Shown here: positions 1 through 64,000 of the stretch, piece after piece
Numbering within the stretch: position 1 is the stretch's first letter
How the letters are laid out: each line of letters begins with the position of its first letter
The notes under the pieces: model-generated
Database searches by the model: none
The model's input: only the letters and a program-made list of their open reading frames with translations
What the model was told of the DNA's origin: nothing
Position numbers and translations under genes: made by a program
Source of the DNA: Candidatus Krumholzibacteriota bacterium
Lineage (GTDB): Bacteria > Krumholzibacteriota > Krumholzibacteriia > Krumholzibacteriales > Krumholzibacteriaceae
Length of the DNA: 64,000 nucleotides
Assembly: GCA_030667985.1 (NCBI GenBank)
Contig: DAOUUU010000001.1
Span: 12,020-76,019 of the forward strand
Reading direction: 5' to 3'

Positions 1-492
1 TATGAGTACCCTGAAATCGTCCGCCACCATCATCATCTGACAGTCGGGTACGCCAAAAAGCGCGGCAAGCATCTCGGTATGCCCCGTATACCTGTATCCG
101 GCCATGGCGAGGGCTTCTTTCGATATCGGACCTGTGACAATACCGTCGATCTTCTTCTTTTCGGCGAGTTCTACCGCCATCTCTATCGACTTCGCCGAGA
201 TCCTTCCCCCTTCGGCCGTTGGTTTTCCCGTGGGAACCGGTATCGCGGAGCCGATGTCGACTATAAGCGGAAATCTTCCCTCTTCTATCCCCTCCACAGC
301 GCTATCGACGGCGGAGGCGTATTTTCCCTCGAGGGCCGGAACCTCGCGCAGCATTGCATCCGCAGCTCCGATGACTACGAGTTCCGCCGCCTCGGGGAGA
401 ATGCCTCTATCGAGCAGCCTGGCGAAGATCTCCGGGCCGATTCCTCCCGGATCTCCGATCGTGAGCGCCAACCTTGCCTTACGTCGTCCCAT
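1..492 (-). CDS. pdxA: 4-hydroxythreonine-4-phosphate dehydrogenase PdxA, N-terminal part (gene continues past window start)
   Basis: Manual minus-strand translation from the ATG at complement 490-492 gives MGRRKARLALTIGDPGGIGPEI...GIVTGPISKEAL...GHTE, the PdxA signature. There is no stop before position 1. The plus-strand ORFs 79..627 and 104..538 are its shadows. Confidence 0.8.
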   Translation of the reverse strand, partial: MGRRKARLALTIGDPGGIGPEIFARLLDRGILPEAAELVVIGAADAMLREVPALEGKYASAVDSAVEGIEEGRFPLIVDIGSAIPVPTGKPTAEGGRISAKSIEMAVELAEKKKIDGIVTGPISKEALAMAGYRYTGHTEMLAALFGVPDCQMMMVADDFRVLI

Positions 493-549
493 GCTCCACT
501 CTCCCGGCAGGCTGATAAAAAAGCTTCCGTGGGTATAATCAGTGTTAGA

Positions 550-831
550 TTAGAACCGCCGGCCGGGAGTTTCGTCCCTGGGAGTCTCCCTGACCACCCG
601 GTAGTACGCCCCTGCCTGCTTACGTGATGCCTGGCCGAGAGGCACCTCGCTCACCTCTATGACGAGATCTTTATCCGGAAACCGTATCTCTATGATGTCG
701 CCGGCACGGACGTCGCGGCTCGGCTTCGAGCTCAGCCCGTTCAACTTGACCCGTCCGGCCTCGCAACCCTTCCTGCCCTGGCTGCGGGTCTTCACCAGGC
801 ACAGGGACTTCAGCAGCGCATCGAGCCGCAT
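550..831 (-). CDS. S4-domain RNA-binding protein (Hsp15/HslR-like)
   Basis: 93 aa with an RLDALL...GRVKLNG...KPS..VRAGDIIEI S4 fold motif. It lies between surA-like and pdxA as in enterobacterial loci. Confidence 0.65.
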   Translation of the reverse strand: MRLDALLKSLCLVKTRSQGRKGCEAGRVKLNGLSSKPSRDVRAGDIIEIRFPDKDLVIEVSEVPLGQASRKQAGAYYRVVRETPRDETPGRRF

Positions 832-834
832 CTC

Positions 835-2145
835 CTAATTCTCCTTCTTTACCTCCATGTAGTAGACCGCTTTGAGGCCCTCGATATACTCATCCATCTG
901 GCCCTGGAGCTTCTCATTCTCCATCAGCCCTTTGAGCTCCTCACGCGCTTCCTCGAAGGAGTAAGCCCTGTCCTCAGCTCGCCCGAGAACCTTGACTATT
1001 CGGTACCCTCTCTCCTCCTTGACCACCGGTGCTATTCCGCCGGCCGGAATGTCCGCAATGAGCTCCCGGAAATGCTCCGGCAGATTGGCGAGAACGACCT
1101 CCCCCACGACTCCTCCTGAATCCTTCGTGCGATGATCGGCCGAGTGTAGCGCCGCCATCTCCGCGAAATCCGCCCCGTCAAGGAGCTGTTCGCGGATCTG
1201 CTCCGCCATCCTTGCGGTCGATTCCCAGTCCCCCTCCGCCCCCTCTACCTTGACTAGAATATGGCTCACCAGCACCTTTTCCCCGCTCACGTCCTCCAGC
1301 TTTATCAAATGGTAACCGAACTCTGTCAGCACGGGGCCGCTCACTTCACCGACGGTCAATTTTCTTACGGCGTCCTCGAACTCCGGATTGTTCAGGTCTT
1401 TGAGATCGATGTATCCCAGGCTTCCGCCGGACTTCGCGCTCGGTCCCTCCGAATATTCCGTCGCGAGCTCGCTGAAGTCGCCTCCCGCCTCGAGCAATTT
1501 TTCGATTTCCTCCAATTTCGCCCTGGCGGCCGAGACGATACCGTCGGAGGCAGCGGGCAGGATCAGAATCTGGGCGAGGCTTATCGTGGCCGGCCTGCTG
1601 GGAAGCTCGCCGAGATGTCCCTTGTAATAATCCCTGACATCTTTTTCGGTCACCTTGATGTCTCTCATCACCTCGGCGTACATCAACCGCTCGCTCAACA
1701 TGCGAGTTTTCAGCTTCTCGCTCCAGAGTTCCCTGAGCTGCTGAACGGTAAGGCCCTCCCTCTCGAGCTGCTTCTGGAAGGCTTCCTCCCCGCCTATCAT
1801 CCTTTTGCCCTCTTCGATACGCTTCTCGACCTCGGAGAATACTTCCTCGTCCCCTATCGTTATTCCCACCTTCTCGGCGTGGACGCGCATCAAGAGTTCC
1901 GAGACAAGAGCTTCGACGATCTCCGCCTTGAGTTCACGCTCTTCAGCCTCGGTCAGCATCGTCCGTTCCATCTGCATGAGACGGTTTCTGTACTCGAGCT
2001 CCAGTTCACTCTGGAGCACCGCTTTGTCCTCGACGACCGCAATGATCCTGTCAACCACCTCGCCGCTCTGCTGGGCGGCCACCTGCGACAATCCAAGCAG
2101 TGCAGTCGCCAAAAATAACAATGCAGTGATTTTTTTCATGATCAA
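835..2145 (-). CDS. surA: SurA-like periplasmic chaperone / parvulin-type peptidyl-prolyl isomerase
   Basis: Signal peptide, long helical SurA N-domain, then the PpiC motif GGSLGYIDLKDLNNPEFEDAV..GYHLIKLED. Adjacent to pdxA as in E. coli. Confidence 0.8.
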   Translation of the reverse strand: MIMKKITALLFLATALLGLSQVAAQQSGEVVDRIIAVVEDKAVLQSELELEYRNRLMQMERTMLTEAEERELKAEIVEALVSELLMRVHAEKVGITIGDEEVFSEVEKRIEEGKRMIGGEEAFQKQLEREGLTVQQLRELWSEKLKTRMLSERLMYAEVMRDIKVTEKDVRDYYKGHLGELPSRPATISLAQILILPAASDGIVSAARAKLEEIEKLLEAGGDFSELATEYSEGPSAKSGGSLGYIDLKDLNNPEFEDAVRKLTVGEVSGPVLTEFGYHLIKLEDVSGEKVLVSHILVKVEGAEGDWESTARMAEQIREQLLDGADFAEMAALHSADHRTKDSGGVVGEVVLANLPEHFRELIADIPAGGIAPVVKEERGYRIVKVLGRAEDRAYSFEEAREELKGLMENEKLQGQMDEYIEGLKAVYYMEVKKEN

Positions 2146-3011
2146 CGTTTCCCTTCACCTTCATCCGGCACTTGGATCGAATCGGGCTCGTAGCTCGTGT
2201 CGTAATACTCGATTTCCGCGATGCTCCGCAGCGAGATCGTCAGTTCATCGAAAGCCTTCTCGCGCTTTTCGATCAGCAGCATATTCAATATCTGCTCTCT
2301 CACCTCGTCGTATTGAACCTTGACCAACGACTCCCTCATACCCACGAGCATGATTATGTGATATCCGAAACCGCTCTTTACTATACCGCTCATCTCGCCC
2401 GGCTCCATATCGAAGATGACCTGTTCGAATTCGGGGATCATGTTCCCCTTGGTCAGATATCCCAGGTCTCCGCCGCGCCTGGCCACCGGATCGATAGAGT
2501 GCCTGTTGGCCACCCACTGGAAGCTGTTTCTCTCGAGAAGATCCATCACATTCTCCGCCGCTTCCTGCGTACCGACCAGGATATGCCTCACACGGTATTC
2601 GTAAAGGTACTCCTTTTCGTGAGCGTTGAAGTAGTCCTCTATCTCTTCCTCGGTAACAGCTGTTCTTTCTCTGAGTTCTATGAACGTGAGGTGATCGGCG
2701 AGAAATCCCTGCTCGAGGCTCCTCAGGCGCGCCATGATGCGCGGATCGCCCTTCAATCCCCTGCGCAGCGCCTCTTGATAGAGGATCTCTGTCTCGATCC
2801 AGCGCCGGACATAGAACCTCTTCTCGTTCATTGTGAAGGGAACCCTATCCACCTCTGGAAGCAGGTTCTCCAGAGTCTCGACGGTGAGAACGGCGTCTCC
2901 GACACGCACTATCTTCCTCCCATCCTCCGCTGGAGATCGCCCCTCTTCGTCCCTTCCACATCCAACAAAAAGAACGATTATAAAGAGAAATGTTATTGCG
3001 CGCGTCGCCAT
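2142..3011 (-). CDS. PpiC/parvulin-type PPIase lipoprotein (PrsA-like)
   Basis: Lipobox LFVGC near the N-terminus and a parvulin domain RHILV...GGDLGYLTKGNMIPEFEQVIF..GFGYHIIML. There is a 4-nt overlap with the downstream surA-like gene. Confidence 0.75.
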   Translation of the reverse strand: MATRAITFLFIIVLFVGCGRDEEGRSPAEDGRKIVRVGDAVLTVETLENLLPEVDRVPFTMNEKRFYVRRWIETEILYQEALRRGLKGDPRIMARLRSLEQGFLADHLTFIELRERTAVTEEEIEDYFNAHEKEYLYEYRVRHILVGTQEAAENVMDLLERNSFQWVANRHSIDPVARRGGDLGYLTKGNMIPEFEQVIFDMEPGEMSGIVKSGFGYHIIMLVGMRESLVKVQYDEVREQILNMLLIEKREKAFDELTISLRSIAEIEYYDTSYEPDSIQVPDEGEGKR

Positions 3012-3033
3012 TATCCCGTCCCACCGGCGCCCG

Positions 3034-4716
3034 CTAGAGCCTTGTTCTCTTCAGTTCCGCCTTGGCTAGATTCCCCTCGGAGATCTCTATCGGATACCCT
3101 TCGCGCCAGACCTGGAGCTTCTCTTCGAGGAGAGCCTCGGCCTTTATTGCCGTGATCGACTTTTTGATTGTACTCGTCGCATCGAGCATCGAGGGTGTCT
3201 TGGCCTGCTTTATCTCTTCCACCTTCACGACCGCCCAACCGCGGGGCGTCCTGAAGGGGGCGCTTACCGAGCCGGCCTTCTTCAGCGAGAACGCTATCTG
3301 GTCATAGTCCTGAAAGTGCCCCGAATATGTCATCCCGGTCCTTCCCAGGTTCTCCTTTACGGTCGGGTCGAGTGAATAGGCCTTGGCCAGTTCAGCGAAA
3401 TCGTACCCCGAATCGGCTCTCTTCTTAATCTCCTTTGCCGTCTCCTCTTTGGATACCAGGATAATCGAGTAATCCCGCTGTTCCGGAACGATGATGTCAT
3501 CTTTGTTCTCATCGTAATAGGCTTTGATCTCCACCGTGGACACGTCCACCTCACCGTAGATCTGATCCTGGTAAAGCCTTTGTACTATGAACTGTTCTTT
3601 GCGCATCTCGTACGATTCCAGCACTTCGGGTATCTCGAGGATCTTCGCCTTCTGCTCCGCATAGTCGGGAAGAACCGTATCGAACACCTTTTTGTGCATC
3701 GTGAGTATGATATTCTCTTTGCCCCTCCCTCTGTTGGGCCTGTCGGGAAGGCCGAGCAGTTCGTAGTGCTCGGCAAAATCGCTGAGCGTGTACGATTCGT
3801 CCGCAAACGTACAGATTATCATGTCGCGGTACTGATCGGGCAAATCGAGCTTTGGAGCATTCTTGCGTGTGACCTTGTAGGACATTATGTCCTCGATTTT
3901 TATATCCTCAGGGAGAGCGTCGTAGGCGATCGTGATCGCATCCGTGTACCATGTGAGGCCTATATCTTTCTCTATCTTCGCCTTGAGATTTTCTATGCCC
4001 TTCTTCTCCTTGACGCCGCGGATCCGCTTCGCCGCGTAGTCCCTGTTCTTCCCCGGCTCGACCTTTCTGATACGGTGCACCTTCAACAGCGCCCATCCGT
4101 ACGAGGTCCTGAGCGGCGGAGAGACATCACCATCTTTCATGTCGAAGAGGGCCTCCTCGACCCACCATAGTATGCTGCCGACTGTGTTGCTGCCGACAAA
4201 GCCACCGCTTTCGGCCGACATATGGAGAGAATATTTCTTCGCCATTTCGCCGAAATCCTCGCCCCCGCTTATCCTCTCCCTCAGTTCCCACGCCTCGTCC
4301 TCGCCGGTGACAATGATCTGGCTCAGCGTATATTCATACTGCATCTTTTCAAAGTAATAGTCGATCTCCTCTTCGGTCACGACGACCTTCTTGCGAACGA
4401 GCTGGTCCATCAGGGCGGCGACGAGGAAGGGGCCGCGGTAGCGCTGCCACAAGTTCTGGAACCATTCCTCCGTCTCGTATCCAGCGTCACGGGCCTTCAG
4501 GGCCATCACTTCCTTATTGATGATATGATCGAGCAGCTTCTTTCTGCCCTCCAGGTCGTCTGTCTCCGGCAGGAACTTGTTGTCCAGGAGCTCGGCAGCC
4601 TTCTCGAAATCGGCTATGGTGATCTCCTTCTTCTCCACCTTGGCAATGACGAGCTCTTCGCGCTTCGTACATCCCGTAGCAAACAGGACCGAGATCAATA
4701 CAAACAGCAGAATCAT
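3034..4716 (-). CDS. Lipoprotein with two parvulin PPIase domains (PpiD/SurA-like)
   Basis: Two PpiC motifs (SAESGGFVG..SYGWALLKV and GRTGMTYSGHF..PRGWAVVKV) and lipobox LFATGC. The start is placed at the internal ATG (complement 4714-4716), which is preceded by AGGAG; the ORF extends to 4806 with a GTG. Confidence 0.75.
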   Translation of the reverse strand: MILLFVLISVLFATGCTKREELVIAKVEKKEITIADFEKAAELLDNKFLPETDDLEGRKKLLDHIINKEVMALKARDAGYETEEWFQNLWQRYRGPFLVAALMDQLVRKKVVVTEEEIDYYFEKMQYEYTLSQIIVTGEDEAWELRERISGGEDFGEMAKKYSLHMSAESGGFVGSNTVGSILWWVEEALFDMKDGDVSPPLRTSYGWALLKVHRIRKVEPGKNRDYAAKRIRGVKEKKGIENLKAKIEKDIGLTWYTDAITIAYDALPEDIKIEDIMSYKVTRKNAPKLDLPDQYRDMIICTFADESYTLSDFAEHYELLGLPDRPNRGRGKENIILTMHKKVFDTVLPDYAEQKAKILEIPEVLESYEMRKEQFIVQRLYQDQIYGEVDVSTVEIKAYYDENKDDIIVPEQRDYSIILVSKEETAKEIKKRADSGYDFAELAKAYSLDPTVKENLGRTGMTYSGHFQDYDQIAFSLKKAGSVSAPFRTPRGWAVVKVEEIKQAKTPSMLDATSTIKKSITAIKAEALLEEKLQVWREGYPIEISEGNLAKAELKRTRL

Positions 4717-4821
4717 CCTTCTCAATGTGGACTCCTTTCTAATAACAGAATACAGGTCTCCCATCAGCGCGACCGCGCCACCGGTGCGGAGACCTTCCAT
4801 ATACACACTGTTTTAACAATC

Positions 4822-7800
4822 TTACATAGCACAAGATTCCAGCAAATTCAATATCTTTTCAAAATCACCTGCTGCGGCTTCCCCGGTCCTGGAGCGGGCC
4901 GGAGGGACCGATTCCCCGGCGGAGCCCCGGGTCCTGACAGTCATTCTGAGGCCGGCAGCCGTCTCGAACGCGACACGCCCCTCGAATCCGGCGGCAAGAG
5001 CACCCACCGCATCCTTCGCCGGCAATGAAGCAGCGTTGAAATCGATTACGAGCCCCCCATCCTTGCCAGCCTCCACGCTCTCTATGCCCAGAGGCGCGGC
5101 CCGCAGCCTGAATCCCACCAGCATCAACAGGTTTCGGGCCTGATCGGGCAGCGCGCCGAAACGATCGGCCAGCTCTGCATCGATATCCTCGAGTCTTCCG
5201 ATCTCGGTCAGCCCGGAGATACGGCGGTAGATATCCATCCGTTCCTCTGAATCATGGACGTAGCTCTCGGGAATAAAAGCGGGCAACGAAAAGGTTACCT
5301 TCGTTTCGAACGCCTCCGGAACCTCTTCGCCTTTCAACCTGGCGACCTCCTCCTTCAGCATCCTCGTATAAAGATCGAGCCCGATCGCGTGGATGTGGCC
5401 CGATTGCTGCGGCCCGAGCAGATTACCGGCTCCCCTGATCTCGAGATCCCTCATGGCGATCCTGTATCCCGCCCCGAGATAGTCGAACTCACTGATCGCC
5501 TGGAGACGCTGAACGGCGGTGGGTGTCATCGCTCCACTTCTCGGAACGAGCAGATACGCAAAGGCCTTTCTGTCCGATCTGCCGACCCGCCCCCTGAGCT
5601 GATAAAGCTGCGCGAGTCCCATCATGTCGGCGCGATCGATGATAATCGTGTTCACATTGGGAAAATCCAGCCCCGCTTCGATGATCATGGTGCTGAGCAG
5701 CACCTCGAAACGGCGCTCGAGAAAATCGATCATCCGCCGTTCCAGCTCTCTTTCCTTCATCTGTCCGTGCGCGTGCTCGATACTGATCCGCTCCGGCAGG
5801 AGCCGCCGGAGGAAACCCTCCATGACCTCTATCGACTGCACTCGGTTGTGCACGAAGAATACCTGCCCTCCGCGGTCGACCTCCCTCAGCACAGCGTCCC
5901 GGATCCGCTCGTCGTCGAACGGCAGTATCTCCGTATGTATCGGTAGCCTGTTCCTTGGTGGAGTATCGATGACCGAAATGTCCCGCACCCCGGAGACGGC
6001 CATGGAAAGTGTTCGAGGGATCGGTGTCGCCGTCATGCTCAAGACGTCGACGCTTTTCTTCATTTTCTTGAATCTCTCCTTGTGTCGGACCCCGAAGCGG
6101 TGCTCCTCGTCCACTATCACCAGCCCCAGATCCTTGAATACCACATCCTTCGAGAGCAGCCTGTGCGTACCGACGACGATGTCGACCTTTCCCTCGGCGA
6201 GAGACCTGACGACCTTCTTCTGTGCGGCTTGAGTTACGAAACGGCTCAGCATCTCAACGACGACCGGAAATCCTTCCAGCCTCTCCTTCAACGTCACGAA
6301 ATGCTGCATCGCCAGCACGGTCGTCGGAACGAGAAGAGCGACCTGTTTCCCTGAAAGCATCGCTTTGAACGCGGCCCTCATTGCCACCTCGGTCTTGCCG
6401 AAGCCGACATCACCGCTCAGCAACCGGTCCATCGGACGGTCCAGCTCCATATCCGCTTTGACCTCGATACTCGACTCGAGCTGGTGCGGCGTCTCCTCGA
6501 AAGGGAAAGACGCTTCCATCTCTTTCTGCCACGGCTTGTCGGGCTCGAATTTAAATCCTGCGACTATCTGTCTCGCTGCATATATCTCGAGAAGGTCCTT
6601 GGCCACCCGTTCGGCGCTCTTGCGGGCCCTCTCCCTGACCCGAGCCCAGGCTGCGCTGCCGAGCCTGCTCAACTCAGGCTCTGCCCCCTCTCCGCCGATA
6701 TGCTTCTCGACCATGCGGAGTTGAGACACGGGTATGAGGAGATGGTCGTCTCCCTCGTACCGGAGATCGAGACACTCGGTCTTTCCCCTTTCGATATCGA
6801 GCACCCTCAACCCCATATACCGCCCGATACCATGGTTGAGATGCACGACGAAATCGCCCGGCTTGAAATGTGAATGGTCGTAGGTCAGCGACCTGCTGCC
6901 CGCCTTCGGCAGATGAAACGGTCTGTGATACCTCCCGAAGATCTCCGCCTCGCTGAGAAAGAGCGCGCCGAGCGCCCTCCATTTGAATCCGCTCGACAGA
7001 TTGCCGATCATAAAATCGATGTCGATCGCCACATCCGAGAGCAGATCTTCCGCCCTTTCGCGCTGGAAGTCGCTCGAACAGAAAAGGAACACTCTCCCTC
7101 CGAGACCCACCTCCTTCTCGATCTCCCTGCTCAGCCTCTTCAGGTTGCGGCGATAGTCCCCCGGAGCCGATGCGGAAAACTTTACTGCCCCTTTCCAGTT
7201 CAACCCGCGGAATTTCACTGTACGCGTCTCTTCGAGCAGTCTCTCGAGCTCCTCATCCTCCAAAAAGGCCCTGCTCGGTTCGGGGTAGAAAAGCCCCTCT
7301 TCGCGCGTCTTGTCGAAACGCCGCTCGATTTCCTCCCTGAACTCCCTCATATCCGCTTCGACGGCCTCCGCATCACAGAACACGACATAGGGCATTTCTT
7401 TGAAATAGGAATAGACCGGAACGAGCTCATGGATATCCGCGGCGTAGTGCTCCATCCCGAAAAATGATATCCCCGCCTCCAGGCGCTCGGCGGGAAGAAG
7501 GATCCTGCGCTCCTCTTCGTCCTGCCGCTCTCCGGAAAGCCCGTCGAGCCTGGCTCTCAGCCTCTCTATCCCCTCGGCGGCCGGAACGATATGGTGAAAC
7601 GGCCTTACCATGACACCGGCCCTTTTGCCCGTGGAGCGCTGGGTCTCTATGTCGAAGTCTCTGATCGAAACGATCTCGTCGCCGTCGAACTCGATTCTCA
7701 CGGGGTCTTCACGGGCCACCTCGAAGAGATCGAGTATGCCCCCCCTCAACGCGTACTGTCCCTTGGCCTCGACGATCTCATGGCGTTCATAACCCAGGAG

Positions 7801-8274
7801 TGCAAGCTGTTCCGTGAGCTCTATCGGATCGTGCTCCGAACCTTCCCCGAGCCATACAAGCATCTTCTCGAATTCATTCGGCGCAAAGACCCTTTTCAGT
7901 GCTGCCCTGACAGTACAGACCAGGACCCTGCACTCGCCCCGCGCCAGCGCCTCGAGCGCCATCATCTGCATACCTGTCAGGTTTCTGTCCGGATCGTGAT
8001 AATCATAGGGCAGCATCTCGTCTCCGGGATAGAACATTACTCCCTCGAGGCCGAAGATCGTAAGGTCTTCCACCATATCGCGCGCCTGCACCGGATCGGC
8101 GGCGATCAAGAGAAGCGGCGCTTCCTGTTCCTCGAAGAGCCTGGCTAGCAGAAACGCTCTCGCACTCCCGTGCAGGCCCGCAATATCCACATCGGCCCCT
8201 GCGGCACCGAGCCTCCCCTCGAGCGTCCTGAACGGCTCGAGCCGCCCTGCCGCCTGCTTGAGATCATCCCACAT
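4822..8274 (-). CDS. mfd: Transcription-repair coupling factor Mfd
   Basis: 1150 aa with the UvrB-homology N-terminus, an RNAP-interaction domain and superfamily-2 helicase motifs (GDVGFGKTEVAMRAAF, DEEHRFG). Full-length. Confidence 0.95.
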   Translation of the reverse strand: MWDDLKQAAGRLEPFRTLEGRLGAAGADVDIAGLHGSARAFLLARLFEEQEAPLLLIAADPVQARDMVEDLTIFGLEGVMFYPGDEMLPYDYHDPDRNLTGMQMMALEALARGECRVLVCTVRAALKRVFAPNEFEKMLVWLGEGSEHDPIELTEQLALLGYERHEIVEAKGQYALRGGILDLFEVAREDPVRIEFDGDEIVSIRDFDIETQRSTGKRAGVMVRPFHHIVPAAEGIERLRARLDGLSGERQDEEERRILLPAERLEAGISFFGMEHYAADIHELVPVYSYFKEMPYVVFCDAEAVEADMREFREEIERRFDKTREEGLFYPEPSRAFLEDEELERLLEETRTVKFRGLNWKGAVKFSASAPGDYRRNLKRLSREIEKEVGLGGRVFLFCSSDFQRERAEDLLSDVAIDIDFMIGNLSSGFKWRALGALFLSEAEIFGRYHRPFHLPKAGSRSLTYDHSHFKPGDFVVHLNHGIGRYMGLRVLDIERGKTECLDLRYEGDDHLLIPVSQLRMVEKHIGGEGAEPELSRLGSAAWARVRERARKSAERVAKDLLEIYAARQIVAGFKFEPDKPWQKEMEASFPFEETPHQLESSIEVKADMELDRPMDRLLSGDVGFGKTEVAMRAAFKAMLSGKQVALLVPTTVLAMQHFVTLKERLEGFPVVVEMLSRFVTQAAQKKVVRSLAEGKVDIVVGTHRLLSKDVVFKDLGLVIVDEEHRFGVRHKERFKKMKKSVDVLSMTATPIPRTLSMAVSGVRDISVIDTPPRNRLPIHTEILPFDDERIRDAVLREVDRGGQVFFVHNRVQSIEVMEGFLRRLLPERISIEHAHGQMKERELERRMIDFLERRFEVLLSTMIIEAGLDFPNVNTIIIDRADMMGLAQLYQLRGRVGRSDRKAFAYLLVPRSGAMTPTAVQRLQAISEFDYLGAGYRIAMRDLEIRGAGNLLGPQQSGHIHAIGLDLYTRMLKEEVARLKGEEVPEAFETKVTFSLPAFIPESYVHDSEERMDIYRRISGLTEIGRLEDIDAELADRFGALPDQARNLLMLVGFRLRAAPLGIESVEAGKDGGLVIDFNAASLPAKDAVGALAAGFEGRVAFETAAGLRMTVRTRGSAGESVPPARSRTGEAAAGDFEKILNLLESCAM

Positions 8275-10414
8275 CGCTCTTCCCCTCGAATTGCGCCTGA
8301 GATAATATCGATTCGATCACGAGGATCAGTGCCGCGGCCATTATAAGGCCGAAGGTGATCTCGCGGCCCTCTCTCGCATACCTTACCGCCTCCTCCACAG
8401 ACCTGCCTTTCTCGATGGTCATCCAATGCTCGATGCCGAGTGAATCGGCGACCTCCTCCCCGGGCGCCGGCATGAGTTCCGATTCGGCTCCGCCGGCCAC
8501 GTTCGCGGCGAAGACATCGAGCGTCTCCCCACCCGACTCGATAGCCACAAATCCCGGAGCCCCCACAACGGGAACTGCTCCCTTCCCAGAACCGATTCCT
8601 TCAAACCATTCCTCCTGGTCAACGGAAGACATGATAAAGGTCTCGGGGCCTTCCGCCGATAGGCCCTGCAGCAGGCCGACACTCATCTCGCCGCTCGCGG
8701 CCACGGGCAGGGCTAACGGCTCGCCGATGATGATTCCTTCTTCGCTCCGCCCCCTCCTGACAACCTCTAGAACCGACTGCTGCACGAGCGGGAGGAAATA
8801 GGGGGAGAGGACGAGATCCCCCGATCCCGGCCGTGGATCGGCCGCCACAAAGAGGCAGCCGCCCTCACCGCGCCGCTCTTCCCACATAAAGGGCGATCCG
8901 CTGGAGAAGAAGAGAAATCCTCTTGCGTCCGGAACACCCGATACTACTGCCGCCCTCAGAAATCGCAGCTTCGTCATCGCCTCGATGTCATCGGCATCGA
9001 AGGGCCCAAGGAAACGATTCCCGCTCGTCGGTTCTGATATGGTCAGAAACCCCTCCTCAAGGTCCGGGAAATCCATCGATAGCGGATAGGCGCTCAGGCG
9101 ATCCGCCACCGACGCCAGCTCCGGGACGATAAAGACGACCATCCTTCCCCCGCTCTCCACGAAACGCTCCAGGAGAACGAGATCTTCCTGGCGGGGTTCT
9201 CCCCCGGGACCGAGCACGACTACATCCGTTCCGTCGAGATCCGTCGACGTAAGTCCGCTGTAGGTTCTCGTCATCAGCTCGATGTCACCTTCCACCCCTT
9301 CGGGCTCCAGAGCCTGCTCGAGGTAGAAAGCGCTTTGATCCGCGACCAGAAGAACCTTCACGCGGCCGGTCACGTGCAACACGAAGTAGCGCCTGTCGTC
9401 CGCCCGTAATCTGTCCGGGGTCTTTTTCGCTTCCCCGAATATCCAGCCGTTTCTCTCGGTGGGCAACGCGAAGGTTTCCTTTGCGTATCCGTTGGGCTTT
9501 ATCACTATCTCCTTTTCGATCACGAGCCGTCCGTCGATGTAGAGTTCCAGCGGAAACCGCTCAGACGAGCCTGACCCGCTGTTTCTCACGAGCAGCTCCA
9601 CCGAGGCGAGCTCTCCCCTGTGAATGGCTGTCCGCGGCACGCCGACCCGCTCGATCGAGACATTCATCTCGCTCTCGGCCTTGAGCGGCACGAGAAAGAT
9701 GCGTATTGGCCCACTATCTTTCGGATCCTCTCCGTGCTTCGACAAGCCGACTTCTCGCTCCCTTCCACTCGCACTCTGCGCCGTCGAAGAGCGGTGCAGG
9801 CCGAGGGATGATCTCTGAAAATCGGAGACGACATAGAGCTCCTTCGCCCCTCCTCTGGCCTGATCGAGCATTTCGATCCCGGCCCCGAACGCACCTGAAA
9901 GATCGGTCGTCCCCCAGGAGGAAACTGTCTCCGATAGAAGCTCCCCTATCAACGGCCCGTCCATGCGCCCCCTGTAGAGAAACTCCTGGGACGAGTCGAA
10001 CAGAACAATCATGACCTCGTCCTCGGGAGTGTATTCCCCGAGTATCTCGATCACGCGGCGCCTCGCCTCGTCGAAGAGCGATCCTCCCTCCTGTTCCAAT
10101 CCCATGCTGTAGCTCCTGTCCAGAAGGATACAACAGGCCCGGATACTCTCGCTCGGGAAGAGCGTCGCAAGCCGACCCTTCATCGTCGGCTGAGTGAAGG
10201 CGAGAACGATGAGCGCGATGCCGATCATCCGCAGCAAAAGGAGGAACAGCCTCCGCAGATTCACCCGCTTCATGCTTCGCCTGTCGGAGGGCTGTAAAAA
10301 TCGCAGGCTGCTGAAATTTATGACCGGCACGCGGCGCCGACTCAATATGTGAATGAGCAGCGGGATCGCTACCGCGGCCAGAGCTGCCAAATATGCCGGA
10401 TTGAGAAAGCCCAT
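8264..10414 (-). CDS. BatA-type (aerotolerance-regulator N-terminal domain) membrane protein with vWA-like domain
   Basis: The N-terminus MGFLNPAYLAALAAVAIPLLIHILSRR is the BatA_N signature. An internal vWA-like segment (LDRSYSMG...YVVSDFQ) and a C-terminal TM are present. Start chosen at the ATG preceded by GGGAGA; the ORF extends to 10465. Confidence 0.7.
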   Translation of the reverse strand: MGFLNPAYLAALAAVAIPLLIHILSRRRVPVINFSSLRFLQPSDRRSMKRVNLRRLFLLLLRMIGIALIVLAFTQPTMKGRLATLFPSESIRACCILLDRSYSMGLEQEGGSLFDEARRRVIEILGEYTPEDEVMIVLFDSSQEFLYRGRMDGPLIGELLSETVSSWGTTDLSGAFGAGIEMLDQARGGAKELYVVSDFQRSSLGLHRSSTAQSASGREREVGLSKHGEDPKDSGPIRIFLVPLKAESEMNVSIERVGVPRTAIHRGELASVELLVRNSGSGSSERFPLELYIDGRLVIEKEIVIKPNGYAKETFALPTERNGWIFGEAKKTPDRLRADDRRYFVLHVTGRVKVLLVADQSAFYLEQALEPEGVEGDIELMTRTYSGLTSTDLDGTDVVVLGPGGEPRQEDLVLLERFVESGGRMVVFIVPELASVADRLSAYPLSMDFPDLEEGFLTISEPTSGNRFLGPFDADDIEAMTKLRFLRAAVVSGVPDARGFLFFSSGSPFMWEERRGEGGCLFVAADPRPGSGDLVLSPYFLPLVQQSVLEVVRRGRSEEGIIIGEPLALPVAASGEMSVGLLQGLSAEGPETFIMSSVDQEEWFEGIGSGKGAVPVVGAPGFVAIESGGETLDVFAANVAGGAESELMPAPGEEVADSLGIEHWMTIEKGRSVEEAVRYAREGREITFGLIMAAALILVIESILSQAQFEGKSDVG

Positions 10415-10482
10415 CTCTCTTCGTCTCCCTCGTCTGGTTCCCGCCTGACCGTCACCGGCCGACATCTGATCCGAGCAAGAGA

Positions 10483-11397
10483 CTACCGCAGTGTGCGCCT
10501 TTTGTTAAGATATGAAACGAGAGCGTGGTCGAACGGTGTATCTGTCGTTATGAGGTTATAGTCTATGACATTCCGCTTGCAGGTGCGATCGAGCTCGCTT
10601 ATCCAGCTCTTCACGTTCTTCCGGTATTCCTGGCCGAGAAACCAGGGCCGCGTTCTGAGCCTCTCCCCTGTCTCCTTGTCCACGAACTGGACTTCGCCGC
10701 TGAAAGCCAGCGAGAGCTCGCTTGGATCGAGTATGTGAAAAACGACGACCTCGTGTCCCCGGTGGCGGAAGTGTTTCAGGCCGTTCATGACTCGCGATGG
10801 GTCGTCGAGAAGATCCGAGAAAAGGATCATCAACCCGCGCCTTCTGATCCGCTCCGCCATCTGGTGCAGGGCTCCGCCAACCGACGTCCCGGCCCCCGGC
10901 TCGACCTTTTCGAGGGAGCTAAGCAGCTGCAGCAGGTGGCGCCGTGCCGACCTGTGGGGCAGCGCCGACTGTATCTTTTCGTCAAAGACAACCAGTCCCA
11001 CGGCATCGCGCTGTTTGATCATCAGGTAGCTCAGCGCTGCGGCGAGCAGAGCTCCGTACCGGAGCTTGGTCAATCCGCCGCTCTCGTAATCCATCGAGGC
11101 GCTGCGATCGAGAAGAAGCGTTGCCCGCAGGTTCGTTTCATCCTCGAAGACCTTGATGTAATGACGATCTGTTTTTGCATAAATCTTCCAATCGACGTTC
11201 CTCGCCGATTCACCCAAGTTGTACTGGCGGTACTCGGCGAACTCGGCGCTGAAACCGTGGTATGGGCTCCTGTGAAGACCGGCGATAAAACCCTCGACGA
11301 TGAATCTTGCCTTGAGTTCCATGTTCTTTAGCCGGCTCACCACTTCGGGCCTCAGGAACTCGCTCGGTTTCGTCTTTCTCGCTGTCATCGGAATCAT
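10483..11397 (-). CDS. DUF58 (vWA-like) protein, MoxR partner
   Basis: DUF58 pattern: LLLDRSASMDY, a GxxALxxA region and HRGHEVVVFHILDP. Immediately downstream of the MoxR ATPase gene. Confidence 0.7.
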   Translation of the reverse strand: MIPMTARKTKPSEFLRPEVVSRLKNMELKARFIVEGFIAGLHRSPYHGFSAEFAEYRQYNLGESARNVDWKIYAKTDRHYIKVFEDETNLRATLLLDRSASMDYESGGLTKLRYGALLAAALSYLMIKQRDAVGLVVFDEKIQSALPHRSARRHLLQLLSSLEKVEPGAGTSVGGALHQMAERIRRRGLMILFSDLLDDPSRVMNGLKHFRHRGHEVVVFHILDPSELSLAFSGEVQFVDKETGERLRTRPWFLGQEYRKNVKSWISELDRTCKRNVIDYNLITTDTPFDHALVSYLNKRRTLR

Positions 11398-11457
11398 TGT
11401 CTTGCGGGCGTGAATCCGCTCCCTTCACCTCTGCGTGACGGAACTGACGCTAGTTTT

Positions 11458-12441
11458 TCATCCCGGTATCTTTTCGAGGAGCATGCTTATCAGATCGTCA
11501 GCTGATACCCCGTCCGATTCCGCGTGGAAATTTGTCACGAGACGGTGACGCAGAACCGGAAGAGCGACCGCACGGACATCCTCTATTCCCGGCGCTGTAC
11601 GACCGTTCATCAGGGCCCTGGTCTTTGCCCCCAGAATCAGATACTGTCCGGCGCGCGGTCCCGCCCCCCAGGAGAGATACTTGCCGATCTCCGATGACGC
11701 CTCGTCCCTGCTCGCCCGGACGAGCCTTACCGCATACTTCAGCACCTGCTCACTGACCGGAACCTTTCTGATCAGCTTCTGTATCTCGACGATCTCCGGT
11801 CCCGTGAGGACGCGATCGGGAACCGCCTGCTCGGTCGAGGTAGTCGTATCTACTATCTCGAACTCCTCGGTCTCCGAAGGATAATCGACCTTGATATCGA
11901 ACATAAACCTGTCGAGCTGCGCCTCGGGGAGAGGATAGGTCCCCTCGAGCTCTATCGGATTCTGTGTAGCCAGAACAAAAAAGGGAGGTTCGAGCAGGTG
12001 TGTGTTTCCTCCTGCCGTGACCTGGTACTCCTGCATCGCCTGTAACAGGGCCGATTGGGTCTTTGGCGGCGTCCTGTTTATCTCGTCCGCCAGTACCACG
12101 TTGGCGAACACCGGGCCCTTGATGAACCGAAAGACCCTGCGGCCCCGGGAAACATCCTCTTCTAGAATCTCTGTTCCTGTGATGTCGCTCGGCATCAGAT
12201 CGGGCGTGAACTGGATCCTCGAGAAATGAAGGTTCACGCAGTGTGCGACCGTCGAGACGAGCAGCGTCTTTGCCAGTCCGGGAACACCGACGAGCAGGCA
12301 GTGCCCCCCTGCAAAAAAAGCGGTCAGGAGCTCCTCGACGACCCGGTCCTGCCCGACGATGACGCGTCCGATCTCTCCGCGCAGGCGCGTATGCGCCGAT
12401 TCAAAATTCCCAAGGAGCTCTCGCTCGTTTTTTTCGTTCAT
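11458..12441 (-). CDS. MoxR-family AAA+ ATPase
   Basis: Walker A GVPGLAKT, the MoxR-specific PDLMPSDITGTEIL motif and the characteristic ~325-aa length. Confidence 0.85.
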   Translation of the reverse strand: MNEKNERELLGNFESAHTRLRGEIGRVIVGQDRVVEELLTAFFAGGHCLLVGVPGLAKTLLVSTVAHCVNLHFSRIQFTPDLMPSDITGTEILEEDVSRGRRVFRFIKGPVFANVVLADEINRTPPKTQSALLQAMQEYQVTAGGNTHLLEPPFFVLATQNPIELEGTYPLPEAQLDRFMFDIKVDYPSETEEFEIVDTTTSTEQAVPDRVLTGPEIVEIQKLIRKVPVSEQVLKYAVRLVRASRDEASSEIGKYLSWGAGPRAGQYLILGAKTRALMNGRTAPGIEDVRAVALPVLRHRLVTNFHAESDGVSADDLISMLLEKIPG

Positions 12442-12525
12442 CTGTACCTATCCTTTTTGAGAGCGGCGTGGCGGGTATCGGTTCGGGAGCCGGCTGAACC
12501 GGCTCCCGTCATATCATTTTTCGCG

Positions 12526-14415
12526 TTATGACTGCGGCTTCTGTTTCATGTGCTTGTCGAGAAACTTGAGGATCGCGCTGTATCCCTCGATCTGGTTCTC
12601 CTTCTTTATGAACCCGTGCCCCTCGTCCTCGAATATCACATACTCGACCGGGACGCCGTTCGCCTTTACCGCTTCGACGATCTCGTCGGATTCGGATTGG
12701 ATCACGCGAGGATCGTTCGCGCCCTGAAGAACCATGAGCGGCCGCACTATGTTCTTCGCGTGGAACAGTGGAGAGATGCTGTAGAGATACTCCTCGTCCG
12801 TCTCCGGATCGCCCATCTCGACGTAGAGCGCCTTGCGGAACGACTCCCACCAGGGAGGGATGCTCTCGAGCGTTCTCACCCAGTTAGAGACACCGAACAG
12901 ATCGACGCCTGCGGCGAATTCCTCCGGCCTGAAGGCAAGCGCCGCCAGCACCATGTATCCCCCGTAGCTCGCGCCTGCAATCCCCACCCTTTCTTTGTCG
13001 ACATAACCCGTCGCATCGAGGAAATCCTTTGCCATTACGCAGTCGTCGAGATCTCCCTCGCCGTGCTTCCGATCATCAAGCTTGTAGAAACTTTTTCCGT
13101 AGCCGGAGCTTCCTCTGTTGTTTACAGCGAGAACGGCGTAGCCGTGGTTTACGATGTACTGGATAAACGAGCTATACCAGACCCTCGCCTGGCCGCCTGG
13201 GCCTCCGTGGACCCAGATTAGCGCCGGGATCTTCCCGTTGCATTCCGCGCCGTGCGGCTTGTAGTAGATCGCGGGGATCTCGAGACCGTCTGTCGATAAA
13301 TACCGCACGACCTCGGCATCGACCAGATCTCTCTTGTCGATCTCCGGGTTCATCGAATCGGTCAGTTTTCTGTAATCGCCGGTCCTGAAATCGTAGACGT
13401 AGAGATCGCTCGGCGAACGCGAACCGTTCACGTAGAAGCGCATAAGATTTTCGCTCTTTGATATTCCTACAGATGTGATGACGCCCTCCGGCATCTCCGG
13501 GAACTCTACCGGCTCGCCGGTAACGATATCGTACACGCGCATCTCGGTTCTCGCGTCGTTGTTGATCGCCGTCACCCGGTACCTGTTGTGCCAGGAAAGA
13601 TATGAGTAGCTGATATCCCAATCCGCCGTCTCCACCGTTTCGAAAGCCCCGGTATCAAGATCGTAGGACTTTAAGTACCTGAACTCGCTCCCTTCGTCCG
13701 TTAGGAAAAAGAGTTTCTTGGAATCGACGGTGAATTGGTACGGTGAGTAATTTATATCGCCTTCATGAGGACTCAGGTGCCTCAGCTTCTTTTTCTGGCG
13801 ATCGAATATGTACATGTCGGAGTCGTGCACCGTGTGGGTTTTCGAAAGCGCCACATACCGCTTATCGGACGACACGTCGGCGATATCGTATCCCGTATCG
13901 TTCTGGTAGAAGATTTCGGGAATGAATGTCTTGATATCCATCTCGTAGAGATCCATGAAGCGTTCATCCCGTTTGTTGCAGGAGAAGAAAAAGCTTTTCC
14001 CGTCTCTGCTCCAGAAATTGTAGGTCGCCCTGGCTCCCTCGTACGGCGTCAGATCTTTCGCCTTGCCCTTCTCGTCTATCATGTAGACATGATAGATCTC
14101 GTTTCCGCCGTCGTCGCTGAGATAGAGAAACCGGTCGTCGCCCGGAAAGTAACTCACCGCGAAGACCGAGTTCTCGGTCGACTGCGTTAGCTGAATCGCT
14201 GTGCCCCCCTTTACCGACATCGAGTAGGCGTTGTATATACCCGTTTCGTTGCTGTTGAAGAGTATCTTCGAATCATCATGAGAGAACGAACCGCCGAATA
14301 TCGATACGGTGTCGAGAAACTGGTCGATCGTGTACTGCTGCACAGCTCTCTTGCCGCAACCGGGCAGGAGCAGGGCCAGGGCGACGATCAAAACGAGAAA
14401 AATCCTCGGTCTCAT
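12526..14415 (-). CDS. S9 (prolyl oligopeptidase family) serine peptidase lipoprotein with N-terminal beta-propeller
   Basis: The C-terminal alpha/beta hydrolase carries the S9 motifs WVHGGPGGQ and GASYGGYM. The N-terminus has TolB/DPP-like repeats. Start is the ATG with AGGAGG 5 nt upstream, followed by lipobox LLPGC; the ORF extends to 14487. Confidence 0.85.
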   Translation of the reverse strand: MRPRIFLVLIVALALLLPGCGKRAVQQYTIDQFLDTVSIFGGSFSHDDSKILFNSNETGIYNAYSMSVKGGTAIQLTQSTENSVFAVSYFPGDDRFLYLSDDGGNEIYHVYMIDEKGKAKDLTPYEGARATYNFWSRDGKSFFFSCNKRDERFMDLYEMDIKTFIPEIFYQNDTGYDIADVSSDKRYVALSKTHTVHDSDMYIFDRQKKKLRHLSPHEGDINYSPYQFTVDSKKLFFLTDEGSEFRYLKSYDLDTGAFETVETADWDISYSYLSWHNRYRVTAINNDARTEMRVYDIVTGEPVEFPEMPEGVITSVGISKSENLMRFYVNGSRSPSDLYVYDFRTGDYRKLTDSMNPEIDKRDLVDAEVVRYLSTDGLEIPAIYYKPHGAECNGKIPALIWVHGGPGGQARVWYSSFIQYIVNHGYAVLAVNNRGSSGYGKSFYKLDDRKHGEGDLDDCVMAKDFLDATGYVDKERVGIAGASYGGYMVLAALAFRPEEFAAGVDLFGVSNWVRTLESIPPWWESFRKALYVEMGDPETDEEYLYSISPLFHAKNIVRPLMVLQGANDPRVIQSESDEIVEAVKANGVPVEYVIFEDEGHGFIKKENQIEGYSAILKFLDKHMKQKPQS

Positions 14416-14982
14416 GCTGCCTCCTCTTTGAACCAATACGACGACGCCGTTCCGTCCGTTTTCGCATGGGCGGCGCATCATATACATCCGGGTTCCATTA
14501 TTTTATACTCGCAGGGCGCGCTGGAGTCCCCGATCGCCCGCCCGTAACATGGTGCGGGATCGCCACTCTCCCTTCTTTGCCCTTACATCAAGTTATACGC
14601 AATATATCGAGAATGTTCCATTGTTTTTCAGGTTTTGAATCAGCCTGCCTCGAGGAACTGATACGCATAATCCTCTGTTCGAGATGGATAACATGAAATT
14701 CGGCGTAGGCATGGCACGAAGGGGCTGGCTCGAGAAGCCAGGCATCCTCAACACGATGCCGGCCAGATCGCATATCTCCATCCTCCACAAGAAACGAGAA
14801 CGCTCGGGATGATCCCCCCGGACAAGCACTTACCCCAATGCTGCCATAATGGCAGTTTTGGTTATGCCGCACTGTCTTTGTGGCGTGTTTTGGCTGTGCC
14901 AATCTTCAAAAACTGACGTGCCTCTTTGCCACTAACCGCCCAACTTATAATATAACACGCAGTTGAGCTGTGTGTGTAGCTT

Positions 14983-14998
14983 TGGCACGAGGCATGCG
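14983..14998 (+). promoter_or_regulatory. Candidate sigma-54 (-24/-12) promoter TGGCACGAGGCATGC upstream of hsp20
   Basis: TGGCAC with GG and GC separated by 10 nt, about 80 nt upstream of the hsp20 ATG. The -12 element is ATGC rather than TTGC. Several further TGGCAC/GTGCCA-like repeats occur in 14700-14990. Confidence 0.3.
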
Positions 14999-15075
14999 AA
15001 TGACTATGAACAGATAATGAAATAGGGAGTTTTCATAAACTTGCTTTTGGAAATGGAAAGGGGAGGTGACCGGAA

Positions 15076-15525
15076 ATGGCACTCATAAGATGGACGCCGG
15101 GCAGAGAAGTCGTTGGTATTCAGGAGGAGATGAACAGGATGTTCGACAATTTCTTCGGTACGCCGCGGAGGGCCGAGAAGGATGACCGCATGCTCTACTG
15201 GACACCGCGCGTCAATGTCGAAGAGACCGACTACCAGTTCGAAGTCACGGCGGAGCTTCCAGGCCTCAACAAGGACGACGTCAAGATCGAGATCAAGGAC
15301 CACGCGCTGACCTTTACGGGCGAGAAGAAGACCGAGAAGGAGAACAAGGACCGGAACGTCCACCTCTACGAGCGTGCATACGGGAAATTCTGCAGAACCT
15401 TCACGCTGCCCGACAATGTCGATGTCGACAAGATCGAGGCCGAATTCAAAGACGGCATCCTTCAGATCGATATTCCAAAGACCGAAGAGGCGAAGCCCAG
15501 GCAAGTCGAAGTCCAGGTCAAGTAG
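15076..15525 (+). CDS. Small heat-shock protein, Hsp20/alpha-crystallin family
   Basis: 149 aa, alpha-crystallin domain (WTPRVNVEE..FEV..LPG...ERAYGKFCRTFTLP..V..I.A.F.DG.L.I.IPK). AGGAGGTG RBS upstream. Confidence 0.9.
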   Translation: MALIRWTPGREVVGIQEEMNRMFDNFFGTPRRAEKDDRMLYWTPRVNVEETDYQFEVTAELPGLNKDDVKIEIKDHALTFTGEKKTEKENKDRNVHLYERAYGKFCRTFTLPDNVDVDKIEAEFKDGILQIDIPKTEEAKPRQVEVQVK

Positions 15526-15553
15526 TCTCGAGTCCCGGATTTACGCTCAATTG

Positions 15554-15585
15554 AAAAGGGGTCGGCTGAAAGCCGTCCCCTTTGC
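15554..15585. terminator. Bidirectional rho-independent terminator between hsp20 and the bactofilin gene
   Basis: An 11-bp stem AAGGGGTCGGC/GCCGTCCCCTT (one U-U mismatch) with loop TGAAA, followed by TTTGCTATTA. It lies between convergent genes. Confidence 0.6.
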
Positions 15586-15666
15586 TATTATCTTAATCTA
15601 TACTATCCGCCCGAGGCCCTTGAGTTGCCGTCGGCCATCTATAACTAACCGGCCATCTCGCAGGAT

Positions 15667-16107
15667 CTATTTCTGGCCCGTCTCGACAGTCTCTTTCTTT
15701 TCCTCTTCCGCCCTCTGTGCGCCGAAAGACTTGAAGGACTCGTTCTTCTGGTCCGGGCTCATCTTGCAAGCCCCTTCAAAGAAGACACCCTCGTCGATTA
15801 CGAGACGGCTCGTCTTGATATCGCCCTGCAGACGCGATCCGGACTGGAGTTCAATCTTATCCTTGGCATTGATGTTGCCTATAACGTGACCGCCGACGAC
15901 CGCGTTCTTGACCGTTATCTCGGCCGTGACCTTTCCGTCCTTGCCGATGACCAAGGTATCGGGACAATTGATATTTCCCTCGAATTCTCCGTCTACTCTC
16001 AGGGTTCCATCCTTGACCTCGACAGTTCCTTTGACTTTGCATCCTTTGCCGATAATCGAGTTCATCTTGCCCTCCCCGGTCATATTTTCTCCTTCTTTGC
16101 TGAACAT
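15667..16107 (-). CDS. Bactofilin (DUF583/CcmA-like polymer-forming cytoskeletal protein)
   Basis: The bactofilin beta-helix repeat pattern IIGKGCKVKGTVEVKDGTLRVDGEFEGNI.....VIGKDGKV.A.I....VGGHVIGNI is present. Start is the ATG with GGGAGGAA 5 nt upstream; the ORF extends to 16158 with a GTG that would overlap the M23 stop. Confidence 0.8.
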   Translation of the reverse strand: MFSKEGENMTGEGKMNSIIGKGCKVKGTVEVKDGTLRVDGEFEGNINCPDTLVIGKDGKVTAEITVKNAVVGGHVIGNINAKDKIELQSGSRLQGDIKTSRLVIDEGVFFEGACKMSPDQKNESFKSFGAQRAEEEKKETVETGQK

Positions 16108-16154
16108 CGTTTCCTCCCTGCCTTTATCCTTCTTTTTTAGTATCATAACCCCCC

Positions 16155-16934
16155 TCACTGCAACAGATAATTTAACGGGTCCACATAATTATTATTCTGA
16201 ATGACCTCGAAATGAACGTGGGGCGCCGTGCTTTTGCCGGTATTGCCCGAATATCCGATCGTCTGCCCCCTTCCTATTCTCTCGCCCTTCATAACCGCAA
16301 GCCTGTCGTTGTGTGCGTAGAGTGTCTTTATGCCATATACGTGTTCGATCATCACGTAGTATCCGTACATGTCGTCCCACCCCGACTCGAGTACATATCC
16401 GGCGGCTGCGGCACGTACCGGCGTACCCCTTGGTACCGCAATATCTATGCCCGGATGATAATTCTCGTTTTCTGAACCGCTCGATACGCTGAACCCCCTC
16501 GTTATATAGCCCCTGACCGGCCAGAAGTTCGGCGTCGAGTACAACCCCTGTTCCTGATCCGCAGGGAATCCATTGGCGGCCGCACTCCTGTGCGCCATCT
16601 CGGGCTGCATGGCGAGGCTGTCCTCCTCGCTTACATCGATGCCGAGCATCCTTCTCACTTGAAGATTCATCGTGCGCATCGAGGCGAGGTTTCTCATCAG
16701 TTCCCCGACCTGCTCACTTCTTCTTGTGAGCTCAGTCACCTGTCTTTCCATCATCACCACATCGCGTGCCTTGAGCAAAAGTCTGCCATACGTAGCAACG
16801 AATATGGTCATCGCAACTACTCCGACGCAGGCGATTACAACGAGCGCATAAAAGAGCCTGTACGACACCCTGTACTGCTTTGTCCCCTGCTGGTCGCCGG
16901 GAACGACGATGACGGTGAATGTGCCTTTCTTCAT
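16155..16934 (-). CDS. M23-family metallopeptidase (LytM/EnvC-like) with N-terminal TM and coiled coil
   Basis: M23 motifs HPGIDIAVPRGTPV, a YVMIEH region and GNTGKSTAPHVHFEV. N-terminal membrane anchor plus a helical segment. Confidence 0.85.
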   Translation of the reverse strand: MKKGTFTVIVVPGDQQGTKQYRVSYRLFYALVVIACVGVVAMTIFVATYGRLLLKARDVVMMERQVTELTRRSEQVGELMRNLASMRTMNLQVRRMLGIDVSEEDSLAMQPEMAHRSAAANGFPADQEQGLYSTPNFWPVRGYITRGFSVSSGSENENYHPGIDIAVPRGTPVRAAAAGYVLESGWDDMYGYYVMIEHVYGIKTLYAHNDRLAVMKGERIGRGQTIGYSGNTGKSTAPHVHFEVIQNNNYVDPLNYLLQ

Positions 16935-16978
16935 CTCTCTCGGCCCCTGGATAATCCAACTCGCTCGAGAACCTCTTC

Positions 16979-17869
16979 CTACAGCGCGAGGTCGATTCCC
17001 ATCCTCTCGAGGATCCTCTCCAGATCCTCGTTCGAATAGAACTCTACAGAAACGACTCCGCCCTTGCGTCTTGATGCGACGTGAACCCTGGTTCCGAAAT
17101 GGGCCTCGAGAGTCTCCTCGATCGCTCTGACATGAGGATCGACCTTCCTGGTCCTCCCCCTCTTCTTGCGGCGCCTGCCGACCCCTCCCTCCCTCTCGAC
17201 TTCCCTCACTGTAATTCCTTCAATTACAACACGTTTCGCCCATCGTATCTTCTCGTCGTCGTCCTCGATCGCAAGTATCGCTCTCGCATGACCAGCTGTC
17301 AGCCCTCCCGAGTCTATCATGCCAATCACTATTTCGGGCAAGCTCAATAACCGCAATGCGTTAGCGATGGTACTCCTGTCTTTTCCAATCATGCGGGCTA
17401 TGTCGGCCGTCGAGAATCCGAACTCCTCCTTGAGCTCGAGATACCCCTTTGCCTCATCTATCGGATTGAGGTCTTCTCGCTGTAAATTTTCTAATAACGC
17501 CCATTTGAGAGATTCGGAATCATCTGCGTCTCTGACGATAGCAGGAATCGAGGTCTTACCCGCTATCCGAGCCGCCCTGAGCCTCCTCTCGCCCATTATG
17601 AGCTGATACCCATCCTCGTGCCTCCGCACGACAACGGGCTGCATCAGGCCGTGCTGCTCTATCGATGCGGCGAGCCTCTCCAACGGAGCCTTCTCGAAGC
17701 GGCTCCTGGGCTGTCGAGGATTCGGCTCGATCCGCTCGATATCGAGCTCCTTGACCCGTTCCGTCTCGGAGACGCTCTCCCTGAGATCGGTCGAGATCAG
17801 GGCTTCGAGACCCCTTCCGAGCACCTTCCTCTTCACATCAATCACCCCTTCCTGCCGCCTGTTTTCCAT
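16979..17869 (-). CDS. parB: Chromosome partitioning protein ParB
   Basis: ParB box [12 protein letters not shown] and an HTH region; overlaps the parA stop. Confidence 0.9.
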
Positions 17870-18653
17870 ACACTAGCTCAAAGTGCTCCTCTCCCGCGCC
17901 CTGCTTCTGAATGAATTCCTCCGCCAGCTTGAGATAGCTGCGGGAACCGGCGCTCTGGACATCGTAGAGAAGGACCGGGCGCCCGAAGCTCGGACACTCG
18001 CTGAGTCTCACATTCCTCGGTATTATCGTATCGTAGACCTTGTCTCCAAAGTAGGATATGGCCTCCTCGGCTACCCGTCTTGAGAGATTAAGGCGCTTGT
18101 CGAACATGGTCATCAGAACACCCTCTATCCTTAGATCCGGGTTGAGATGCTTCTGCACCATCCTGATCGTACTGAGAAGCTGGCTCAACCCCTCAAGCGC
18201 GTAGTATTCACACTGTATGGGTATGAGGACCGAATCGGCCGCCGTAAGAGTATTCAGCGTAATAAGCCCCAGGCTCGGCGGGGCATCGACTATGACAAAC
18301 TCGTACCGCCCCGCAATGTCCGAGAGGGCGTTCTTGAGCTTCATCTCCCTCGCGATCTGGGATACGAGCTCTATCTCCGCCCCTATAAGCCGCGGATGAG
18401 AGGGAATTATATCGACGAGGTCGGTCTCCCTGATTGTATCTTCCGCGCGCGCGGCACCTATGAGTACCTCGTATATCGTGTTCTCTTTCTCGGTTGCAAC
18501 AACACCAAGCCCGCTGCTCGCATTCGCCTGAGGATCAATGTCGACAAGGAGCACCTTCCGCTCGGCCGCCCCGAGGCTAGCGCTCAGATTTACAGCCGTC
18601 GTGGTCTTGCCCACGCCCCCCTTCTGATTCGCGATCGCGACTATTTTGCTCAT
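17838..18653 (-). CDS. parA: Chromosome partitioning ATPase ParA/Soj
   Basis: Deviant Walker A KGGVGKTT and the ParA family pattern; 271 aa. Confidence 0.9.
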
Positions 18654-18676
18654 CTTTCCCCTTATCCTCCCACCAG

Positions 18677-19918
18677 CTACGGGCCAGACAACCCCGCCGG
18701 CGCGCTACTCAGCCACGGAATAAAGTCTACATAGGCCTCGATACTCGACGCGTCATGAGCATCCCATATCAGAGCCGGTATCGTTTCCTCCGAATCATAC
18801 CCGAGCCCCCAGAAGTTGTTCTCCGCCCGAATTGAATCGACCCCCACGTAAGAACCGAGATAGACCCCATACCCTACACCTACAACCCCGTTGGAATACA
18901 AAGAGTTATAGTGCATTTCAGGGGTAACGAAACCGGAGAGTTCGAATCCGTATTCGCGGTTGTTCGAAACTTGACAATGTGTCACCGTCGGAGTGTACCC
19001 ATCGATGGAGGAGCTCATATCAATGCCCGATTTCCTGTTATACCGCAGCGAGGACCCCTCCACGACCATGTAGCCGTTTCTCATATAGATTCCCGTGTAG
19101 TTCTCCCAAATAGTGCAGTCCGAAACCTCCAGGGTCCCTCCGTCCGACACCTCGATACCGTGTCGCTTGTTGTTTGTAAGGTACGAGTTTCCGATCACCA
19201 CCTCGGCGCTAGCCTGCACGAGCACACCTACATCGGCCGCATGTTGCTGCAAATATGCGATGTTTCCCTCCGCCGCTGGACCCACGAAAGCTATACCGGC
19301 CCATGAGCCCCCCACCGGTTCACAGTCATCCGGTCCCATCGTTACCGGGTTTTCCTCTGTTCCCTGTATCAAGAGCCTTCCCGTGACCTCGAAGCCGCTG
19401 TTAGTCCCGCGAGCAACGATCCTCACTCCCTCCATGATCGTAAAGGTCGTCCCTCCAAGGATCACGACCGGCTGCAGGTTGAGAAGATAGACATAACCCG
19501 AATCGGCTATAGCCGGGTACCGCGGCCTGTTCGTTACTATATCCACGGGGAATTCAGCGCCGACCTCGATCGTTGTCTGCAATCTGCTCTCCTCGATATC
19601 GTCGGTGACTATGAGCGTGATCACAGCCAAGCCCGGATCGTCGGGCGCGATCCATGTGACCATCTCCCCGCCGCCGGCCGGGTCGAAGGTTCCAGCGTTT
19701 GTAGCCCAGCTGTAGTAGAGCGGATCTCCGTCCTCATCGTCGGCCGACCCGATGAGAGGCACCTCCTCGCCGGTCGCCACGTAGCATGAAAGCTTCGTGA
19801 TCTCGAGGTTGCTCGGAGCCTCGTTCGGGAAGATATAGCCATCTTCACACCCCGCACCAATTACAATCGCGGTTGATAAAACGACTAACGCCATACTACT
19901 TAACCAGTTGCGCCTCAA
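18677..19918 (-). CDS. Secreted lipoprotein with Ig/PKD-like segment and right-handed parallel beta-helix repeats
   Basis: Lipobox VIGAGC. The sequence is rich in N/G/T/S with PbH1-like repeats ([36 protein letters not shown]). No catalytic motif recognised. Confidence 0.55.
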
Positions 19919-20017
19919 TGGCTCCTCCTTGCAAGGGCGACTGTGGGGCTATTGGCATTATAGGTATGCCCCTTTTGTAACGCAACGAAAAAGAATTGAT
20001 TCTTTAAATAAAATCTG

Positions 20018-20117
20018 GTTTCACGTGAAACGGCGAGTATCTTGAGCTTGCCCGGGACGAATGATTGGGCCAATCTGTTATCTGAAATGCGCTTATAGAA
20101 TGTGTTCCACGTGAAAC
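20018..20117. promoter_or_regulatory. Two copies of a 14-bp palindromic operator-like motif GTTTCACGTGAAAC, 86 bp apart
   Basis: A perfect palindrome at 20018-20031 and a one-mismatch copy GTTCCACGTGAAAC at 20104-20117. Both lie upstream of the divergently oriented lipoprotein gene (start 19918) and downstream of the rsmG stop. Confidence 0.4.
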
Positions 20118-20121
20118 AGGA

Positions 20122-20844
20122 TCAAGGCCCGGTGCCCGTTCTGCTTTCTTTCGAAAACCAGAAGAGCCTGCCGCCTCCAGAGTGAGCGGGCTCGTTGTAT
20201 TCGAGCGTCAGCCTGTCCGCCCCCGGCTCCTCCAGCTCCTCTTTCCATGAGCCGGCCCCCTTGACGGTACAGTAGGAACCACCCACACGCAGAAGCACTT
20301 CCGCAATGGGCAGGAGCTTGCCGAATCTTCCAGCCGCCTTCGATATGACGAGATCGAACTTTTTTTTTGGCTCATACTCCGAAGCATCGGCCTGAACTAT
20401 CTCTAGGCCCTCGATCCCCAACCTCGATCTGATGTTTATCAGCAGGGTCGACATGCGTTCCCGGCGCTCAAATAGTGTGGTCTCGAGAGAGGGCCGGATG
20501 ATCTTCCAGACGAGCCCGGGGAAACCCGCACCCGATCCGATATCGGCGACACGGCGCCATTCCCGCTTCTCCGTCTCCCCCCTGCTTTCGCCGCTTGTCC
20601 CTTTCGCTCCACGCTCGCAGAGATCGGCAAAGCGTAGAAGACCGATCGAATCACCGAGCTGTCTGGTCAAATTGAGAGTCGCGTCAGCCCTGCCGACGAT
20701 ATGCATCGATTTGTTCCAGCGCAGCACCTCGAAGACGTATCGCTCTAGCTGAAGGACCACTTCCTGCGTATAGAATGCTGGTTCCGGAGAGTATATATTG
20801 TTTTTCAGCGCATCGCGTACGATGCCAGAGCTACGCCCTTGCAT
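20122..20844 (-). CDS. rsmG: 16S rRNA (guanine527-N7)-methyltransferase RsmG/GidB
   Basis: SAM-MTase motif [10 protein letters not shown] and RsmG family context (directly after mnmG). Start placed at the second ATG (AAGGGGGG 6 nt upstream); the ORF extends to 20868. It overlaps the mnmG 3' end. Confidence 0.85.
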
Positions 20845-22738
20845 CTTCCGCCCCCTTCGGCGCGCCATCGCGCCTCATCCGATCGAGAAATATCATTATA
20901 ATAGAGAGGTCCGATGTGCGGACTCCCGAGATCCTGGACGCCTGGCCCAGCGTCACGGGCCTGAAACGCTCCAGCTTTTCCCTGGCCTCGGTGCTCAACG
21001 CCTTGATATCGTACGAAAACCCCTCCGGGATCGGCATTCTGTCGAGGCGCAACAACCGGTCGGCCATTCGGCGCTGCCGTTTTATATACCCCTCGTACTT
21101 TACGCGTGTCTCGAGTGCCACCCTCTCCCCCCTGTCCAGCTCCAGCAGCGGTCCGGCCATCGCAGTCGCGATCATCTCTATCGTAATGCGGGGCCGCTGC
21201 AGCAATCGCGCCGCCGACTGAGGCTCCTGAACGGGCCTCTCGCCCCCCCCTTCGAGTATTTCGTTGCAGTCCGCCGCCCCTATCCGCTCCCGCCCAATCC
21301 GGACAGCCGCCCTGTTGATCCGGCGCCTGCGTTCTATCATTCGCTCCCATTGCCCTTTCGGCAGGAGACGGCACCGCACGGCATATTTTAATAGCCTTTC
21401 ATCCGCGTTGTCCTGCCTGAGCAGCAGCCTATGTTCCGCACTCGATGTGAACATCCGGTAGGGCTCTCCGATCTCCTTCGTTACGAGATCGTCTACCAGT
21501 ACTCCCGCATATCCTTCCGCCCTGCCGAGCAGTATGGGCTTTTCCCTTTTGATGCTCCGTCCCGCATTTATACCGGCGAGTATCCCCTGCGCGGCGGCCT
21601 CCTCATACCCCGACGTCCCGTTCACCTGGCCGGCGAAGTAGAGCCCTCCGATCCGCCGCGATTCTAGCGATGGGTAGATCTGCCGCGGAGGGAAGAAGTC
21701 GTACTCGATCGCGTACCCGTACCGGACAATACGGGCATCCTCGAGCCCCGGCACGGTCCGAATCATCCCCTCCTGTACATCCCGCGGCAGGCTGGTAGAA
21801 AGCCCGTTGATATATATCTCTTCAGATTCGATGCCCTCCGGCTCGAGAAATATCTGGTGCCTGTCACGGTCCGGGAAACGTACGACCTTGTCCTCGATCG
21901 AAGGACAGTACCTGGGCCCTACACCCGAGATCCTCCCCGTGTAGAGAGGGGATCTGTCCAGCCCGCTTCGAATGGTGTCATGCGTCGCCTGATTCGTATG
22001 CGTTATGTAGCACGATACCTGTTTTTGATCTATACGCTCCGTCCTGAAGGAGAAGGGCGAGGGATCATCGTCACCCGGCTGTTCTAAGCACCTGGAAAAA
22101 TCTACGCTGCTTCTTTCTACCCGCGCGGGCGTTCCAGTCTTGAGCCGTCCCCTCTCTATGCCGAGCGATGCGAGATCGTCACTCAGGCCGCAGGAGGGGG
22201 GCTCTCCCTCCCTGCCCCCGGGGAAGCTTTCCTCTCCTATGTGCATTAGACCGTTCGGGAATGTGCCGAGCGCCAGTATCACCCTCTGCGCCTCGATCCG
22301 GCCTCCACCTCTTACTATCACTCCAGACGCTCGATCCGAATCCACGCCTATCCCGACCACCTCGGCTTCGAGCACCTCGAGGAGCTCCTCGGACATTATG
22401 ACCCGCACCATGCGCTCGTGATACCGGGCCTTGTCCGCCTGCGCCCTCGGCGACCATACGGCGGGACCCTTTGCCCTGTTCAGCATGCGAAACTGGATAC
22501 CCGTTTCGTCTATATTGAGGGCCATCTCCCCGCCCAGGGCATCGACCTCCCTTACCAGCTGCCCCTTTGCAAGCCCGCCTATCGCCGGATTACAGGGCAT
22601 CCTCGCAATATCATCCTTGTTTATAGTGACCATAAGCGTCTCGAAGCCCATCCGGGCTGCCGCCAGCGCCGCCTCGCACCCTGCGTGCCCGCCCCCGACT
22701 ACAACGATCTCGTATCTTTCAATTTTATTCATAATCAT
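20831..22738 (-). CDS. mnmG: tRNA uridine 5-carboxymethylaminomethyl modification enzyme MnmG/GidA
   Basis: N-terminal FAD motif [13 protein letters not shown], 635 aa, characteristic GidA family sequence throughout. Confidence 0.95.
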
Positions 22739-22857
22739 TTTTGATGATTTCTTAATTCAATATTTACAAGCTTGTTATGCATGTTTTCCACAATTTTTAC
22801 TTGTGTCAAAACTTAAATCCATGGCGAGTTGGCAGTCCTGCGCCAAACAGTCATGCC

Positions 22858-24246
22858 CTATTTTCCAATACAGAACCGGCTGAATATAGTATCTAGGAGG
22901 TCGTCCGTCACAGATCGGCCCGTGACGAGCCCGCAGGACTCAGCGGCGGACCTGAGGTCGGCGCTTAGCAGTTCGGCTGGCGCGCCCTCCCGGGCCGACG
23001 CGATAAAACGTTCGAGTCCCTCTGAAACCTCACGAAGAGCTTCGGCCTGCCGAGCATTGACCGCGATGCGCTCCCTGCCTACATCAGCGGCGGAGCCGGA
23101 CACGGAGGTTTCGTGTATCCATCTCCTCAAGCCGTTGAGCCCCGTGCCCTCGAGTGCCGATACGGCAACAACCCGCTCGACGCCGAGGCGTTTCGCCGCA
23201 GCTTCCTCGTCGAGCGATAGCCCCAGATCCTTTTTGTTCAGGACGCAGAGCGTCTCCGCGCCCCCTATCCGCCCGAGCTCGTCCAATACGCTCTCCTCGG
23301 GCTCAAGAGATCCATCTATTACAAACAGGACGATATCCGCCCCCCTTGCGGCGCGCCTTCCTATCGAAATTCCCCTTGCTTCTATCTCGCATCCCGTCTC
23401 TGCAATGCCTGCCGTATCCTCGAGGTAGTATGTAAAACCCTCGATATGTATCCGCTCTCTCAGAAGGTCTCTAGTCGTCCCTGGGACCGGCGACACGATC
23501 GCCCTCTCCTCCCCTATCAGAGCGTTGTATAGGCTGCTCTTTCCGGTGTTCCTCGCTCCGAGTATCGTTATTCTCATCCCATGCCTGAGCTTTAACCCCG
23601 CAACATCGGTCTTGAGGACAGTCTCGAGTTTTTCTACGAGCCCCTCCGCCGAAGCCGTCATCTCATTCGTGTCGTATGTTGGGAGTTCCTCTTCTGTAAA
23701 GTCGATTGATAGTTCGACGAGCGCGAGATGCTCGAGTATCCTTTCTTCGATCTCTCGCACGCTCTTGGATAATCCCCCCTCGAGATGTTCGATCGCTACC
23801 TGCCTCTGCAGCTTTGTTTCCGAGGCGATGAGGTCGGCAACCGCTTCGGCCTGTGCGAGATCTAGCTTGCCGCTCATGAAGGCTCGCCTCGTGAATTCCC
23901 CGGGGGCCGCCGGCATGACGCCCAACCTCATCGCCGCCTCGAGGATCTCCGAGACCACCTGCAGTCCGCCGTGGCACGATATTTCTACAACATCTTCTCC
24001 GGTGTAGCTGTTGGGAGCTTTCATCATAACGACGAGCGCCTCATCGATGATCCGCCCCTCTTCGTCGACCAGTCTTTCGTGGTAAATGCGGTGTGATTCG
24101 CGGGTCTTACGGCCGGTCAGGCCATCGAGAGTTTCCTGTGCCCTCGCTCCAGATATCCTGATGACAGCAATGCCTGATTCGCCCGGCGGCGTGCTCAGGG
24201 CTACAATCGTCTCGCCTTCCATGACGGTGCTCTCGTGAGGGTGCAA
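22858..24246 (-). CDS. mnmE: tRNA modification GTPase MnmE/TrmE
   Basis: N-terminal TIVALSTPPGESGIAVIRISG, G-domain GARNTGKSSL, C-terminal CIGK tetrapeptide. Confidence 0.9.
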   Translation of the reverse strand: MHPHESTVMEGETIVALSTPPGESGIAVIRISGARAQETLDGLTGRKTRESHRIYHERLVDEEGRIIDEALVVMMKAPNSYTGEDVVEISCHGGLQVVSEILEAAMRLGVMPAAPGEFTRRAFMSGKLDLAQAEAVADLIASETKLQRQVAIEHLEGGLSKSVREIEERILEHLALVELSIDFTEEELPTYDTNEMTASAEGLVEKLETVLKTDVAGLKLRHGMRITILGARNTGKSSLYNALIGEERAIVSPVPGTTRDLLRERIHIEGFTYYLEDTAGIAETGCEIEARGISIGRRAARGADIVLFVIDGSLEPEESVLDELGRIGGAETLCVLNKKDLGLSLDEEAAAKRLGVERVVAVSALEGTGLNGLRRWIHETSVSGSAADVGRERIAVNARQAEALREVSEGLERFIASAREGAPAELLSADLRSAAESCGLVTGRSVTDDLLDTIFSRFCIGK

Positions 24247-24270
24247 TATGGTTGTACGGACGGACGTTTT

Positions 24271-24966
24271 CTACCTGTTATAGTGCCGGTCCCCACCCTG
24301 GTCACCCCGGCCGGTCGAGACACAGACTTTCCTCATATCCCCATTACCGACCGTGTAAGTAGTGACGCCGTCGACATCCGCCAATGCGAGGTGGACCATT
24401 CTTCTCTCGGCCGCCTGCATCGGCTCGAGCGGAATATCTCTCCCCGTCTTCTTTGCCCGCTCGGCCGCCTTGAGCGCCTTCTGCTTGAGGATCTCCCGCC
24501 TGTTCAACAGGTAACCGCCGATATCCAGCGTGAGCCTCTGGTAGCCTCCCATCCTCTTCGAGACGATCCTTCCTGTCAAGTGCTGGAGCGAGTTCAGCGT
24601 GTCGCCCTTTCTCCCGATCAGAAGCCCGTCTACTCCCGCCGTCTCTATATTTATATATGTGCTATCGTCCTCTTCCTTGGTGAAGAGTCTATAGTTGACA
24701 TCCAGGCAGTCCATAATCGTCCTGGCGACATCGTCGACCGCCTCCTCGATTCCCTTCCCTCCCGATTTGCGGGTCACCCTTATCTGGGCGTCTCTCGAAC
24801 CGAACAGGCTCAGCATGCCTTTCTGCCCGGCATCTATGATCTCGATCTCGACTTCTTCTATGCTCGTGCCAAGCTCTTTCAGGGCTTTCTCCAGGGCCTT
24901 CTCGACCGACTTCCCGGAAAAGAGAATACCGTCTCTCTTGATTATCTTTCCGCCTTTTTTCATCAT
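24271..24966 (-). CDS. jag: Jag/KhpB RNA-binding protein (KH + R3H domains)
   Basis: The C-terminal R3H region (LEPMQAAERRMVHLAL) and a KH-like domain are present, and it sits in the classic position after yidC. Start taken at MMKKGG (AGGAG 8 nt upstream); the ORF extends to 25011. Confidence 0.8.
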   Translation of the reverse strand: MMKKGGKIIKRDGILFSGKSVEKALEKALKELGTSIEEVEIEIIDAGQKGMLSLFGSRDAQIRVTRKSGGKGIEEAVDDVARTIMDCLDVNYRLFTKEEDDSTYINIETAGVDGLLIGRKGDTLNSLQHLTGRIVSKRMGGYQRLTLDIGGYLLNRREILKQKALKAAERAKKTGRDIPLEPMQAAERRMVHLALADVDGVTTYTVGNGDMRKVCVSTGRGDQGGDRHYNR

Positions 24967-25067
24967 CCCATATCTCCTGTTCTTCTTGATATGACCGTTG
25001 CTCGATATCATCCGATCTGTCTATGACGACTCTTGTTTCTTCCGCGCGCGCGGGCAGGCTTTCTTCA

Positions 25068-26837
25068 TCATGATGTCTCTTTTGCCGCCGCTTCACTCTC
25101 CTCCTCTTCAACCTCCCTGTGCACATAGTACTGCTGAACGATCGTCAGGATGTTGTTGACTATCCAGTATAGGACCAGCCCCGACGGCATCGCGTAGAAC
25201 ACGAAGGTCAGGACGATCGGCATCATCGTCGACATCATCTTGGTCTGGCCGGGAGGATTAGCCCCCCCTGTCGGCGACGCACCCAATTTCGTCTGAAGCA
25301 CCATCAGCCCCCCCATCAATATGGGCAGAAGATGGAACTCGTTTCCAACGAATGGAATCGAAGCGCCGAAACTGAACAGTACGTCGGGCGATGATAGATC
25401 GTTTATCCAGAACACAAACGGTGCGTTCCTGAGTTCGATCGTATTACGCAGGACGTTGAAGAGCGCGATGAAGACGGGCATCTGGAAAAGCAACGGCAGG
25501 CAACCGCCGAGCGGATTGACTCCCCCGTCCTTGTAGAGTTTCATCGTCGCCTTGTTCAGCTTTTCCTTATCATCCTTATGTTTTTCCTGGAGCTCCTTGA
25601 TCTTCGGCTGGAGCCTCTGCATATCCTTCATCGATTTGAAGCTCTTGTGCGTCAACCGATAGAAGACGACCTTGGTCAGAATCGACAGGATTATAATAAT
25701 CAGGCCGTAGTTCGGTACAAACCTATTTAGCATGAGCATTAATCTCAGCGCGAGAACGCTCACGATCCTCAGCTTGCCGAGGTCGATCGTCTTCTCAAGT
25801 CCGATCCCGTACGCCTTCAGCGTATTCATGTCGAGCGGTCCGAGGTAGCAGACGAAGGAATCCTCGACGACCCTCGGATCCCCCCTGAACGGATACCGCA
25901 GGGCGTACCCGACATAGTTCTCGCTTTTCTCTCCAAACAGCGACACCGAGCTCGAGCGGGGCTCCAGCGGAATCAGCGCGCTGAGAAAATATTTACTTCT
26001 CGTTCCCGCCCACGCGACCATTCCCTCGTGGGCTTTTTCCGTAGTCTTCGAAAACTTGCGCACCGGCTCCTGGTAAAATTCTTCGCCAACGGTGCTGAGT
26101 GATGCGAATTGCCTGATGTCCCTCTGCGCATCTTTTTCGTTCACCGCCATGCCGCCTTCCCATCCAATCGAATAGGCGCCTGTATCTTTCAGCCACCCAT
26201 CCCGGCGCACTTCGATGTCAAGGCCGACCTCGTACCCTTCGACACTGAACGTAAAACGCTTCTCTAGATATCCTCCCGCCTCATCCCGAATCAGAAAGGC
26301 CACCACCGCTTCCTGCCCCTCTTCCCGAACGACTATCTCCTCGCCTTGCTCCGCTGCTCTGCCGTTTACATAGGCTATATAGCCGGTACCGGCATGGCTG
26401 TCCCACTGCCCGTCACGCAGCGTCGAGATCCTGAAACCGCCGGAGCTCTCTTCCGGCATGAGCGCAACCGGAGTTCCATCCGGTCTCTCATACTCGATCA
26501 GCTCCACCTGCTTCATATCTCCACCGATGCTGCTCAGAAGGACGCGCATCGTACTCGTCAATACCGTTATCTCGGTGGCCCGAACCTCCGAAACGACCCC
26601 TGCCACTGTCCCGGTCGCTTCTTCGATCTTCTCGACCGAGGGGGGTTCTTTCGGCGCCTCGGCAATAGTGTCGGCTTCCGTCTCGCGCGCTTCGATTGTT
26701 GCAATTGAATCCGCGATAGCCAACTCTGCGGATCTCTTCCGGTCGATTTCCTTTTTCTTCGGCCCTACATAAAACATCTGGTAGCCGAGCAGTACAACGA
26801 AGGTCAACAAAACCGCAATAATGGTGCGTTTGTCCAT
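25068..26837 (-). CDS. yidC: Membrane protein insertase YidC
   Basis: Large periplasmic domain followed by a conserved TM core ([28 protein letters not shown]). 589 aa. Confidence 0.9.
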
Positions 26838-26895
26838 CTGGTTCCTTTTCCAATGCGAAGGTTGTTCTCTTCTTTATCTCTTGTCCAAATGGGGG

Positions 26896-27120
26896 TCAGC
26901 GAACAGGGTCGTAACCGCCACGCGAGAATGGGTGGCACCGGAGAAGCCGGCGCAAGGCCAGCCATGCTCCCTTGCGGGGGCCATACTCCTTAAGTGCCGC
27001 CTCGGCATAGGCGGAGCAGGTGGGCGTGAATCTACACACAGGTGGATGATAGGGGGAAATCGCATTCCTGTATATTCTGAGGGCCCCGAGGCCCAGGTGA
27101 TTCAAAGTCCGAGATATCAT
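26896..27120 (-). CDS. yidD: Membrane protein insertion efficiency factor YidD
   Basis: 74 aa, YidD/DUF37 signature LIRFYRxxISP..P..CRFxPTCSxYA. Confidence 0.85.
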
Positions 27121-27461
27121 CCGTTTGTTGATATGAGTCCTGCTCTTGCCATTGAGCCTTCGACGTCCTCGAATAGCTCGCCGTAATTCGTATCTTTAGG
27201 CTTGAAAGAGGCGATGAATACTACCCAGATGTTGTCTTCGGTGATCCGCTCCCGCAGCTGCCTGAATATCTCGCGCATCAACCTCTTCGCCCTGTTTCGC
27301 TGGTTCGCCTTTCCTATCTTCCTGCTTGCAACGAACCCCGGAAGAACCCCTTCGGACCCTTCCCTTAGATAATAAATGACGACTTTCTTCCCGACTTCCT
27401 TTTTACCCCCTCGGTACACAGCGCGAAACTGTCTATCTTTTGTAAGCCCCTTTGATGCCAT
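27117..27461 (-). CDS. rnpA: RNase P protein component RnpA
   Basis: 114 aa, basic, with an RNR motif region ([14 protein letters not shown]). It overlaps yidD by 4 nt and follows rpmH. Confidence 0.85.
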
Positions 27462-27483
27462 ATGGCACCATCTCTTTTCTTTT

Positions 27484-27618
27484 TTAGACCGCTAATCGCG
27501 CTCTTCCTTTGGCTCTCCTCCTTTTCAACACCAATCGTCCGTTCTTCGTGCTCATTCTCTTTCGAAATCCATGGGTCTTTTTTCTTCTTCCATTGTGCGG
27601 CTGATACGTTCTCTTCAT
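27484..27618 (-). CDS. rpmH: 50S ribosomal protein L34
   Basis: Not in the ORF track (under 60 aa). Manual minus-strand translation gives [44 protein letters not shown] (44 aa). Confidence 0.85.
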
Positions 27619-28165
27619 CTCAATATCTCCTATTTTTGATATTTCACAATGAGTTCCGTTCCCATATCTTACATGTATTAAAGTAATTCACGATAAAAAA
27701 GATCTTCTTCCTTGTCAAGACTTTTATGCCCTTCGCGCTTATCCCCTTATGCCTCCAAAGGTTGCCGGACCATTCCCTTCTTCACAAATCCGCGATTCTC
27801 CATTCCACTTGGTAGTTAAATATTCTGTCACGCGCTATCTTTATATATATCAACCTATTGCAAAATTTTTCCCCCGCCGTGTAAAATTCTCTTGATTAGG
27901 TTTTCCACGTGTGGTAGATTTCGCTCCGCGGGATGGGGGCAACTTCCCCCGTAAAGTGATATTTACAGCATTGTTCTCACATCTTATCCGCTCATCTTGC
28001 TAGAATGTGGAAAACGTTCTGAAGTTGCAGCGAATGGCCCTCCAAACCCGTTGTAAGCGCAAAAAATAGCAGGTTTTCCACAATTGTGGAAAATGGTTGG
28101 TTCGTCAAGGAATAATCAGCCTTTCGCGGGAACGGGTTCTTCCTTGCAGTCAGATATAGGAACCT
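27619..28165. other. oriC part 1: DnaA-box cluster in the rpmH-dnaA intergenic region
   Basis: Multiple near-consensus DnaA boxes are present. They include TTTTCCACG/TGTGGTAGA at 27901-27919, TTATCCGCT at 27984-27992, TGTGGAAAA at 28006-28014 and a perfect 20-bp palindrome TTTTCCACAATTGTGGAAAA at 28074-28093. There are AT-rich stretches at 27631-27700 and 27830-27900. Confidence 0.6.
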
Positions 28166-29542
28166 TTGGGTCATACTGGGCGGAACATAATGGTAACACA
28201 ACAGTTGGGGGAACTCTGGGACCGCGTCCTCGATAGGGCCGGCACGCTCGTTAACGCACAGAGCTTCAAGACCTGGTTCAAGCCCACGAAACTCGTGAAA
28301 TTCGAGGAGGGTCGCCTCATCGTGGAGGGGCCCAACCCGTTTTTCGTAGACTGGCTCTCCGAGCATCACCTCGAAAAGATCGAATTCGCCGCGCGCGAGA
28401 CCCTCGGCGAGGATGTTTCGGTTGAATTCGTCTCGTCCGGCACCCCCCAGCGCACAACATCTCCCGAAGACGGCGTGCGCAGATCGGTTCTCGTCAACAA
28501 GCAGGTGACTCTCCCCAATAAGGTTCACCTGAACGCCCGCTACACATTCGACGAATTCGTCGTCGGCGGCAACAGCCGCCTGGCGCATGCCGCGGCGCTA
28601 GCCGTCGCGGAGCAGCCGGCCCGTGCCTACAACCCCCTGTTTATCTATGGAGGCGTCGGCCTCGGCAAAACCCATCTTATCCAGGCCATCGGGCATCAGG
28701 TGCTCACGGAACACCCCGCGCTGCGCATCTCCTATGTATCCGCCGAGAGCTTCATGAACGAGCTGATCCATGCCATACGCAAGGGCGTGACGCTCGAGTT
28801 CAAGGATCGGTACCGCAACATCGACATTCTCATGATAGACGATATTCAGTTCCTCGCCGGCAAGGAGAGCACGCAGGAGGAGTTCTTTTTCACCTTCAAC
28901 GCACTACACGACGCGAACAAACAGATAGTCGTTACGAGCGACAGGCCCCCAAAGGAGATCCCGAAGCTCCAGGAGCGCCTCACGTCCCGGTTCGAGTGGG
29001 GGTTGATTACGGACATACAGCCGCCCGATCTCGAAACGAGGATCGCCATTCTCCGAAAGAAGGTCGAGAACGAGCGCATCGCCATCCCGGACGACGTCAT
29101 CGAACTTATAGCCGAGAATGTCAAGAGCAACATCCGCGAGCTAGAGGGCTCGTTGATCCGGATACTTGCCTGCTCATCCCTTGCCTGCCAAGAGATCAAC
29201 GTCAAAATGGCCCACAGCGTCCTCAGAGACATCATAAAGGGCTCCCCCAAGAAAACCCCCGATGTAAATACGATCCAGCGGGCTGTCTCGCAGCATTTCG
29301 ACATCCCTGTCGAGACCCTCAAGGCCAAGACGAGAATCAGCCGAGTTGTCCGTGCTCGCCAGGTCGCTATATATATCACGCGCGAGCTCACCGATTGCTC
29401 GCTTGTTCAAATTGGAAAATATTTCGGCGGGCGGGATCACAGTACCATTCTTCACGCGTGCAAGAAAATCGAACGCGAACTCGAGAACGACCCGGCTCTC
29501 GAGAGAAAACTGGAGGCTGTCCGGGAAGATCTCTCCGCCTAG
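28166..29542 (+). CDS. dnaA: Chromosomal replication initiator DnaA
   Basis: AAA+ Walker A GGVGLGKTHL, a sensor region, and the C-terminal DNA-binding domain (VAIYITRELTD..IGKYFGGRDHSTILHACKKIE). The ORF begins with TTG; an in-frame ATG lies 8 codons downstream. Confidence 0.95.
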   Translation: MGHTGRNIMVTQQLGELWDRVLDRAGTLVNAQSFKTWFKPTKLVKFEEGRLIVEGPNPFFVDWLSEHHLEKIEFAARETLGEDVSVEFVSSGTPQRTTSPEDGVRRSVLVNKQVTLPNKVHLNARYTFDEFVVGGNSRLAHAAALAVAEQPARAYNPLFIYGGVGLGKTHLIQAIGHQVLTEHPALRISYVSAESFMNELIHAIRKGVTLEFKDRYRNIDILMIDDIQFLAGKESTQEEFFFTFNALHDANKQIVVTSDRPPKEIPKLQERLTSRFEWGLITDIQPPDLETRIAILRKKVENERIAIPDDVIELIAENVKSNIRELEGSLIRILACSSLACQEINVKMAHSVLRDIIKGSPKKTPDVNTIQRAVSQHFDIPVETLKAKTRISRVVRARQVAIYITRELTDCSLVQIGKYFGGRDHSTILHACKKIERELENDPALERKLEAVREDLSA

Positions 29543-29910
29543 TGTATCGTTATTCACAGTTTCCACAGAGTGCCTGTTAAAATACTGTTTATTTCTGTGG
29601 ATATGTCCAGGGTGTGTTGACAAGAGAGGTTTCTTCAACATACAATCAACACAGCAAGCGTGCGCCTGGGGTGGCCGGCGATGCGCTTGCCGGAAGGTTA
29701 TCAACATATCGACACTACCTACTACTACTACTATTTTATTACTTAATATCTGTATTAGTAGTTTATATAACCATGCTCGATTTATTGTTTGTTTTGGTTT
29801 TTTATTTCACTTGAAGAAGCTCTTGGAATTATCCTATGATACAGGTTCGCGATAGATAAATATGTGGATTTGGTTGCGTCGGCGCGTAATGCCCTGCAGG
29901 AGGTAGCGGT
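29543..29910. other. oriC part 2: dnaA-dnaN spacer with DnaA boxes, trinucleotide run and AT-rich unwinding-element candidate
   Basis: DnaA boxes TTATTCACA (29550-29558), GTTTCCACA (29559-29567) and TGTGGATAT (29596-29604). A (TAC)5 run at 29716-29734 is followed by about 90 bp of more than 75% AT (29735-29830). Confidence 0.55.
29716..29734. repeat. Trinucleotide run TACcTACTACTACTACTAT in the dnaA-dnaN spacer (DnaA-trio-like)
   Basis: Read directly from the sequence; it sits between the DnaA boxes and the AT-rich block. Confidence 0.9.
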
Positions 29911-31017
29911 GTGAAGATAATAGTACAACTCGGTGAACTCAGCAAAAAGATGAACGCGATATCATCGGTCGTTCCGGGAAAGACAACAATGCCCATCCTG
30001 TCGACGGTACTAGTCGTCGCCGACAAGGACGGTATAACTTTCTCCGCCACAGATCTCGATATATCCGTTACTTCCAAAGTGAAGGGGAAGGCTGATGGGA
30101 AAGGCACATTAGCTGTGCCGGCAAAGAAACTGGCCGAGATCGTCAAATCACTATCGGGTGATTCAGTGACCATAGAGGCGAGTGGCGAGAAAATGACTCT
30201 TACTTGCGGCAAAAGCCGGTTTGTGCTCAACGGGAGAAGCGCGGAGGATTTTCCAAAGCTGCCGAAGCAGGAGAGCAAGACATCGTTCAGCATCGATCCG
30301 GAAACACTAGCAAAACTCATACGGAAAACGATATACGCCGTGTCTACGGATCTTACGCGGCCGGCGCTTTGCGGTGTTCTGTGGGAGATATCGAGAGCGG
30401 GTATATCAATGGTGTCTACCGACGGGCACAGGCTGTCGAAGGTGGACCTCGCTAGGGAATTTTCCGATGTCGAGAGTGTGCAGGTCATAATACCGCCAAA
30501 GGCACTGTCCACGCTCAAGGCATACGCCGAGGGCGAGAAGGAAGTAAGGGTGAGCATCGCCGAAAACAGCGTCTCGTTCGATATGGAGGACACGGCGATC
30601 TACTCGAGACTTCTCGAGGGCCCATTCCCGGCATATCAGAAGGTCATCCCTGCGGCGAACGAGAAAGAGCTTATCGTCGGACGGGAAGCGCTGGCGGAGG
30701 CCACAAAACGCGTCTCCATCCTGGCGGACACACTGACTCACCAGGTGGTCTTCTCGACGGGCAAGGATAAGCTCACTCTGCACGTGAATACGCAGGAGAT
30801 AGGAGAGGCCAAGGAAGAGGTGACGGCTAAGTTCACCGCAGACCCGATGGACATAGGTTACAACGCCAGCTATGTAATGGATGTCCTGAAGACGATAGAC
30901 GCAGACGAGATTTCACTCAAACTCGACAGGTCGGATAACGCGGGGCTGGTCGAGCCGGTCTCTGAGGCTGGCGAGCTCAAGCACCTGTGCATCTTGATGC
31001 CGCTACGTATCAGCTAG
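29911..31017 (+). CDS. dnaN: DNA polymerase III beta sliding clamp DnaN
   Basis: 368 aa three-domain clamp. GTG start with GGAGG 7 nt upstream. Confidence 0.95.
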   Translation: MKIIVQLGELSKKMNAISSVVPGKTTMPILSTVLVVADKDGITFSATDLDISVTSKVKGKADGKGTLAVPAKKLAEIVKSLSGDSVTIEASGEKMTLTCGKSRFVLNGRSAEDFPKLPKQESKTSFSIDPETLAKLIRKTIYAVSTDLTRPALCGVLWEISRAGISMVSTDGHRLSKVDLAREFSDVESVQVIIPPKALSTLKAYAEGEKEVRVSIAENSVSFDMEDTAIYSRLLEGPFPAYQKVIPAANEKELIVGREALAEATKRVSILADTLTHQVVFSTGKDKLTLHVNTQEIGEAKEEVTAKFTADPMDIGYNASYVMDVLKTIDADEISLKLDRSDNAGLVEPVSEAGELKHLCILMPLRIS

Positions 31018-31042
31018 GGGGAGAGGGGTGTGGTGACCGGGG

Positions 31043-32146
31043 TTGATCATTAAATCGCTCGATCTGGTTAATTTCCGTAACATCAAAGAAGCGACCCTTG
31101 CCTTTTCCGGGACATTCAATGTCATCCGGGGCAGGAACGCTCAGGGGAAGACGAACCTTCTTGAAGCCATTCACCTTTTTTCTCTTGGAAGATCCTTCAG
31201 GACCAGGAGACGCGAGGAGATGGTGAAGTTCGACGAGGAGTACCTCTTCGCGCGCCTCGCCTGCACGAGTGACGCAGGCGTCAGCTTCCGTATCGAGATA
31301 GGTCTCGAGAGGGGCGGGAGGATCAGCGTGTCGGTCAACGGCAAGAAACTCGCAGCGCTCTCCGAGATCATCGGAATAATGCCGACGGTGATCTTTATAC
31401 CGGAAGACGTTGCGCTCGCCACGGGGCCGCCCTCGGAACGAAGGACCTTTGTGGACTATACGGCGTCCCAGATATCACCCTCGTTCCTTCAAAACCTCAA
31501 AGAGTACAGGAAGGTGCTCGTTCAGAGAAACGCCGCCCTGAAGAGGGCGATGGAGAGCGGGAGCCAGCCGGAGGGCATCACGGCGTGGGACGAGATGATC
31601 GTGGAGTGCGGCGCGGCGATCATCGAGGGGCGGCAGGAGATGCTGTCCGAGATCGAGAGCCGGGCGTCGAGATTGATAGACGACATCATGACTGGCACCG
31701 GAGCGATCACGATGCAGTATTCATGCTCCGTCGATCTGAGCGGGAAGGAGACGAAAGAGGCTCTCCGCGAAGCGCTCCTGGGGACCAGGGATCAGGAGAA
31801 GAGAAGGGGATATACCCTGGTCGGGCCGCACTACGACGACATCAGCATCTTTCTTGATGACAGGGAACTCAAAAGGTATGGATCCCAGGGGAGGAAGCGG
31901 CTCGCGTCGATAATTCTGAAGCTCGCCCAGGCCTGGGCCATCATGGAGCGCAGGGCGGAAAGGCCGATTGTCCTTCTCGACGATATCTTTTCCGAGCTGG
32001 ACGACGAGACCGCGAGAAGGGTGAACAGCCTGCTGTCGGACAGGTACCAGAGCTTCATTACGACCCCCCGCACAGAGGATATTATCGATGTCGAGGCTGC
32101 CCGGTTTTTCGTCGAGGAGGGTGTTGTGGCCGTCGAGAAAGAATAA
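31043..32146 (+). CDS. recF: DNA replication and repair protein RecF
   Basis: Walker A GRNAQGKTNLLEAI, an ABC signature region and a Walker B LLLDDIFSELD. Confidence 0.9.
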   Translation: MIIKSLDLVNFRNIKEATLAFSGTFNVIRGRNAQGKTNLLEAIHLFSLGRSFRTRRREEMVKFDEEYLFARLACTSDAGVSFRIEIGLERGGRISVSVNGKKLAALSEIIGIMPTVIFIPEDVALATGPPSERRTFVDYTASQISPSFLQNLKEYRKVLVQRNAALKRAMESGSQPEGITAWDEMIVECGAAIIEGRQEMLSEIESRASRLIDDIMTGTGAITMQYSCSVDLSGKETKEALREALLGTRDQEKRRGYTLVGPHYDDISIFLDDRELKRYGSQGRKRLASIILKLAQAWAIMERRAERPIVLLDDIFSELDDETARRVNSLLSDRYQSFITTPRTEDIIDVEAARFFVEEGVVAVEKE

Positions 32147-32260
32147 CGGCCAATCGGGCCCAATCAGAGGTTGTAAGCGAGGAAGTTTTTATGTATTTTT
32201 ACGGAGTTTTCTAATAGAATCAGGTTCTGCGGGGTGCCGTATATGGGGTGTTGAAACGCT

Positions 32261-34476
<2,216 letters not shown>

Positions 34477-34560
34477 GATGGGCGCGGCTCCGAAGGCATG
34501 AGGCCCAGGAGCCGGGCGTTCTCTAACAGGAGAACACCGGGACACAAAGGAGAAGCTTAC

Positions 34561-37194
34561 ATGGATATAGGCAGGCAGCGGGTAATACCGATCTACATAG
34601 AAGACGAGATGAAGAGTAGCTACCTCGACTACTCGATGAGCGTGATTGTCTCGAGGGCGCTGCCAGATGTGCGGGACGGGCTGAAGCCTGTTCACAGGCG
34701 CATACTGCTTGCCATGAACGATCTCGGCCTGGTGCACAACAAGCCCTACCGGAAATCTGCGAAGGTGGCCGGTGACGTAACCGGAAACTATCATCCACAC
34801 GGGACGGCCGCCGTATACGACGCAGTCGTGAGGCTCGCGCAGGATTTCTCGATGCGATACCCCTTGATAGACGGCCAGGGCAACTTCGGTTCGATCGACG
34901 GGGATCCCGCCGCGGCGGAGAGGTACACAGAGGTCCGCATGACAGAGCTCGCCGTCGAGCTGCTCAAGGACATCGAAAAGGAGACTGTCGAGTTCGGCCC
35001 GAACTATGACGAGACGCGCCAGATGGCACTAGTGCTCCCATCGAAAATACCAAATCTTCTCGTAAACGGCGCTTCTGGAATCGCCGTGGGCATGGCGACG
35101 AACATACCTCCGCACAATATCATGGAAATCGTCGACGGCCTGATCGCGATACTGGACGATCCCGAAATCACGATCGACGGGCTCTGCAAGATCATAGAGG
35201 GGCCGGATTTCCCCACGGGCGGGATAATATACGGACGCAGCGGCATACGCGAAGCGTACCATACGGGCAGGGGCAAGATAACATTGCGCGCCAGGGCGAA
35301 CATCGAAACGATGAAGAGCGGCAAGACGAGCATAGTCGTCACCGAGATACCATACCAATCGAACAAGGCCTCGATCATAGCGAAGATCGCGGCTCTGGTG
35401 CGCCAGGGAAAGATCGACGGGATAAGCGACATAAGGGACGAATCGGACAAGGAGGGCATGCGCATCGTCATAGAGCTAAAGAGGGACTCCTATCCGAAGG
35501 TGGTTCTCAACCAGCTCTTCTCCCACACGCAGCTCCAGATGACATTCGGCATCATCATGCTTGCCCTCGACGAGATGAAACCCGAGGTCATGGACTTAAA
35601 AAGGATGATGGCGGCGTTCCTGAAGCATCGCGAGGAGATAGTGACGCGCCGCACGCAGTACGACCTCAAGCGCGCGGAAGAGCGAGCCCATATCCTGGAG
35701 GGCTACAAAGTCGCCCTCGACCACATAGACGAGATCATTCAGCTCATAAAGAAGAGCGCGTCCCCCGCTGAGGCGCGCACGGGCCTTATGAAGAAGTTCA
35801 AGTTCACAGAGATCCAGGCCCAGGCGATCCTGGACCTCAGGCTGCAGAGACTGACGGGCCTGGAGCGCCAGAAGATCGAAAACGAGTACCTCGAACTGAT
35901 CAAGAAGATCGAATACTTCCGGTCAATACTCGAGAGCAGGGAAAGGCTGATCGGGATAATAAAAGATGAGCTCGAGGCGCTGAAGGACCGGTTCGGGGAC
36001 GCCCGGAGAACGGAGATCGTCGAGGGCGATGGAGAATTCGAACTCGAGGACCTGATCGCCGAAGAGGATATGATAATAACGGTGACCCGTACTGGATATA
36101 TCAAGCGGATCCCGATAGGTACATACCGCAGGCAGCGGCGCGGCGGCAAAGGAGTGACCGGCCTTGGCATGAAGGACGAGGATTTCGTCCAGAATCTCTT
36201 TATCGCTTCGACCCACAGCTACATCCTATTTTTCACAGATAAGGGAAAGTGCTACTGGGTGAAGGTGTACGAGATCCCTCAAGGGGGGCGTCTGGCGAGG
36301 GGCAAGGCGATCGTCAACCTGCTCGAGATGTCCCGAGAGGAAAACATCACCGCCATGGTGCCGGTCGGAGATTTCAGCGCGGATGCTTACCTGATGATGG
36401 CGACGAAGGACGGCTTCATAAAGAAGACACATCTTTCCTCCTATTCGAATCCACGCAGGGGAGGAATAAACGCCATAATCCTCCGCGAGGGCGACCGGCT
36501 TATCGAGTCGCGCCTCACGTCCGGCAATGACGACGTGATCCTTGCCAAGAAGAAGGGCAAGGCGATACGTTTCAGCGAAAGCGACGTGCGCAAGATGGGA
36601 AGGGTGACACGGGGAGTAAAGGGCGTCACGCTCGACAAGGATGACGAGGTCGTCGACATGGTCGTGGTGAAGCGCAAGGCCGAGATCCTTGCCGTTACGG
36701 TAAATGGCTACGGCAAGAGGACCAGGATCAGTGATTTTCGCAACATTCGCCGCGGCGGCAAGGGCGTGGTCTGCATACCGACTGCGGGACGGAACGGTGT
36801 TCTCGTCTGCGTGAAAGAAGTCATTGAGACGGACGAGGTCATGATGATAACCAGCAAGGGGCTCGTTATCCGCTGTCCGATAAAAGGTATTCCGGTGCTG
36901 GGGCGCCCGGCCAAGGGTGTCAGGGTCATCAGGCTCAACGCCGGCGATTCACTCGTCGATGTAGCACTGATCGTGGGCGGGGATGAGGGGAACGGAGATA
37001 TCGAGGAACAGGTCCTGATTGCCGGCGAGGAGGAAAACGTGGGGGATCCCGGGGAAGAAGCCCCGGAAGTAGAGGAGGAAGAGGAAAAGGAAGAGCCGGA
37101 AAAGAAAAATGAAAAACCGAAAAGCAAAGATACAGCTAATAAGAAGGCGAAAGACAAACCGGCCAAGCCCAAGGCAAAGGGCAAGAAGAAATGA
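34561..37194 (+). CDS. gyrA: DNA gyrase subunit A with an unusual charged C-terminal tail
   Basis: The active-site Tyr region, the GyrA-box QRRGGKG and beta-pinwheel CTD repeats are present. Start is the ATG at 34561 after AAAGGAG; the ORF extends upstream to 34498. The last ~70 aa are an E-rich block followed by a KPAKPKAKGKKK-type basic block. Confidence 0.95.
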   Translation: MDIGRQRVIPIYIEDEMKSSYLDYSMSVIVSRALPDVRDGLKPVHRRILLAMNDLGLVHNKPYRKSAKVAGDVTGNYHPHGTAAVYDAVVRLAQDFSMRYPLIDGQGNFGSIDGDPAAAERYTEVRMTELAVELLKDIEKETVEFGPNYDETRQMALVLPSKIPNLLVNGASGIAVGMATNIPPHNIMEIVDGLIAILDDPEITIDGLCKIIEGPDFPTGGIIYGRSGIREAYHTGRGKITLRARANIETMKSGKTSIVVTEIPYQSNKASIIAKIAALVRQGKIDGISDIRDESDKEGMRIVIELKRDSYPKVVLNQLFSHTQLQMTFGIIMLALDEMKPEVMDLKRMMAAFLKHREEIVTRRTQYDLKRAEERAHILEGYKVALDHIDEIIQLIKKSASPAEARTGLMKKFKFTEIQAQAILDLRLQRLTGLERQKIENEYLELIKKIEYFRSILESRERLIGIIKDELEALKDRFGDARRTEIVEGDGEFELEDLIAEEDMIITVTRTGYIKRIPIGTYRRQRRGGKGVTGLGMKDEDFVQNLFIASTHSYILFFTDKGKCYWVKVYEIPQGGRLARGKAIVNLLEMSREENITAMVPVGDFSADAYLMMATKDGFIKKTHLSSYSNPRRGGINAIILREGDRLIESRLTSGNDDVILAKKKGKAIRFSESDVRKMGRVTRGVKGVTLDKDDEVVDMVVVKRKAEILAVTVNGYGKRTRISDFRNIRRGGKGVVCIPTAGRNGVLVCVKEVIETDEVMMITSKGLVIRCPIKGIPVLGRPAKGVRVIRLNAGDSLVDVALIVGGDEGNGDIEEQVLIAGEEENVGDPGEEAPEVEEEEEKEEPEKKNEKPKSKDTANKKAKDKPAKPKAKGKKK

Positions 37195-39014
37195 AGTGGA
37201 TAGTGAGCCTGCATAGAGTGATGCTCGTTTCGGTGGCGCTGATAGCGACGCTCGCGCCGCCGGCCGGTTCCGAGGAGCTGCTCTGTCTCTCGCACTCCAG
37301 GGGACGAGTTGTGATACATCTGCCCCTCGATGGGAGTCTCGGAATCTGTTCGTATCCCGAGGGGGAATACGGAATAAGGTGGCCCGGGCCCCAGGGAACC
37401 GAGTTCCTCGGCGCCGGAGGGATCTATCTGCGATTCCGGGTGCCGGGCGAGTCAGGCTTCAGATTCACCGAACCGGGCCAGCTGGAGCCTATGTTCATCG
37501 TGGCCGACGGATTGAACGAGGGATGTGCGGGAGGCAAGCGTTATCCGCATCCCGAACGGGACGACGACGAAGACGGCCATATCGACGAAGACGGCCATAT
37601 CGACGAAGACCCGGTCGACGGCACCGACAACGACGGCGACGGGAGCGTCGACGAGGACTTCGCCGCATACGGCAATGACATGAAGGTGACCAGAACTGTC
37701 GACAGAGACACCGGGCTTATCATCCAGCAGAGCAGCTATACCTGGGCGTATGGGCATGTCCGGGATATCGTCGGCTTCACAACGGTGATCCAGTGCGATC
37801 ACCGGGATCGCAGGGGCATAGAAGAACTCGAGGTGGTGCTCTACACCCATTTCAGGATCGGGGACGGAGATGATTCCGGAAGGGGAAGTGACGACCGGCA
37901 CTTTTTCATGGAGGTCGACACAGCGCCGGGGAAGATACGCGTCGCCGTAACCGCTGGAGAGCAGTACCATGTCGCGTTCGTTCCGCTCGAAGTGACCGCC
38001 CCCGGCCCCATCCGGCGCGGCATGACCGCGGTCCTTCTCGGTTCGGCCGATTCTCTCTGGGCCGGCCTGGCGCCGGACGATTCGAAGGGGGCTGCACCGA
38101 TCGTCGAGATGTTCACGGGCGATGGGGAGCCCGAGGATGTCGATGGGGTCCGGTTTGGCCCCTCCACGATGGAAGATGTTCTTGTCGCCGGCGAGACCAG
38201 GGGAGAGCGCGCGGCGGCTTGCCTTGTGCATCCCGTCCGGGCTCTCGGACCGGGAGAGGAGCTGCGGATCGAGTGGGCGCTGGTATTCGGAAAGAGCCTG
38301 CCGGCGCTGCTCAGAAGCATACGTATGGCCGTCGAGACATACACAGGCGTTTTGGACGAGCAGGGGCGGCGCCACAACTGGGTCGTACCTGCGCGGAGAG
38401 CCGTACGGGTGGAACTCGAGGCGAGTCCGGCCTTCGCCTGGTCCCAGGGCCAAAGGCAGGCTGCGGCTGCGATACTGCTGCCCCCGGAGATCGAGGATGA
38501 AGAAGTCGAGTGGCTCAGGGCTATGAGCGGCGAGTTTATAGAGTACCAGCAGGTGGGAGGAAGGATTGTCGTAATGCTCGGCGATCCTCTTGCCGATGGC
38601 GAGCGGATAGTAGTCGAGGGACAACTGACCGACGGGACTGTCTTGACGGCGACGCTCGATGCCGCGACACTCCAGGGAACGGACGATGACGACCGGAGCA
38701 AGGACAACCTTCCGGACGAGAGCATACAGCTCTATCCGAACCCATTTCTCACGAGCCTCAATATAAACCTTCGTATATATAATCCGTCCGCCCTGGCTTC
38801 AGAGGATGGAGGCGCGAGTTCAGTCAGGATATACGATGTGCGTGGAAGGCTCGTAAAGACGGCTCTCGAGCAGGAGCTGCTGCACCCGGGCGAGTATCTG
38901 CGCGTATGGGACGGGTGTGACGAGTACGGCAAGGAAGCCGCGCCAGGCGTCTACTACGTGAAGCTGCAGATCGGAGATCGATCGGTAACGAAGAGAGTGA
39001 TACTGCTCAGGTGA
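37191..39014 (+). CDS. Secreted protein with Asp-rich Ca-binding-like repeats and C-terminal T9SS/FlgD-Ig-type sorting domain
   Basis: Signal peptide, a DEDGHIDEDGHIDEDPVDGTDNDGDGSVDED block, and a C-terminal ~90 aa matching Por_Secre_tail (LYPNPF...VRIYDVRGRLV..L.....GEY...WDG.D..G...A.GVYYVKL). ATGA overlap with gyrA and GTGA overlap with hflX. Confidence 0.7.
   Translation: MKWIVSLHRVMLVSVALIATLAPPAGSEELLCLSHSRGRVVIHLPLDGSLGICSYPEGEYGIRWPGPQGTEFLGAGGIYLRFRVPGESGFRFTEPGQLEPMFIVADGLNEGCAGGKRYPHPERDDDEDGHIDEDGHIDEDPVDGTDNDGDGSVDEDFAAYGNDMKVTRTVDRDTGLIIQQSSYTWAYGHVRDIVGFTTVIQCDHRDRRGIEELEVVLYTHFRIGDGDDSGRGSDDRHFFMEVDTAPGKIRVAVTAGEQYHVAFVPLEVTAPGPIRRGMTAVLLGSADSLWAGLAPDDSKGAAPIVEMFTGDGEPEDVDGVRFGPSTMEDVLVAGETRGERAAACLVHPVRALGPGEELRIEWALVFGKSLPALLRSIRMAVETYTGVLDEQGRRHNWVVPARRAVRVELEASPAFAWSQGQRQAAAAILLPPEIEDEEVEWLRAMSGEFIEYQQVGGRIVVMLGDPLADGERIVVEGQLTDGTVLTATLDAATLQGTDDDDRSKDNLPDESIQLYPNPFLTSLNINLRIYNPSALASEDGGASSVRIYDVRGRLVKTALEQELLHPGEYLRVWDGCDEYGKEAAPGVYYVKLQIGDRSVTKRVILLR
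37566..37610 (+). repeat. 18-bp perfect tandem repeat GACGAAGACGGCCATATC x2 plus a partial third copy (encodes DEDGHI repeats)
   Basis: Copies at 37566-37583 and 37584-37601 are identical; the third copy diverges after 9 nt. Confidence 0.9.
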
Positions 39015-40315
39015 AGCGTCCACACTATACTCCGCCTACAGGCGCGCCGGAAGAGCGTGCCTTTCTTGTCGGTATACTTCTTCCCGGAAAACGCAGAGAG
39101 GACGAGGAGAACAATCTCCGGGAGCTGGAGCTCCTCGCAAGGACCGCAGGCGCCGACGTCGTCGGCAGCGCTATCCAGAGCAGGACGCGTATCGACGGAT
39201 CCACATTTATTGGTGGGGGAAAGGTGGAGGAGCTGGCCAGGGAGGCTTACGACCATCAGGTGAACCTCGTCATCTTCGACGACGATCTTTCGCCCGCCCA
39301 GGCGAGGAACATAGAAAACAGGCTCGAGGTCAACGTAATAGACCGGAGCGAGCTCATCCTTGATATTTTTGCGAGGCGCGCCCGGACGAAGCAGGCTCGC
39401 ATCCAGGTCGAGATCGCCCAGCTCAAGTATGCGCTTCCGCGGTTGAGGCGGCTCTGGGACCATCTGTCGCGTCAGGCGGGTGGTATCGGGACGAGGGGGC
39501 CGGGAGAGACGCAGCTCGAGGTCGATCGGCGGCGCGTCAGGGAGCGGGTGGCGAAGCTCTCGAAGGAACTGGACCGGATCGACAGGCGTGTAAAGGAACG
39601 GAGAAAGCAGAGAAGCTCGATGTTCAACATCGCGATCGCCGGTTACACGAATGCCGGAAAGTCGACACTGCTGAACCGGCTAAGCGGCAGCAAGATCCTG
39701 CAGAGCCAGCGCCTCTTCTCGACACTCGACTCGACGACGCGCAAGGTGGAGAGCCCTTCCGGCAAGACGTTTCTCCTCACCGATACGATCGGTTTCATCA
39801 GAAAGCTGCCCCCGCATCTGGTTGATAGTTTCAGGGCGACTCTGAGGGATGTCAGGGAAGCGGATCTTATACTTCACCTCGTCGACGTATCGGACGAGCG
39901 TTTCGAGGATCATATCGAGGTTGTGAACGGTGTTATCGGCGAGGTGCTCGGCGGCGAGCGGGCGGATGAAGAGATCCCGACCCTGCTCGTTCTCAACAAG
40001 AGCGATCTCATAGAAGATAACGCGCTTAAAAGTCTCAGGGGCAGGTATGCAGAGGCAGTTCAGATCAGCGCCTCCTCCGGTGACGGGATCTCCGACCTGC
40101 TGGAAACGGTCGACGGCCGGATGGAGCGCGATATCGTGCAGGCCGTGGTCGATGTGGAGGCGGGAGACGGGAAAGCGATCGACACGGTGGAAAAGATCGG
40201 GGACGTGCTGGAACGGACAGTAGAGGGAACGCGGATGATCTTTCATATCAGGGTGAAAAAACGCGACCTGGCTGCACTCGAGAACGTCGGCGAAGTGCGT
40301 GTCCAGCTGGTTTAA
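39011..40315 (+). CDS. hflX: GTPase HflX
   Basis: HflX N-domain followed by G-domain motifs (G1 GYTNAGKST, G3 DTIGF, G4 NKSD). GTG start. Confidence 0.9.
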   Translation: MKRPHYTPPTGAPEERAFLVGILLPGKRREDEENNLRELELLARTAGADVVGSAIQSRTRIDGSTFIGGGKVEELAREAYDHQVNLVIFDDDLSPAQARNIENRLEVNVIDRSELILDIFARRARTKQARIQVEIAQLKYALPRLRRLWDHLSRQAGGIGTRGPGETQLEVDRRRVRERVAKLSKELDRIDRRVKERRKQRSSMFNIAIAGYTNAGKSTLLNRLSGSKILQSQRLFSTLDSTTRKVESPSGKTFLLTDTIGFIRKLPPHLVDSFRATLRDVREADLILHLVDVSDERFEDHIEVVNGVIGEVLGGERADEEIPTLLVLNKSDLIEDNALKSLRGRYAEAVQISASSGDGISDLLETVDGRMERDIVQAVVDVEAGDGKAIDTVEKIGDVLERTVEGTRMIFHIRVKKRDLAALENVGEVRVQLV

Positions 40316-40328
40316 TACATAAATTGAA

Positions 40329-41609
40329 TCATTTCATATAGACGAGCCTGCCGTCTTCCATTGTGACATCATCGAATCTTTCGGACAGATTTTCTTTCAT
40401 CTCGATTGCCGCGGGACTTGCCGCCTTGAACTCGTAGCTCCTGTCGAGCTGCCAAACTATGAAGCGGGAAAGGATTATGAACATCAGCGGGACGAGCATC
40501 GGCACGAAGCGACGGATCCTCTGGTGGGTGATGAGGCGCGAGCAGAAGACGGCCCCAGCGCTTATCACTACGACGAAACCTACCGAGACCAGGTAGAGGT
40601 GGCGTATGTTGAGCCAGTCGTCCGGGAACTGGAAAAAGGCGAAGGGAATCACCATGATGTATGTCCAGGCGATGAAGAATCTGATGGGACGGTTGCCGAA
40701 GATGAAACCGAAAAAAGAGTAGGATATGATCGTAAGCGCGATGATGATCCGTATCTCCGTCGCGAATCGGTAGGCGAACCGGACTGCCGTTCCCGACTGG
40801 GCGACGAGGTGAGATGTGTGGATCGGGAAGACCATCCTGACCAGATAGTTGATAACATTCTTGAAGGTCCAGAATATGAACTTGAAGACGCCGGGATTTT
40901 CGGTGTAGAGCGGGGGTCGGTACCCAAAGACCTGTGCCTTGATGATCAGCGCAGTGACCGCGACGACCAGGAGTATGATAAAATTGGCGTTCAGCACACG
41001 CTTGCCCGTCTCGTTCTTGAAAAAGAAGTTGAAACCGAGGAAGGTGCCCAGTATGGCCATGCTCGTGCTCCGCGTAAGCATCGATGTGACAAAGAGGAGC
41101 AGGGTCAGAAGGTAACAGCCGCTCAACGTCTTGCCCCCCCTATCCAGTTCGTTCTTGAAGTAGCAGAGCATCGTCAGCAGCGTGAGCGTAGTTATTAGAA
41201 GATCCTCCAGCCCCGAGGCGATCATGACCGACTTCCCATAGCTCCCCACGGTGAAGACGAAGAGGAGCCCGGACAGAAGGGCTATGGTCCGGTCCTTCAG
41301 GATCGTCTGAACGAGACTGTAGACGAGGAACGAATTGAGGCCGTGCAGAATAATGTTGAAGATAAAATAGCCTTTTGCATTGAAGATAAAGGCCTTGAAC
41401 AGGACGAAGTAGGCCAGGTATGCGAGGGGCTGGAACTTGAACGGAGGCTGGCTCGAGAAGGAGTCGGCGGTTCCATCAATCATCATGAGGCTATGCTGGA
41501 GGGAGAGGAAATCGGCGCCGTGCCAGAATCCGTTGTCCTGAGCCTGGCCGAAGAAGAGATAACCGAGCAGAACAAAACCGCAGAGAATGAGAATGTTCTT
41601 TGCCGCCAT
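40329..41609 (-). CDS. Polytopic membrane protein, GT-C/PMT-like glycosyltransferase fold candidate
   Basis: About 12 predicted TM helices with periplasmic loops, resembling GT39/ArnT-like topology. No catalytic motif confidently identified. Confidence 0.45.
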   Translation of the reverse strand: MAAKNILILCGFVLLGYLFFGQAQDNGFWHGADFLSLQHSLMMIDGTADSFSSQPPFKFQPLAYLAYFVLFKAFIFNAKGYFIFNIILHGLNSFLVYSLVQTILKDRTIALLSGLLFVFTVGSYGKSVMIASGLEDLLITTLTLLTMLCYFKNELDRGGKTLSGCYLLTLLLFVTSMLTRSTSMAILGTFLGFNFFFKNETGKRVLNANFIILLVVAVTALIIKAQVFGYRPPLYTENPGVFKFIFWTFKNVINYLVRMVFPIHTSHLVAQSGTAVRFAYRFATEIRIIIALTIISYSFFGFIFGNRPIRFFIAWTYIMVIPFAFFQFPDDWLNIRHLYLVSVGFVVVISAGAVFCSRLITHQRIRRFVPMLVPLMFIILSRFIVWQLDRSYEFKAASPAAIEMKENLSERFDDVTMEDGRLVYMK

Positions 41610-41739
41610 TTTTTACCCCCGGAGCCGCGCACACTAAGGCTGGACCACTTGCATGATTATACCTTATTTCGATTTTTTTGGAATAGTTTATTTTTTTAAA
41701 GGGGGTGGAAACCGGCCCACCCCCCTTTAAAATACGGTT

Positions 41740-42978
41740 CTAACTCTGCAAGAATAGATGCGAGAAGACCTTCGAGTCGCCCACCATGTTATCTATATGC
41801 GTGTACTCGTTCGGCTGATGGGCCAGTTCGTCGATCTTGGACCAGACGACGGCGTTTATTCCGGCCTTGCGGAAGAAGGCTGCCACCGTGCCTCCGCCGA
41901 TTCCCATCGGCTTTGCATCGACTCCGTGGATTTCCTTTATCGCCGCCGCCAGGGCCTTTACGACTGGAGCGTCGACCGGCGTGGCGGGAGCCGCTTCCTC
42001 GCGCTGGGGCGATGTGATCGATATTGTCACCTTCTGCTCCTTCTCGACTTCCCGGGTCATCCCTTCCAGGGTCTTGTGCACCTCGTCGAGGTCGATATCG
42101 GGGAGGATCCGCATATCGACGTAGAAAACGTCGTCGCCCGGTATCGTGTTGATGTTGGGCACGTTGTTCTCCTTCTTTGTCGGCTCGAAGGTGCTGATCG
42201 GCGGATCGAAGACCTCGTCCTTCTGGTTGAAGATCTCGTAGAGCTTGTCGATCTTCGTGATCAGGTGCGCCGCTGCACGGTGGGCGTTGATCCCCTGCTC
42301 CGGCGTAGAGGCGTGGCACTGCTTGCCCTTCGTCTCTATCTTGACCCAGTAGATCGATTTTTCGGCCACCTCGATCATGCTGCCGTCGGGGACGCCGGCG
42401 TCGGGAACGATGATCAGATCCTGCTCTTTGAAGACGTTGTGGTTCTTGAGCAGGAACTGGATGCCGTGCTCGCTGCCGGTCTCCTCGTCCGCGACGAAGG
42501 CGAGGCCTACGTCGTATGCCGGCTTGACGCCGAGCTCCTTCAGCGCCTTCAGCGCGAAGAGAGGCGTCACCATTCCGTGCTGGTTATCCTCGACACCCCT
42601 GCCGTAGATCTTGCCGTCCTCGACCTTGACCGTGTAGGGATCGCTGTTCCAGAGCGACAGCTCGCCGGGCGGTACGATATCGAGGTGAGCCATCGCCCAA
42701 ATGCACTTGTCGCTCGATTCGCCCTTCATGATGGCGATGATGTTGGGCCTGATCCCGGAGGGGACTCTGTCGTCAGGTGAATCGTACTGTTCCATCGTGT
42801 CGAAGCCGATCTCCTTCTCCATCCAGTCCTTGATGAAGGCGGCCTTCTTCGCCTCTCCCTCGCCCTCGTTTGTCGGGCCCAGCGCAGGGATGGCGGTGAG
42901 CTTTGCCTGGAGATCGACCATCTCATCCCTGTAGCCGTCGATCTTCTCGTAGAGCTGTTTCATGATTTTTTCGTCCAT
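41740..42978 (-). CDS. M20-family metallopeptidase (ArgE/DapE/carboxypeptidase G2-like)
   Basis: Metal-binding motifs AHLDIVP, VEDNQHG, ADEETGS and an HEPNE-type C-terminal region. Confidence 0.85.
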   Translation of the reverse strand: MDEKIMKQLYEKIDGYRDEMVDLQAKLTAIPALGPTNEGEGEAKKAAFIKDWMEKEIGFDTMEQYDSPDDRVPSGIRPNIIAIMKGESSDKCIWAMAHLDIVPPGELSLWNSDPYTVKVEDGKIYGRGVEDNQHGMVTPLFALKALKELGVKPAYDVGLAFVADEETGSEHGIQFLLKNHNVFKEQDLIIVPDAGVPDGSMIEVAEKSIYWVKIETKGKQCHASTPEQGINAHRAAAHLITKIDKLYEIFNQKDEVFDPPISTFEPTKKENNVPNINTIPGDDVFYVDMRILPDIDLDEVHKTLEGMTREVEKEQKVTISITSPQREEAAPATPVDAPVVKALAAAIKEIHGVDAKPMGIGGGTVAAFFRKAGINAVVWSKIDELAHQPNEYTHIDNMVGDSKVFSHLFLQS

Positions 42979-43215
42979 GATGCCTCCAATCGGTAGGTTA
43001 CGGTGCCTTTTCAGGGGCCCATCGGGTGCACGCTTATTGTAAGTACGGATTGTGGACTGACTACGCTATCACCGGTACTTGGGCTTCGTCAAGCTGATTC
43101 TCCCGGGCCCGGGGGGCTGAGGAGAAAAGGCTTTCCCCAGTGTAACGAAACGGGGTAATATCATGCCGGAGCATGCAAAAAACAAGATCGTTATAGAGAA
43201 GGAGGCTGAAAAGAG

Positions 43216-44886
43216 ATGTTCAAACGTTTGATAACGCTGGCCGTGGTCTCCATCCTTGCCGGTGGATTCTGCGCCTGCACGAAGGAGAAAGGCGGGGATC
43301 TCGACGTGGCTACGGATATTTCAGAGCGGCTCGGCGTCTACGCCGAGGTCGATATGGAGGTTCCGTGGGACCTCCTGGACGAGCGGGACCGTTCGACGTT
43401 GAACGAGCTCTACCTTGCGGCCATGGTGATGGACGAGCTCTTTATGGGACAGGTCTCGGCGGAGAATGCCGAGCTCGGGGATAAGGTCCGGGCTACGGGC
43501 GACGAGGGACTCATCACCCTATTTGAGCTGAACTTCGGGCCATGGGACAGGGTGCATGACAATGAGCCCTTCATCGGTAGCGGGGCAAAGCGGGCCGGCG
43601 CGGATTTCTATCCGGCCGACATGACCAAGCAGGAGTTCGAGGCCTACATCAAGGAGCACCCGGAGGACAAGGAGGCCTTCGAGAGTGAATTCACCGTTAT
43701 TAGGAGGACTTCCGGGGGCGGACTCGAGGCTGTTCCTTACTCCACGGCCCACGCAGAGCTGCTCGGCAAGGCGGCGGAGCACCTGGAGAATGCGGCCGAC
43801 CTTTCAAAGAACGAATCGCTCTCCAATTTTCTCAACCTCAGGGCCAAGGCGTTCAAAACCGACGATTACTTCGAGAGCGATATGGCCTGGATGGATGTCG
43901 AGGGGAACCTGCTCGACGTCACAATCGGCCCCTACGAGGTATACGAGGACAACCTCTTCAACTACAAAGCGGCCTACGAGGCCTTCCTCTGCATAAGGGA
44001 TCCGGAGGAGAGCAAGAAGCTGGACGGCCTCAAGGGCTATCTGCTGAAGATGGAGAAGAACCTCCCGATCGCCGACAAGCACAAGACTCTCGACCGCGGA
44101 ACCGACTCGCCCATCTCGGTCGTGGATTTGATTTTCAGCGCGGGCGACACGAAGGCCGGCGTGCAGACGCTCGCCTTCAACCTGCCGAACGATGAGCGGG
44201 TGCACGAGGCGAAGGGAAGCAAGAAGGTGATGCTCCGCAACATGTGCAAGGCGAAGTTCGACAAGATCCTCGTTCCGATTGCCGAGAAAGTCATCGATCC
44301 CGACCTTGTGCCCTTCGTCACATTCGACGCTTACTTCAATCATATATTGCTCCATGAATTCTCGCATGGGCTCGGCCCCGGGCGCATCACCCTCGAGGAC
44401 GGGACCGAGACGACGAGCGACAAGGCGATGCGAGAGAACCACTCTACGATCGAAGAGGCAAAAGCAGATGTTGTGGGCCAGTACAATTTTTATTATCTTA
44501 TTGGGGAGGGGTTTTACGAAGGCCGCCTCGAAAATGAAACCGCAGTCACATTCCTCGCGGGGTTCTTCAGATCGGTCAGGTTCGGGGCGGAATCTGCTCA
44601 CGGCAGGGCGAACATGATCGCATTCAACTATCTCAAGGAAAAGGGAGCCTACAGGCTCGATGCCGACGGCTATTGGACCGTCGATATAGAGAAGGCCAAG
44701 GTCGCGGTGCGGGAGCTCTCGTCCAAGATCCTGATGCTCCAGGCCCTCGGCGACTACGCGGGCTCGAATGAATTCATAGAGAAGTACTGCGTGATGGGTC
44801 CGGGTGTGAAGGCGTCGCTCGCGAGACTGGGCGATGTCCCGATCGACATCCTGCCCCGCTTTGCCATAGAGAAGGAGTTCGAATAA
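43216..44886 (+). CDS. Zinc metallopeptidase lipoprotein (HExxH...EExxAD, DPP III/M49-like)
   Basis: Lipobox AGGFCAC. HEFSHGLG plus downstream EEAKADVVG resembles the two-motif zincin arrangement of M49-like enzymes. Confidence 0.5.
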   Translation: MFKRLITLAVVSILAGGFCACTKEKGGDLDVATDISERLGVYAEVDMEVPWDLLDERDRSTLNELYLAAMVMDELFMGQVSAENAELGDKVRATGDEGLITLFELNFGPWDRVHDNEPFIGSGAKRAGADFYPADMTKQEFEAYIKEHPEDKEAFESEFTVIRRTSGGGLEAVPYSTAHAELLGKAAEHLENAADLSKNESLSNFLNLRAKAFKTDDYFESDMAWMDVEGNLLDVTIGPYEVYEDNLFNYKAAYEAFLCIRDPEESKKLDGLKGYLLKMEKNLPIADKHKTLDRGTDSPISVVDLIFSAGDTKAGVQTLAFNLPNDERVHEAKGSKKVMLRNMCKAKFDKILVPIAEKVIDPDLVPFVTFDAYFNHILLHEFSHGLGPGRITLEDGTETTSDKAMRENHSTIEEAKADVVGQYNFYYLIGEGFYEGRLENETAVTFLAGFFRSVRFGAESAHGRANMIAFNYLKEKGAYRLDADGYWTVDIEKAKVAVRELSSKILMLQALGDYAGSNEFIEKYCVMGPGVKASLARLGDVPIDILPRFAIEKEFE

Positions 44887-44892
44887 TAATCC

Positions 44893-44928
44893 GGAGCCGG
44901 CGCGAGGCGCCGGCATCCGAAAAATCCA
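44893..44928 (+). terminator. Rho-independent terminator after the metallopeptidase gene
   Basis: A perfect 8-bp GC stem GCCGGCGC-GAG-GCGCCGGC (44896-44914), followed by ATCCGAAAAATCC. Confidence 0.6.
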
Positions 44929-45081
44929 GATATGGCCTAGTATTTTAGGCCGGGTGCTGCCCTCTAGGAAGCTGGTCGGCCTTCGATGGGGGTAGGAAGT
45001 CTTGTTGTTGGGATACCGTAGCGCCCGGCCTAAATTTATGTATCCAACCCCATCCGCCGGCCCGCGCCAGATTCCCTCGGT

Positions 45082-45693
45082 CTATATCTTTATTGAAAGC
45101 CCGATATGGGCTGAGATGTACATCAGCGCGGCATCTTCGGTGAACATATAATCGAACACCGGGAGAAACTCGATCTCGAAACCGAACCCGGTATCGACAG
45201 AGATTCCCGCTCCAATGCTCAGCACCGTATTGCCCTGGGAACCGATGACAGGTTCTTCCGGCCCGACCGGATCCTCCGGCAGGTCGGGGATCATCCAGCT
45301 GACCGCGTCGGAATCGAGCGATGCGTATCCTGCGCCCAGCTGCATGAAGAGAACCGCCGGCTCGAGCTTTTCGCACGAGGTCTGGAACCTCACCGCCGGC
45401 ATGATCTCCAGAACCGAAGCGGAACCATCGGCGCACGTCCATTGGTATGGGCGGCTGTTCGCCTTCCAGCTGTGGTAGCGAAAGCTTCCGCCGAGCGCGA
45501 TGTTCGGATGTACCGGGTAAAAGAGGCTCCCGCCGATGGAGTAGCCGGCGTCGAAGTAATCACCGTACGATCGGCCGACAACCGTCGATATCCCGCCGTC
45601 GATTCCCAGAGAAAGATCGGCCGCGTAACTGGTGCCGGTTGCCGGAAGCTGGACTACAAGACAGATCGCTATAGATATGAGGACCCTGTTCAT
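45082..45693 (-). CDS. Small outer-membrane beta-barrel protein (OmpW/OmpA-beta-barrel-like)
   Basis: Signal peptide ending AYA-AD. Alternating hydrophobic beta-strand pattern rich in G/Y/S, 203 aa. Confidence 0.5.
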   Translation of the reverse strand: MNRVLISIAICLVVQLPATGTSYAADLSLGIDGGISTVVGRSYGDYFDAGYSIGGSLFYPVHPNIALGGSFRYHSWKANSRPYQWTCADGSASVLEIMPAVRFQTSCEKLEPAVLFMQLGAGYASLDSDAVSWMIPDLPEDPVGPEEPVIGSQGNTVLSIGAGISVDTGFGFEIEFLPVFDYMFTEDAALMYISAHIGLSIKI

Positions 45694-46706
45694 ATCGCTC
45701 CTTTCTGCTGTACATCCAGCACACCCGCTCCGGAGATCCTGCTCTCCTTGATGAGCCAGAGCGCCTCATTCGCCTCCTCGAGATTGAAGAGGGTTGTTTT
45801 GGTCCGTATAGGGATCTCAGCGGCGAGGCCGATCAGTTCGCGGCCGTCCTCTCTCGTCGAGGCGGTCACGCTGCGCAGAACTTTCTCGTGGTAGAGGTGG
45901 CGCTCGTAGTCGAGGGCCGGGATCTCGGTCATCGTGATCCCTGCCAGGGTGACGGTGCCTCCCTTGTCCAGCACACGTAGGGCGTCTGGCACGATTCCTC
46001 CTGCCGGGGCGAATATAATGGATGCATCGGTTTTCTTGGGCGGCATCTGTTTACTTGTACCCGTCCATGACGCTCCTAGTTCCATCGCATGTTTGCGATG
46101 CGCCTCGGTCCGGGAAAAGACGAGGACCTCGCAGCCCCAGTGGACGGCTACCTGTATCGCGACATGCGCGCTCGCGCCGAATCCGTAGAGCCCCAGCACC
46201 CCGCCAGGCTCGATACCGGAGAGCCGCAGCGCCCGGTAGCCTATGATTCCGGCGCAGAGCAGCGGCGCCGCCTCCCTGTCGTCGAACCCATCCGGGAGCT
46301 CGTATATGAATTCAGCGGGGAGGACCGCGTACTCGGCATAGCCCCCATTTACGTGAAATCCGGTGAACCGCGCGCTCTCGCAGAGATTCTCGGAGCCCGA
46401 CACGCAGAACCGGCAGGACTGGCAGGTCTCGTAGAGCCAGGCCGCGCCTACGCGCGCGCCCACTCCGGGCGCTGCTACCCCCTCGCCAAGCTTCTCGACG
46501 GTGCCGACGATCTGATGGCCCGGGATGATGGGGAGCGTGGGTAGCTCGAGATCCCCCTCGACAGTGTGGAGATCTGTGTGACAGAGTCCGCACATGGAGA
46601 CGCGCACCAGAATCTGCCCCTGCCCCGGTTCGGGCACCGGCGCCTCAGTCAGCTCGAGCGGTTTTTCCTCTATCGCCCCATGTTTTTTAAGGATCATTGC
46701 TTTCAT
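45690..46706 (-). CDS. Zinc-dependent alcohol dehydrogenase (MDR family)
   Basis: Catalytic zinc motif CGLCHTDLH, a structural Zn site CxxCxxCxxxxxxxC and a Rossmann GxGxxG. Start at MKAMILKK with GGGGGA upstream; the ORF extends to 46802. Confidence 0.85.
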   Translation of the reverse strand: MKAMILKKHGAIEEKPLELTEAPVPEPGQGQILVRVSMCGLCHTDLHTVEGDLELPTLPIIPGHQIVGTVEKLGEGVAAPGVGARVGAAWLYETCQSCRFCVSGSENLCESARFTGFHVNGGYAEYAVLPAEFIYELPDGFDDREAAPLLCAGIIGYRALRLSGIEPGGVLGLYGFGASAHVAIQVAVHWGCEVLVFSRTEAHRKHAMELGASWTGTSKQMPPKKTDASIIFAPAGGIVPDALRVLDKGGTVTLAGITMTEIPALDYERHLYHEKVLRSVTASTREDGRELIGLAAEIPIRTKTTLFNLEEANEALWLIKESRISGAGVLDVQQKGAI

Positions 46707-46858
46707 CGGATAGGTCCCCCGTGTGTTGATGGCTCGTATTTGTAGGGTGCCCGGCACCACACCACTTGCAAGCCGGCTTCGATGTATTGTAGTATATTTC
46801 ATATAACATAAAAGGGTTTCAAAAATATTGTATCAAATAGCCCGCAAGGAGCACAGAG

Positions 46859-47503
46859 ATGGAAAAGTTTCTCACCGAATGCGCACAATCGATCATAGAC
46901 GGTAACGCGGAGAAATCAGCGGAGCTTGCCAGGATGGCGCTCGATGACAAGCATCCGGTACTGGAGGTCATAAACAAGGGGTTTGTCAAGGGTATACGCG
47001 AGGTGGGCCGCCTCTGGGAAGAGGGGGCGATGTTCCTGCCCGAGCTCGTGATGGGGGCGGAGGCGATGAAGGAGGCGATGACGGTCCTGCAGCCGGTCCT
47101 TGAGGAGGATGCCGCCGGGAAGAGCGCTGCCGGGCATGTCGTGATCGGCACTATCGAGGGAGATATACATGATATTGGCAAGACGCTCGTAGCGACGATG
47201 CTCTCGGCCAACGGATTCGAGATAACCGATCTCGGCGCAGATGTCCCGGTTGTGCGGTTCGTGGACGAAGCTGTGGAGAAGGGCGCAGGTTGTATCGCGA
47301 TCTCGGCGCTGCTAACGACGACGATGAGCGGTCAGAAAAAGGTCATCGAGGAACTCGAAAGCCGCTCGGTGCGAGACAAGATCAGCGTGATGGTCGGAGG
47401 CGCTCCTTGCAACGACGACTGGGCCAAGGAGATAGGTGCGGACGGATACGCGGGCAACGCAGTCGCGGCCGTTCAACTCGCAAAGAGATTAACCGGCGCA
47501 TAG
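46859..47503 (+). CDS. Cobalamin-binding corrinoid protein (B12 cap + Rossmann B12-binding domain; MtaC/MtgC/MetH-B12 type)
   Basis: DxHxxG motif GDIHDIGK, an SxL region ISALLTTT and a VMVGGAP segment. Confidence 0.85.
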   Translation: MEKFLTECAQSIIDGNAEKSAELARMALDDKHPVLEVINKGFVKGIREVGRLWEEGAMFLPELVMGAEAMKEAMTVLQPVLEEDAAGKSAAGHVVIGTIEGDIHDIGKTLVATMLSANGFEITDLGADVPVVRFVDEAVEKGAGCIAISALLTTTMSGQKKVIEELESRSVRDKISVMVGGAPCNDDWAKEIGADGYAGNAVAAVQLAKRLTGA

Positions 47504-47534
47504 GGTGTCCCGGAGGGGAGACGGGAGAGGGCCA

Positions 47535-48437
47535 ATGGAACATGATCTGATAAAGACGGTCTGGCGCAAAGTCGTCCTGATGGACGGCGGCATGGGCAGC
47601 ATGATCATAGATGCGGGGATGCGCGAGGGGGACATACCGGAAGCCTGGGCTTTGAAGAATCCGGAGAAGCTATCAGCGATACACGCCGCCTATCTCGAAG
47701 CTGGCGCAGAGGTGATACAGACAAACACGTTCGGCGGGAGCAGGCTCAAGCTCCACTCCTCGGAGGCGGGCGCGAAGCTCGATCCGGTTGAGGTTAACAG
47801 GAAGGCAGCCGAGCTCGCCATCAAAGCGGCCAGGGAGCACGATTCCCGGGACCGCTTCGTTGCGGGGGACATCGGACCCACGGGGCTCTTCTTCCCGCCT
47901 GTCGGGCAGCTCGACGAGGAGACGGCGGTTGCCAGCTTCGAGGAGCAGGCGAAGACCCTGGCCGAAGCGGGAGTGGACCTGATCCTGATAGAGACGATGT
48001 ATGATATTCGGGAGGCGGTGGCGGCGGTGAAGGCGGCCCGAAAGGCGACCGGCATTCCGATAATTGCGGAAATCACCTTCGAGAAGAGACCGAAGGGGTA
48101 CTTTACGATGATGGGCGATACGGTCGAGAAGGTCGTCGAACAGCTCGAGGCCGTGGGCGCCGATGCGCTGGGCGCGAATTGCACGCTAACGAGCGAAGAC
48201 ATGCTGGGGCTCGTCAGCGAGTTCCGGGAGAGGACTGCGCTGCCACTCGTCTTTCAGCCCAACGCGGGCCAGCCGGCCATCGAGCACGGCAAGGCTGTTT
48301 ATCGCCAGGATCCTGAGGACTTCGCGAAGGATCTCGAGCTTATCGTCCGTGCCGGCGCGAACGCAGTCGGCGGCTGCTGTGGAACCTCGCCAACATTTAT
48401 CAGGGCGGCGCACGACAGGCTAACGCTTACCGGATAG
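47535..48437 (+). CDS. Homocysteine S-methyltransferase-domain protein (MetH N-terminal Hcy-binding module homologue)
   Basis: Pfam S-methyl_trans pattern VVLMDGGMGSMI, an ALGANCTL region (zinc Cys) and GGCCGTSP (zinc Cys pair) as in MetH/BHMT. Start at MEHDLIK; the ORF extends to 47505. Confidence 0.8.
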   Translation: MEHDLIKTVWRKVVLMDGGMGSMIIDAGMREGDIPEAWALKNPEKLSAIHAAYLEAGAEVIQTNTFGGSRLKLHSSEAGAKLDPVEVNRKAAELAIKAAREHDSRDRFVAGDIGPTGLFFPPVGQLDEETAVASFEEQAKTLAEAGVDLILIETMYDIREAVAAVKAARKATGIPIIAEITFEKRPKGYFTMMGDTVEKVVEQLEAVGADALGANCTLTSEDMLGLVSEFRERTALPLVFQPNAGQPAIEHGKAVYRQDPEDFAKDLELIVRAGANAVGGCCGTSPTFIRAAHDRLTLTG

Positions 48438-48516
48438 GCCCGGAACGGTTTTTCCATCACCGAGCAGAGGTTCGAGCCGGGAGAGGACTCATGCTCCTCG
48501 AACCGGGGGGTTCCAG

Positions 48517-49161
48517 ATGGATCCAGTGATCCAGAAAGATTTCAATATAGCGATCGAACCCAGGGAGGTGAAGCGCCTGCTCGGGTACGGGGAGGAGTCG
48601 GGCCGGGAACCGAGGGAACGCTTCGAAGAAGTCCTTGTCGAGGCGATCGAGCGGGCCGGCAAACTCGTATCGCCGGCTGGAATATATGTGGATGCATCGG
48701 GCGGGGATCTGCCCGGCTCGACCGTGTTCGATGGGCTGGAACGGGTCGCCTACTGTGTCTGCACGATCGGCCCCGAATTGGAGGGGGAGGTTTCGCGTTT
48801 GTCGGGCGGGGACGAGTTGCTTCGGGCGGTCGTCCTCGATGCGGCGGGATCGGTCGCCGCTGAGACGGTAGCGGAGTATATGGACCGGTCGATTCAGGAT
48901 ATGGCGGCAGCCGAGGGGTTGAAGACCTCCTGCCGGGCGAGCCCCGGCTATGGCGATTGGGATATTAGGGAGCAGCGGGCGCTTTTCGAGCTGGTCCCAG
49001 CTGGAAGGATCGGCGTACGCCTCAGCGAGAGCGCGATGATGATCCCGAGAAAATCAGTCTCATTCGCGATCCACATAGATGAGCACCCGGCCCGTATGAG
49101 ATCGGAGAACTCTTGCCGGAACTGCGATCGCACCGATTGCACCTACCGGCTTCTGGAATAG
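48517..49161 (+). CDS. MetH-type reactivation (AdoMet-binding activation) domain protein
   Basis: CRASPGYGDWDIREQRALFELV aligns with the MetH activation-domain motif RPAPGYPACPEHTEK..WELL. 214 aa. Confidence 0.5.
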   Translation: MDPVIQKDFNIAIEPREVKRLLGYGEESGREPRERFEEVLVEAIERAGKLVSPAGIYVDASGGDLPGSTVFDGLERVAYCVCTIGPELEGEVSRLSGGDELLRAVVLDAAGSVAAETVAEYMDRSIQDMAAAEGLKTSCRASPGYGDWDIREQRALFELVPAGRIGVRLSESAMMIPRKSVSFAIHIDEHPARMRSENSCRNCDRTDCTYRLLE

Positions 49162-49203
49162 ATGTGAAGTGAAGACAATGGACCAGAAAGGCGGAAAGAG
49201 AGC

Positions 49204-50664
49204 ATGAGCATTATCCCCCGTGTCACATGGTTCACAGAGGAAGACAGAAAGAGGGTAGTCGCCGAGGCTGTCGAGATACTGGAGAAGATCGGAGTCTTCG
49301 TAGAGAATGACGAAGCAATCGAGCTTCTCTCCGGGGCCGGAGCGCGGGTTGACAGGGACAAGGGCAGGGTCTTCATCCCCGCCTCCATGGTGGAGAAGGC
49401 CGTCGGATCGGCTCCCTCCCGCATCCTCGTCTACAATCGCCATGGAGAACCGGTGATGGATCTGGGTGAGGACCGGATCCATTTCAATCCGGGTTCCGCG
49501 GCTCTACGGATATATGATCATAAAAAGAAGAAGACCCGCACGCCCATGACCGCCGATCTCGTCCGGTTCTCGGCGCTGACCGATGCCTTGCCCAACTACG
49601 CCGCTCAGAGCACCGGTATCGTCTCCGGAGACGTTCCGGAGGAGATAGGGGACCGCTACCGGGTCTATATAGCCCTTCAGAACTCGGTGAAACCAGTCGT
49701 CACCGGTACGTTCTTGATCGACGCCTTCAGGGTGATGCACGAGATGCTCGCAACCGTCGCCGGCGACCAGGGCGCCCTGGCGGAGAAGCCGATGGCGATC
49801 TTTGACTGCTGCCCCTCGCCCCCGCTCAAGTGGAGCGACCTCACCTGCCAGGCGCTGATTGACTGCGCGCGTACGGGCCTCCCCGCCGAGCTCGTCTCGA
49901 TGCCCCTGACCGGGGCCACATCTCCCGTGACGCTGTCCGGCGCGGTCGTGCAGCATGCGGCCGAGAGCCTGAGCGGAGTGGTGATCCATCAGCTCGCAAA
50001 GGCGGGTGCGCCGATCATCTACGGCGGATCTCCCGCCTGCTTTGATATGCGCAAAGGGACGACGCCGATGGGAGCGGTGGAGACGATGATGATAGACGGA
50101 GCCTACGCCGAGATCGGCAAGCACCTCGGCCTTCCCACTCAGGCATACATGGCGCTGAGCGATTCGAAGCGGGTCGACTACCAGGCCGGAATGGAGAGCG
50201 CCATGGGTGCGGCCGTCGCCGCCCTGAGCGGCATCAACAACGTCTCCGGCCCCGGCATGCTCGACTTCGAATCCTGTCAGAGCCTCGAGAAACTCGTTCT
50301 TGATCACGAGATCGCCGGTATGGCGCTACGCCTTACCAGGGGGATCGCATTCAGGGACGATCCAATCGCGCTCCCGTTGATTGAAGCCGCCCTCGAGAAG
50401 AAGGAATTCCTGTCGCTGCCCCATACGGCTAAATGGTACAGGGAGGAGGCCTACTTCCCGAACGCAGTCATCGACCGGAGCACGCTGGAGGAATGGGAGT
50501 CGAAGGGGGGGCTGGACGCCACAGCACGCGCTTCCGAAAGAGTCGAGAAGCTCCTCTCCGATCACGAGCCGGAGCCGCTCGATGATGCGGTCCGCGCGCA
50601 CCTCACAGAGCTCATGGAGCGCGATGCGAAACGCTACGGTATGGACAAACTGCCCGTTACATGA
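49204..50664 (+). CDS. MttB-superfamily (trimethylamine methyltransferase family) methyltransferase, non-pyrrolysine member
   Basis: 486 aa. The N-terminus (TEEDRKRVVAEAVEILEKIGV) and TIM-barrel core are typical of MttB/MtgB-type substrate:corrinoid methyltransferases. There is no in-frame TAG. Confidence 0.75.
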   Translation: MSIIPRVTWFTEEDRKRVVAEAVEILEKIGVFVENDEAIELLSGAGARVDRDKGRVFIPASMVEKAVGSAPSRILVYNRHGEPVMDLGEDRIHFNPGSAALRIYDHKKKKTRTPMTADLVRFSALTDALPNYAAQSTGIVSGDVPEEIGDRYRVYIALQNSVKPVVTGTFLIDAFRVMHEMLATVAGDQGALAEKPMAIFDCCPSPPLKWSDLTCQALIDCARTGLPAELVSMPLTGATSPVTLSGAVVQHAAESLSGVVIHQLAKAGAPIIYGGSPACFDMRKGTTPMGAVETMMIDGAYAEIGKHLGLPTQAYMALSDSKRVDYQAGMESAMGAAVAALSGINNVSGPGMLDFESCQSLEKLVLDHEIAGMALRLTRGIAFRDDPIALPLIEAALEKKEFLSLPHTAKWYREEAYFPNAVIDRSTLEEWESKGGLDATARASERVEKLLSDHEPEPLDDAVRAHLTELMERDAKRYGMDKLPVT

Positions 50665-51961
50665 TCGCCGCCTTGAGGGCGAACTGCACGCGGATACTGT
50701 CGTAGTCCCGTTCCCTCGTATCGACCGATCCGCCGCTCATCGTTTTGTGGAGATAGGTCGTTTTGAGATAGGAGCCTTCGATCATCGCGGTGACATTCCT
50801 TGTGATGCTGTACATGAGATTTCCGAAGAGTACGGAATTCATGGTGATCATCGAGTGAGAGCTGTCGTCCGGGATGATGAAGTCCGAATCGTCCGGATTG
50901 TCGAAGCAGTACCCGGCGTTAAGCAGGGTTCTTTCCGCCGGGACGAGAGAGATCATCCCCCATCCGCCAGATGCTCCGAGCTCGTTGAAGGTGGGGCTGT
51001 AGTCCTGCAGGACGCCGCCGAAGTAGGTCGCGAGATTCTGTCCCATGAAGTACTCGCCGCTGATCGTCATCTTGTCTGTGAGCTTCAGCTTGAGATCGAC
51101 GTTGAAGGACCATGAGTCGAGCTCTCGTGTCGCATTGTCTACGAGCTCACCCATCTCGAATGTCTTGATCCTAGCCTTTTCCTTGCCGTAGTGGCCCGAG
51201 ACGCCGAGCCATGCGTGTCCCTGGCCGCCGAAACCGCTCTCGAACCCGAGGCGCCCCTGAACGGTCGGGAATCCGGCGGCGGAGCCGTCGTCATATCCGT
51301 CGCCCGTCTCACACTCCCCGTCCTCACAGATTATATCGAGATCGTGCGCCAGCGTCCGCGCGGCAGCTATTGCGGCTGTGACTTTCTTCGAGCCCATATC
51401 AGCCGTCCCGGTGAAGCGGAACTGCGGGCGCCGGTAGCCGATGTTACCCTGGCCCCAGCCGACCGTGTAGTTGACGGTCTTGGGAACGAGGGGGGAGATG
51501 ACGTCGCTCGTCTGGCCTGCGAGGATCGACCAGCAGCCCCTGGAGAGCTTGAGATATGCGTGGCGGAGCATCGGGGCGGCCTTGTTCTCCATTGAGATCA
51601 AATTCGAGGGAGCGGCGCCGAGTCCGTAGAAGTCGAACTCGAGCTTCGCGGCCGTCCGCCAGTCCTGCTCGATCCAGGCGAAATCGAATCCCAGCCTGGT
51701 CTCGCGGGCCGTCATATGTGTGGCGCTCCCCTCGGCATCCTCGAGCACTTTTATTGCGAAGTTGCCGGGCCAGGTGCGAAGCTCGTCAAAGGCGTAGTCC
51801 GCCTTGAAGTAGCCGCTAAACTTGAAGCTGTAGGAGGTGCACTTCTTCTCCTCTTCCTTCGCCTCGGCCTCGCCTTTCTTGAGCGTCTCGGCAGCGCCCG
51901 CTGGAATCGTCAGCGTGAAGGCCGTCAGGGCTATAAGGGCTGTCGATCGAAGCAGATTCAT
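50657..51961 (-). CDS. Outer-membrane porin-like beta-barrel protein
   Basis: Signal peptide (AGA-AE). 434 aa with alternating beta-strand pattern, many G/Y/F/D. Convergent with the MttB-family gene, overlapping by 8 nt. Confidence 0.5.
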   Translation of the reverse strand: MNLLRSTALIALTAFTLTIPAGAAETLKKGEAEAKEEEKKCTSYSFKFSGYFKADYAFDELRTWPGNFAIKVLEDAEGSATHMTARETRLGFDFAWIEQDWRTAAKLEFDFYGLGAAPSNLISMENKAAPMLRHAYLKLSRGCWSILAGQTSDVISPLVPKTVNYTVGWGQGNIGYRRPQFRFTGTADMGSKKVTAAIAAARTLAHDLDIICEDGECETGDGYDDGSAAGFPTVQGRLGFESGFGGQGHAWLGVSGHYGKEKARIKTFEMGELVDNATRELDSWSFNVDLKLKLTDKMTISGEYFMGQNLATYFGGVLQDYSPTFNELGASGGWGMISLVPAERTLLNAGYCFDNPDDSDFIIPDDSSHSMITMNSVLFGNLMYSITRNVTAMIEGSYLKTTYLHKTMSGGSVDTRERDYDSIRVQFALKAAIM

Positions 51962-52050
51962 GGTGTTCCTTCCTATGAAAGATCAAGAGTCGTTTCCAAC
52001 GCAACGTTCAGATTTATTTAGGAGATATCGCGAAGAATGTCAAACGTTTT

Positions 52051-53571
52051 TCAGTCGGACAGTTTCCTGTCGTAGAGTCGCCACGGGGGGATCTCCCGAA
52101 GGAGCGCACGTCCCGAGACGTGGTGACCGGCGAGCTTCGGGATGTTTCCTCTCGTGAGCAGGTAATCCATCTCTTCGTACCGGCCTTGGGAGCCGTCCGT
52201 CTTTCCGGCCCATTCCTTGTAGTGGGGGAGCCGCGCTCCGCCCGGCCTGCGCCGTACCGAGCCAAACCGGTAATCCACTAGAGAGGTTGCGGCGATTCCT
52301 CCCTTCCACACCGTGTAGTATGATGGGAAGTGAAGATAGACTGCATGGTTTCGGTACTCGTGATCCATGATGAGCCCGGCGAGCCTCCCGCCGGTCTTCT
52401 CCGGGGGAAAGAACGATGAATCGAAACCTTTGTTCTCTGAATCGAAGCCGGCGAAGTAGCTGGCCCAGAGGATGAGGTGAACAGCGGCTGCGGCTATATA
52501 GAGGGTCCTCGGGAGCGATCCGATCCCAGAACGTTTGACGCATGCGCCCAGAAACACCAGGGAGAGAAGCAGCAGGACGGAGAATCTTTGGTACAGGATC
52601 GTCTGTTGGGGGATCTCGTGCGGGAGGAGAAAGAAGCTGGCGAGCGAACAGGCGAAGAGGATAAAGGGAACCGACCGGACAAGTCTGCCGCGGTCCGATT
52701 TTCCGTGGGCGCGAATAAGGCTGATAACCCCGGGCGCGGCGATGGCGCAAGTCAGTGCCGAGCCCGCGAGGATCCCGTACCATTCCTTGTAGAGATGGTA
52801 GTTGTCGAGGAAGAGTATGTGAGCTCTCGGCAATATACTTTGAAAGAAACCGCCCGCATAGTAGACGGTCAGGAATCTGGCCAAGCCCTCTCCACCCTGC
52901 TGGGAACGCCACCAGACGACAAATAGCAACACGAGGGGCAGAGCTGGAGCGAGACGGGAGAGAAGCTCGAGAGGTCCGCCACGGGATCGGATCAGGCCGC
53001 AGACAACGAAGATCAGCAGCGCGAAGAGCGCCGCGAGGGCGTGGACGAAAAAGAGCGATACGAACAGAAGTGTGAGCAACGCTGTCTTGCCTGATCCTCC
53101 CTGTTCGAAGTATCCGACGAGCAATCCGGCGAAGAGCAGGACGAGGGAGATCGAGAAGAAGAATCCAACGAAGCCCCAGCTCACACTGTAGTTGTAGAGA
53201 AGCACGAATGCGGCGATCGAGTGCCAGTGGTTTCCGCCTGTCCGTCTCAGAAAAAACAGGGCCGAAAGCGGCAGGAGTAATATGTAGAGAGAGAGAAAGA
53301 CCCGGTTCGCGAACTCCACGGACGGAAAGAACTTCAGGCTGCAGAAGAGCGGGTGAAATACATTCGGACGGGGGAATAGCTCGATCTTGAAATAGTCGGA
53401 GAATGAGACGGCCGGATCGCTGTAGTGACGTATGATCGTCGCCGCTGCCAGATGATTGGGCAGATCGGTGAAGGGAAAGAGCCTCGTCGTCCAGATCATG
53501 ACGAGATGGAGCGCGATGAATCCGGCGAAGACCGGAACGAACCAGCATCTGTCGGATCTAGTGCTCAGCAT
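52051..53571 (-). CDS. Polytopic integral membrane protein with C-terminal periplasmic domain (GT-C-like / unknown function)
   Basis: At least 12 hydrophobic helices in the first ~400 aa. The overlapping ORF 52040..53548 in another frame is Arg/Pro-rich and rejected. Confidence 0.5.
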   Translation of the reverse strand: MLSTRSDRCWFVPVFAGFIALHLVMIWTTRLFPFTDLPNHLAAATIIRHYSDPAVSFSDYFKIELFPRPNVFHPLFCSLKFFPSVEFANRVFLSLYILLLPLSALFFLRRTGGNHWHSIAAFVLLYNYSVSWGFVGFFFSISLVLLFAGLLVGYFEQGGSGKTALLTLLFVSLFFVHALAALFALLIFVVCGLIRSRGGPLELLSRLAPALPLVLLFVVWWRSQQGGEGLARFLTVYYAGGFFQSILPRAHILFLDNYHLYKEWYGILAGSALTCAIAAPGVISLIRAHGKSDRGRLVRSVPFILFACSLASFFLLPHEIPQQTILYQRFSVLLLLSLVFLGACVKRSGIGSLPRTLYIAAAAVHLILWASYFAGFDSENKGFDSSFFPPEKTGGRLAGLIMDHEYRNHAVYLHFPSYYTVWKGGIAATSLVDYRFGSVRRRPGGARLPHYKEWAGKTDGSQGRYEEMDYLLTRGNIPKLAGHHVSGRALLREIPPWRLYDRKLSD

Positions 53572-53654
53572 AATCCTTTCGCCGGTGGAATGTGGCGTTC
53601 GTCCGGAGCTATTGTAGCGGACGGAGCGCGGCGTGGCAATGGATGATAGGGAAT

Positions 53655-54566
53655 TCAGCCGATCTCGATCATACGCTCGATCGACGAGAGTGCGAGCCCT
53701 GCTACATCGGGAGCTACCCTTATGATGGGTTCGAGCGCTTCGAGCGAGGAGAGGATCTTCTCGAGCGAGATCTTTTTCATGTTCGGGCAGACGGCCTGCT
53801 TTGAGGCGGCGATGAAGTACTTTTCGGGGTATAGCTTTTCGAGGCGGTAGACCATTCCGGTCTCTGTTCCGACGATGAAGGTCTCCGCGTTGCTCTTGCT
53901 CGCGAATCTTATCATCCCGCCCGTTCCGAGAATCTGGTCGGCGACGCCGGCCACTTCGGGATTCACCTCGGGGTGGACCATAACGACCGCGTCCGGGTTT
54001 TCTTTCCGGAGCTTCTCGATCTGTTCGGGGAATATCTTCTGGTGCGACGGGCAGTACCCGTTCCAGACGATCATCTCCCTGTCCGTTTGGCTCCGGACCC
54101 AGCCGCCGAGGTATTGGTCCGGGCCGAAGATGATCCTCTTGCCATTGGGAATCGATTCAACGACCTTGACAGCGTTCGCCGAGGTGCAGCAGGAATCGGT
54201 ATGCGCCTTGACCTCGGCGGTCGAATTGATATACATGACGACGGCAGCATCGGGATGGTCCTTCTTGAGCAAGACGAGATCGTCGGCGCTAAGCATGTCG
54301 GCCATCGGGCAGCCGGCAGATGGATCCGGCAGGATGATCTTCTTTTCGGGTGACAGGATGGCTGCGGTCTCCGCCATGAAGTGGACGCCGCAGAAGATGA
54401 TGATCCGTTCTTCGATTCGCTGGGCGAGGCGGCTCAAGTCGAGCGAATCGCCAAGGTGGTCGGCGATATCCTGTATTTCGGGAGGCTGATAGTTATGGGC
54501 GAGGATCACCGCGCCCCGGTCCTTCTTCAGCCGCCGTATCTTCTCTGCGAGTTCCCGTTTCGCCAT
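53655..54566 (-). CDS. nadA: Quinolinate synthase NadA
   Basis: NadA pattern including ILAHNYQ, three Cys for the [4Fe-4S] cluster, 303 aa. Confidence 0.9.
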   Translation of the reverse strand: MAKRELAEKIRRLKKDRGAVILAHNYQPPEIQDIADHLGDSLDLSRLAQRIEERIIIFCGVHFMAETAAILSPEKKIILPDPSAGCPMADMLSADDLVLLKKDHPDAAVVMYINSTAEVKAHTDSCCTSANAVKVVESIPNGKRIIFGPDQYLGGWVRSQTDREMIVWNGYCPSHQKIFPEQIEKLRKENPDAVVMVHPEVNPEVAGVADQILGTGGMIRFASKSNAETFIVGTETGMVYRLEKLYPEKYFIAASKQAVCPNMKKISLEKILSSLEALEPIIRVAPDVAGLALSSIERMIEIG

Positions 54567-54582
54567 CGGCCGTCCCCTCCGT

Positions 54583-55164
54583 TCACTCGTCCTTGCTCAG
54601 GTCGGCGCTGCAGTGTGGACATGCGTTCTCGCTCGTCGCGGCTAGTTTCCCGCAGGATGGGCATTCGACGAACTGTATTTTGCAGCTCCTGCAGAGCGGC
54701 GGCGTTTCGTCGAGTTGCGTGTCGCAGTAGGGGCAGTTATCGACATGCTCCTTCTTGTGCGGATGAACCTTTTTTTCGACAGGCTCACCCGTCTCCAGCC
54801 GTTTGCGGTAGTCCTTGATCGCCTCGTGGAGGGCGTCGGCCCCGAGGTTGGAGCAGTGGAGCTTGTTCTTGGGAAGCCCGCCCAGCTGCTCGGCGACCAT
54901 GTCGTTGGTGATCTCCATCGCCTCGTCGAGCGGTTTGCCTATGGCCATCTCGCTTACCATGCTAGAGACGGCGATAGCGGCGCCGCAGCCGAAGGTCTTG
55001 AACTTGACACCCTCAATGCGATCGTCCTTGACCGTTATGTAAAAGGTCATCATGTCCCCGCAGACGGGGTTTCCAACCTCGCCCACGCCGTCGGGCGTAT
55101 CGATCTCCCCGACGTTACGCGGGTTCATGAAGTGATCCATCACCTTGTCACTGTAGAGAGCCAT
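54583..55164 (-). CDS. nifU: NifU/IscU-type Fe-S scaffold with C-terminal double zinc-ribbon extension
   Basis: The N-terminal ~125 aa are an IscU domain (NPRNVG..D..G.VGNPVCGDMM, KFKTFGCGAAIA, CSNLGADAL). The C-terminal ~60 aa carry CPYC, CRSC, CPSC and CPHC. Confidence 0.8.
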   Translation of the reverse strand: MALYSDKVMDHFMNPRNVGEIDTPDGVGEVGNPVCGDMMTFYITVKDDRIEGVKFKTFGCGAAIAVSSMVSEMAIGKPLDEAMEITNDMVAEQLGGLPKNKLHCSNLGADALHEAIKDYRKRLETGEPVEKKVHPHKKEHVDNCPYCDTQLDETPPLCRSCKIQFVECPSCGKLAATSENACPHCSADLSKDE

Positions 55165-55165
55165 C

Positions 55166-56341
55166 TCATTTCCTCTTGTAAAGTGGTGACATCTCGCGCA
55201 GGCGCGAGATGACGGGTTTCATTGCATCTATTACTCTATCGACATCTTCGATCGAATTGTCAAGCCCAAGAGTCATGACGATTGAACCCTGAGCGGTCGC
55301 CGCGTCGAGACCGATCGCCTCGAGGACATGGCTTCCCTTGAGCGACTTCGATGTGCAGGCGGAGCCGCTCGCCGCCATGACGCCCATCTGATCGAGAAAG
55401 AGCAGCAGTCCCTCCCCCTCGATATACTCTACGCAGAAACTGGCGTGGCCCGGCAGCCGTTTCACCGGGTGGCCGGTCGGGATTACATCCTCGATCTCGG
55501 CCGGCAGGCGCGAGATCAAAGCATCGCGTATCGGTTTGAGCTTTCCGGCGCTTTCCTTCAAACGCTCCGCGGCTATCTCGGCCGCCTTGCCCAATCCCGC
55601 GATTGCGGGGATGTTTTCCTGTCCAGCCCTGATTCCCCGCTCCTGAACACCGCCCGTGATGATCGGCTTCGGCCTGACACTTTTCTCAATGACCAGTGCG
55701 GCGGCTCCGGGCGGGCCGCCGAAGTTCTGGCCGGCGAGTGTGAGTGCGCTTATACCGGAACCGGTCATATCTATGGGGATCTGGCCGGCTGCGCCCCAGG
55801 CGTCCGTGTGGAACGGAACCTGGTGCTCGCGGCAGAGCGCCGCCAGCTCGTCGACCGGCTCGAGCGTGCCTATCTCGGTGCTCGCGTAAATGACTGAGAC
55901 CATGGCCGCGCCCTTTTCCAGTTCCGCAGCGAGGGAATCGCGCGAGATGAACCCCTCCCCGTCGACAGGCAGGGTCACGAGTTCGAACCCCTCCCTCGTC
56001 AGGGCTTTAGCCGGCTCCAGGATGGAGTGGTGCTCGATCGAGGAGACGATGATCCTGGCTGAGGCCTTTTTTCTGGCGCGGGCTATCCCCAGTATCGCGA
56101 GGTTGTTCGCCTCTGAGCCGGACGCCGTGAAGATGACCCCGTCGGGATCGGCGCCTACAAGCCCCGCCACCTTCTCGCGCGCGGCCAGGAGGACGTCGGC
56201 GGCACGCTGGCCTCTCGCGTGAACGCTCTGAGGATTGCCGAAGCCGCTCATAAGGAGCAGTTTCATCACTTCGACAGCCTCGGGAAGGACCGGCCCGGCG
56301 GCTATATGGTCCAGATATATCTCTTTCTCTTTTTTTATCAT
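55166..56341 (-). CDS. iscS: Cysteine desulfurase NifS/IscS
   Basis: PLP-dependent class V aminotransferase pattern. The active-site Cys lies in the SGSACTS region; 391 aa. Confidence 0.9.
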   Translation of the reverse strand: MIKKEKEIYLDHIAAGPVLPEAVEVMKLLLMSGFGNPQSVHARGQRAADVLLAAREKVAGLVGADPDGVIFTASGSEANNLAILGIARARKKASARIIVSSIEHHSILEPAKALTREGFELVTLPVDGEGFISRDSLAAELEKGAAMVSVIYASTEIGTLEPVDELAALCREHQVPFHTDAWGAAGQIPIDMTGSGISALTLAGQNFGGPPGAAALVIEKSVRPKPIITGGVQERGIRAGQENIPAIAGLGKAAEIAAERLKESAGKLKPIRDALISRLPAEIEDVIPTGHPVKRLPGHASFCVEYIEGEGLLLFLDQMGVMAASGSACTSKSLKGSHVLEAIGLDAATAQGSIVMTLGLDNSIEDVDRVIDAMKPVISRLREMSPLYKRK

Positions 56342-56660
56342 GGTTTTACCCCGCTATGTAAGGTGCCCTTCAGGAAGAACAGGCAGAAATACCGACAATT
56401 GTTATCAGGAATAATCTATTTGGATATCCCCCGTAATGCAAAGAAAAAACATGCTTGCGCTTGATCGGGCAAGCCGGGATGCCTCGTTCGTCCAGGCATC
56501 AGGACATCATTATATTATATATATAAGCGTTTACAAAATCCCTTAAGATAAAAAATTTAGTGGAACTATTGTAAGGAATTATTTTATAATAGAATATTGG
56601 CCTTCGAGCCTATTCATAATTGCGTAATACAACATGTTAACCCTATTGGGAGGGTATTGT

Positions 56661-57743
56661 ATGGACATGCGTGTGAAGTATGTGGCCCTTATCCTGCTGG
56701 GCGCGTTTCTCCTGGCCGCAGTCGCTCTGCCGGCCATGGCCGACGAGAAGTCGAAGAAATTTCCGAAGTTCTTCACTCCCAAAACGGCTGTGGAGGTCGG
56801 CGAGTTCATCGAGGGCAAGGATATCGAGTATACCTTCATTGTTAGAAATCATGGACTCGCGGAACTGCATATCAACAGTGTGAGGCCTGGCTGAGGCTGC
56901 GCGGTGGCCGACCATGACAAGGTCATCCCTTCCGGGTCGGAAGGAAAAATTTCAGTCAAGATCAACGGGCACAAGATACACCCCGGACGCTTCAAGAAGA
57001 GCTGGACGGTGAGCACGAACGATCCCGATAACAAGCGGCTGGTCCTCTATGTCGGCGGCTCGGTCAAGAAGGTCTTCGAGTTCTCGGGACAGCTCTCCAT
57101 GTCCGGGTTCAGGGATGAGGAGATGGAGGAAGAGATGATCCTGACCAATCTTCTCGACGAGCCGATCAACATAAAGGGATGGAGTTGGGACGAGAAGTCG
57201 GCCAAAAGGGGCATCGAAGAGAAGATCGGCATCAAGCTCGACGTGGTGGAGCAGGGGCGGAAGTACAAGATCTCCGCCTGGAAGAGATCCGGGGTCAAAC
57301 CCGAGCATTACAGGGGCGAGATCGTTCTCGAGACCGACCATCCGGAAATCAAGGAGAAGAAGATCGGTGTCAGGATGACGGTGACTCCCGATGTCGAGGT
57401 TCATCCGAACAAGGTCTATTTCGGCGAGATGATCGTCAAAGAGGGCGTGAGTAAGAGCTTCGACCGCCAGATCCGCATCATCGCGTCGAGGAGCGACACC
57501 CTCAAGATATTGAAGGTCGTCCCGGACAGCGATGAGATAACGGTCAAGATCCAGGAGGTGCAGGCGGGAAAGGTCTACAAGGGAACCGTCAGCGTGAGGC
57601 CCCCGTCGAAGGTGGGTACCTACCAGGGGAGCATCAAGATCTACACGAATTATCCCGGGTACGAGGAGCTGATAGTCGTGGTCGCGGGCGCGATACGTCA
57701 ATCGTCGCAGGCTACGAAATTCAAGGATAAGAAGCGCCCCTGA
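56661..57743 (+). CDS. DUF1573-family secreted protein interrupted by a single in-frame TGA (56892-56894): candidate selenoprotein, or pseudogene
   Basis: ORFs 56634..56894 and 56904..57743 are in the same frame, separated only by TGA GGC TGC GCG. The joined product has a signal peptide (AMA-DE) and the DUF1573 pattern. In that pattern the conserved R-[AS]-S-C-G-C-T motif reads R-P-G-TGA-G-C-A. Start is the ATG at 56661 after GGGAGGG. Confidence 0.55.
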
Positions 57744-57828
57744 GCGGCGTTGTAACATATAACCGTAATCGGGTGCGCACTTCGATGAAGGGCGCGCCCG
57801 ATTCATTGTAGAGAAAGGCATTGCCGAT

Positions 57829-58740
57829 ATGAAGCTGCGTATGATAACGGGCACGCTGATACTACTGCTTTTCGCCGGAGCCCTCGACGCGTTCGGTGAT
57901 TCGGCGGCCGAATTCGAGCGGATGATGGCCGAGCTGCTTCAGAAGAAGCAGCAGGTCGATCCTCAGGAGTTCTTGCTGGTCGCCGAGCAGCGCATGACCG
58001 ATTTTCTGGAAAAATATCCCGACTCGCCCGAAGCGGCCGATGTTCACCTGAACCTTGGACAGCTCTTCGCCCAGGCGGGATCTCCCGATAGGGCCGTCTC
58101 TCATCTCGAGATCTACCTCGAGCACAGCGTGGGCAGGATGCCGGTGGAGGTGGCGGTGGCCAAGTTCTTCCTGGCGCAGGGGTACATAGCCCGGGACGAA
58201 TTCGACAAGGCAGAGCTGTATCTCCAGGAGGTGCAAGCCTCGGGGGATGCCGCCCCATTGCAGCTACGGCAGATGACGGAGATGTCGATCCAGAGGATAC
58301 CGATCCTCAAAAAGCTCAAGATAGGCAACCCGGCCCTGCCGATCGACGCCGAGACGACCGCCGGAGACCGGATTGCACTCGGATCCTACAGGGGCAAGGT
58401 GCTGTTGGTCGATTTCTGGGCTAGCTGGTGCAAGCCGTGCAGGCAGGAGATGCCGACAGTGAAATCTGTTTACAAGGAGTTCCACGAAAAGGGATTCGAG
58501 ATACTCGGAATCTCCCTGGACCAGAGCGAGGCGAGCTTTGAGGGCTACATAGAGGAGCAGGGCATAACCTGGCCCCAGATCTTCGACGGCAAGGGATGGA
58601 AGAGCTCCGTTGGACAGCGGTATGGGATCAATTCGATTCCCGCGACATTTCTGATCGACCGAAAAGGCACGATCAGGTACAGGGACCTGCGCGGCGACAA
58701 GCTTCGGGAAGCGGTGCGGGAACTCATCGAGTCAGGGTGA
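57829..58740 (+). CDS. TlpA/ResA-like thiol:disulfide oxidoreductase (thioredoxin fold) with N-terminal helical-repeat domain
   Basis: C-terminal thioredoxin domain with the WCKPC active site (LVDFWASWCKPCRQEMP). N-terminal TPR-like region and signal peptide. Confidence 0.8.
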   Translation: MKLRMITGTLILLLFAGALDAFGDSAAEFERMMAELLQKKQQVDPQEFLLVAEQRMTDFLEKYPDSPEAADVHLNLGQLFAQAGSPDRAVSHLEIYLEHSVGRMPVEVAVAKFFLAQGYIARDEFDKAELYLQEVQASGDAAPLQLRQMTEMSIQRIPILKKLKIGNPALPIDAETTAGDRIALGSYRGKVLLVDFWASWCKPCRQEMPTVKSVYKEFHEKGFEILGISLDQSEASFEGYIEEQGITWPQIFDGKGWKSSVGQRYGINSIPATFLIDRKGTIRYRDLRGDKLREAVRELIESG

Positions 58741-58761
58741 TCTGAACGAATCAGATTTTTC
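58740..58761 (+). terminator. Short rho-independent terminator after the thioredoxin-like gene
   Basis: A 6-bp stem ATCTGA-ACGAA-TCAGAT followed by TTTTT. Confidence 0.4.
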
Positions 58762-58773
58762 TGAAAAAAATCT

Positions 58774-58800
58774 TGACACTTTCCCGCGTCTGTGGATAAT
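58774..58800 (+). promoter_or_regulatory. Sigma-70-type promoter (TTGACA-N16-GATAAT) overlapping a perfect DnaA box TGTGGATAA
   Basis: TTGACA at 58774-58779, GATAAT at 58795-58800, and TGTGGATAA at 58791-58799. It lies about 120 nt upstream of the 58919 operon. Confidence 0.45.
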
Positions 58801-58918
58801 TACGTCTTGTATTTTATTGGGTTGGGTGGTTGTCCGGGGTGAAAATCTCAGTAAAAACAGGCGACTTCAGATTGGCTCTTCGTTCAGTAGTGCAGCCATT
58901 TTCATAGATAGGGAATAG

Positions 58919-59971
58919 ATGCACTTTATCGACTCGACAAATTTTGAGAGGCTTTTGAAAAAGCTCTCTAGCGAGGGAGAGCTTTTTGTTCCTGTCCGGA
59001 ACGAAGAAAACGGCAAGCTCTCGCTCTCGCGCGTGGATGCCTTCCCGCTTGACGAGAATGTCTGTTTCGACGGATATCGGACCGTCGAGCCTCTCAAGGG
59101 CTTTGCCCAGTTCCTGAGGTCTCCCGTCGCCGAATACCCGTCGGCGGACAGTGACGAGATGGCCGATCCGGATGGTTTTCCCGACTATATAGTCGTGGGC
59201 GCGCGCGCCTGCGATGTCAACTCCCTCGAGCTCATCGACAGGATCCAGGTCGAGGGCGAATTCATCGATCCTTTCTACAAGATACGGCGGGACAAGTTGC
59301 TTTTGATAGCCGCCGATTGTTCCGAGTGCGGCGATAGCTGTTTCTGCACGCTGCTGGGGAATAAGCCGTGGCCGGAAAAGGGCTTCGATCTATCTATCGC
59401 AAAAGTGAGCGGCGGATTCGTCGTCGATATCGGTTCGGACCGGGGGACGGCGGTATTCGAGGAGAACAAGGATCTCTTCACCGAGACCCGAGAAGGCCAG
59501 ATCAAGGCGAGGGATGAGATCAGGGAAAGGGTCGCCAGCGAGCTCGAACAAAAGAACAAGGACTTTCCGGCTGCCGACAAGCTTCCCGAAATACTCAGGG
59601 GAGCTCTAAACGACGAGGTCTGGGACGAGATCGCGGCGCACTGCGTTGAATGCGGAGCCTGCACGAACATCTGCCCGACCTGTTACTGCTTCCTGTTGTT
59701 CGACCAGAAACTTGACGGGGAACATTTTCAGCGGGTCCAGAGCTGGGATTCTTGCCAGGTCACCGGCTACGCCCGGATGGCTGGAATGCTGAATCCGAGG
59801 CCCAGGCTCACGGACCGGGTCAAGCACCGTTACTATCACAAGTACGATTATCTCGTGTCGAGTCACGAGGCGATCTACTGCACCGGATGCGGCAGGTGCA
59901 TCGATACCTGCTCGGCCGGTATAGACATGCGTGAATCCTTTAAAAAGGTGAAAGAGAAAGCAAAAAGGTAG
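58919..59971 (+). CDS. Fe-S subunit, AsrA/sulfhydrogenase-beta (HydB)-like
   Basis: Two ferredoxin-type cysteine motifs (CVECGACTNICPTCYC and CTGCGRCIDTCSAG). 350 aa. Confidence 0.65.
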   Translation: MHFIDSTNFERLLKKLSSEGELFVPVRNEENGKLSLSRVDAFPLDENVCFDGYRTVEPLKGFAQFLRSPVAEYPSADSDEMADPDGFPDYIVVGARACDVNSLELIDRIQVEGEFIDPFYKIRRDKLLLIAADCSECGDSCFCTLLGNKPWPEKGFDLSIAKVSGGFVVDIGSDRGTAVFEENKDLFTETREGQIKARDEIRERVASELEQKNKDFPAADKLPEILRGALNDEVWDEIAAHCVECGACTNICPTCYCFLLFDQKLDGEHFQRVQSWDSCQVTGYARMAGMLNPRPRLTDRVKHRYYHKYDYLVSSHEAIYCTGCGRCIDTCSAGIDMRESFKKVKEKAKR

Positions 59972-60804
59972 TGAAAGCGGAACAAATGAAAAACCCGTAC
60001 TACCCAATAGACGCGGTCATCGAGGAGATCATCGAAGAGACACCGACGATCAAGACGTTCGTGCTGAAGCCGGCACGGCCGATCGAGTTCCGCGCGGGGC
60101 AGTTCATGCAGCTGACCCTCCCGGGTATCGGCGAAGCGCCCTTTACACCGAGCTCGTCTCCCAAGGTGACCGAGAAGATGGAGATCACGATCCTTCGGAC
60201 GGGCAAGGTGACCGACGCCCTCCACGAGAGCGAAGCGGGCGCGAAGGTGGGACTCAGGGGACCTTTCGGCAAGGGATATCCGCTCGACAAACTCAAGGGC
60301 AAGGAGGTGCTCCTCGTTGGAGGAGGCGTTGGCCTGGCGCCCCTGCGCTCGCTGATCCATGCTCTGCTCGACAAGCCGTCGGACTACAAGCGGATCTCGA
60401 TAAAGAACGGAGCGAGGCTTCCCGAGGAACTCTGTTTCAATGACCAGTACGATGAGTGGGGCAATGCCGCTCCGAACGTGGATTTCACCTGCACGATCGA
60501 TACTCCCGCGTCTGGATGGGAGGGCAAGGTGGGCCTCGTTACGACGCTGCTCGATAATCTCGACATCGACATAGAGAATAGCATAGCGCTCTCCTGCGGG
60601 CCGGAGATAATGCTCAAGTTTGTTACCCTGAAACTACTGGAGGTTGGTTACAAGCCTCCTCAGATCTACCTGTCGATGAATCGCAAGATGTCGTGCGGCA
60701 TGGGCAAGTGCGGGCGCTGTAACGTCGGGCACTACTATCTCTGTGTCGACGGCCCCGACATGTGTTACGACAAGATCAAGCACGTACCGAACGTGTTCGG
60801 ATAA
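59971..60804 (+). CDS. FAD/NAD(P)-binding oxidoreductase subunit with C-terminal [2Fe-2S] (AsrB/HydG/PyrK-like)
   Basis: Flavin-binding RAGQF region, a GGGVGLAP NAD(P) fold and a C-terminal CGMGKCGRC...C cluster. Confidence 0.7.
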   Translation: MKAEQMKNPYYPIDAVIEEIIEETPTIKTFVLKPARPIEFRAGQFMQLTLPGIGEAPFTPSSSPKVTEKMEITILRTGKVTDALHESEAGAKVGLRGPFGKGYPLDKLKGKEVLLVGGGVGLAPLRSLIHALLDKPSDYKRISIKNGARLPEELCFNDQYDEWGNAAPNVDFTCTIDTPASGWEGKVGLVTTLLDNLDIDIENSIALSCGPEIMLKFVTLKLLEVGYKPPQIYLSMNRKMSCGMGKCGRCNVGHYYLCVDGPDMCYDKIKHVPNVFG

Positions 60805-60846
60805 ACCCGGACGGCCCAGGCCGGGCCGTGTAACCGGAGAAGAGAT

Positions 60847-62619
60847 ATGAGAGAGATCAAAGGAAACTGTTCGTTTTGCTCGCTCGCCTGCCCCCTCGTC
60901 TTCAGAGGCGGCGGGAGATCGCCGATGTTCGGGAGCGAGTCCCTCCTGACCCTCGATTGGGACACTGGTGAGGGCTCGAAATACGGAGGGAGCCTCTGCG
61001 CCCGCGGCAGCGCGGCCGTGGAGTTCGTATCGCATCCGGACCGTATGAACTATCCGTGGATCCTCGGTGAACGCTCGGTCATGCATGCTGCGGTCAGCGA
61101 AACGGCGAAAAACCTGATTGCTATAAAGGAAGAATTCGGAAGCGACAAAATCGGTCTTCTGATCGGCGATAACTTGACGGTTGAAGAGGCGTCGCTGGCG
61201 CGCATGTTCGCAAAAGAGGTTCTCGGGACCGAGAACGTAGCTCTCTTCGCGCCGGATGATATGCCGATCTTCAGGGGCTACACCGGCTGTGACCTCTCCA
61301 GCGTGAAAGCTTCGGGCGCCAAGCCGGAGGGCGACCGTGAAGTCGCACTTATCGTCGGGGATTCGTTCGCGGACCATCCCTGCACGGCGAAGCTGGTTCT
61401 GCCGGGCAAGTACGGAACGCGTGGTAGCGAGATCATCGTCATCTCTCCCGAGCGCGGCAACACGGCCTGGTTCGCCAACAGGCACCTCAGGTGCGCGCCC
61501 GGCGGCGACACGGCTGTTCTGGCAGGGCTTCTCAAGGCTCAGCTCGAAAAGGGAGCCGGTAGTGTGCCGGCCGAATTCCAAAAGCTGGTGGAGGGTTTGA
61601 GCTGGAACGAGATCGAGAACCTCTCCGGCGTCGGCAAGGATCAGATGGTCCTGGCGGCCGAGTCGATGCTCGGCGCTGCGAAAGTAAGAACATACGTATC
61701 CAATATATACGGTCGTTTCGGCAATCCGGCACTCTCCGTTCTATTTGCCGAAGCGGTGGCGCGCCTCTGCCCGGGGCTCGAGACCTTCACGCCTCAGTTC
61801 GTTCAGCAGAACACATGGGGTGTCTATGCGGCCCTCGCCGGCACGAACAGCAGCGACGTGATCGAAAAGCTGAGCAAGGGAGAATTGAAAGCGCTCATAA
61901 TACTGGGACTCGATATATTCAGCGCCTCTCCGGCCGCGCCGGTCGAGAAGGCCCTGCGAGAGAAGAAATTCACAGTTACGACACAACTGTTCTGGAACCA
62001 GACCGCATCCCGGGCCAACGTTGTGATCCCCGCGGCGGCACTAGTGGAGAAGAAGGGGACGGTATGGCCCGAGTTCGGCGAGGATTTGAAACGGGACGGC
62101 CTGCTCGAATCACCGGGAGGAACTATAAGCGACGCGGGTTTCCTGAAGCTCCTGTCGAAAGAGATGGGCACAGAGCTTGGAGAGCCGCCGGCCGTCACCG
62201 AACCGGCCAGAAGCGGTTCCTGCGACTGGGTGGTCCTCGAGTGGAGTTCCTACGCGGGGCTGCTCAAGGAGCTCAACCTCGCAGATACGGTGCTTATACC
62301 CTGGAGCGATCCGGTCCATGTAGGCGACGGGTCCTTGAGCAGGAAGTTTCATTGGTCTCACATGTCGAGGCCCGAACCGGTGCTCATGGTTTCGAACGAG
62401 CTGGCCGATTCTTTGGGGCTCGATGACGGCGATACGGCGACCGTAACCTCGAGCGCCGGCGAGGCGGCTTTACAGATACAGAAAACTGACAAGCTGTCGG
62501 GAAAAGTGGTTGGAGCCACGATTCACTTCCCGAAGGTGCGCAAGCTCTTTCCCTGGAAGCTGGACGAGAAGACGGGGGAGATATGCCTGGCGCCGATTTC
62601 TGTGAAGGTCACCCGGTAG
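60847..62619 (+). CDS. Molybdopterin oxidoreductase catalytic subunit, FdhF-like formate dehydrogenase (Cys-type)
   Basis: The N-terminal CSFCSLAC motif is a CxxCxxxC [4Fe-4S] site. MopB domain; Cys in SLCARG at the position where Sec occurs in Sec-FDHs. No internal stop. Confidence 0.75.
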   Translation: MREIKGNCSFCSLACPLVFRGGGRSPMFGSESLLTLDWDTGEGSKYGGSLCARGSAAVEFVSHPDRMNYPWILGERSVMHAAVSETAKNLIAIKEEFGSDKIGLLIGDNLTVEEASLARMFAKEVLGTENVALFAPDDMPIFRGYTGCDLSSVKASGAKPEGDREVALIVGDSFADHPCTAKLVLPGKYGTRGSEIIVISPERGNTAWFANRHLRCAPGGDTAVLAGLLKAQLEKGAGSVPAEFQKLVEGLSWNEIENLSGVGKDQMVLAAESMLGAAKVRTYVSNIYGRFGNPALSVLFAEAVARLCPGLETFTPQFVQQNTWGVYAALAGTNSSDVIEKLSKGELKALIILGLDIFSASPAAPVEKALREKKFTVTTQLFWNQTASRANVVIPAAALVEKKGTVWPEFGEDLKRDGLLESPGGTISDAGFLKLLSKEMGTELGEPPAVTEPARSGSCDWVVLEWSSYAGLLKELNLADTVLIPWSDPVHVGDGSLSRKFHWSHMSRPEPVLMVSNELADSLGLDDGDTATVTSSAGEAALQIQKTDKLSGKVVGATIHFPKVRKLFPWKLDEKTGEICLAPISVKVTR

Positions 62620-62633
62620 AGAGAGAAAAGATA

Positions 62634-63113
62634 ATGGAGAAGAGAGTCTACATAAACATGAACCTGTGCACCGGCTGCCGCTCCTGCGCTGCGGCATGCG
62701 CCCAGGGGCATCACCAGCAGGGACTTCTCAAGCACGGGGCGGTTCAGGAAGCGGCTATGCTGCCGATGCACTGCAGGCATTGCGACACGCCCCTCTGCCT
62801 CGAGGTCTGTCCCCAGGAAGCGATCAAGAAGGACGAGAACGGGACGATAGTGCGGATGACGCACCTCTGTATCGGCTGTAAGTCCTGCATCATGTCCTGC
62901 CCCTTTGGCGTCATGTTCATGTATTCCGTGTGGCACGTTTCGCCGAAGTGCGATCTTTGTCACGACCGACTCGAGGAGGGCAAGGAGCCGCGGTGCGTGG
63001 CGACCTGCACCTCGGGAGCGCTCGTCTTCGAGGAACTGACCGAGCTGGAGAAGAAACAGAAACGAGCGGTAGAAGGCGGCAGGTATTACGCCCGGTTCAT
63101 GCTCAACCGTTAG
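62634..63113 (+). CDS. 4Fe-4S ferredoxin-type electron-transfer subunit (HycB-like)
   Basis: Four CxxCxxCxxxCP-type clusters (CTGCRSCAAAC, CRHCDTPLCLEVCP, CIGCKSCIMSCP, CDLCHDRL..C). Confidence 0.8.
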   Translation: MEKRVYINMNLCTGCRSCAAACAQGHHQQGLLKHGAVQEAAMLPMHCRHCDTPLCLEVCPQEAIKKDENGTIVRMTHLCIGCKSCIMSCPFGVMFMYSVWHVSPKCDLCHDRLEEGKEPRCVATCTSGALVFEELTELEKKQKRAVEGGRYYARFMLNR

Positions 63114-63125
63114 CGGAGAGATGAA

Positions 63126-64000
63126 ATGCTGGATCCTATTTACATAGTCTATTACCTGATTTTTCCCGGTTTCCTGTTCACGGCGGTAGCGGGGCTCTTG
63201 ACGACCTGGGTCGACCGGAAGGTCTCGGCGCGTGTGCAGTGGCGCGTAGGGCCGCCCTGGTTCCAACCCTTCGCCGACATGATAAAGCTGCTCGGCAAGG
63301 AGGTCATCGTGCCCGTGGGCGCCAGGAGAACCGGATTCCTCCTATGGCCCGTTGTGGGATTGGCCGCGGCCACGCTGGCCTCGATGATTCTTTGGCTCTC
63401 GAATCTCTGGCCCGGCACGTCGTTCGTGGGAGACACGATCGTGGTTATTTATATAATGACGATACCGGCGATATCGATGATCCTCGGAGCCAGCGCGTCC
63501 TCTAACCCCCTGGGGATAGTGGGCGCGAGTAGAGAGATGAAACTGCTTTTTGCCTACGAGCTCCCTCTGGTCATCGCAGTTCTCACCACCATATACAAGG
63601 TCGGCAGCTTCTCCTTTCAGGCCGTGCTAGCGCACCAGGCCCAGGAGGGGGTCATGCTGGGGAGCGTGTCCGGCGTGATTGCCTTCATAGTCGCGATATT
63701 CTGCACCCAGGCAAAGCTGAACCTCCTGCCCTTCGACATACCAGAGGCGGAAACGGAGTTGGCGGGCGGCTCGCACATCGAGTACTCGGGCGCCGCTCTG
63801 GCGGTGGTGAAGCTCAACATGGCGATAATGTTTTTTGTCATGCCGGTCTTTCTCATCACGGTTTTCTGGGGCGGGATAGCATTTACCGGCTGGCACATTC
63901 TGACTTCGATCCTCAAGTATGTGGCGATCGTGGTCATTCTCGTTTTGATAAAGAATACGAACCCGAGGGTTCGTATAGACCAGGCGGTCCGTTTTTTCTG
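63126..64000 (+). CDS. Membrane subunit of formate hydrogenlyase / group-4 hydrogenase (HycD/HyfC/NuoH family), 5' part
   Basis: Runs to the window end without a stop. NuoH/HycD motifs RKVSARVQWRVGP and P.QPFADMIKL.GKE, and multiple TM helices. Confidence 0.8.
   Translation, partial: MLDPIYIVYYLIFPGFLFTAVAGLLTTWVDRKVSARVQWRVGPPWFQPFADMIKLLGKEVIVPVGARRTGFLLWPVVGLAAATLASMILWLSNLWPGTSFVGDTIVVIYIMTIPAISMILGASASSNPLGIVGASREMKLLFAYELPLVIAVLTTIYKVGSFSFQAVLAHQAQEGVMLGSVSGVIAFIVAIFCTQAKLNLLPFDIPEAETELAGGSHIEYSGAALAVVKLNMAIMFFVMPVFLITVFWGGIAFTGWHILTSILKYVAIVVILVLIKNTNPRVRIDQAVRFF

Follow-up and report, generated by a model that had tools for sequence, protein, structure and literature searches.

A putative LmdC-type endopeptidase and bactofilin gene pair downstream of parAB in the origin region of a Krumholzibacteriota chromosome

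Does a gene order that joins chromosome segregation to cell-wall remodelling reflect a single machine or shared expression? In the window analyzed here, a stretch of 64,000 nucleotides from a Candidatus Krumholzibacteriota bacterium, parA and parB are followed by genes encoding an M23 peptidase and a bactofilin. The locus is a concrete test case for a possible coordination of origin segregation with local wall remodelling that goes further than co-expression; should transcription be the only link, the finding amounts to a routine refinement of annotation. We consider it likely, with some reserve, that the last two genes form a wall-remodelling module of the LmdC-BacA (Csd1-CcmA) type, in which M23 cleavage of the wall would be localized, and that their link to parAB is one of co-expression.

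The gene string and its origin-proximal setting

The four same-strand ORFs that a sequence-only reading had named parA, parB, M23 peptidase and bactofilin were recovered on the minus strand exactly where it had placed them, and all score well above the Pfam gathering thresholds (Table 1). ParA shares 55–79% identity with orthologues occupying the same position in related loci. ParB carries the ParB_N (2e-30), HTH_ParB (1.7e-30) and ParB_C (2e-9) domains, matches the NCBIfam model TIGR00180 parB_part above its cut-off (9e-52) and contains the GERRLRAA motif in its translation.

Table 1. Features of the parAB-M23-bactofilin locus (positions within the window)
Feature	Position	Strand	Basis
parA, chromosome-partition Walker ATPase, 271 aa	17838..18653	-	Pfam AAA_31 5.4e-66, CbiA 8e-29
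parB, centromere-binding CTPase-type protein, 296 aa	16979..17869	-	Pfam ParB_N, HTH_ParB, ParB_C
Putative LmdC-type bitopic M23 endopeptidase, 259 aa	16155..16934	-	Pfam Peptidase_M23 7e-34
Bactofilin, 146 aa from ATG 16107	15667..16107	-	Pfam Bactofilin 9e-29
parB-M23 spacer, 44 nt	16935..16978	-	Scan: no terminator or promoter-like signal
Intrinsic-terminator-like hairpin and U-run closing the string	15556..15583	-	Sequence and folding
PKD and right-handed beta-helix putative lipoprotein, 413 aa	18677..19918	-	Pfam Beta_helix 1e-16, NosD, PKD
Two parS sites, spacer between rsmG and the PKD gene	20017-20032 and 20103-20118	.	parS search

The organization of the string is operon-like. The parA and parB reading frames share 32 nt; the M23 and bactofilin genes either overlap by 4 nt, if the latter begins at a GTG, or lie 47 nt apart, if it begins at ATG 16107. 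No terminator or promoter was detected between the four genes by a sigma-70 and terminator scan, the match numbers of which were at background level overall. The parB-M23 spacer, where a strong signal of either kind would have weakened the proposed linkage, also folds no better than shuffled sequences (z = 0.17). Downstream of the bactofilin gene, a terminator-like hairpin (GGGGACGGCUUUCAGCCGACCCC, then UUUUCAAUU) precedes the convergent hsp20 gene. The terminator scan missed this element because of an internal mismatch and it was therefore checked by folding, which gave a centroid energy of -18.4 kcal/mol (z = -2.7 against shuffles). Judged by these signals, parA-parB-M23-bactofilin reads as a single operon.

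On the other side, a gene encoding a PKD/beta-helix protein ends 23 nt upstream of parA, and the transcription unit probably begins with it. Its product has a lipobox-like IGAGC in the N-terminus and received no equivalog-level assignment from NCBIfam. Of 16 Krumholzibacteriota-like loci, 14 keep the gene in this position; the two others are L011, in which it was not detected, and L009, a locus cut inside parA. Further upstream, ~1.4 kb from parA and within its unit, we found two parS sites, TGTTCCACGTGAAACA (1 mismatch) and GGTTTCACGTGAAACG (2 mismatches), against 0.04 matches expected, with a promoter-like TTGCGT-17-TATAAT element just downstream of them. The string lies 9.5 kb from dnaA, and the GC skew switches sign at 28–30 kb of the window. 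All parts of a chromosomal ParABS system are present, i.e., ParA, a three-domain ParB, parS and a nearby oriC, and the four-gene string reads as an origin-proximal operon.

The M23 peptidase and the bactofilin

The M23 protein is laid out as a cytoplasmic tail (residues 1–26), a transmembrane (TM) segment (~27–49), a predicted coiled-coil helix extending to ~96, a linker and the M23 domain (135–259), the Pfam match covering residues 159–253. Its zinc-binding and catalytic residues (HxxxD, H, HxH) are all intact: among 82 orthologues, H160, D164, H239 and H241 are conserved in 100% and H208 in 99%. The best match among solved structures is Csd1 of Helicobacter pylori (5j1l_A, E 3.6e-22), with the catalytic motifs of which those of the M23 protein align. 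NCBIfam yielded sub-threshold, domain-level matches only (MepM, DipM, ShyA) and no specific equivalog, and a second M23 protein was not found within the window.

The LmdC clade, into which Csd1 and Csd2 fall, is defined by an N-terminal TM segment, one or two coiled coils and a LytM domain of the active type (PMC8416486). The protein described here fits an LmdC-type assignment, made by architecture and by the Csd1 match: a short cytoplasmic region precedes its N-terminal TM segment, its LytM domain is of the active type with intact motifs, and a predicted helix (residues 25–96) would provide the periplasmic coiled coil ahead of the M23 domain. The AF2 model (36 close homologues), used for N-terminal secondary structure only as its pLDDT is 50 and the M23 domain is essentially unmodelled, shows a beta-hairpin (5–10/19–24) and a single long helix (25–96), with a pLDDT of 64–93 over residues 1–100 and of 82–93 in the TM segment. 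The mean top-residue frequency is 0.45 in the cytoplasmic tail vs. 0.28 in the periplasmic linker (0.52 in residues 50–100); the tail is thus markedly more conserved than the linker, as expected for a binding peptide. Its pattern of a hydrophobic strand, D-G, S-R and an aromatic residue is common to Krumholzibacteriota and Gemmatimonadota. We propose this strongly conserved tail of ~25 residues, predicted to form a beta-hairpin, as a candidate bactofilin-binding motif.

The bactofilin match spans the complete Pfam profile (PF04519/DUF583, 1–98 of 98), which removes the concern that the ORF might lack the DUF583 repeat, and the protein consists of the full beta-helical domain with short flanking tails. 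Its PDB matches include BacA of Caulobacter crescentus (2n3d) and the bactofilin of Thermus thermophilus (6ria), and the FF of the C-terminal polymerization interface (GVFFEG) aligns with AFFQG of BacA. NCBIfam gave no equivalog-level assignment, and no second bactofilin was found within the window. The ORF delimited mechanically reaches GTG 16158; yet translation probably begins at ATG 16107, which is better supported because a ribosome-binding site (AGGGAGGAAACG) lies just upstream and the orthologues start with MFGKEG or MFGKEGE. The resulting N-terminus, MFSKEGEN, agrees with the bactofilin membrane-targeting consensus MFSKKKK (PMC12448750) at M1, F2, S3 and K4, with E-G-E and not K at positions 5–7. 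The match is partial: its first four residues speak for the module reading that we favor, and positions 5–7 count against it.

Conservation of the string and its linkage to parAB

For comparison we used the best 80 GTDB loci by similarity of the M23 gene, out of at least 590 relatives, together with three loci from assembly look-ups. Among these top 80 of 590 or more and the three added loci, parAB lies directly upstream of the M23 gene in 72 of 74 assessable loci (~97%), and the bactofilin gene directly downstream in 76 of 79. The string is found in Krumholzibacteriota, Gemmatimonadota and one Eisenbacteria genome, frequently with ATGA overlaps. The median parB-M23 gap is -1 nt and the median M23-bactofilin gap 20 nt, the stop and start codons of the latter pair often overlapping. 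The synteny is not unique to this genome, and the four-gene order is deeply conserved, recurring in related loci far beyond chance. Two loci (L061 and L066) retain the M23-bactofilin pair without parAB, and three (L023, L046, and L052) retain parAB-M23 without an adjacent bactofilin gene. Since the pair is adjacent in 76 of 79 loci and persists without parAB, it behaves as a module. As a cell-shape module, such an endopeptidase-bactofilin pair was known before, and its attachment to parAB across several related phyla may be the sole new point; no description of this operon context was found in the literature searched. Our search for bactofilins in Gemmatimonas, a cultivable genus, likewise found no relevant paper.

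According to the module reading, the bactofilin would form nucleotide-independent polymers at the cytoplasmic side of the membrane, aided by its N-terminal MFSK peptide, and the bitopic M23 protein would dock on the polymer by its conserved cytoplasmic tail, which resembles a beta-hairpin. Docking would concentrate the periplasmic M23 domain, borne on its coiled-coil stalk, at defined sites of the envelope, where this probable DD-endopeptidase may locally loosen peptidoglycan cross-links and give rise to shaped growth. The link with parAB would most likely consist in co-transcription and translational coupling, leading to cell-cycle or origin-dosage co-expression, a physical scaffold for ParAB being improbable. 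The bactofilin gene is adjacent to the M23 gene, in the same orientation and in a putative operon, as in LmdC-BacA modules, and the idea of a bactofilin-localized wall hydrolase, raised by the sequence-only reading, matches the published biology of LmdC-BacA and Csd1-CcmA (PMC10945521, PMC5053510). One caveat is that the parB-M23 coupling (median -1 nt; found in 72 of 74 loci and in three or more phyla) is tighter than mere neighborhood, and a functional tie to ParAB could be underrated here.

Such a tie was the other half of the initial suggestion, namely that the bactofilin scaffold physically positions ParA and/or ParB-parS in the manner of BacNOP-PadC, perhaps along with the M23 hydrolase, and so couples origin anchoring to wall remodelling. 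We regard this as unlikely, and it gained no direct support. The translational coupling and co-inheritance of the four genes (72 of 74 loci among the top 80 of 590 or more relatives and the three added loci) are in line with it, as are the parAB-bactofilin operons known in Myxococcus and Bdellovibrio, the organization of ParABS by BacNOP (PMC5703909) and the two parS sites upstream of parA. Yet BacM, the Myxococcus bactofilin encoded after parAB, is dispensable in this respect, the localization of ParA and ParB being unchanged upon bacM deletion (PMC5703909). The window contains neither a PadC-like ParB/Srx adaptor, a phmmer search with ParB against its ORFs of at least 60 aa returning parB alone, nor a second ParA. 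The C-terminal tail of the bactofilin is short (~30 residues, …SPDQKNESFKSFGAQRAEEEKKETVETGQK) and devoid of the BacP KKKVVVKK motif, and the pair and parAB are separable, as seen in the five exceptional loci listed above. We also find it improbable that, in Krumholzibacteriota, Gemmatimonadota and their relatives, ParABS and bactofilin-M23 constitute one machine, with a membrane-bound bactofilin patch that captures ParB-parS or ParA and recruits the endopeptidase. Were it true, the site of origin anchoring would be the site of wall opening for growth, budding or pole maturation, and in the genome this coupling would have left its trace as an operon of four translationally coupled genes.

A cytoplasmic tail conserved across phyla would be superfluous for a purely periplasmic enzyme, and this weighs against the view of the M23 protein as an endopeptidase of general space-making or septal function (MepM/DipM/ShyA-like) that acts independently of the bactofilin, its neighborhood being an inherited order in a crowded origin region. 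The frequent adjacency of the M23 and bactofilin genes, often with overlapping codons, and the direct binding of tail and BacA in a homologous pair point the same way. This view has in its favor the sub-threshold NCBIfam matches without an equivalog, the A. tumefaciens LmdC orthologue that shows no phenotype or localization (PMC8416486) and the loss of the adjacent bactofilin in three loci; on balance it seems a rather poor prospect. Finally, an EnvC-like, catalytically dead amidase activator working with FtsEX, which the coiled coil before the M23 domain and the presence of EnvC structures (4bh5 and 6tpi, E ~1e-13) among the PDB matches might have suggested, is effectively refuted by the intact and invariant (H208 99%) Zn-binding and catalytic residues, and is further opposed by the N-terminal TM anchor and cytoplasmic tail in place of a cleaved signal peptide and by EnvC matches nine orders of magnitude weaker than that to Csd1. 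EnvC is a degenerate activator, the LytM active site of which is inactive. Because every catalytic residue is kept, we consider the M23 protein LytM/LmdC-like; the original description as an EnvC/LytM-like protein with a membrane anchor and coiled coil holds for the LytM-like domain, the anchor and the predicted coiled coil, and its EnvC-like part was dropped.

Comparison with known systems

The module reading can be set against several described loci. BacNOP had been taken to be encoded next to parAB; in M. xanthus, bacNOP lies in a separate operon with padC, and it is bacM that follows parAB (PMC5703909, PMC3899335). The BacNOP-PadC system (Lin et al., 2017; PMC5703909) resembles the present locus in that it involves bactofilins together with ParA and ParB, but it differs in its separate operon and in its need for PadC as an adaptor and for the long C-terminal tail of BacP, both absent from the window. 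In turn, M. xanthus parA-parB-bacM-MXAN_7474 and Bdellovibrio bacteriovorus parA3-parB-bd3904 are co-transcribed (PMC3899335, PMC7186360) and, as here, carry a bactofilin gene behind parAB in the origin region of the chromosome. The Myxococcus operon also includes an envelope lipoprotein gene; here the gene for the putative PKD/beta-helix lipoprotein precedes parA. In contrast to our string, no M23 gene is described between parB and the bactofilin gene in these operons (PMC3899335, PMC7186360), and BacM has a cell-shape role without being required for ParAB positioning.

In the H. pylori csd1-csd2-ccmA locus, csd1 adjoins ccmA, and Csd1, a member of the LmdC clade, is the best structural match of our M23 protein. 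Yet the present locus lacks an inactive Csd2 paralogue, no attachment to parAB is described for that of H. pylori, and CcmA is thought to affect Csd1 indirectly, via other membrane proteins.

The LmdC-BacA systems of Hyphomonas neptunium and Rhodospirillum rubrum (Pohl et al., 2024; PMC10945521) share with the present pair the gene order, a bactofilin gene lying directly behind the M23 gene in the same orientation. They also share a bitopic M23 protein with a short cytoplasmic N-terminus, a TM segment, a periplasmic coiled coil (here predicted) and an intact M23 domain, and a bactofilin with short tails and an N-terminus that resembles, here in part, the MFSK type. The tail of H. neptunium LmdC (aa 1–38) binds BacA with a KD of ~15 uM (PMC10945521); for the present pair, tail binding and DD-endopeptidase activity are predictions. 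The enzyme described here is also much smaller, with 259 aa and one helix vs. three coiled-coil regions and ~410–450 aa, as judged from gene sizes, in alphaproteobacterial LmdC, and this difference counts against the module reading. Neighboring pairs of the lmdC-bacA type were reported in 226 species (PMC10945521), and the published M23-bactofilin list includes Fibrobacter but not Krumholzibacteriota and the related phyla. Bactofilin-M23 pairing is a recognized, widespread morphogenetic principle, the range of which this locus would extend to Krumholzibacteriota, Gemmatimonadota and Eisenbacteria, i.e., to poorly studied FCB-related phyla, with a minimal 259-aa enzyme of the putative LmdC type. 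The pair further differs from LmdC-BacA in its position as the distal half of a parAB operon beside oriC.

Organization and conservation of the parAB-M23-bactofilin string

We found the four minus-strand ORFs parA, parB, M23 peptidase gene and bactofilin gene exactly where the sequence-only reading had placed them, and their identities are backed by Pfam scores far over the gathering thresholds for all four proteins.

Features of the parAB-M23-bactofilin region (window positions)
Feature	Position	Strand	Remarks
Hsp20/alpha-crystallin gene	15076-15525	+	
Bactofilin gene	15667-16158 as ORF (GTG start); likely start ATG 16107	-	Pfam Bactofilin 9e-29
M23 peptidase gene	16155-16934	-	Pfam Peptidase_M23 7e-34
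parB	16979-17869	-	Pfam ParB_N 2e-30, HTH_ParB 1.7e-30, ParB_C 2e-9
parA	17838-18653	-	Pfam AAA_31 5e-66
Putative lipoprotein gene, 413 aa	18677-19918	-	PKD + right-handed beta-helix (NosD-like), lipobox-like N-terminus
Promoter-like element	about 19958-19994	-	TTGCGT-17-TATAAT
parS sites, near-consensus	20017-20032, 20103-20118		rsmG/PKD-gene spacer
mnmG end/rsmG start overlap, as called	20831-20868	-	38 nt
yidC, jag, mnmE, mnmG, rsmG		-	origin-region genes
Textbook origin gene set	24271-34476		
Predicted oriC	about 27.2-28.1 kb		~1-kb gap upstream of dnaA
dnaA	28166-29542	+	
dnaN, recF, gyrB		+	origin-region genes

The parA and parB reading frames share 32 nt, while spacers of 44 and 47 nt (the latter counted from ATG 16107) precede the M23 and bactofilin genes. 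Neither promoter-like nor terminator-like sites were found in the parB-M23 spacer, and its folding energy equals that of shuffles (z = 0.17), in agreement with the earlier view of an undivided string. On the 3' side of the bactofilin gene, ahead of the convergent hsp20 gene, the sequence folds into a GC-rich hairpin (-18.4 kcal/mol, z = -2.7), after which comes UUUUCAAUU. Given the parA/parB overlap, the short signal-free spacers and a hairpin only after bactofilin, the genes from PKD/beta-helix (first, ending 23 nt ahead of parA) through bactofilin probably form one transcription unit. The hairpin region is common to bactofilin and hsp20, and may be a bidirectional terminator; by tblastn, convergent hsp20 occurs in 9 of 16 Krumholzibacteriota-like loci (L001-L007 and L011 listed; L numbers denote loci with M23 gene relatives).

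The string belongs to a canonical replication-origin region. The sign of the GC skew switches at 28-30 kb, and oriC should lie in the gap upstream of dnaA. Two parS matches, against 0.04 expected by chance, stand immediately upstream of the promoter-like element, which would drive the PKD-parA-parB-M23-bactofilin unit; ParB at these sites could autoregulate its own operon. In the neighboring rsmG ORF (248 aa), a long N-terminal stretch precedes the GidB domain, which Pfam matches only from residue 105 on, so translation may begin further downstream than called.

Two Krumholzibacteriota assemblies (one being CP070727, a 4.1-Mb contig) keep the window's gene order: mnmG, rsmG, PKD/beta-helix gene, parA, parB, M23, bactofilin, convergent hsp20. 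An M23-alignment scan of GTDB species representatives gave at least 590 relatives, of which we used the best 80, including Krumholzibacteriota, one Latescibacteria-named record, Gemmatimonadota (Gemmatimonadales, Longimicrobiales) and Eisenbacteria; in related loci we called ORFs, searched with the window proteins by tblastn and applied a bactofilin HMM. In these best 80 plus three loci from assembly look-ups, parAB immediately precedes the M23 gene in 72 of the 74 loci with sufficient upstream sequence, and a bactofilin gene immediately follows it in 76 of the 79 that could be assessed, so the synteny extends well beyond the window genome. Median gaps are -4 nt (parA-parB), -1 nt (parB-M23) and 20 nt (M23-bactofilin), and the ATGA or TGATG overlaps common in Gemmatimonadota suggest translational coupling there. 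The M23-bactofilin pair occurs without parAB in L061 (Eisenbacteria) and L066. In turn, three Gemmatimonadota loci (L023, L046, L052) have parAB-M23 followed by another gene, which suggests that bactofilin is occasionally lost or relocated. Judged from sequence, the product of the following gene may be a lipoprotein of the BMP family or a Nif3-like protein. The PKD/beta-helix gene holds its place between rsmG and parA in 14 of the 16 Krumholzibacteriota-like loci (L001-L008, L010, L012-L017 listed); L011 gave no detectable copy, and the L009 sequence breaks off within parA. Nor did tblastn detect it in Gemmatimonadota loci, where parA comes after mnmG.

The M23 peptidase and the bactofilin

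The M23 protein (259 aa) comprises a cytoplasmic tail of 26 residues, a hydrophobic TM segment (~27-49), a long helix to ~residue 96, a variable linker and the M23 domain (135-259). AlphaFold2 with 36 homologues performed poorly overall (pLDDT 50) and left the M23 domain unmodelled; across the first 100 residues (pLDDT 64-93) it predicted two strands, 5-10 and 19-24, forming a beta-hairpin, and a single continuous helix (25-96). All zinc/catalytic residues are kept: among 82 orthologues, drawn from several phyla, H160, D164, H239 and H241 never vary and H208 occurs in 99%. This intact site rules out a degenerate activator of the EnvC type; the sequence-only reading had called the protein EnvC/LytM-like. 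Its closest solved structure is H. pylori Csd1 (5j1l_A, E 3.6e-22), a member of the LmdC clade (PMC8416486). Conservation of the cytoplasmic tail is clearly higher than that of the linker on the periplasmic side (mean top-residue frequency 0.45 vs 0.28), and its pattern recurs in both Krumholzibacteriota (TFSVIIVPHD..KTRTYRVPY) and Gemmatimonadota (VTIVVH.DG.L.SR.YR.P). Such a tail is what one would expect of a cytoplasmic docking peptide, and the motif is a candidate for bactofilin binding.

The bactofilin call holds, as the Pfam match covers the entire 98-position profile, i.e., the full DUF583 core. Structure matches are C. crescentus BacA (2n3d) and the T. thermophilus bactofilin (6ria), and the FF of the C-terminal polymerisation interface is present. 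A useful product of the analysis is a corrected gene start: ATG 16107 (MFSKEGEN…) is most likely, over GTG 16158, because a strong Shine-Dalgarno sequence, AGGGAGGAAACG, precedes it and orthologues start MFGKEG…. MFSK equals the first four residues of the membrane-targeting consensus MFSKKKK (PMC12448750), but the bactofilin continues with acidic or neutral residues where the consensus has lysines. In four of the Krumholzibacteriota-like bactofilins compared (L004, L005, L006 and L011), a W-x-K motif (AWAK, AWSK, AWTK, SWVK) ends a K/E-rich C-terminal tail; the window bactofilin ends …ETGQK, without this motif.

Relation to ParAB scaffolds and to LmdC-BacA

It is the coupling of parB to M23, unusually tight and deep, that leaves a physical link between bactofilin and ParAB a small probability. 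The precedent invoked for such anchoring, bacNOP beside parAB in Myxococcus, was inaccurate: bacNOP form a separate operon with padC (PMC5703909), and the actual neighbor, immediately downstream of parAB and co-transcribed with it, is bacM (PMC3899335), whose deletion leaves ParA and ParB localisation unchanged (PMC5703909). In Bdellovibrio, parA3-parB-bd3904 (a bactofilin gene) are co-transcribed, the functional link being speculation only (PMC7186360). We searched the window for the suggested PadC-like ParB/Srx adaptor and for a second ParA, M23 or bactofilin, and found none; in contrast to BacP with its KKKVVVKK-type motif, the bactofilin has a short C-terminal tail without one. With bacM deletion neutral for ParAB localisation, no PadC-like protein in the window and no BacP-type motif in the bactofilin, the link lacks positive support, and we consider it improbable.

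The peptidoglycan-hydrolase theme of the sequence-only reading fared better. In H. neptunium and R. rubrum, lmdC-bacA is a putative operon; LmdC is a DD-endopeptidase that binds BacA through its cytoplasmic N-terminus, aa 1-38 (KD about 15 uM), and bactofilin/M23 gene adjacency was reported for 226 species of many phyla (Pohl et al. 2024, PMC10945521), a pairing since cited as evolutionarily conserved. Gemmatimonadota, Krumholzibacteriota and Longimicrobiales are missing from that species list, and in the literature searched we found no description of the pair in Krumholzibacteriota and related phyla, or of a conserved parAB-M23-bactofilin operon. By gene order and overlaps, the pair belongs to a parAB operon that is conserved and probably coupled at translation, and cultivable Gemmatimonadota offer a clear test case for coordination of origin segregation with local wall remodelling. 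The Myxococcus parAB-bacM operon likewise holds an uncharacterised lipoprotein gene, comparable to the PKD/beta-helix gene, and H. pylori csd1 likewise adjoins a bactofilin gene, ccmA. On all sequence-testable criteria the last two genes match the LmdC-BacA module, which identifies the locus as a putative LmdC/Csd1-type M23 endopeptidase and bactofilin pair, an already known kind of system.

Follow-up and report, generated by a model that had tools for sequence, protein, structure and literature searches.

In the incC part of the Bacillus subtilis oriC, boxes 6/7, a run of DnaA-trios and an AT-rich 27-mer follow one another in the dnaA-dnaN spacer (Richardson 2016/2019, Pelliciari 2021/2023). 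This order of boxes, DnaA-trios and AT-rich DNA defines the basal unwinding system (BUS), given for B. subtilis as 3'-AATAGGTGT-TTAGGTGT-CCGG-GATGATAATGAAGATGAT-5' (Table S2, PMC8287927). A 9-mer box and an 8-mer box, a 4-bp gap and GAT trios at a spacer of 12 are common to B. subtilis, L. monocytogenes, S. aureus and C. botulinum. A survey of 2070 species from across the Bacteria predicted BUS modules in 85%, Gemmatimonas, Ignavibacterium and Nitrospira among them, so that trios outside the Firmicutes are not the surprise that was implied in an earlier reading of the DNA studied here, made without database searches (the sequence-only reading). Cryo-EM has shown capture of the G and the A of a trio but not of its third base.

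An origin is called bipartite when a spacer gene, usually dnaA, lies between two box-cluster subregions, of which one contains the DNA unwinding element (DUE) (PMC4285127). B. subtilis (incAB/incC) and H. pylori (oriC1/oriC2) have this arrangement. In the bipartite origin of C. difficile, whose trio is written 5'-CACCTACTACTATTACTACTATGA-3', DnaA-dependent melting takes place in oriC2, within the dnaA-dnaN spacer.

Here we analyse a dnaA locus with the same rnpA-rpmH-dnaA-dnaN context as that of C. difficile. The region is very probably the chromosomal oriC of a Krumholzibacteriota bacterium, with standard BUS unwinding expected in the dnaA-dnaN spacer. It is an ordinary oriC made of standard parts (boxes, canonical trios, an AT-rich stretch), a textbook case rather than a novel type of origin.

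Results

The window, that is the whole stretch of 64,000 nucleotides analysed, has a GC content of 56.9%. Its host is not a Firmicute: the closest relatives of its DnaA and DnaN are found in Krumholzibacteriota MAGs. Genes around the origin are arranged in the order mnmE-jag-yidC-rnpA-rpmH / dnaA-dnaN-recF-gyrB, and the gene strand switches between rpmH and dnaA. The left edge of the region is rpmH, encoding ribosomal protein L34 (27484-27618, minus strand; Pfam Ribosomal_L34, E = 4e-22). The initiator gene, dnaA (28190-29542, plus strand), encodes a protein of 450 aa with the Pfam domains DnaA_N, Bac_DnaA and Bac_DnaA_C. The ribosome-binding site and start codon of dnaN (AGGAGGT and GTG, 29898-29913, plus strand) contain a GGAGG block that is invariant in alignment A3, and the Pfam DNA_pol3_beta domains of DnaN begin at residue 1.

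Each of the three genes is preceded by a promoter-like site. That of rpmH (TTGACA-17-TATCGT, 27690-27718, minus strand) was found by a consensus scan with 10/12 matches; its -35 block, TTGTCAAG, shows little or no variation across 10 aligned relatives. A putative dnaA promoter, read off the sequence, consists of TTGATT, 17 bp and the extended -10 element TGgTAGATT (27892-27920, plus strand); in alignments A2 and A4, CTTGAT and T.TG.TA..TT either do not vary or are conserved to 90% or more. The site preceding dnaN (TTGAAG-18-TATGAT, 29811-29840, plus strand) has CTTG and TAT..T invariant in 10 relatives. Another conserved block, CCGCGGGATGGGGG..CCCC, lies right after the dnaA -10. We considered that it might form an RNA hairpin; the single-sequence fold gave z = -1.7 and the alignment fold comprised four pairs with essentially no covariation. 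It is treated as a conserved sequence without an assigned role. Scanning positions 27000-30200 against Rfam at E up to 1 produced no match.

DnaA boxes were scored as matches to TTWTCCACA with at most one mismatch. The rpmH-dnaA and dnaA-dnaN spacers, 939 bp together, contain eight such boxes, four in each, while the remaining 63 kb contain 21. Box density is thus 8.5 per kb in the spacers versus 0.33 per kb elsewhere, an approximately 25-fold difference (Poisson P ~2e-9). When each spacer was subjected to dinucleotide shuffling, the observed count was reached in 0-2 of 1000 trials. Clustering of near-consensus boxes on both sides of dnaA, as had been reported in the sequence-only reading, is therefore well above background frequency. 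Every sequence quoted in that reading was found at the position given for it. However, the box that it took for a local variant, TTTTCCACA, fits the AA[TA]AGGTGT motif used by DoriC for B. subtilis itself.

The GC-skew check proposed at the time was carried out on the 64-kb window. The cumulative G-C minimum falls at 29500, with a flat range from 28970 to 30156, and the sharpest change in skew is near 29750; this minimum is local to the window and confounded with the switch in gene strand. The skew changes sign, and the gene strand switches, at the dnaA-dnaN spacer.

On the plus strand, this spacer carries the sequence TTATCAACA-TATCGACA-CTAC-(CTA)5-TTT between positions 29698 and 29736. The module starts with two tandem co-oriented boxes, TTATCAACA (29698-29706, one mismatch) and ATATCGACA (29706-29714, two mismatches), which overlap by 1 nt as do boxes 6/7 of B. 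subtilis, and in both of which the C-C core departs from consensus (TCAACA and TCGACA). These are the boxes that truly abut the repeat. They had been overlooked in the sequence-only reading, which described the set at 29550-29604 as immediately preceding the repeat even though 111 bp intervene. The 4-bp gap between the proximal box and the trios, CTAC (29715-29718), formerly the "GC-rich region" of such modules, is not GC-rich and is variable among relatives. It is followed by an uninterrupted (CTA)5 (29719-29733), contained within TACcTACTACTACTACTA, and by TTT. On the minus strand, to which DnaA would be expected to bind, this amounts to six consecutive trios, 3'-(GAT)5-AAA-5' (29719-29736), the criterion being at least three units of 3'-NAN-5' with 3'-GAT-5' preferred. 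The two boxes are 12 bp and 4 bp away from the first trio, respectively; they are co-oriented as 5'-TTATCCACA-3' and have no more than two mismatches, the allowed distance being 0-16 bp.

The same repeat had previously been described as (TAC)5 within TACCTACTACTACTACTAT at 29716-29734, and as a non-canonical trio (5'-TAC-3' / 3'-CAT-5'). The sequence is indeed present at that position, yet a C interrupts the TAC run and the uninterrupted unit is (CTA)5. As for the trio itself, DnaA-trios are by definition read on the complement of 5'-TTATCCACA-3' (a convention taken from the supplementary tables of Pelliciari 2021), and the frame of a repeat is otherwise arbitrary. In the register set by the box with the 12-bp spacer, the repeat reads 3'-GAT-5' five times and hence is canonical; the complete trio-bearing strand is 3'-AATAGTTGT-ATAGCTGT-GATG-GATGATGATGATGAT-AAA-5'. 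The TAC variant resulted from an error of frame and strand, being the same repeat read from the other strand with the frame shifted by one base. In trinucleotide repeats of this kind, the adjacent DnaA box must fix frame and strand before a trio is called non-canonical.

To score BUS candidates, both strands of the 64 kb were scanned. The best candidate was the module at 29698-29736, with a score of 16; the next independent site scored 9. None of 2000 shuffles reached 16. The minimal published criterion is permissive, being passed by 49% of shuffled spacers and by 20% of non-origin tiles; the assignment to the BUS class rests therefore on the high score and on conservation. The module falls inside the oriC predicted from the skew switch (local to the 64 kb), the box cluster and the indicator genes. 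An independent assembly (L161, Logan SRR22839552) shows one mismatch over 3212 bp and has the same repeat count, so the CTA run did not arise as an artefact of assembly.

Directly distal to the trios is the minimum of duplex stability. By the nearest-neighbour method, the 60-bp duplex at 29715-29774 is the least stable in the 64 kb (z = 4.8), and the segment 29719-29818 ranks second for low stability among 100-mers. The AT-rich DNA that had been noticed after the repeat is borne out, 29734-29825 having 75% A+T. The DUE is predicted to span 29737-29810. Altogether, the proposed Bacillus-type layout, in which boxes, trinucleotide repeats and an AT-rich element succeed one another in the dnaA-dnaN spacer, holds.

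Alignment with relatives revealed that the BUS module, unlike its flanks, is conserved in nine members of the Krumholzibacteriota/Latescibacterota with DnaA identities of 53-82%. The tandem boxes have 1.43 bits per column, versus about 0.5 in the flanks (10 relatives). In the trios of the nine relatives, the first position is C in 42/45 cases and the second is T in 36/45, whereas the third is variable; trio 2 is poorly conserved, with T in 6/10. The closest relative (L081) failed the strict BUS scan, having CGA as its second trio, but the module is present in the alignment. What the nine relatives share is the boxes and a period-3 CTN run at the same position; in two of them, L083 and L085, the trios are degenerate. 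Conservation of positions 1 and 2, with position 3 free, agrees with the capture of G and A seen by cryo-EM.

Among solved structures, the DnaA protein is best matched by that of B. subtilis DnaA bound to the BUS (8btg; E = 8.6e-143). Residues E186, N190, I193, I196, K225, E226, E231 and R267 are identical to E183, N187, I190, I193, K222, E223, E228 and R264 of the B. subtilis protein. The arginine finger, R267, is retained; R202 of B. subtilis is replaced by lysine (K205). As judged from these alignments, DnaA keeps the trio-reading, single-stranded DNA-binding (ISM) and oligomerisation residues of B. subtilis DnaA.

Several features make the module closely resemble incC of B. subtilis. It occupies the same spacer, strand and orientation; it has a 9-mer and an 8-mer box overlapping by 1 nt, a 4-bp gap, a spacer of 12 and 3'-GAT-5' trios leading into AT-rich DNA; the spacer has roughly seven boxes in both, and the trio-reading DnaA residues are conserved. 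Differences are that box 6 is perfect in B. subtilis, whereas both proximal boxes are off consensus here; that the gap is CCGG in place of CTAC; and that the B. subtilis trios (GAT GAT AAT GAA GAT GAT) contrast with a perfect (GAT)5. Furthermore, the present host belongs to a candidate phylum of the FCB group with 57% GC, and its origin is known from sequence alone. The module of C. botulinum, 3'-AATAATTGT-ATAGTTGT-TCGG-(GAT)6-AAA, is alike in its degenerate TCAACA-type tandem boxes, spacer of 12 and perfect GAT run ending in AAA, although C. botulinum, like C. difficile, belongs to another phylum and has a different base composition. In the 2070-species survey, the modules of Gemmatimonas aurantiaca, Ignavibacterium album and Ca. 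Nitrospira defluvii also have tandem boxes, a gap of 3-4 bp, GAN/AAT trios and a spacer of 11-13, but trios in neighbouring phyla are less regular (GACGACGATGAT; AATGATAATGATAAC) than here. The BUS coordinates listed for Gemmatimonas and Ignavibacterium (~1.7 kb) would fit a place just after dnaA. In the Nitrospira loci examined, by contrast, dnaA is separated from dnaN by only about 37 bp, and the BUS lies about 260 bp upstream of dnaA, on the other strand.

The segment between dnaA and the BUS contains additional boxes. Farthest away is a tandem pair, TTATTCACA and GTTTCCACA (29550-29567, plus strand), within a block, CCACAnnnTCCACA, that is conserved in alignment A3. It is followed by two boxes on the minus strand, ATATCCACA (29596-29604, one mismatch) and TTGTCAACA (29615-29623, two mismatches). 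All three sequences previously listed for this part, TTATTCACA, GTTTCCACA and TGTGGATAT, are present within 29550-29604. A degenerate tandem, TCTTCAACA and CAATCAACA (29632-29651, plus strand), was recognized by the box scan for the first member and by eye for the second, which has three mismatches; its TTTTC(C/A)ACA ... TCAACA pattern is conserved in alignments A1 and A3. The dnaA-dnaN spacer has about eight boxes together with the BUS and the DUE. Two other candidate features of this segment were discarded. A strong promoter-like sequence, TTGACA-18-TACAAT (29617-29646), would transcribe through the BUS; its TTGACA overlaps the box at 29615-29623, this -35 is not conserved, and relatives have a reverse-oriented DnaA box, TGTGGAAAG or TGTGGAGAA, at the equivalent place. 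A GC-rich inverted repeat (29654-29690), considered as a dnaA terminator, has z = -1.4, lacks a T tract and is not conserved.

On the other side of dnaA, the leader contains a perfect box, TTTTCCACA (28006-28014, minus strand), whose TGTGGAnAA is invariant in 10/10 relatives, and a head-to-head pair of perfect boxes with a 2-bp spacer. The pair forms the 20-bp palindrome TTTTCCACAATTGTGGAAAA (28074-28093), about 100 bp upstream of the dnaA start, and is kept in 10/10 aligned relatives. Both the palindrome and the upstream cluster singled out by the sequence-only reading are hence present and conserved. Similar head-to-head pairs precede dnaA in 43/80 loci from Nitrospirota, Clostridia, Chloroflexota and other phyla, with a spacer of 2-3 bp except for three listed pairs at 5-6 bp.

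Discussion

The arrangement of these elements suggests how the origin might work. Domain IV of DnaA would bind the two co-oriented boxes at 29698-29714. From this anchor, the AAA+ domains would oligomerise on the minus strand over the 3'-GAT-5' trios (29719-29736), with the 3'-GA-5' dinucleotide of each trio captured between neighbouring protomers. The duplex would be stretched and opened into the adjoining AT-rich element (29737-29810), where the helicase would be loaded. The approximately five further boxes at 29550-29651 probably supply DnaA to the BUS. As to the upstream cluster (the 28006 box and the 28074-28093 pair), which lies in the dnaA leader downstream of the conserved promoter-like site, it would at minimum bind DnaA and autoregulate dnaA. 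It may also serve as oriC1, the second half of a bipartite origin, through DnaA-mediated looping.

Could the run of CTA units be a neutral slippage microsatellite in an AT-rich spacer, with no role in DnaA binding? The perfect five-unit repeat is confined to this genome, relatives having imperfect versions, and chance easily satisfies the minimal BUS definition. However, the run occurs at the same position, 4 bp past the same conserved tandem boxes, even in relatives whose DnaA is only 53% identical, and its period-3 C-T-N pattern persists where flanks have diverged to about 0.5 bits per column; a neutral repeat would not hold register and position over phylum-level distances. Together with the score that no shuffle attained and the identical repeat count in the independent assembly, this makes the microsatellite hardly credible. 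Scarcely better is the idea that the boxes near dnaA are a regulatory relic and that the active origin is elsewhere, outside the window or in another AT-rich spacer. In some bacteria oriC is not beside dnaA, our view spans 64 kb, and the AT-rich mnmG-mnmE spacer (22707-22819) has one perfect box. This latter spacer was dismissed as a rival origin, having that single box and no BUS, and other AT-rich spots (56.5 kb and 46.8 kb) are without a box cluster. Given that the change in skew sign and the gene-strand switch are at the dnaA-dnaN spacer, where the top-scoring BUS, the stability minimum and the box cluster coincide, we regard an origin elsewhere as highly improbable.

A more serious question is whether the origin has one part or two. 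At the level of sequence, dnaA lies between two box subregions, one of which has the DUE, and this is how a bipartite oriC is defined, and it is in this sense that the term "bipartite" of the sequence-only reading can be kept. Alternatively, all of oriC might reside in the dnaA-dnaN spacer, which by itself has about eight boxes, a BUS and a DUE, the upstream boxes and palindrome being operators for dnaA autorepression and "bipartite" a misnomer. The three conserved upstream boxes all follow the promoter-like element, the BUS scan found no BUS or trio run upstream of dnaA, and in many phyla the head-to-head pairs are at a short and fairly fixed distance from the dnaA start (~40 bp in Nitrospira), as operators would be. 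Yet in B. subtilis, C. difficile and H. pylori, tested species with the same gene order, DnaA binds both clusters; unwinding in vitro needed both in C. difficile; and looping lets the distal boxes of B. subtilis act over a variable distance, whichever way they are oriented. In those species the looping or mutual requirement (B. subtilis, H. pylori), or the P1-nuclease pattern and the need for oriC1 (C. difficile), were demonstrated, whereas our comparison is one of sequences, and the leader boxes may be purely autoregulatory. Autoregulation alone would fit the conserved leader boxes equally well, although it and origin function are not mutually exclusive. On balance, we give the one-part origin a substantial chance, somewhat short of even.

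Assigning the head-to-head pair (spacer 2-3 bp) the status of a discrete, very old functional module of the origin region goes further, and we think it rather unlikely to be right. If it were, the pair might form the centre of an ancestral "oriC1", one that ties the expression of dnaA to firing through a loop to the BUS, and would be more than an autoregulatory operator.

Beyond annotation, these findings have little importance. With them, oriC can be called confidently, and its parts placed at base level, in a candidate phylum for which metagenome-assembled genomes are the sole source; such a call can be used for rotating or closing MAGs, for estimating growth rates from read depth (peak-to-trough ratio) and for the design of shuttle replicons. 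They also add one more lineage to those that point to an ancestral box-trio unwinding module in bacteria. A lesser point concerns the comparative pattern of the trios: preservation of 3'-GA-5' with a free third base fits the structural model of the BUS, and this pattern, including the tolerance of trio 2, would constitute independent evolutionary support for dinucleotide capture.

Location of the probable origin

The dnaA region is organized around a switch in gene orientation. The mnmE (22858-24246), jag (24271-25011), yidC (25068-26837), rnpA (27117-27461) and rpmH (27484-27618) genes lie on the minus strand, and dnaA (28190-29542), dnaN (29911-31017), recF (31043-32146) and gyrB (32572-34476) on the plus strand, all with strong Pfam matches; a long plus-strand ORF at 34498-37194 is presumably gyrA. 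GC skew is -0.14 left of rpmH and +0.08 right of dnaN. Within the 64-kb window, cumulative G-C reaches a local minimum at 29500 (flat from 28970 to 30156) coincident with the strand switch, and the biggest skew step falls near 29750.

DnaA boxes were counted allowing at most one mismatch. TTTTCCACA occurs 20 times in 64 kb (8.0 +/- 3.0 in shuffles) and TTATCCACA 15 times (6.8 +/- 2.6). With the pooled motif TTWTCCACA, 8 of 29 matches lie inside the rpmH-dnaA and dnaA-dnaN spacers (939 bp together), a density of 8.5 per kb as compared to 0.33 per kb elsewhere (Poisson P ~2e-9). Dinucleotide shuffling of each spacer separately reached the observed box count in 0-2 of 1000 trials. As judged from nearest-neighbour duplex stability, no 60-mer in the window is less stable than 29715-29774 (z = 4.8), and 29719-29818 ranks second among the least stable 100-mers. 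The sequence-only reading had placed an origin here, and the skew minimum (local to the 64 kb), the box enrichment and the stability minimum bear it out beyond chance; every string it quoted was found in its place. Its view of TTTTCCACA as a special local variant did not hold up: for B. subtilis itself, DoriC uses the motif AA[TA]AGGTGT, and the alignments show relatives using TTATCCACA at the equivalent sites.

The predicted unwinding module and its trio frame

The published rule for a basal unwinding system (BUS; DnaA boxes plus DnaA-trios) calls for a DnaA box with no more than 2 mismatches, 0-16 bp (commonly 10-13) between that box and the first trio, and at least three trios of the form 3'-NAN-5', most frequently 3'-GAT-5' (Pelliciari et al. 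2021, PMC8287927). We implemented this rule and scanned both strands of all 64 kb. The best candidate, at 29698/29706-29736, scored 16, the next independent site 9. The minimal rule is permissive: of the shuffled spacers, 49% contained some "BUS", as did 20% of 368-bp tiles from outside the origin. Among 2000 shuffles the highest score was 14, and none attained 16.

The tables of the survey write the module 3' to 5'. The B. subtilis entry reads AATAGGTGT-TTAGGTGT-CCGG-GATGATAATGAAGATGAT, with a spacer of 12 and ascending coordinates 1852-1900 (PMC8287927), so the dnaA-to-dnaN strand of that species is 5'-TTATCCACA-AATCCACA-GGCC-CTACTATTACTTCTACTA-3'; likewise, the C. difficile trio is written 5'-CACCTACTACTATTACTACTATGA-3'. 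From 29698, the window reads 5'-TTATCAACA-TATCGACA-CTAC-CTACTACTACTACTA-TTT-3', the complement of which is 3'-AATAGTTGT-ATAGCTGT-GATG-(GAT)5-AAA-5'. In this frame the predicted trio is the canonical GAT. The non-canonical TAC trio proposed earlier came from reading the repeat one base off frame and on the wrong strand. Two tandem boxes (from 29698 onward) adjoining the trio run had been overlooked, and the boxes at 29550-29604, cited as directly preceding the repeat, are separated from it by 111 bp. The perception of a Bacillus-like layout was correct. The geometry of boxes, gap and spacer equals that of the published tables: a 9-mer box, an overlapping 8-mer box, a 4-bp gap and a spacer of 12 are shared with Bacillus, Listeria, Staphylococcus and C. 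botulinum.

Conservation of the module and of DnaA

DnaA searches of genome and metagenome collections provided nine usable relatives with 53-82% DnaA identity (Krumholzibacteriota MAGs, one Latescibacterota MAG and unbinned metagenome contigs). When the dnaA-dnaN spacers of all ten sequences are aligned, information content is 1.43 bits per column in the tandem boxes and 1.72, 1.26 and 0.89 bits at trio positions 1, 2 and 3, respectively, against about 0.5 bits in the flanks (40 columns upstream, 60 downstream). With the window left out, the relatives have 45 trios, of which 42 have C at position 1 and 36 have T at position 2; position 3 varies (A 28, T 8, C 5, G 4). Thus, the perfect (CTA)5 is peculiar to this genome, but the period-3 C-T-N pattern is conserved, as is its spacing from the boxes. 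Conservation of the trinucleotide run in relatives, one of the checks named by the sequence-only reading, is upheld in this form; a neutral slippage microsatellite would not show such a pattern. Conservation is weak at trio 2, where T is present in 6 of 10 sequences; this trio is CGA in L081, which is why the strict scan missed this relative's locus, and in two others (L083 and L085) the run is degenerate. Across the module, the window is identical to an independent assembly of the same organism (Logan SRR22839552).

In the cryo-EM structure of B. subtilis DnaA on BUS, the 3'-G and central A of the trio are held in an inter-protomer pocket, with the third base pointing outward (PMC10721633). 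The conservation of positions 1 and 2 matches this dinucleotide capture. The window DnaA has the DnaA_N, Bac_DnaA and Bac_DnaA_C Pfam domains, and its best match among solved structures is 8btg, B. subtilis DnaA on BUS (E = 8.6e-143). Residues reported to contact the trios or the fork are identical (B. subtilis E183, N187, I190, I193, K222, E223 and E228; window E186, N190, I193, I196, K225, E226 and E231), as is the arginine finger (R264 and R267). B. subtilis R202 is conservatively changed to K205. The helix-turn-helix reads GGRDHSTILHA.

Remainder of the dnaA-dnaN spacer

Additional DnaA boxes lie at 29550, 29559 and 29632 on the plus strand and at 29596 and 29615 on the minus strand, and another, with 3 mismatches, at 29643; the majority are position-conserved. 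The Latescibacterota distal boxes fall outside the comparison, owing to a masked N run in that locus (L006, ~4365-4460). In B. subtilis, distal boxes of this kind supply the BUS with DnaA through looping, and do so whatever their orientation and over flexible distances. For dnaN, a conserved TTGAAG-18-TATGAT (29811-29840) resembles a promoter, and an invariant AGGAGGT ahead of the GTG start resembles a ribosome-binding site. A GC-rich imperfect inverted repeat (29654-29690, GCAAGCGTGCGCC...GGCGATGCGCTTGC) separates the distal boxes from the BUS and shows no T tract, no sequence conservation and no significant fold (z = -1.4); relatives are also GC-rich at this place, with unrelated sequence.

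The upstream cluster

Ten sequences were also aligned across the rpmH-dnaA spacer. Invariant elements include the rpmH -35 (TTGACA, 27713-27718, minus strand), a promoter-like CTTGAT, 17 bp, TGnTAnATT (27892-27920), a TGTGGAnAA box (28006-28014) and a head-to-head box pair (28074-28093). Also invariant is a CCGCGGGAT block followed by a G-run and a C-run (27926-27950), directly 3' of the dnaA -10 element, with equivalents in L081, L082, L083, L002 and L003; folding of this block gave neither significant structure (z = -1.7) nor covariation, and it is possibly a transcription-start/discriminator region or a regulator binding site. Just 5' of the dnaA -35, AAAATTTTTCCCCCG (27866-27876) is kept in most of the Krumholzibacteriota-like sequences aligned (the window, L081, L082, L002 and L003, partly L083 and L084) and is not conserved in L004, L086 or the Latescibacterota locus L006; it may act like an UP element or bind a factor.

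This arrangement puts the three conserved boxes in the dnaA leader, as expected of autoregulatory operators, and a purely autoregulatory role for the upstream cluster is a serious possibility, to which we give slightly less than even weight. Of the first 80 loci compared, 43, from many phyla including Nitrospira, Clostridia and Chloroflexota, have head-to-head pairs (mostly TTATCCACA-N2-3-TGTGGATAA) ahead of dnaA, making the palindrome a widespread feature rather than a peculiarity of the lineage. The two boxes of a pair are generally 2 bp apart in Krumholzibacteriota, Latescibacterota and Nitrospira loci; 3 bp is the commoner spacing in loci titled Lachnospiraceae, Anaerotignum, Agathobacter and the like. 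At the sequence level, an origin counts as bipartite when dnaA separates two box clusters, one of which has an AT-rich DNA unwinding element (PMC4285127), and such an arrangement is found here. In the functional sense, DnaA bridges the clusters or both are needed, as shown in C. difficile and H. pylori. The label "bipartite", given to the window origin from its sequence, is unproven.

Comparison with other phyla

A survey of 2070 species spanning the bacterial domain predicted BUS modules in 1755, with biochemical verification in seven species that represent four phyla; among the species surveyed, Gemmatimonas, Ignavibacterium and Nitrospira are neighbours of this lineage and have the same predicted module. 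"Latescibacteria" does not appear among the survey table entries listed in the part consulted, an absence that is no proof, and the portion of the literature covered includes no paper on an origin in Krumholzibacteriota. The window origin is of a known type, of which it is a very clean example, and would not surprise replication specialists. The Nitrospira/Nitrospirota loci (L007-L042) differ: their dnaA-dnaN spacer is merely ~35-40 bp, and their best BUS, with tandem boxes and up to 9 alternating CTA/CTC trios, lies ~255-267 bp upstream of dnaA and faces away from it (e.g. L029 2744, L015 2746 and L012 2743, minus strand), which puts the unwinding module on the opposite side of dnaA in that phylum. 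The Nitrospira head-to-head pair lies ~40 bp ahead of the dnaA start.

Other AT-rich stretches and boxes in the window

Two further intergenic stretches, 56498-56597 and 46781-46840, are strongly AT-rich and of low stability (z = 4.5-5.5), with a DnaA-box cluster in neither. The mnmG-mnmE spacer (22707-22819; 77-82% A+T) is also among the window's most AT-rich and least stable stretches. Neither a BUS nor a box cluster is present there; the spacer carries a single perfect TTTTCCACA at 22784-22792 and may be a DnaA-regulated promoter for mnmG (gidA). The window's only perfect TTATCCACA (58791-58799, minus strand), between plus-strand ORFs 57829-58740 and 58919-59971, could serve to titrate DnaA or mark a promoter that DnaA regulates.

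Follow-up and report, generated by a model that had tools for sequence, protein, structure and literature searches.

The four-gene cluster at positions 46859-50664 of the window (the whole 64 kb stretch of DNA analyzed) probably encodes, judging from the sequences of its products, a cobalamin-dependent methyl-transfer system of several components, with methionine as its end product, that operates without methyl-tetrahydrofolate. The cluster contains four co-directional genes on the + strand in the order C-E-A-B: one for a corrinoid protein (C), one for a stand-alone homocysteine-binding methyltransferase (E), one for a stand-alone reactivation protein (A), and one for an MttB-superfamily methyltransferase (B). 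The ORFs were confirmed at their coordinates, and matches to PF02607/PF02310, PF02574, PF02965, and PF06253, respectively, bore out the four domain assignments of the initial annotation. Both the cluster and the methyl-route hypothesis have already been published: Williams et al. (2022, Environ Microbiol; PMC9324843) report the same cluster in Electryoneota and "diverse bacteria" and hypothesize corrinoid-dependent methionine synthesis, with no donor named there. As described there, that cluster shares with the present one all four components and a non-pyrrolysine MttB that falls into neither the MtgB nor the Pyl-MttB clade, but it belongs to another host phylum and was described purely from genomes. 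According to the same paper, Electryoneota MAGs with the cluster also encode a full MetH, so methionine synthesis in the cell need not fall to this system. The present analysis adds the mapping of the active site of B, confirmation of the fold of A, and a survey of the other gene arrangements that occur in the clade.

The transcription unit is bounded upstream by a divergent Zn-ADH gene and downstream by a convergent 434-aa ORF with no Pfam match. The 56-nt AT-rich divergent intergenic stretch from the Zn-ADH gene to gene C (46803..46858, no strand assigned; sequence read directly) is the presumed promoter region, and a ribosome-binding site (AAGGAG, 46846-46851) lies ahead of gene C. A search of the + strand upstream of C revealed no sigma-70 consensus promoter, a negative that is uninformative for an FCB-type bacterium, and no riboswitch was detected upstream of C. 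The spacers along the cluster are 31, 79, and 42 nt long, each with an RBS-like stretch, and no terminator-like site was found on the + strand within it. Because of these short spacers (31-79 nt) and the lack of an internal terminator, a single operon is the best explanation of the arrangement. Among the Pfam-scanned ORFs of the whole 64 kb window, including the transcription unit, there was no match to the pterin-binding family (PF00809), as the initial annotation had expected for the unit, nor to RACo or DUF1638, and tblastn searches of the window with pterin and RACo probes were also negative. The operon encodes neither a flavodoxin nor a ferredoxin partner, and an electron donor for A was absent from the 64 kb window.

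Gene C (46859..47503, + strand) codes for a 214-aa corrinoid (cobalamin-binding) protein made up of cap and Rossmann domains (PF02607, 74.6 bits; PF02310, 91.2 bits). It carries the His-on signature DxHxxG...SxL...GG, present as GDIHDIG, SAL, and VGGAP, and residues D102, H104, G107, S149, L151, G180, and G181 were invariant wherever aligned (63 sequences). Its score against TIGR02370 (213.0 bits) falls just below the 215.3 cutoff, and that against the NCBIfam MtgC model (NF047995) is 214 bits (cutoff, 310). The top PDB matches were 1Y80 and MttC 7XCN (162 bits), while the MetH B12 domain reached 101 bits. On these comparisons C appears to be an MttC/MtgC-like protein, not a MetH-derived one, consistent with its initial description as a corrinoid protein.

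Gene E (47535..48437, + strand) codes for a stand-alone MetH-type homocysteine-binding zinc-dependent methyltransferase (PF02574, 233.9 bits). The longest ORF extends over 47505-48437 from a GTG start at 47505, and the residue numbers below refer to its 310 aa; the true start is likely the ATG at 47535 (300 aa), because a 100%-identical gene model (P0121) has 300 aa and a purine-rich RBS lies ahead of this codon. The motifs LMDGGMGSMI, GANCTL, and GGCCGTSP were all found. Cys226, Cys291, and Cys292 align with the zinc cysteines C207, C272, and C273 of Thermotoga maritima, Glu163 aligns with E146, and Asp27 also lies at a conserved site; these five residues were invariant wherever aligned (55 sequences). 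We take the aligned residues to act as zinc ligands and as a homocysteine-binding acidic residue, roles reportedly described by Evans et al. 2004. All of the best 120 homologues of E were stand-alone proteins of approximately 300 aa.

Since E has an MmuM-like length (approximately 300-310 aa) and belongs to the same Pfam family, it might instead be an MmuM/YagD- or BHMT-type enzyme that needs no corrinoid, takes its methyl group directly from S-methylmethionine, AdoMet, or a betaine, and is only co-regulated with a separate demethylase, formed by B, C, and A, that has its acceptor elsewhere. The score of 212.8 bits against the NCBIfam model "betaine--homocysteine S-methyltransferase" also points that way, but it lies below the cutoff of 338. 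Furthermore, E scored 175 bits against the homocysteine module of T. maritima MetH (1Q7M) and 128-136 bits against Thermus thermophilus MetH, versus 64 bits for BHMT and 59 bits for MmuM among the structures of cobalamin-independent enzymes. In 39 species the gene for E is flanked by those for C and A in an unchanged order, which likewise argues against a corrinoid-free enzyme, as does the report that alphaproteobacterial "BHMT" annotations correspond to corrinoid-linked MtgE modules (PMC12478193). We thus consider a corrinoid-free E very improbable. The assignment of the second gene to the homocysteine-binding family was upheld, and from its sequence E is a MetH-type Hcy/Zn module predicted to catalyze methyl transfer from methylcobalamin to homocysteine.

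Gene A (48517..49161, + strand) codes for a stand-alone 214-aa AdoMet-binding reactivation protein of the TM0269/MetH activation-domain type. Its match to PF02965 (31.8 bits; cutoff, 25) was a weak call, so profile, model, and fold searches were added. A 20-sequence profile of A matched 1J6R/TM0269 only (E=1.3e-15). The AlphaFold (AF2) model of A had a pLDDT of 89.9, and when it was used in a Foldseek search of the PDB, the top 19 matches were all MetH activation domains, with TM scores of 0.75/0.81 to 1J6R. The motifs R140-x-SPGYG-x-W (R140-A-S-P-G-Y145, the RxxxGY motif) and PRKS were invariant among A homologues, and A has an additional C-terminal CxxCx4C tail. On the basis of the profile matches and the modeled fold, A is assigned as a TM0269-type activation protein, with a predicted function in AdoMet-dependent re-methylation of cob(II)alamin. 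This role as reactivation component fits the alternation of A and RACo beside C-B: in two of the 80 loci compared below (L080 and L081), a RACo activase gene is present and A is not. The MetH-like activator had been regarded as unusual beside an MttB enzyme; this holds among characterized MttB systems, but within the clade of B it is the rule.

Gene B (49204..50664, + strand) codes for a 486-aa non-pyrrolysine member of the MttB superfamily, presumably a methyl-donor:corrinoid enzyme. PF06253 covers it over profile positions 28-496 of 500 (295.4 bits; cutoff, 25), and its score against TIGR02369, the equivalog model for pyrrolysine-dependent MttB, is 407 bits, below the cutoff of 525. A pyrrolysine-dependent MttB was ruled out, as initially annotated: the ORF is uninterrupted by any in-frame stop, and Leu318 occupies the position of Pyl334 of the Methanosarcina barkeri enzyme. 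B is approximately 30% identical both to DhMtgB (211 bits) and to Pyl-MttB (203 bits). Glycine betaine is bound in DhMtgB by Y97, R312, H348, and F356 (PMC13080624), and these positions are occupied in B by S98, Q313, S348, and E356. Thus, none of the four residues is kept; B was rejected as an MtgB, and the "betaine-type" donor put forward in the initial annotation was not sustained. The homologues of B have a clade-wide signature of their own, S-[HQ]-[LM]-S-E, in which Leu/Met is the pyrrolysine column. The equivalent of Arg312 is kept in carnitine, proline-betaine, gamma-butyrobetaine, and phosphocholine enzymes, and it is Gln in B. Because all four DhMtgB site residues, the Arg included, are replaced, it appears unlikely that B binds a carboxylated betaine in the known manner. 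By its sequence, B represents a distinct clade of the MttB superfamily without characterized members, and it was not grouped with enzymes of known unrelated function. Its methyl donor is probably a methylated amine, and the replaced residues argue against glycine betaine bound as in MtgB.

According to the proposed mechanism, the four proteins would interact in a cycle of methyl transfers. B, a TIM barrel, would bind a small methylated compound, from which the Co(I) of C would take the methyl group to give CH3-Co(III). E would hold homocysteine as a zinc thiolate and transfer to it the methyl of CH3-Co(III)-C, yielding methionine and Co(I), and any Co(II) formed accidentally would be re-methylated by A with AdoMet and an external one-electron donor, as in MetH. 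The net reaction would be X-CH3 + homocysteine -> X + methionine, and physiologically the system would serve an anaerobe either for supplying methionine or for salvaging methyl groups. Since the domain assignments hold, the second gene belongs to the Hcy-binding family, no pterin-binding gene was detected in the unit, and B does not fall among enzymes of known unrelated function, this methyl route is the most economical reading; of the interpretation initially given, it is the part that stands, while the donor class, the replacement of the pterin domain, and the novelty were overstated or lacked support.

Methyl groups could also flow in the opposite direction, with AdoMet (through A) or methionine (through E) as their source and B methylating an amine to produce an osmolyte or another metabolite. 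In principle, methyl transfer to and from corrinoids can run both ways, and MtgD was proposed to be bidirectional by Mausz et al. (PMC12478193). However, the characterized MttB-family enzymes are all demethylases. Thioethers donate methyl groups poorly to Co(I), and methylation from AdoMet by the MetH activation domain is an electron-requiring repair reaction, not a catalytic cycle. The probability of the reverse direction appears close to negligible.

We tentatively put forward a more specific and less probable version of the forward route: C-E-A-B would be a true folate-independent B12 methionine synthase, B would use a non-carboxylated donor, and the conserved Cys-rich tail of A would be a metal or Fe-S electron relay. 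The donor could then be, for instance, a simple methylamine, used by an enzyme that has no pyrrolysine, or some other methyl compound, cationic or neutral, accommodated in the S/[HQ]/S/E pocket of B. If so, the tail of A would supply or relay the reactivating electron, making a flavodoxin dispensable.

The gene neighborhoods of the 80 closest species-level homologues of B were compared. The exact order C-E-A-B on one strand was present in 39/80, and E adjoined B in 51/80. These loci came from Krumholzibacteriota, Zixibacteria, Ignavibacteria, Latescibacterota, Acidobacteriota, Planctomycetota, Gemmatimonadota, and "Deltaproteobacteria", and the association of the four genes is far beyond chance. 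The B-E link is not obligatory: E was missing from nine loci that had C, A, and B, another four had C and B only, and B stood alone in 13. In two others (L048 and L049), a pterin-binding gene (D, PF00809) lies between B and E in a C-B-D-E arrangement, and therefore the same MttB clade can feed tetrahydrofolate. Given these two loci and the MetH of the Electryoneota MAGs, the initial statement that the pterin domain is replaced was too strong. Within +-7 kb of the C-E-A-B loci no pterin gene was detected (tblastn with one pterin query, whose limited reach makes this negative weaker than that from the Pfam-scanned window); 40 of the 42 inspectable complete C-E-A-B-type loci lacked one over this distance, the exceptions being the two C-B-D-E loci.

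These architectures bear on a further alternative, modeled on the roseobacter MtgBCDE system, in which C would be shared and the methyl groups released by B would go mainly to tetrahydrofolate, through a pterin enzyme encoded elsewhere, for C1 oxidation or assimilation. E would then make methionine mainly from methyl-tetrahydrofolate with the pterin enzyme running in reverse, and direct transfer from X-CH3 to homocysteine would be incidental. Genetic work in roseobacters (Mausz et al., 2025, PNAS; PMC12478193) showed that MtgC is needed for both growth on glycine betaine and methionine synthesis, and that in Ruegeria pomeroyi, where the genes are scattered, the pterin module MtgD is essential for the same two processes. 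Loci L048 and L049, from the same MttB clade, are consistent with such a scheme, and the E-less loci that have C, A, and B indicate that B and C can pass methyl groups to other acceptors. On the other hand, no pterin gene was found within +-7 kb in 40/42 loci nor in the Pfam scan of ORFs across the 64 kb window, and homocysteine is the sole acceptor encoded by the tight four-gene operon. We therefore regard a shared C that feeds mainly tetrahydrofolate as rather unlikely, and favor direct transfer to homocysteine.

In the model of Mausz et al. (PMC12478193), MtgC serves both MttB-type and Hcy modules, mtgC and mtgD being the genes tested genetically; hosts of MtgBCDE are R. pomeroyi, Phaeobacter inhibens, and Sinorhizobium meliloti, and a split MetH is cited there from Price et al. 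(2018). This work and that of Williams et al. (PMC9324843) render out of date the view that MttB systems couple only to tetrahydrofolate methyltransferases. By the authors' model, MtgBCDE resembles C-E-A-B in that one corrinoid protein works with a demethylase of the MttB family as well as with a stand-alone homocysteine module (PF02574). It differs in its obligatory pterin-binding MtgD, its RamA and DUF1638 reactivation, its CmuA-like MtgC, its occurrence in aerobic Proteobacteria, and its often scattered genes, whereas C-E-A-B has no pterin gene in the operon or window, a TM0269-type AdoMet reactivation protein, a C that appears MttC/MtgC-like, and no glycine betaine site. Neither an MtgD partner nor RamA/DUF1638 reactivation was found in the 64 kb window. 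In vitro, MtgB, a corrinoid protein, and the zinc thiol methyltransferase MtaA transferred the methyl group of glycine betaine to a thiol with >99% conversion (PMC13618148).

DhMtgB/MtgC/MtgA and the Eubacterium limosum enzymes MtcB, MtpB, MtyB, and MthB pair an MttB-superfamily MT1 with an MttC-like corrinoid protein, as the cluster appears to do, and DhMtgB has Leu at the pyrrolysine position, as B does. However, these quaternary-amine systems use tetrahydrofolate as acceptor via a pterin MT2 and have RamA-type reactivation, and their enzymes are approximately 30% identical to B, which keeps none of the residues of the glycine betaine site, not even the carboxylate-binding Arg312 that those enzymes conserve. 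The split MetH of T. maritima (TM0268 and TM0269; 1Q7M and 1J6R) resembles the cluster in other components: E is closest to the Hcy module of TM0268, and A is nearest to TM0269 by profile and fold, both being separate activation proteins of approximately 214 aa. A paper citing Huang (2007) identifies TM0269 as the protein, encoded by a gene of its own, that reactivates T. maritima MetH. TM0268 fuses Hcy, pterin, and B12 modules, whereas the window encodes Hcy and B12 modules as separate proteins, with a B12 protein that appears to belong to the methylamine-corrinoid type, with MttB-family B in the place of the pterin module, and with an added C-terminal CxxCx4C tail on A. The nearest named homologues here are from Krumholzibacteriota.

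Four + strand ORFs, each with a Pfam assignment, make up the cluster described in the initial annotation: C (46859-47503), coding for a corrinoid protein (B12-binding_2, 74.6 bits; B12-binding, 91.2 bits); E (longest ORF 47505-48437), for a MetH-type homocysteine (Hcy)/zinc methyltransferase (S-methyl_trans, 233.9 bits); A (48517-49161), for an AdoMet activation protein (Met_synt_B12, 31.8 bits, cutoff 25); and B (49204-50664), for a non-pyrrolysine MttB-family methyltransferase (MTTB, 295.4 bits). All the motifs cited in that annotation were found in the translations of the four ORFs. The longest ORF of E opens with a GTG at 47505, 1 nt past the C stop codon. The most likely start is the ATG at 47535, giving a predicted protein of 300 aa, since a database gene model of 300 aa (P0121, 100% identical) agrees with it and a ribosome-binding-site-like stretch, GGGAGAGGG, was found. 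Direct reading of the junctions gave spacers of 31 nt (C-E), 79 nt (E-A), and 42 nt (A-B), with purine-rich ribosome-binding stretches. A consensus scan found no terminator-like + strand site within the cluster, and promoter and terminator consensus scans gave nothing useful. No cobalamin, SAM, or THF riboswitch was detected, since the only two Rfam matches were sub-threshold chance ones. The unit is limited upstream by a divergent Zn-alcohol-dehydrogenase gene and downstream by a convergent 434-aa ORF without a Pfam match, the N-terminus of which is signal-peptide-like.

The structures closest to C were the Moorella corrinoid protein 1Y80 and Methanosarcina barkeri MttC (162 bits each), versus 101 bits for the MetH B12 domain, and the methylamine corrinoid model of NCBIfam (TIGR02370) scored 213.0 bits, slightly below its threshold of 215.3. 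From this ranking and score, C is predicted to be a corrinoid protein of the MttC/MtgC type rather than a domain detached from MetH. The DxHxxG, SxL, and GG residues of C were invariant wherever aligned (63 sequences). With the Hcy module of Thermotoga maritima MetH, E reached 175 bits, and with T. thermophilus MetH 128-136 bits. The three zinc cysteines of E match those of MetH in the alignment, as do the conserved Glu and Asp; all were invariant wherever aligned (55 sequences), and each of the best 120 database homologues of E is a stand-alone protein of about 300 aa. An MmuM- or BHMT-type identity for E was discarded, the scores against BHMT and MmuM being only 59-64 bits versus 175 for the T. 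maritima module; for the same reason it is unlikely that E acts independently of the other proteins in the manner of those enzymes.

A gave the weakest domain call of the four, and it was characterized further by profile and structure comparisons. A profile built from 20 sequences of diverse loci had a single PDB match, 1J6R, over nearly the full length (E=1.3e-15); Foldseek labels this structure TM0269, which the work of Huang et al. (2007), as cited in PMC7857596, describes as the protein that reactivates T. maritima MetH and is encoded separately from it. An AlphaFold model of A obtained with 40 homologues as input (pLDDT 89.9, pTM 0.88) retrieved MetH AdoMet-binding activation domains as the best 19 matches of a Foldseek PDB search, with TM0269 first (TM 0.75/0.81), followed by the T. 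thermophilus, Escherichia coli, and human domains. In the alignments, the R-x-S-P-G-Y-G-x-W motif of A was invariant and equivalent to the RxxxGY AdoMet motif of MetH. These results firmly establish A as an activator of the TM0269 type. The A family also has a conserved C-terminal tail, C200-x2-C203-x4-C208 (residues 200-208; alignments A1 and A2), without counterpart in TM0269, since 1J6R stops before it, and a mostly conserved C82; the tail, which has a pLDDT of only 60-74, may bind a Zn or Fe-S centre.

B is equally distant from DhMtgB (211 bits) and from pyrrolysine (Pyl)-containing MttB (203 bits), with about 30% identity to each, and it has Leu318 at the pyrrolysine position. Glycine betaine is bound in DhMtgB by Y97, R312, H348, and F356, as determined by mutagenesis and a ligand-bound structure, and R312 is also retained in the carnitine, proline betaine, gamma-butyrobetaine, and phosphocholine enzymes (PMC13080624). 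In the alignment, these four positions are occupied in B by S98, Q313, S348, and E356. B was consequently rejected as an MtgB or a Pyl-MttB, and the betaine-type donor proposed in the initial annotation did not find support. The loss in B of an arginine that is kept by other quaternary-amine enzymes speaks against the binding of a carboxylated betaine in the established manner. The signature S-[HQ]-[LM]-S-E, in which [LM] is the Pyl column, was identical in every member of the clade of B regardless of the partner genes. As judged from these residues, the clade would have its own conserved pocket, unlike those of MtgB and Pyl-MttB, and the uniformity of the signature points to a single substrate class served with interchangeable acceptor and reactivation modules.

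In order to place the cluster among its relatives, one genome per GTDB species was scanned, and the 80 closest MttB homologues (each at least 54% identical) were taken as a locus set, in which architectures were assigned by tblastn of C, E, A, and B and by targeted Pfam scans of the atypical loci. The order C-E-A-B was found in 39 of the 80 loci, E-A-B in six (mostly contigs cut upstream), E-C-A-B and B-A-C-E in one each, and C-E-B and C-B-x-E in two each; E thus adjoins B in 51 loci. Nine further loci have C, A, and B without E, four only C and B, one B followed by C, two only A and B (one with a truncated contig), and 13 B alone. The C-E-A-B order occurs in Krumholzibacteriota, Zixibacteria, Ignavibacteria, Latescibacterota, Terriglobales/Acidobacteriota, Phycisphaerales, and 'Deltaproteobacteria'; the cluster is real and widespread. 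Its carriers include CP070727.1 (cluster near 1.82 Mb, MttB 79% identical) and GCA_003369535.1. The closest named homologues of B, E, and A are from Candidatus Krumholzibacteriota MAGs, and the gene order M49 peptidase, ADH, cluster, NadA, NifU, NifS is common to the window and Krumholzibacteriota contigs. In two Aminicenantes loci (L080 and L081, 4537-6312) a RACo/RamA-type activase (Fer2 + RACo) lies upstream of C-B and A is absent. Acceptor and reactivation modules are exchanged among lineages. Transport-related genes were found by the cluster in three loci: EamA (L037, 1764-2681), an amino-acid permease (L058, 8461-9831), and an SBP_bac_5 binding protein (L077, 9478-11268); these neighbours may hint at the substrate.

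Two loci have the order C-B-D-E, D being a pterin-binding gene: L048, in a complete Gemmatimonadota chromosome (CP070758.1, 6232-10158), where D codes for a 265-aa Pterin_bind protein, and L049 (2363-6168), in another MAG, with a D that is 71% identical and in the same position. Both lack A, and their layout resembles that of roseobacter MtgBCDE, within the same MttB clade as B. They bear on the main alternative to direct transfer to homocysteine, a hub of the roseobacter type in which an unlinked pterin methyltransferase would be an essential partner and tetrahydrofolate would receive or supply most methyl groups. The existence of these loci and of cluster variants without E keeps such a hub plausible, as does the essentiality of MtgD in Ruegeria pomeroyi (PMC12478193). 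Against it, of the 42 complete C-E-A-B-type loci inspected, 40 carry no pterin gene, the exceptions being the two C-B-D-E loci, and none was found in the window. A Pfam scan of every greedy non-overlapping window ORF of at least 170 aa gave no match to Pterin_bind, RACo, or DUF1638, and tblastn with one pterin query found no homologue in the window or in loci other than L048 and L049. Replacement of the pterin module of MetH by an MttB-type enzyme, as proposed in the initial annotation, is unproven.

Some loci differ in other respects. About 18 distinct related Krumholzibacteriota-type loci (L001, 9499-11976; L003, L007, L010-L018, L021, L024, L025, L032, L033, and L052) extend the operon 3' of B with genes for a hydrolase of the isochorismatase family, a flavoprotein resembling thioredoxin reductase, and a weakly RlmN/Cfr-like radical-SAM protein. 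This extension was rejected as part of the feature studied here, since none of the three genes occurs anywhere in the 64 kb window. In L004 / L031 (957-1855; MAG labelled Coprothermobacterota), without A, the Hcy gene, situated between C and B, is broken into two frames (957-1310 and 1364-1855), which would reflect either a frameshift or assembly error, or else a decaying copy.

The component identities and the intact catalytic residues of C, E, A, and B are established here, and the most economical reading of the cluster is a classical three-component corrinoid methyltransferase scheme. B would act as MT1 (methyl-donor:Co(I) methyltransferase), C would carry the methyl group on its corrinoid, E would act as MT2 (CH3-Co(III):homocysteine methyltransferase), and A would use AdoMet to repair the cofactor by reductive methylation after its oxidation to Co(II), as MetH does. 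Physical contacts among these proteins, the direction in which methyl groups flow, the donor, and the physiological role are inferred. A reverse, biosynthetic flow of methyl groups would be chemically unfavourable. Data from related systems support the plausibility of the three-component scheme by analogy: roseobacters need the corrinoid protein MtgC both to grow on glycine betaine and to synthesize methionine, and in the authors' model it serves an enzyme of the MttB type as well as a PF02574 Hcy module (PMC12478193); and MtgB combined with a corrinoid protein and a zinc thiol methyltransferase used glycine betaine to methylate a thiol in vitro (PMC13618148). The cluster would be a functional counterpart of MtgBCDE, which has been studied genetically, differing from it in the lack of a linked pterin module, in its MttC-like corrinoid protein, and in having a TM0269-type activator instead of RamA/DUF1638.

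Exactly this cluster (a corrinoid protein and an activation protein encoded with a homocysteine S-methyltransferase and a non-pyrrolysine MttB/MtgB homologue that falls outside both the MtgB and the Pyl-MttB clades) has been described in silico in Ca. Electryoneota MAGs, which also encode a normal MetH, and in 'diverse bacteria' (Williams et al., 2022; PMC9324843). Of the initial annotation, the anatomy and likely mechanism hold and the novelty was overstated: the window contains a further member, in another phylum, which adds supporting detail on the pocket of B, the TM0269-type A, and module swapping. Literature searches found no biochemical follow-up; near a Pyl-MttB and its corrinoid protein, Kivenson et al. 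(2021) noted a metH-family protein as a candidate second methyltransferase. If the scheme is correct, many uncultured anaerobic lineages (among them Krumholzibacteriota, Zixibacteria, Latescibacterota, Ignavibacteria, Acidobacteriota, and Planctomycetota) could make methionine straight from environmental methylated compounds by a new class of methionine synthase that bypasses methyl-tetrahydrofolate. It would also represent a new sediment sink for methylamines or osmolytes, an extra cobalamin demand in communities of these lineages, and a natural mixing of methyl-donor and methyl-acceptor modules around one corrinoid protein, useful for biocatalysis.

The window as a whole is a chromosomal origin region: dnaA (28166-29542), at which the cumulative GC skew has its minimum, is followed by dnaN, recF, gyrB, and gyrA on the + strand, with yidC, mnmE, gidAB, and parAB upstream on the - strand. 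The gap of about 1 kb before dnaA (within 27186-29542) is the probable site of the replication origin. A four-gene redox module (58919-63113) codes for a Fer4_22 protein, a FAD/NAD-binding protein carrying an Fe-S domain of the DHODB type, a molybdopterin oxidoreductase, and a Fer4_11 ferredoxin-like subunit, and suggests an anaerobic lifestyle. The window also contains three PPIase/SurA-like genes in tandem (835-4806) and an aerotolerance-type operon (8264-12441) of BatA/VWA, DUF58, and MoxR (AAA_3). Four ORFs of 300-506 aa (40329-41609, 50657-51961, 52051-53571, and 56952-57854) have no Pfam match, and the sequences of two suggest polytopic membrane proteins.

Follow-up and report, generated by a model that had tools for sequence, protein, structure and literature searches.

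Two open reading frames of the window (the whole 64-kb stretch of DNA analysed here) share one frame and are separated by nothing but TGA-GGC-TGC-GCG. They occupy positions 56634..56894 and 56904..57743. Do they represent two genes, one broken gene, or a single gene in which UGA is read as selenocysteine (Sec)? An earlier note favoured the last of these. It described an exported DUF1573-family protein of about 360 residues, with UGA in place of the first Cys of a conserved C-G-C motif. The arrangement of reading frames that it reported agrees with both the sequence and the translation. In our view, the locus very likely holds one gene, for an exported DUF1573 (OS_HP2) selenoprotein. The features of the gene are as follows.

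56661..57743, + strand: probable selenoprotein coding sequence, complete, 360 codons, Sec at codon 78 (translation, Pfam and NCBIfam matches, homologue alignment)
56648..56654, + strand: GGGAGGG, Shine-Dalgarno-like, 6 nt 5' of ATG 56661 (sequence reading)
56661..56741, + strand: predicted signal peptide, residues 1-27, cleavage AMA/DE (ALPAMA then DE; by eye from the sequence)
56892..56894, + strand: UGA, probable Sec codon (U78), position 1 of the U-G-C motif (aligned with Cys of PGCGC; TGA and TGC counts)
56898..56900, + strand: TGC codon of Cys80, the partner of U78 (translation)

Translation from ATG 56661 meets a single internal stop in 56661-57743, at codon 78 (...LAELHINSVRPG*GCAVADHDKVIPSGSEGK...). 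The residues around it read HINSVRPG*GCAVADHDK. With U replaced by C, the Pfam family PF07610 (DUF1573) spans the stop, matching residues 41-135 at 64.3 bits (E=1.1e-17; gathering cut-off 26.1 bits). Hence, the match passes the Pfam cut-off and C-G-C is present as U-G-C, so that the family assignment made in the earlier note is upheld. The expected length was also right, at 360 codons, and residues 1-27 look signal-like by eye. The same note was also right about the family motif, given as RASCGCT; Bacteroidota DUF1573 proteins read VRASCGCT or VRSSCGCT.

The AF2 model of a homologue (P0028; pLDDT 87) consists of three beta-sandwich domains, in which CGC forms a 4-residue inter-strand turn. The top structural match to the model was an uncharacterised protein, and a PDB sequence search with the DUF1573 protein gave no match. 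The product would thus be an exported protein of three domains, the first being DUF1573, with export predicted from the sequence. The joined protein contains one cysteine, C80. Since this is the sole Cys, the partner of U78 must be C80, unless U78 and C80 jointly bind something.

To read the codon in relatives, we searched for protein homologues using the joined sequence as query. Of 85 homologues, about 75 were fragments of 270-297 aa (46%-100% identity) that correspond to the region 3' of the TGA only, or about 75% of the query. Those fragments that were aligned start at a V or M codon three codons past the TGA, the point at which gene callers resume. Nine of the 85 were full length (354-378 aa) and placed PGCGC exactly opposite PG-TGA-GC of the window. 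Cys homologues of 358-363 aa were colinear with the joined protein along its full length. We then retrieved 78 metagenome loci and read the codon at the Sec position directly. It was TGA in 44 gene copies, on 39 contigs (28-91% identity), and TGC in 30 gene copies; deduplication left 31-33 distinct TGA forms and 24 distinct TGC forms. Over the domain, the TGA forms are 33-91% identical to the window; they make up several sequence clusters, which are interleaved with Cys clusters. Paralogues stand in tandem on several contigs (Sec+Sec or Sec+Cys), and on one, L029, the order is Sec-Cys-Sec. TGA also stands at this codon in a Logan assembly made independently (L010), which encodes 100% identical proteins, and in a JGI contig (L044), where the proteins are 87-91% identical. 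A scan of genome contigs returned distant Bacteroidota Cys forms as the only relatives. The earlier note had suggested a search for relatives with either Cys or UGA at this site. Both kinds exist, and their numbers, together with the PGCGC alignment, fit the Cys/Sec exchange that it proposed.

We also considered how TGA is used elsewhere in the window. Of 42 window genes, 18 end in TGA, among them the gene under study and its TlpA-like neighbour. A reassigned UGA, read as Gly or Trp, is thereby excluded. When further ORF pairs joined by TGA were sought throughout the window, the yield was out-of-frame noise only. We are confident that UGA at codon 78 encodes selenocysteine.

Insertion of Sec by SelB calls for attention to the mRNA 3' of the UGA, where two helices can be drawn.

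56904..56926, + strand: helix 1, GUGGCC (56904-09) paired with GGUCAU (56921-26), 11-nt loop (pairing in Sec versus Cys forms)
56928..56944, + strand: helix 2, CCUUCCG-GGU-CGGAAGG, best SECIS candidate (folding, five variants, Sec versus Cys contrast)

The RNA alignment contains 31 distinct Sec-form segments without gaps, and column n equates to window position 56885+n. Helix 2 was assessed by folding columns 40-62 alone. A hairpin of 6-8 bp formed in 33 of 33 distinct Sec forms, at -10.5 to -14.1 kcal/mol. The same segment of the 24 Cys forms averaged -6.5 kcal/mol and had no common structure (Mann-Whitney p=1e-9, which overstates independence because the sequences are related to each other). 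Counted in one register for all sequences, pairing of helix 2 amounts to 94.6% in Sec forms versus 43.8% in Cys forms. Five variants of the stem occur. The majority have CCCUCC/GGAGGG, while the window and L044 have CCUUCCG/CGGAAGG. The remainder are CCUUCC/GGGAGG (L011, L014), CCUCCU/AGGAGG (L048, L055) and CGCUCC/GGAGCG (L072, L077). In the window, CCC>UCC, a Pro-to-Ser change, is offset by a synonymous GAG>GAA. Column 54 is a third codon base in codons for Q, K, S, T, R, A or G; every Sec form has G there, which is not true of the Cys forms. With the register fixed, column-wise analysis of covariation identified no pair changed on both sides. Support for helix 2 hence comes from folding of individual sequences, from register-shifted variants and from the contrast between Sec and Cys forms, in a set of phylogenetically related sequences. 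RNAalifold preferred a long hairpin that has the UGA in its stem and the CCUCCC segment as its 3' strand, which excludes helix 2.

For helix 1, pairing was found in 98.9% of cells in the 31 Sec forms versus 79.2% in the 24 Cys forms. It shows no covariation, and its fourfold-degenerate sites hardly vary in Sec forms, unlike in Cys forms. The third-position entropy for Sec and Cys forms, respectively, is 0.19 versus 1.18 at V+4, 0.37 versus 0.95 at A+5 and 0.00 versus 1.00 at V+10. Codons +4, +5, +10 and +12 have reduced synonymous variation, again in Sec forms only.

The earlier note had drawn two hairpins 3' of the UGA, and both occur at the coordinates that it gave. Only that at 56928-56944, our helix 2, has comparative support. 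The other, ATGAC-AAG-GTCAT (56914-56926), was rejected as a conserved element; it is present only where codon +7 ends in T, and helix 1 is what is conserved in this segment. We conclude that a Sec-specific structured element of approximately 45 nt exists, of which helix 2 is the best supported part. Binding of SelB to it is putative. The apical loop of helix 2 carries GG and starts ~38-40 nt past the UGA. Models of bacterial SECIS elements (bSECISearch) cover a range of 16-37 nt. The distance is hence at or beyond the long end of that range. Rfam contained nothing relevant, either for the whole window at gathering thresholds or for 56850-57010 at E<=10.

A textbook case of SelB-dependent recoding is the E. 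coli fdhF SECIS, with a spacing of ~11 nt. As in fdhF, an in-frame UGA is followed by a stem-loop within the coding region that has G in its apical loop, and helix 1 starts 9 nt past the UGA. Unlike fdhF, the strongest comparative signal here is a second helix with its loop ~38-40 nt from the UGA; Rfam gave no match, and SelB binding is putative at this locus. The Cys forms of PF07610, whether Bacteroidota proteins with VRASCGCT or PGCGC paralogues of 358-363 aa, have the same fold and the same motif position. They differ in having Cys for Sec, in being without helix 2, and in reading I-A-P-G where the Sec forms have I-P-P/S-G.

We next asked if Sec machinery is encoded nearby. No selA, selB, selD or tRNA-Sec was found in the 64-kb window. 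ARAGORN, applied to the window and 37 related loci, detected no tRNA-Sec and only one tRNA-Gln on each of L072 and L077. Pfam searches of the 30 window ORFs of Sec-machinery size identified MnmE, MnmG, an HflX-like protein and others; no SelA, SelB or SelD was among them.

These data allow other explanations of the in-frame UGA to be weighed. Sec machinery was not seen in the 64-kb window, as would be expected if UGA were simply read through, whether by reassignment to Gly or Trp or by a near-cognate Cys or Trp. However, TGA ends 18 of the 42 window genes, the gene itself and its neighbour among them, and the position aligns with Cys rather than Gly or Trp. Furthermore, the hairpin specific to Sec forms would have no role. 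We regard plain read-through as improbable. It is less probable still that two true genes are present, encoding a 77-aa exported peptide and a 279-aa protein made from GTG 56904. The GAGG created by UGA-GG is Shine-Dalgarno-like and sits 7 nt 5' of this GTG, and the 279-aa product is present in databases. Against this, the split would fall in the middle of a beta-sandwich domain (Pfam match 41-135; AF2 model), the second product would be without a signal peptide, and full-length Cys homologues are colinear with the joined protein.

The last of these explanations is a pseudogene or assembly error, in which a nonsense change from TGC to TGA cuts the protein short. Gene callers do give products of 77 and 279 aa. 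Conversely, the TGA is present in 44 copies that span 28-91% identity and many independent assemblies, and so does not trace to one clonal sequence; the frame is intact on both sides, and the RNA helix is conserved 3' of the codon. Recurrence of TGA in 44 homologous copies and in independent assemblies excludes chance, sequencing error, a recent nonsense mutation and a pseudogene, and we assign this explanation a negligible probability. The view of the earlier note, that neither a frameshift nor a nonsense mutation is involved, is thus sustained by conservation of the TGA across clusters and by the Sec-specific hairpin. A single selenoprotein gene is the reading that we carry forward.

What, then, might the selenoprotein do? 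The adjoining gene is informative in this respect, and two further features are needed.

57829..58740, + strand: exported TPR plus TlpA/ResA-like thioredoxin-fold protein, WCKPC (Pfam, NCBIfam; conserved downstream gene)
57768..57803, + strand: strong hairpin in the intergenic stretch that separates the selenoprotein gene from its TlpA-like neighbour (folding of 57740-57830)

The TlpA-like protein scores 87.4 bits with AhpC-TSA, 76.5 bits with Thioredoxin_8 and 74.7 bits with Redoxin in Pfam. NCBIfam places it as ResA/TlpA-like, with scores below the ResA and TlpA equivalog cut-offs. It has a thioredoxin fold, a WCxxC motif and the marks of an exported protein, including an N-terminal signal-like segment read from the sequence. 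WCxPC is kept in its orthologues. On 27 retrieved contigs the DUF1573 gene or genes have a TlpA-like gene downstream of them, and the DUF1573-then-TlpA pairing is retained in relatives at 25-28% identity (L048-L053). The assignment of the next gene as a TlpA-like thioredoxin-fold protein, made in the earlier note, was therefore correct on account of the Pfam and NCBIfam matches, WCKPC and the conserved pairing. Gene order beyond the DUF1573-TlpA pair is visible on longer contigs. Briefly, the conserved order is NadA-NifU-NifS (minus strand), one to three DUF1573 genes, the TPR-TlpA-like gene, an AsrA-like gene, an AsrB-like gene and a molybdopterin oxidoreductase. At Bacteroidota DUF1573 loci, no TlpA-like neighbour was detected at E<=1e-5. 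The region between the two genes of the window (57740-57830) folds at -37.5 kcal/mol (z=-4.26), and no T-run follows the intergenic hairpin.

The mechanism that we propose is as follows. Translation would start at ATG 56661. At UGA 56892-56894, Sec would be inserted by SelB and Sec-tRNA(Sec), with SelB recruited by the downstream mRNA structure, namely helix 1 and, above all, helix 2. The product would comprise a 27-residue signal peptide, cleaved on export, and three PapD/ASH-like beta-sandwich domains. U78-G-C80 would sit in a tight turn that joins two strands of domain 1, where U78 and C80 could form an intramolecular selenenylsulfide/selenol-thiol couple of the CXC type. This couple may be cycled by the co-encoded exported TPR-TlpA-like thioredoxin by means of WCKPC. 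The data show that the gene is continuous, that its UGA stands at the Cys position and is conserved, that an mRNA helix is specific to the Sec forms, and that the gene is paired with a TlpA-like gene. We infer dependence on SelB, incorporation of selenium, export with cleavage of the signal peptide, the redox partner and a substrate for the couple.

Because U78 and C80 are the only Sec and Cys residues, an intramolecular couple is the most likely chemistry. We give a U-G-C redox couple cycled by the TlpA-like protein roughly an even chance. Analogies can be drawn. The Ig-fold domain DsbD-alpha works with thioredoxins of the CcmG/TlpA type, and CXC or Cys-Sec redox motifs are found in Erv2 (C-G-C) and thioredoxin reductase (GCUG). 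Like DsbD-alpha, the window protein would be an exported beta-sandwich with a close redox pair and an adjoining TlpA-like partner. No homology to DsbD-alpha, Erv2 or thioredoxin reductase was detected, and the likeness would be functional. The next best option also takes the gene to encode a selenoprotein. Here, U-G-C would be a ligand for a soft metal, such as Cu(I), and the TlpA-like protein would keep the pair reduced. TlpA is known to reduce the copper chaperone ScoI in Bradyrhizobium. Such a role is consistent with U78 and C80 being the sole Sec and Cys residues, in an exposed turn, with conservation of the TlpA-like partner gene, and with a non-enzymatic Ig-like beta-sandwich fold that has no catalytic relatives. 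However, no metal-handling genes are adjacent. Both chemistries fit the observations made at this locus; we treat metal binding as a tentative second choice and the redox couple as the preferred chemistry. The DUF1573-TlpA pairing and the single U/C pair provide a concrete and testable functional hypothesis for DUF1573.

A broader interpretation can be built on the redox couple. It combines an atypical two-helix SECIS, with a SelB loop ~38-40 nt from the UGA that forces I-P-P/S-G-x-E-G on the protein, a new periplasmic selenol redox relay made up of a U-G-C Ig-domain protein and a dedicated TPR-TlpA, and tandem Sec/Cys paralogues that serve as alternatives for selenium-replete and selenium-limited conditions. 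Taken jointly, this whole interpretation is speculative and we think it unlikely to be correct in full.

The earlier note had supposed that DUF1573 is not a recognised selenoprotein family. This does not hold. Two reviews of prokaryotic selenoproteins include a DUF1573 domain-containing protein, PF07610, with the motif UGC (PMC9312934, PMC13188914). The source of the entry is Zhang & Gladyshev 2007 (reference 63 of PMC9312934), who found six new families, OS_HP2 among them, in the metagenome of Olavius algarvensis symbionts (PMC1976440). At that time OS_HP2 had two Sec members and no Cys homologue (PMC1976440). The position of the DUF1573 row matches that of the OS_HP2 row in the table of PMC1976440, between the COG1810/DUF166 family and OS_HP3. 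Consistent with this, the best NCBIfam match of the window protein is NF041425, 'OS_HP2 family (seleno)protein' (89.1 bits, E=1.9e-25, model positions 5-98 of 98). Since the reviews and NF041425 already cover DUF1573/OS_HP2, known with its U-G-C motif since 2007, the claim of an unrecognised selenoprotein family fails.

The curated cut-off of NF041425 is 100 bits, and the window protein falls below it at 89.1 bits. Nine other members of the clade, in both Sec and Cys forms, match the model over its full length at 86.8-98.2 bits (E 1e-25 to 1e-28). By these scores, the window clade is a close sister of the curated OS_HP2 set, just outside the NCBI naming rule. Shared with OS_HP2 and NF041425 are DUF1573, U-G-C with Sec first, C-G-C in Cys homologues, and a stem-loop 3' of the UGA. 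The window protein differs in having 360 aa and three domains and in its probable origin in Krumholzibacteriota, whereas OS_HP2 is from deltaproteobacterial symbionts. What is modestly new is a three-domain clade, probably from Krumholzibacteriota, in which a TPR-TlpA-like gene always comes next and which public databases consistently divide into two ORFs. A search of the literature on Krumholzibacteria and selenium found nothing useful.

The split has a simple origin. Gene callers cut at the Sec codon, and hence about 75 of the 85 database homologues are stored as anonymous fragments of 270-297 aa. Because the clade lies below the NF041425 cut-off, NCBI records are left as 'hypothetical protein' fragments; these are assigned to MAGs of Candidatus Krumholzibacteria, Krumholzibacterium or Eisenbacteria. 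With a lower cut-off for NF041425, or with an added sister model, a considerable number of selenoproteins would be regained, probably from Krumholzibacteriota-like MAGs. The value of our analysis is mainly in correcting annotation, and the count of selenoprotein families is not increased.

The surroundings of the locus can also be described. By eye, the translations at the ends of the window are PdxA-like and NuoH/HyfC-like proteins. The window covers the region of the replication origin; dnaA, dnaN, recF and gyrB lie to one side, and yidC, jag, mnmE, mnmG and rsmG to the opposite side.

The motif of the selenoprotein gene is followed by different residues in its two forms. Sec forms, with TGA at the motif codon, continue I-P-P/S-G-x-E/G-G (window 56925-56945, alignments A2/A4). 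In Cys forms, the same segment reads I/V-A-P-G-x-x-G (alignments A2/A4). One arm of helix 2, the SECIS candidate, is the Pro codon CCU. RNA structure thus appears, from these alignments, to constrain the protein sequence past the motif.

The UGA also influences annotation. An SD-like GAGG arises from UGA-GG, 7 nt upstream of GTG 56904 (window 56892-56906). Probably because of this, gene callers restart at GTG 56904. Database homologues of the joined protein are mostly fragments of this restart type (about 75 of 85, 270-297 aa; protein search, hits P0001-P0083). The whole clade falls 2-13 bits short of NF041425, the NCBIfam model for the OS_HP2 family.

Gene order is kept between window 53655-64000 and the metagenome loci L016-L038, as follows.

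First in the order: NadA-NifU-NifS (minus strand)
After NadA-NifU-NifS: DUF1573, then the TlpA-like gene
After the TlpA-like gene: AsrA-like Fer4_22 protein, then AsrB-like FAD/NAD protein
60847-62619, after the AsrB-like gene: divergent molybdopterin oxidoreductase
Last, extending past the window end: NuoH/HyfC-like membrane protein

The N-terminal GSLCARG segment of the molybdopterin oxidoreductase carries Cys, not Sec. A very stable hairpin, AAUCGGGUGCGC...GCGCGCCCGAUU (57768-57803), lies between the selenoprotein and TlpA-like genes. Folding of 57740-57830 gave -37.5 kcal/mol (z=-4.26). Since no T-run is found 3' of the hairpin, its candidate roles are those of a terminator, attenuator or mRNA stabiliser.

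In the window, the DUF1573 gene occurs once, as a Sec form. Two or three paralogues stand in tandem on fourteen related contigs (L017, L018, L019, L020, L024, L026, L029, L031, L034-L037, L039 and L040). Their arrangements are Sec+Sec, Cys+Sec or, on L029, Sec-Cys-Sec. Such tandem Sec and Cys paralogues may be alternatives for selenium-replete versus selenium-limited conditions.

Elsewhere, the window contains the chromosomal replication-origin region (20122-34476), and the sign of GC skew switches at ~28 kb. The genes of this region are listed below.

Within 20122-34476, minus strand: rsmG, mnmG, mnmE, jag, yidC
28166-29542, plus strand: dnaA
Within 20122-34476, plus strand: dnaN, recF, gyrB

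A methyltransferase cluster was also observed at 46859-50664.

47505-48437: homocysteine S-methyltransferase
48517-49161: Met_synt_B12 match (methionine synthase activation domain)
49204-50664: MttB-family methyltransferase, 486 aa

The MttB-family gene has no in-frame TAG. Hence, its product is of the non-pyrrolysine type. Three long ORFs (426, 434 and 502 aa) had no Pfam match at E<=1e-5.

40329-41609, 50657-51961 and 52040-53548, all minus strand: Pfam-less long ORFs

In keeping with an FCB-group or Krumholzibacteriota-like origin, to which the source names of the database homologues also point, a 607-aa protein (37191-39014) weakly matches the Por_Secre_tail (T9SS C-terminal sorting) domain.
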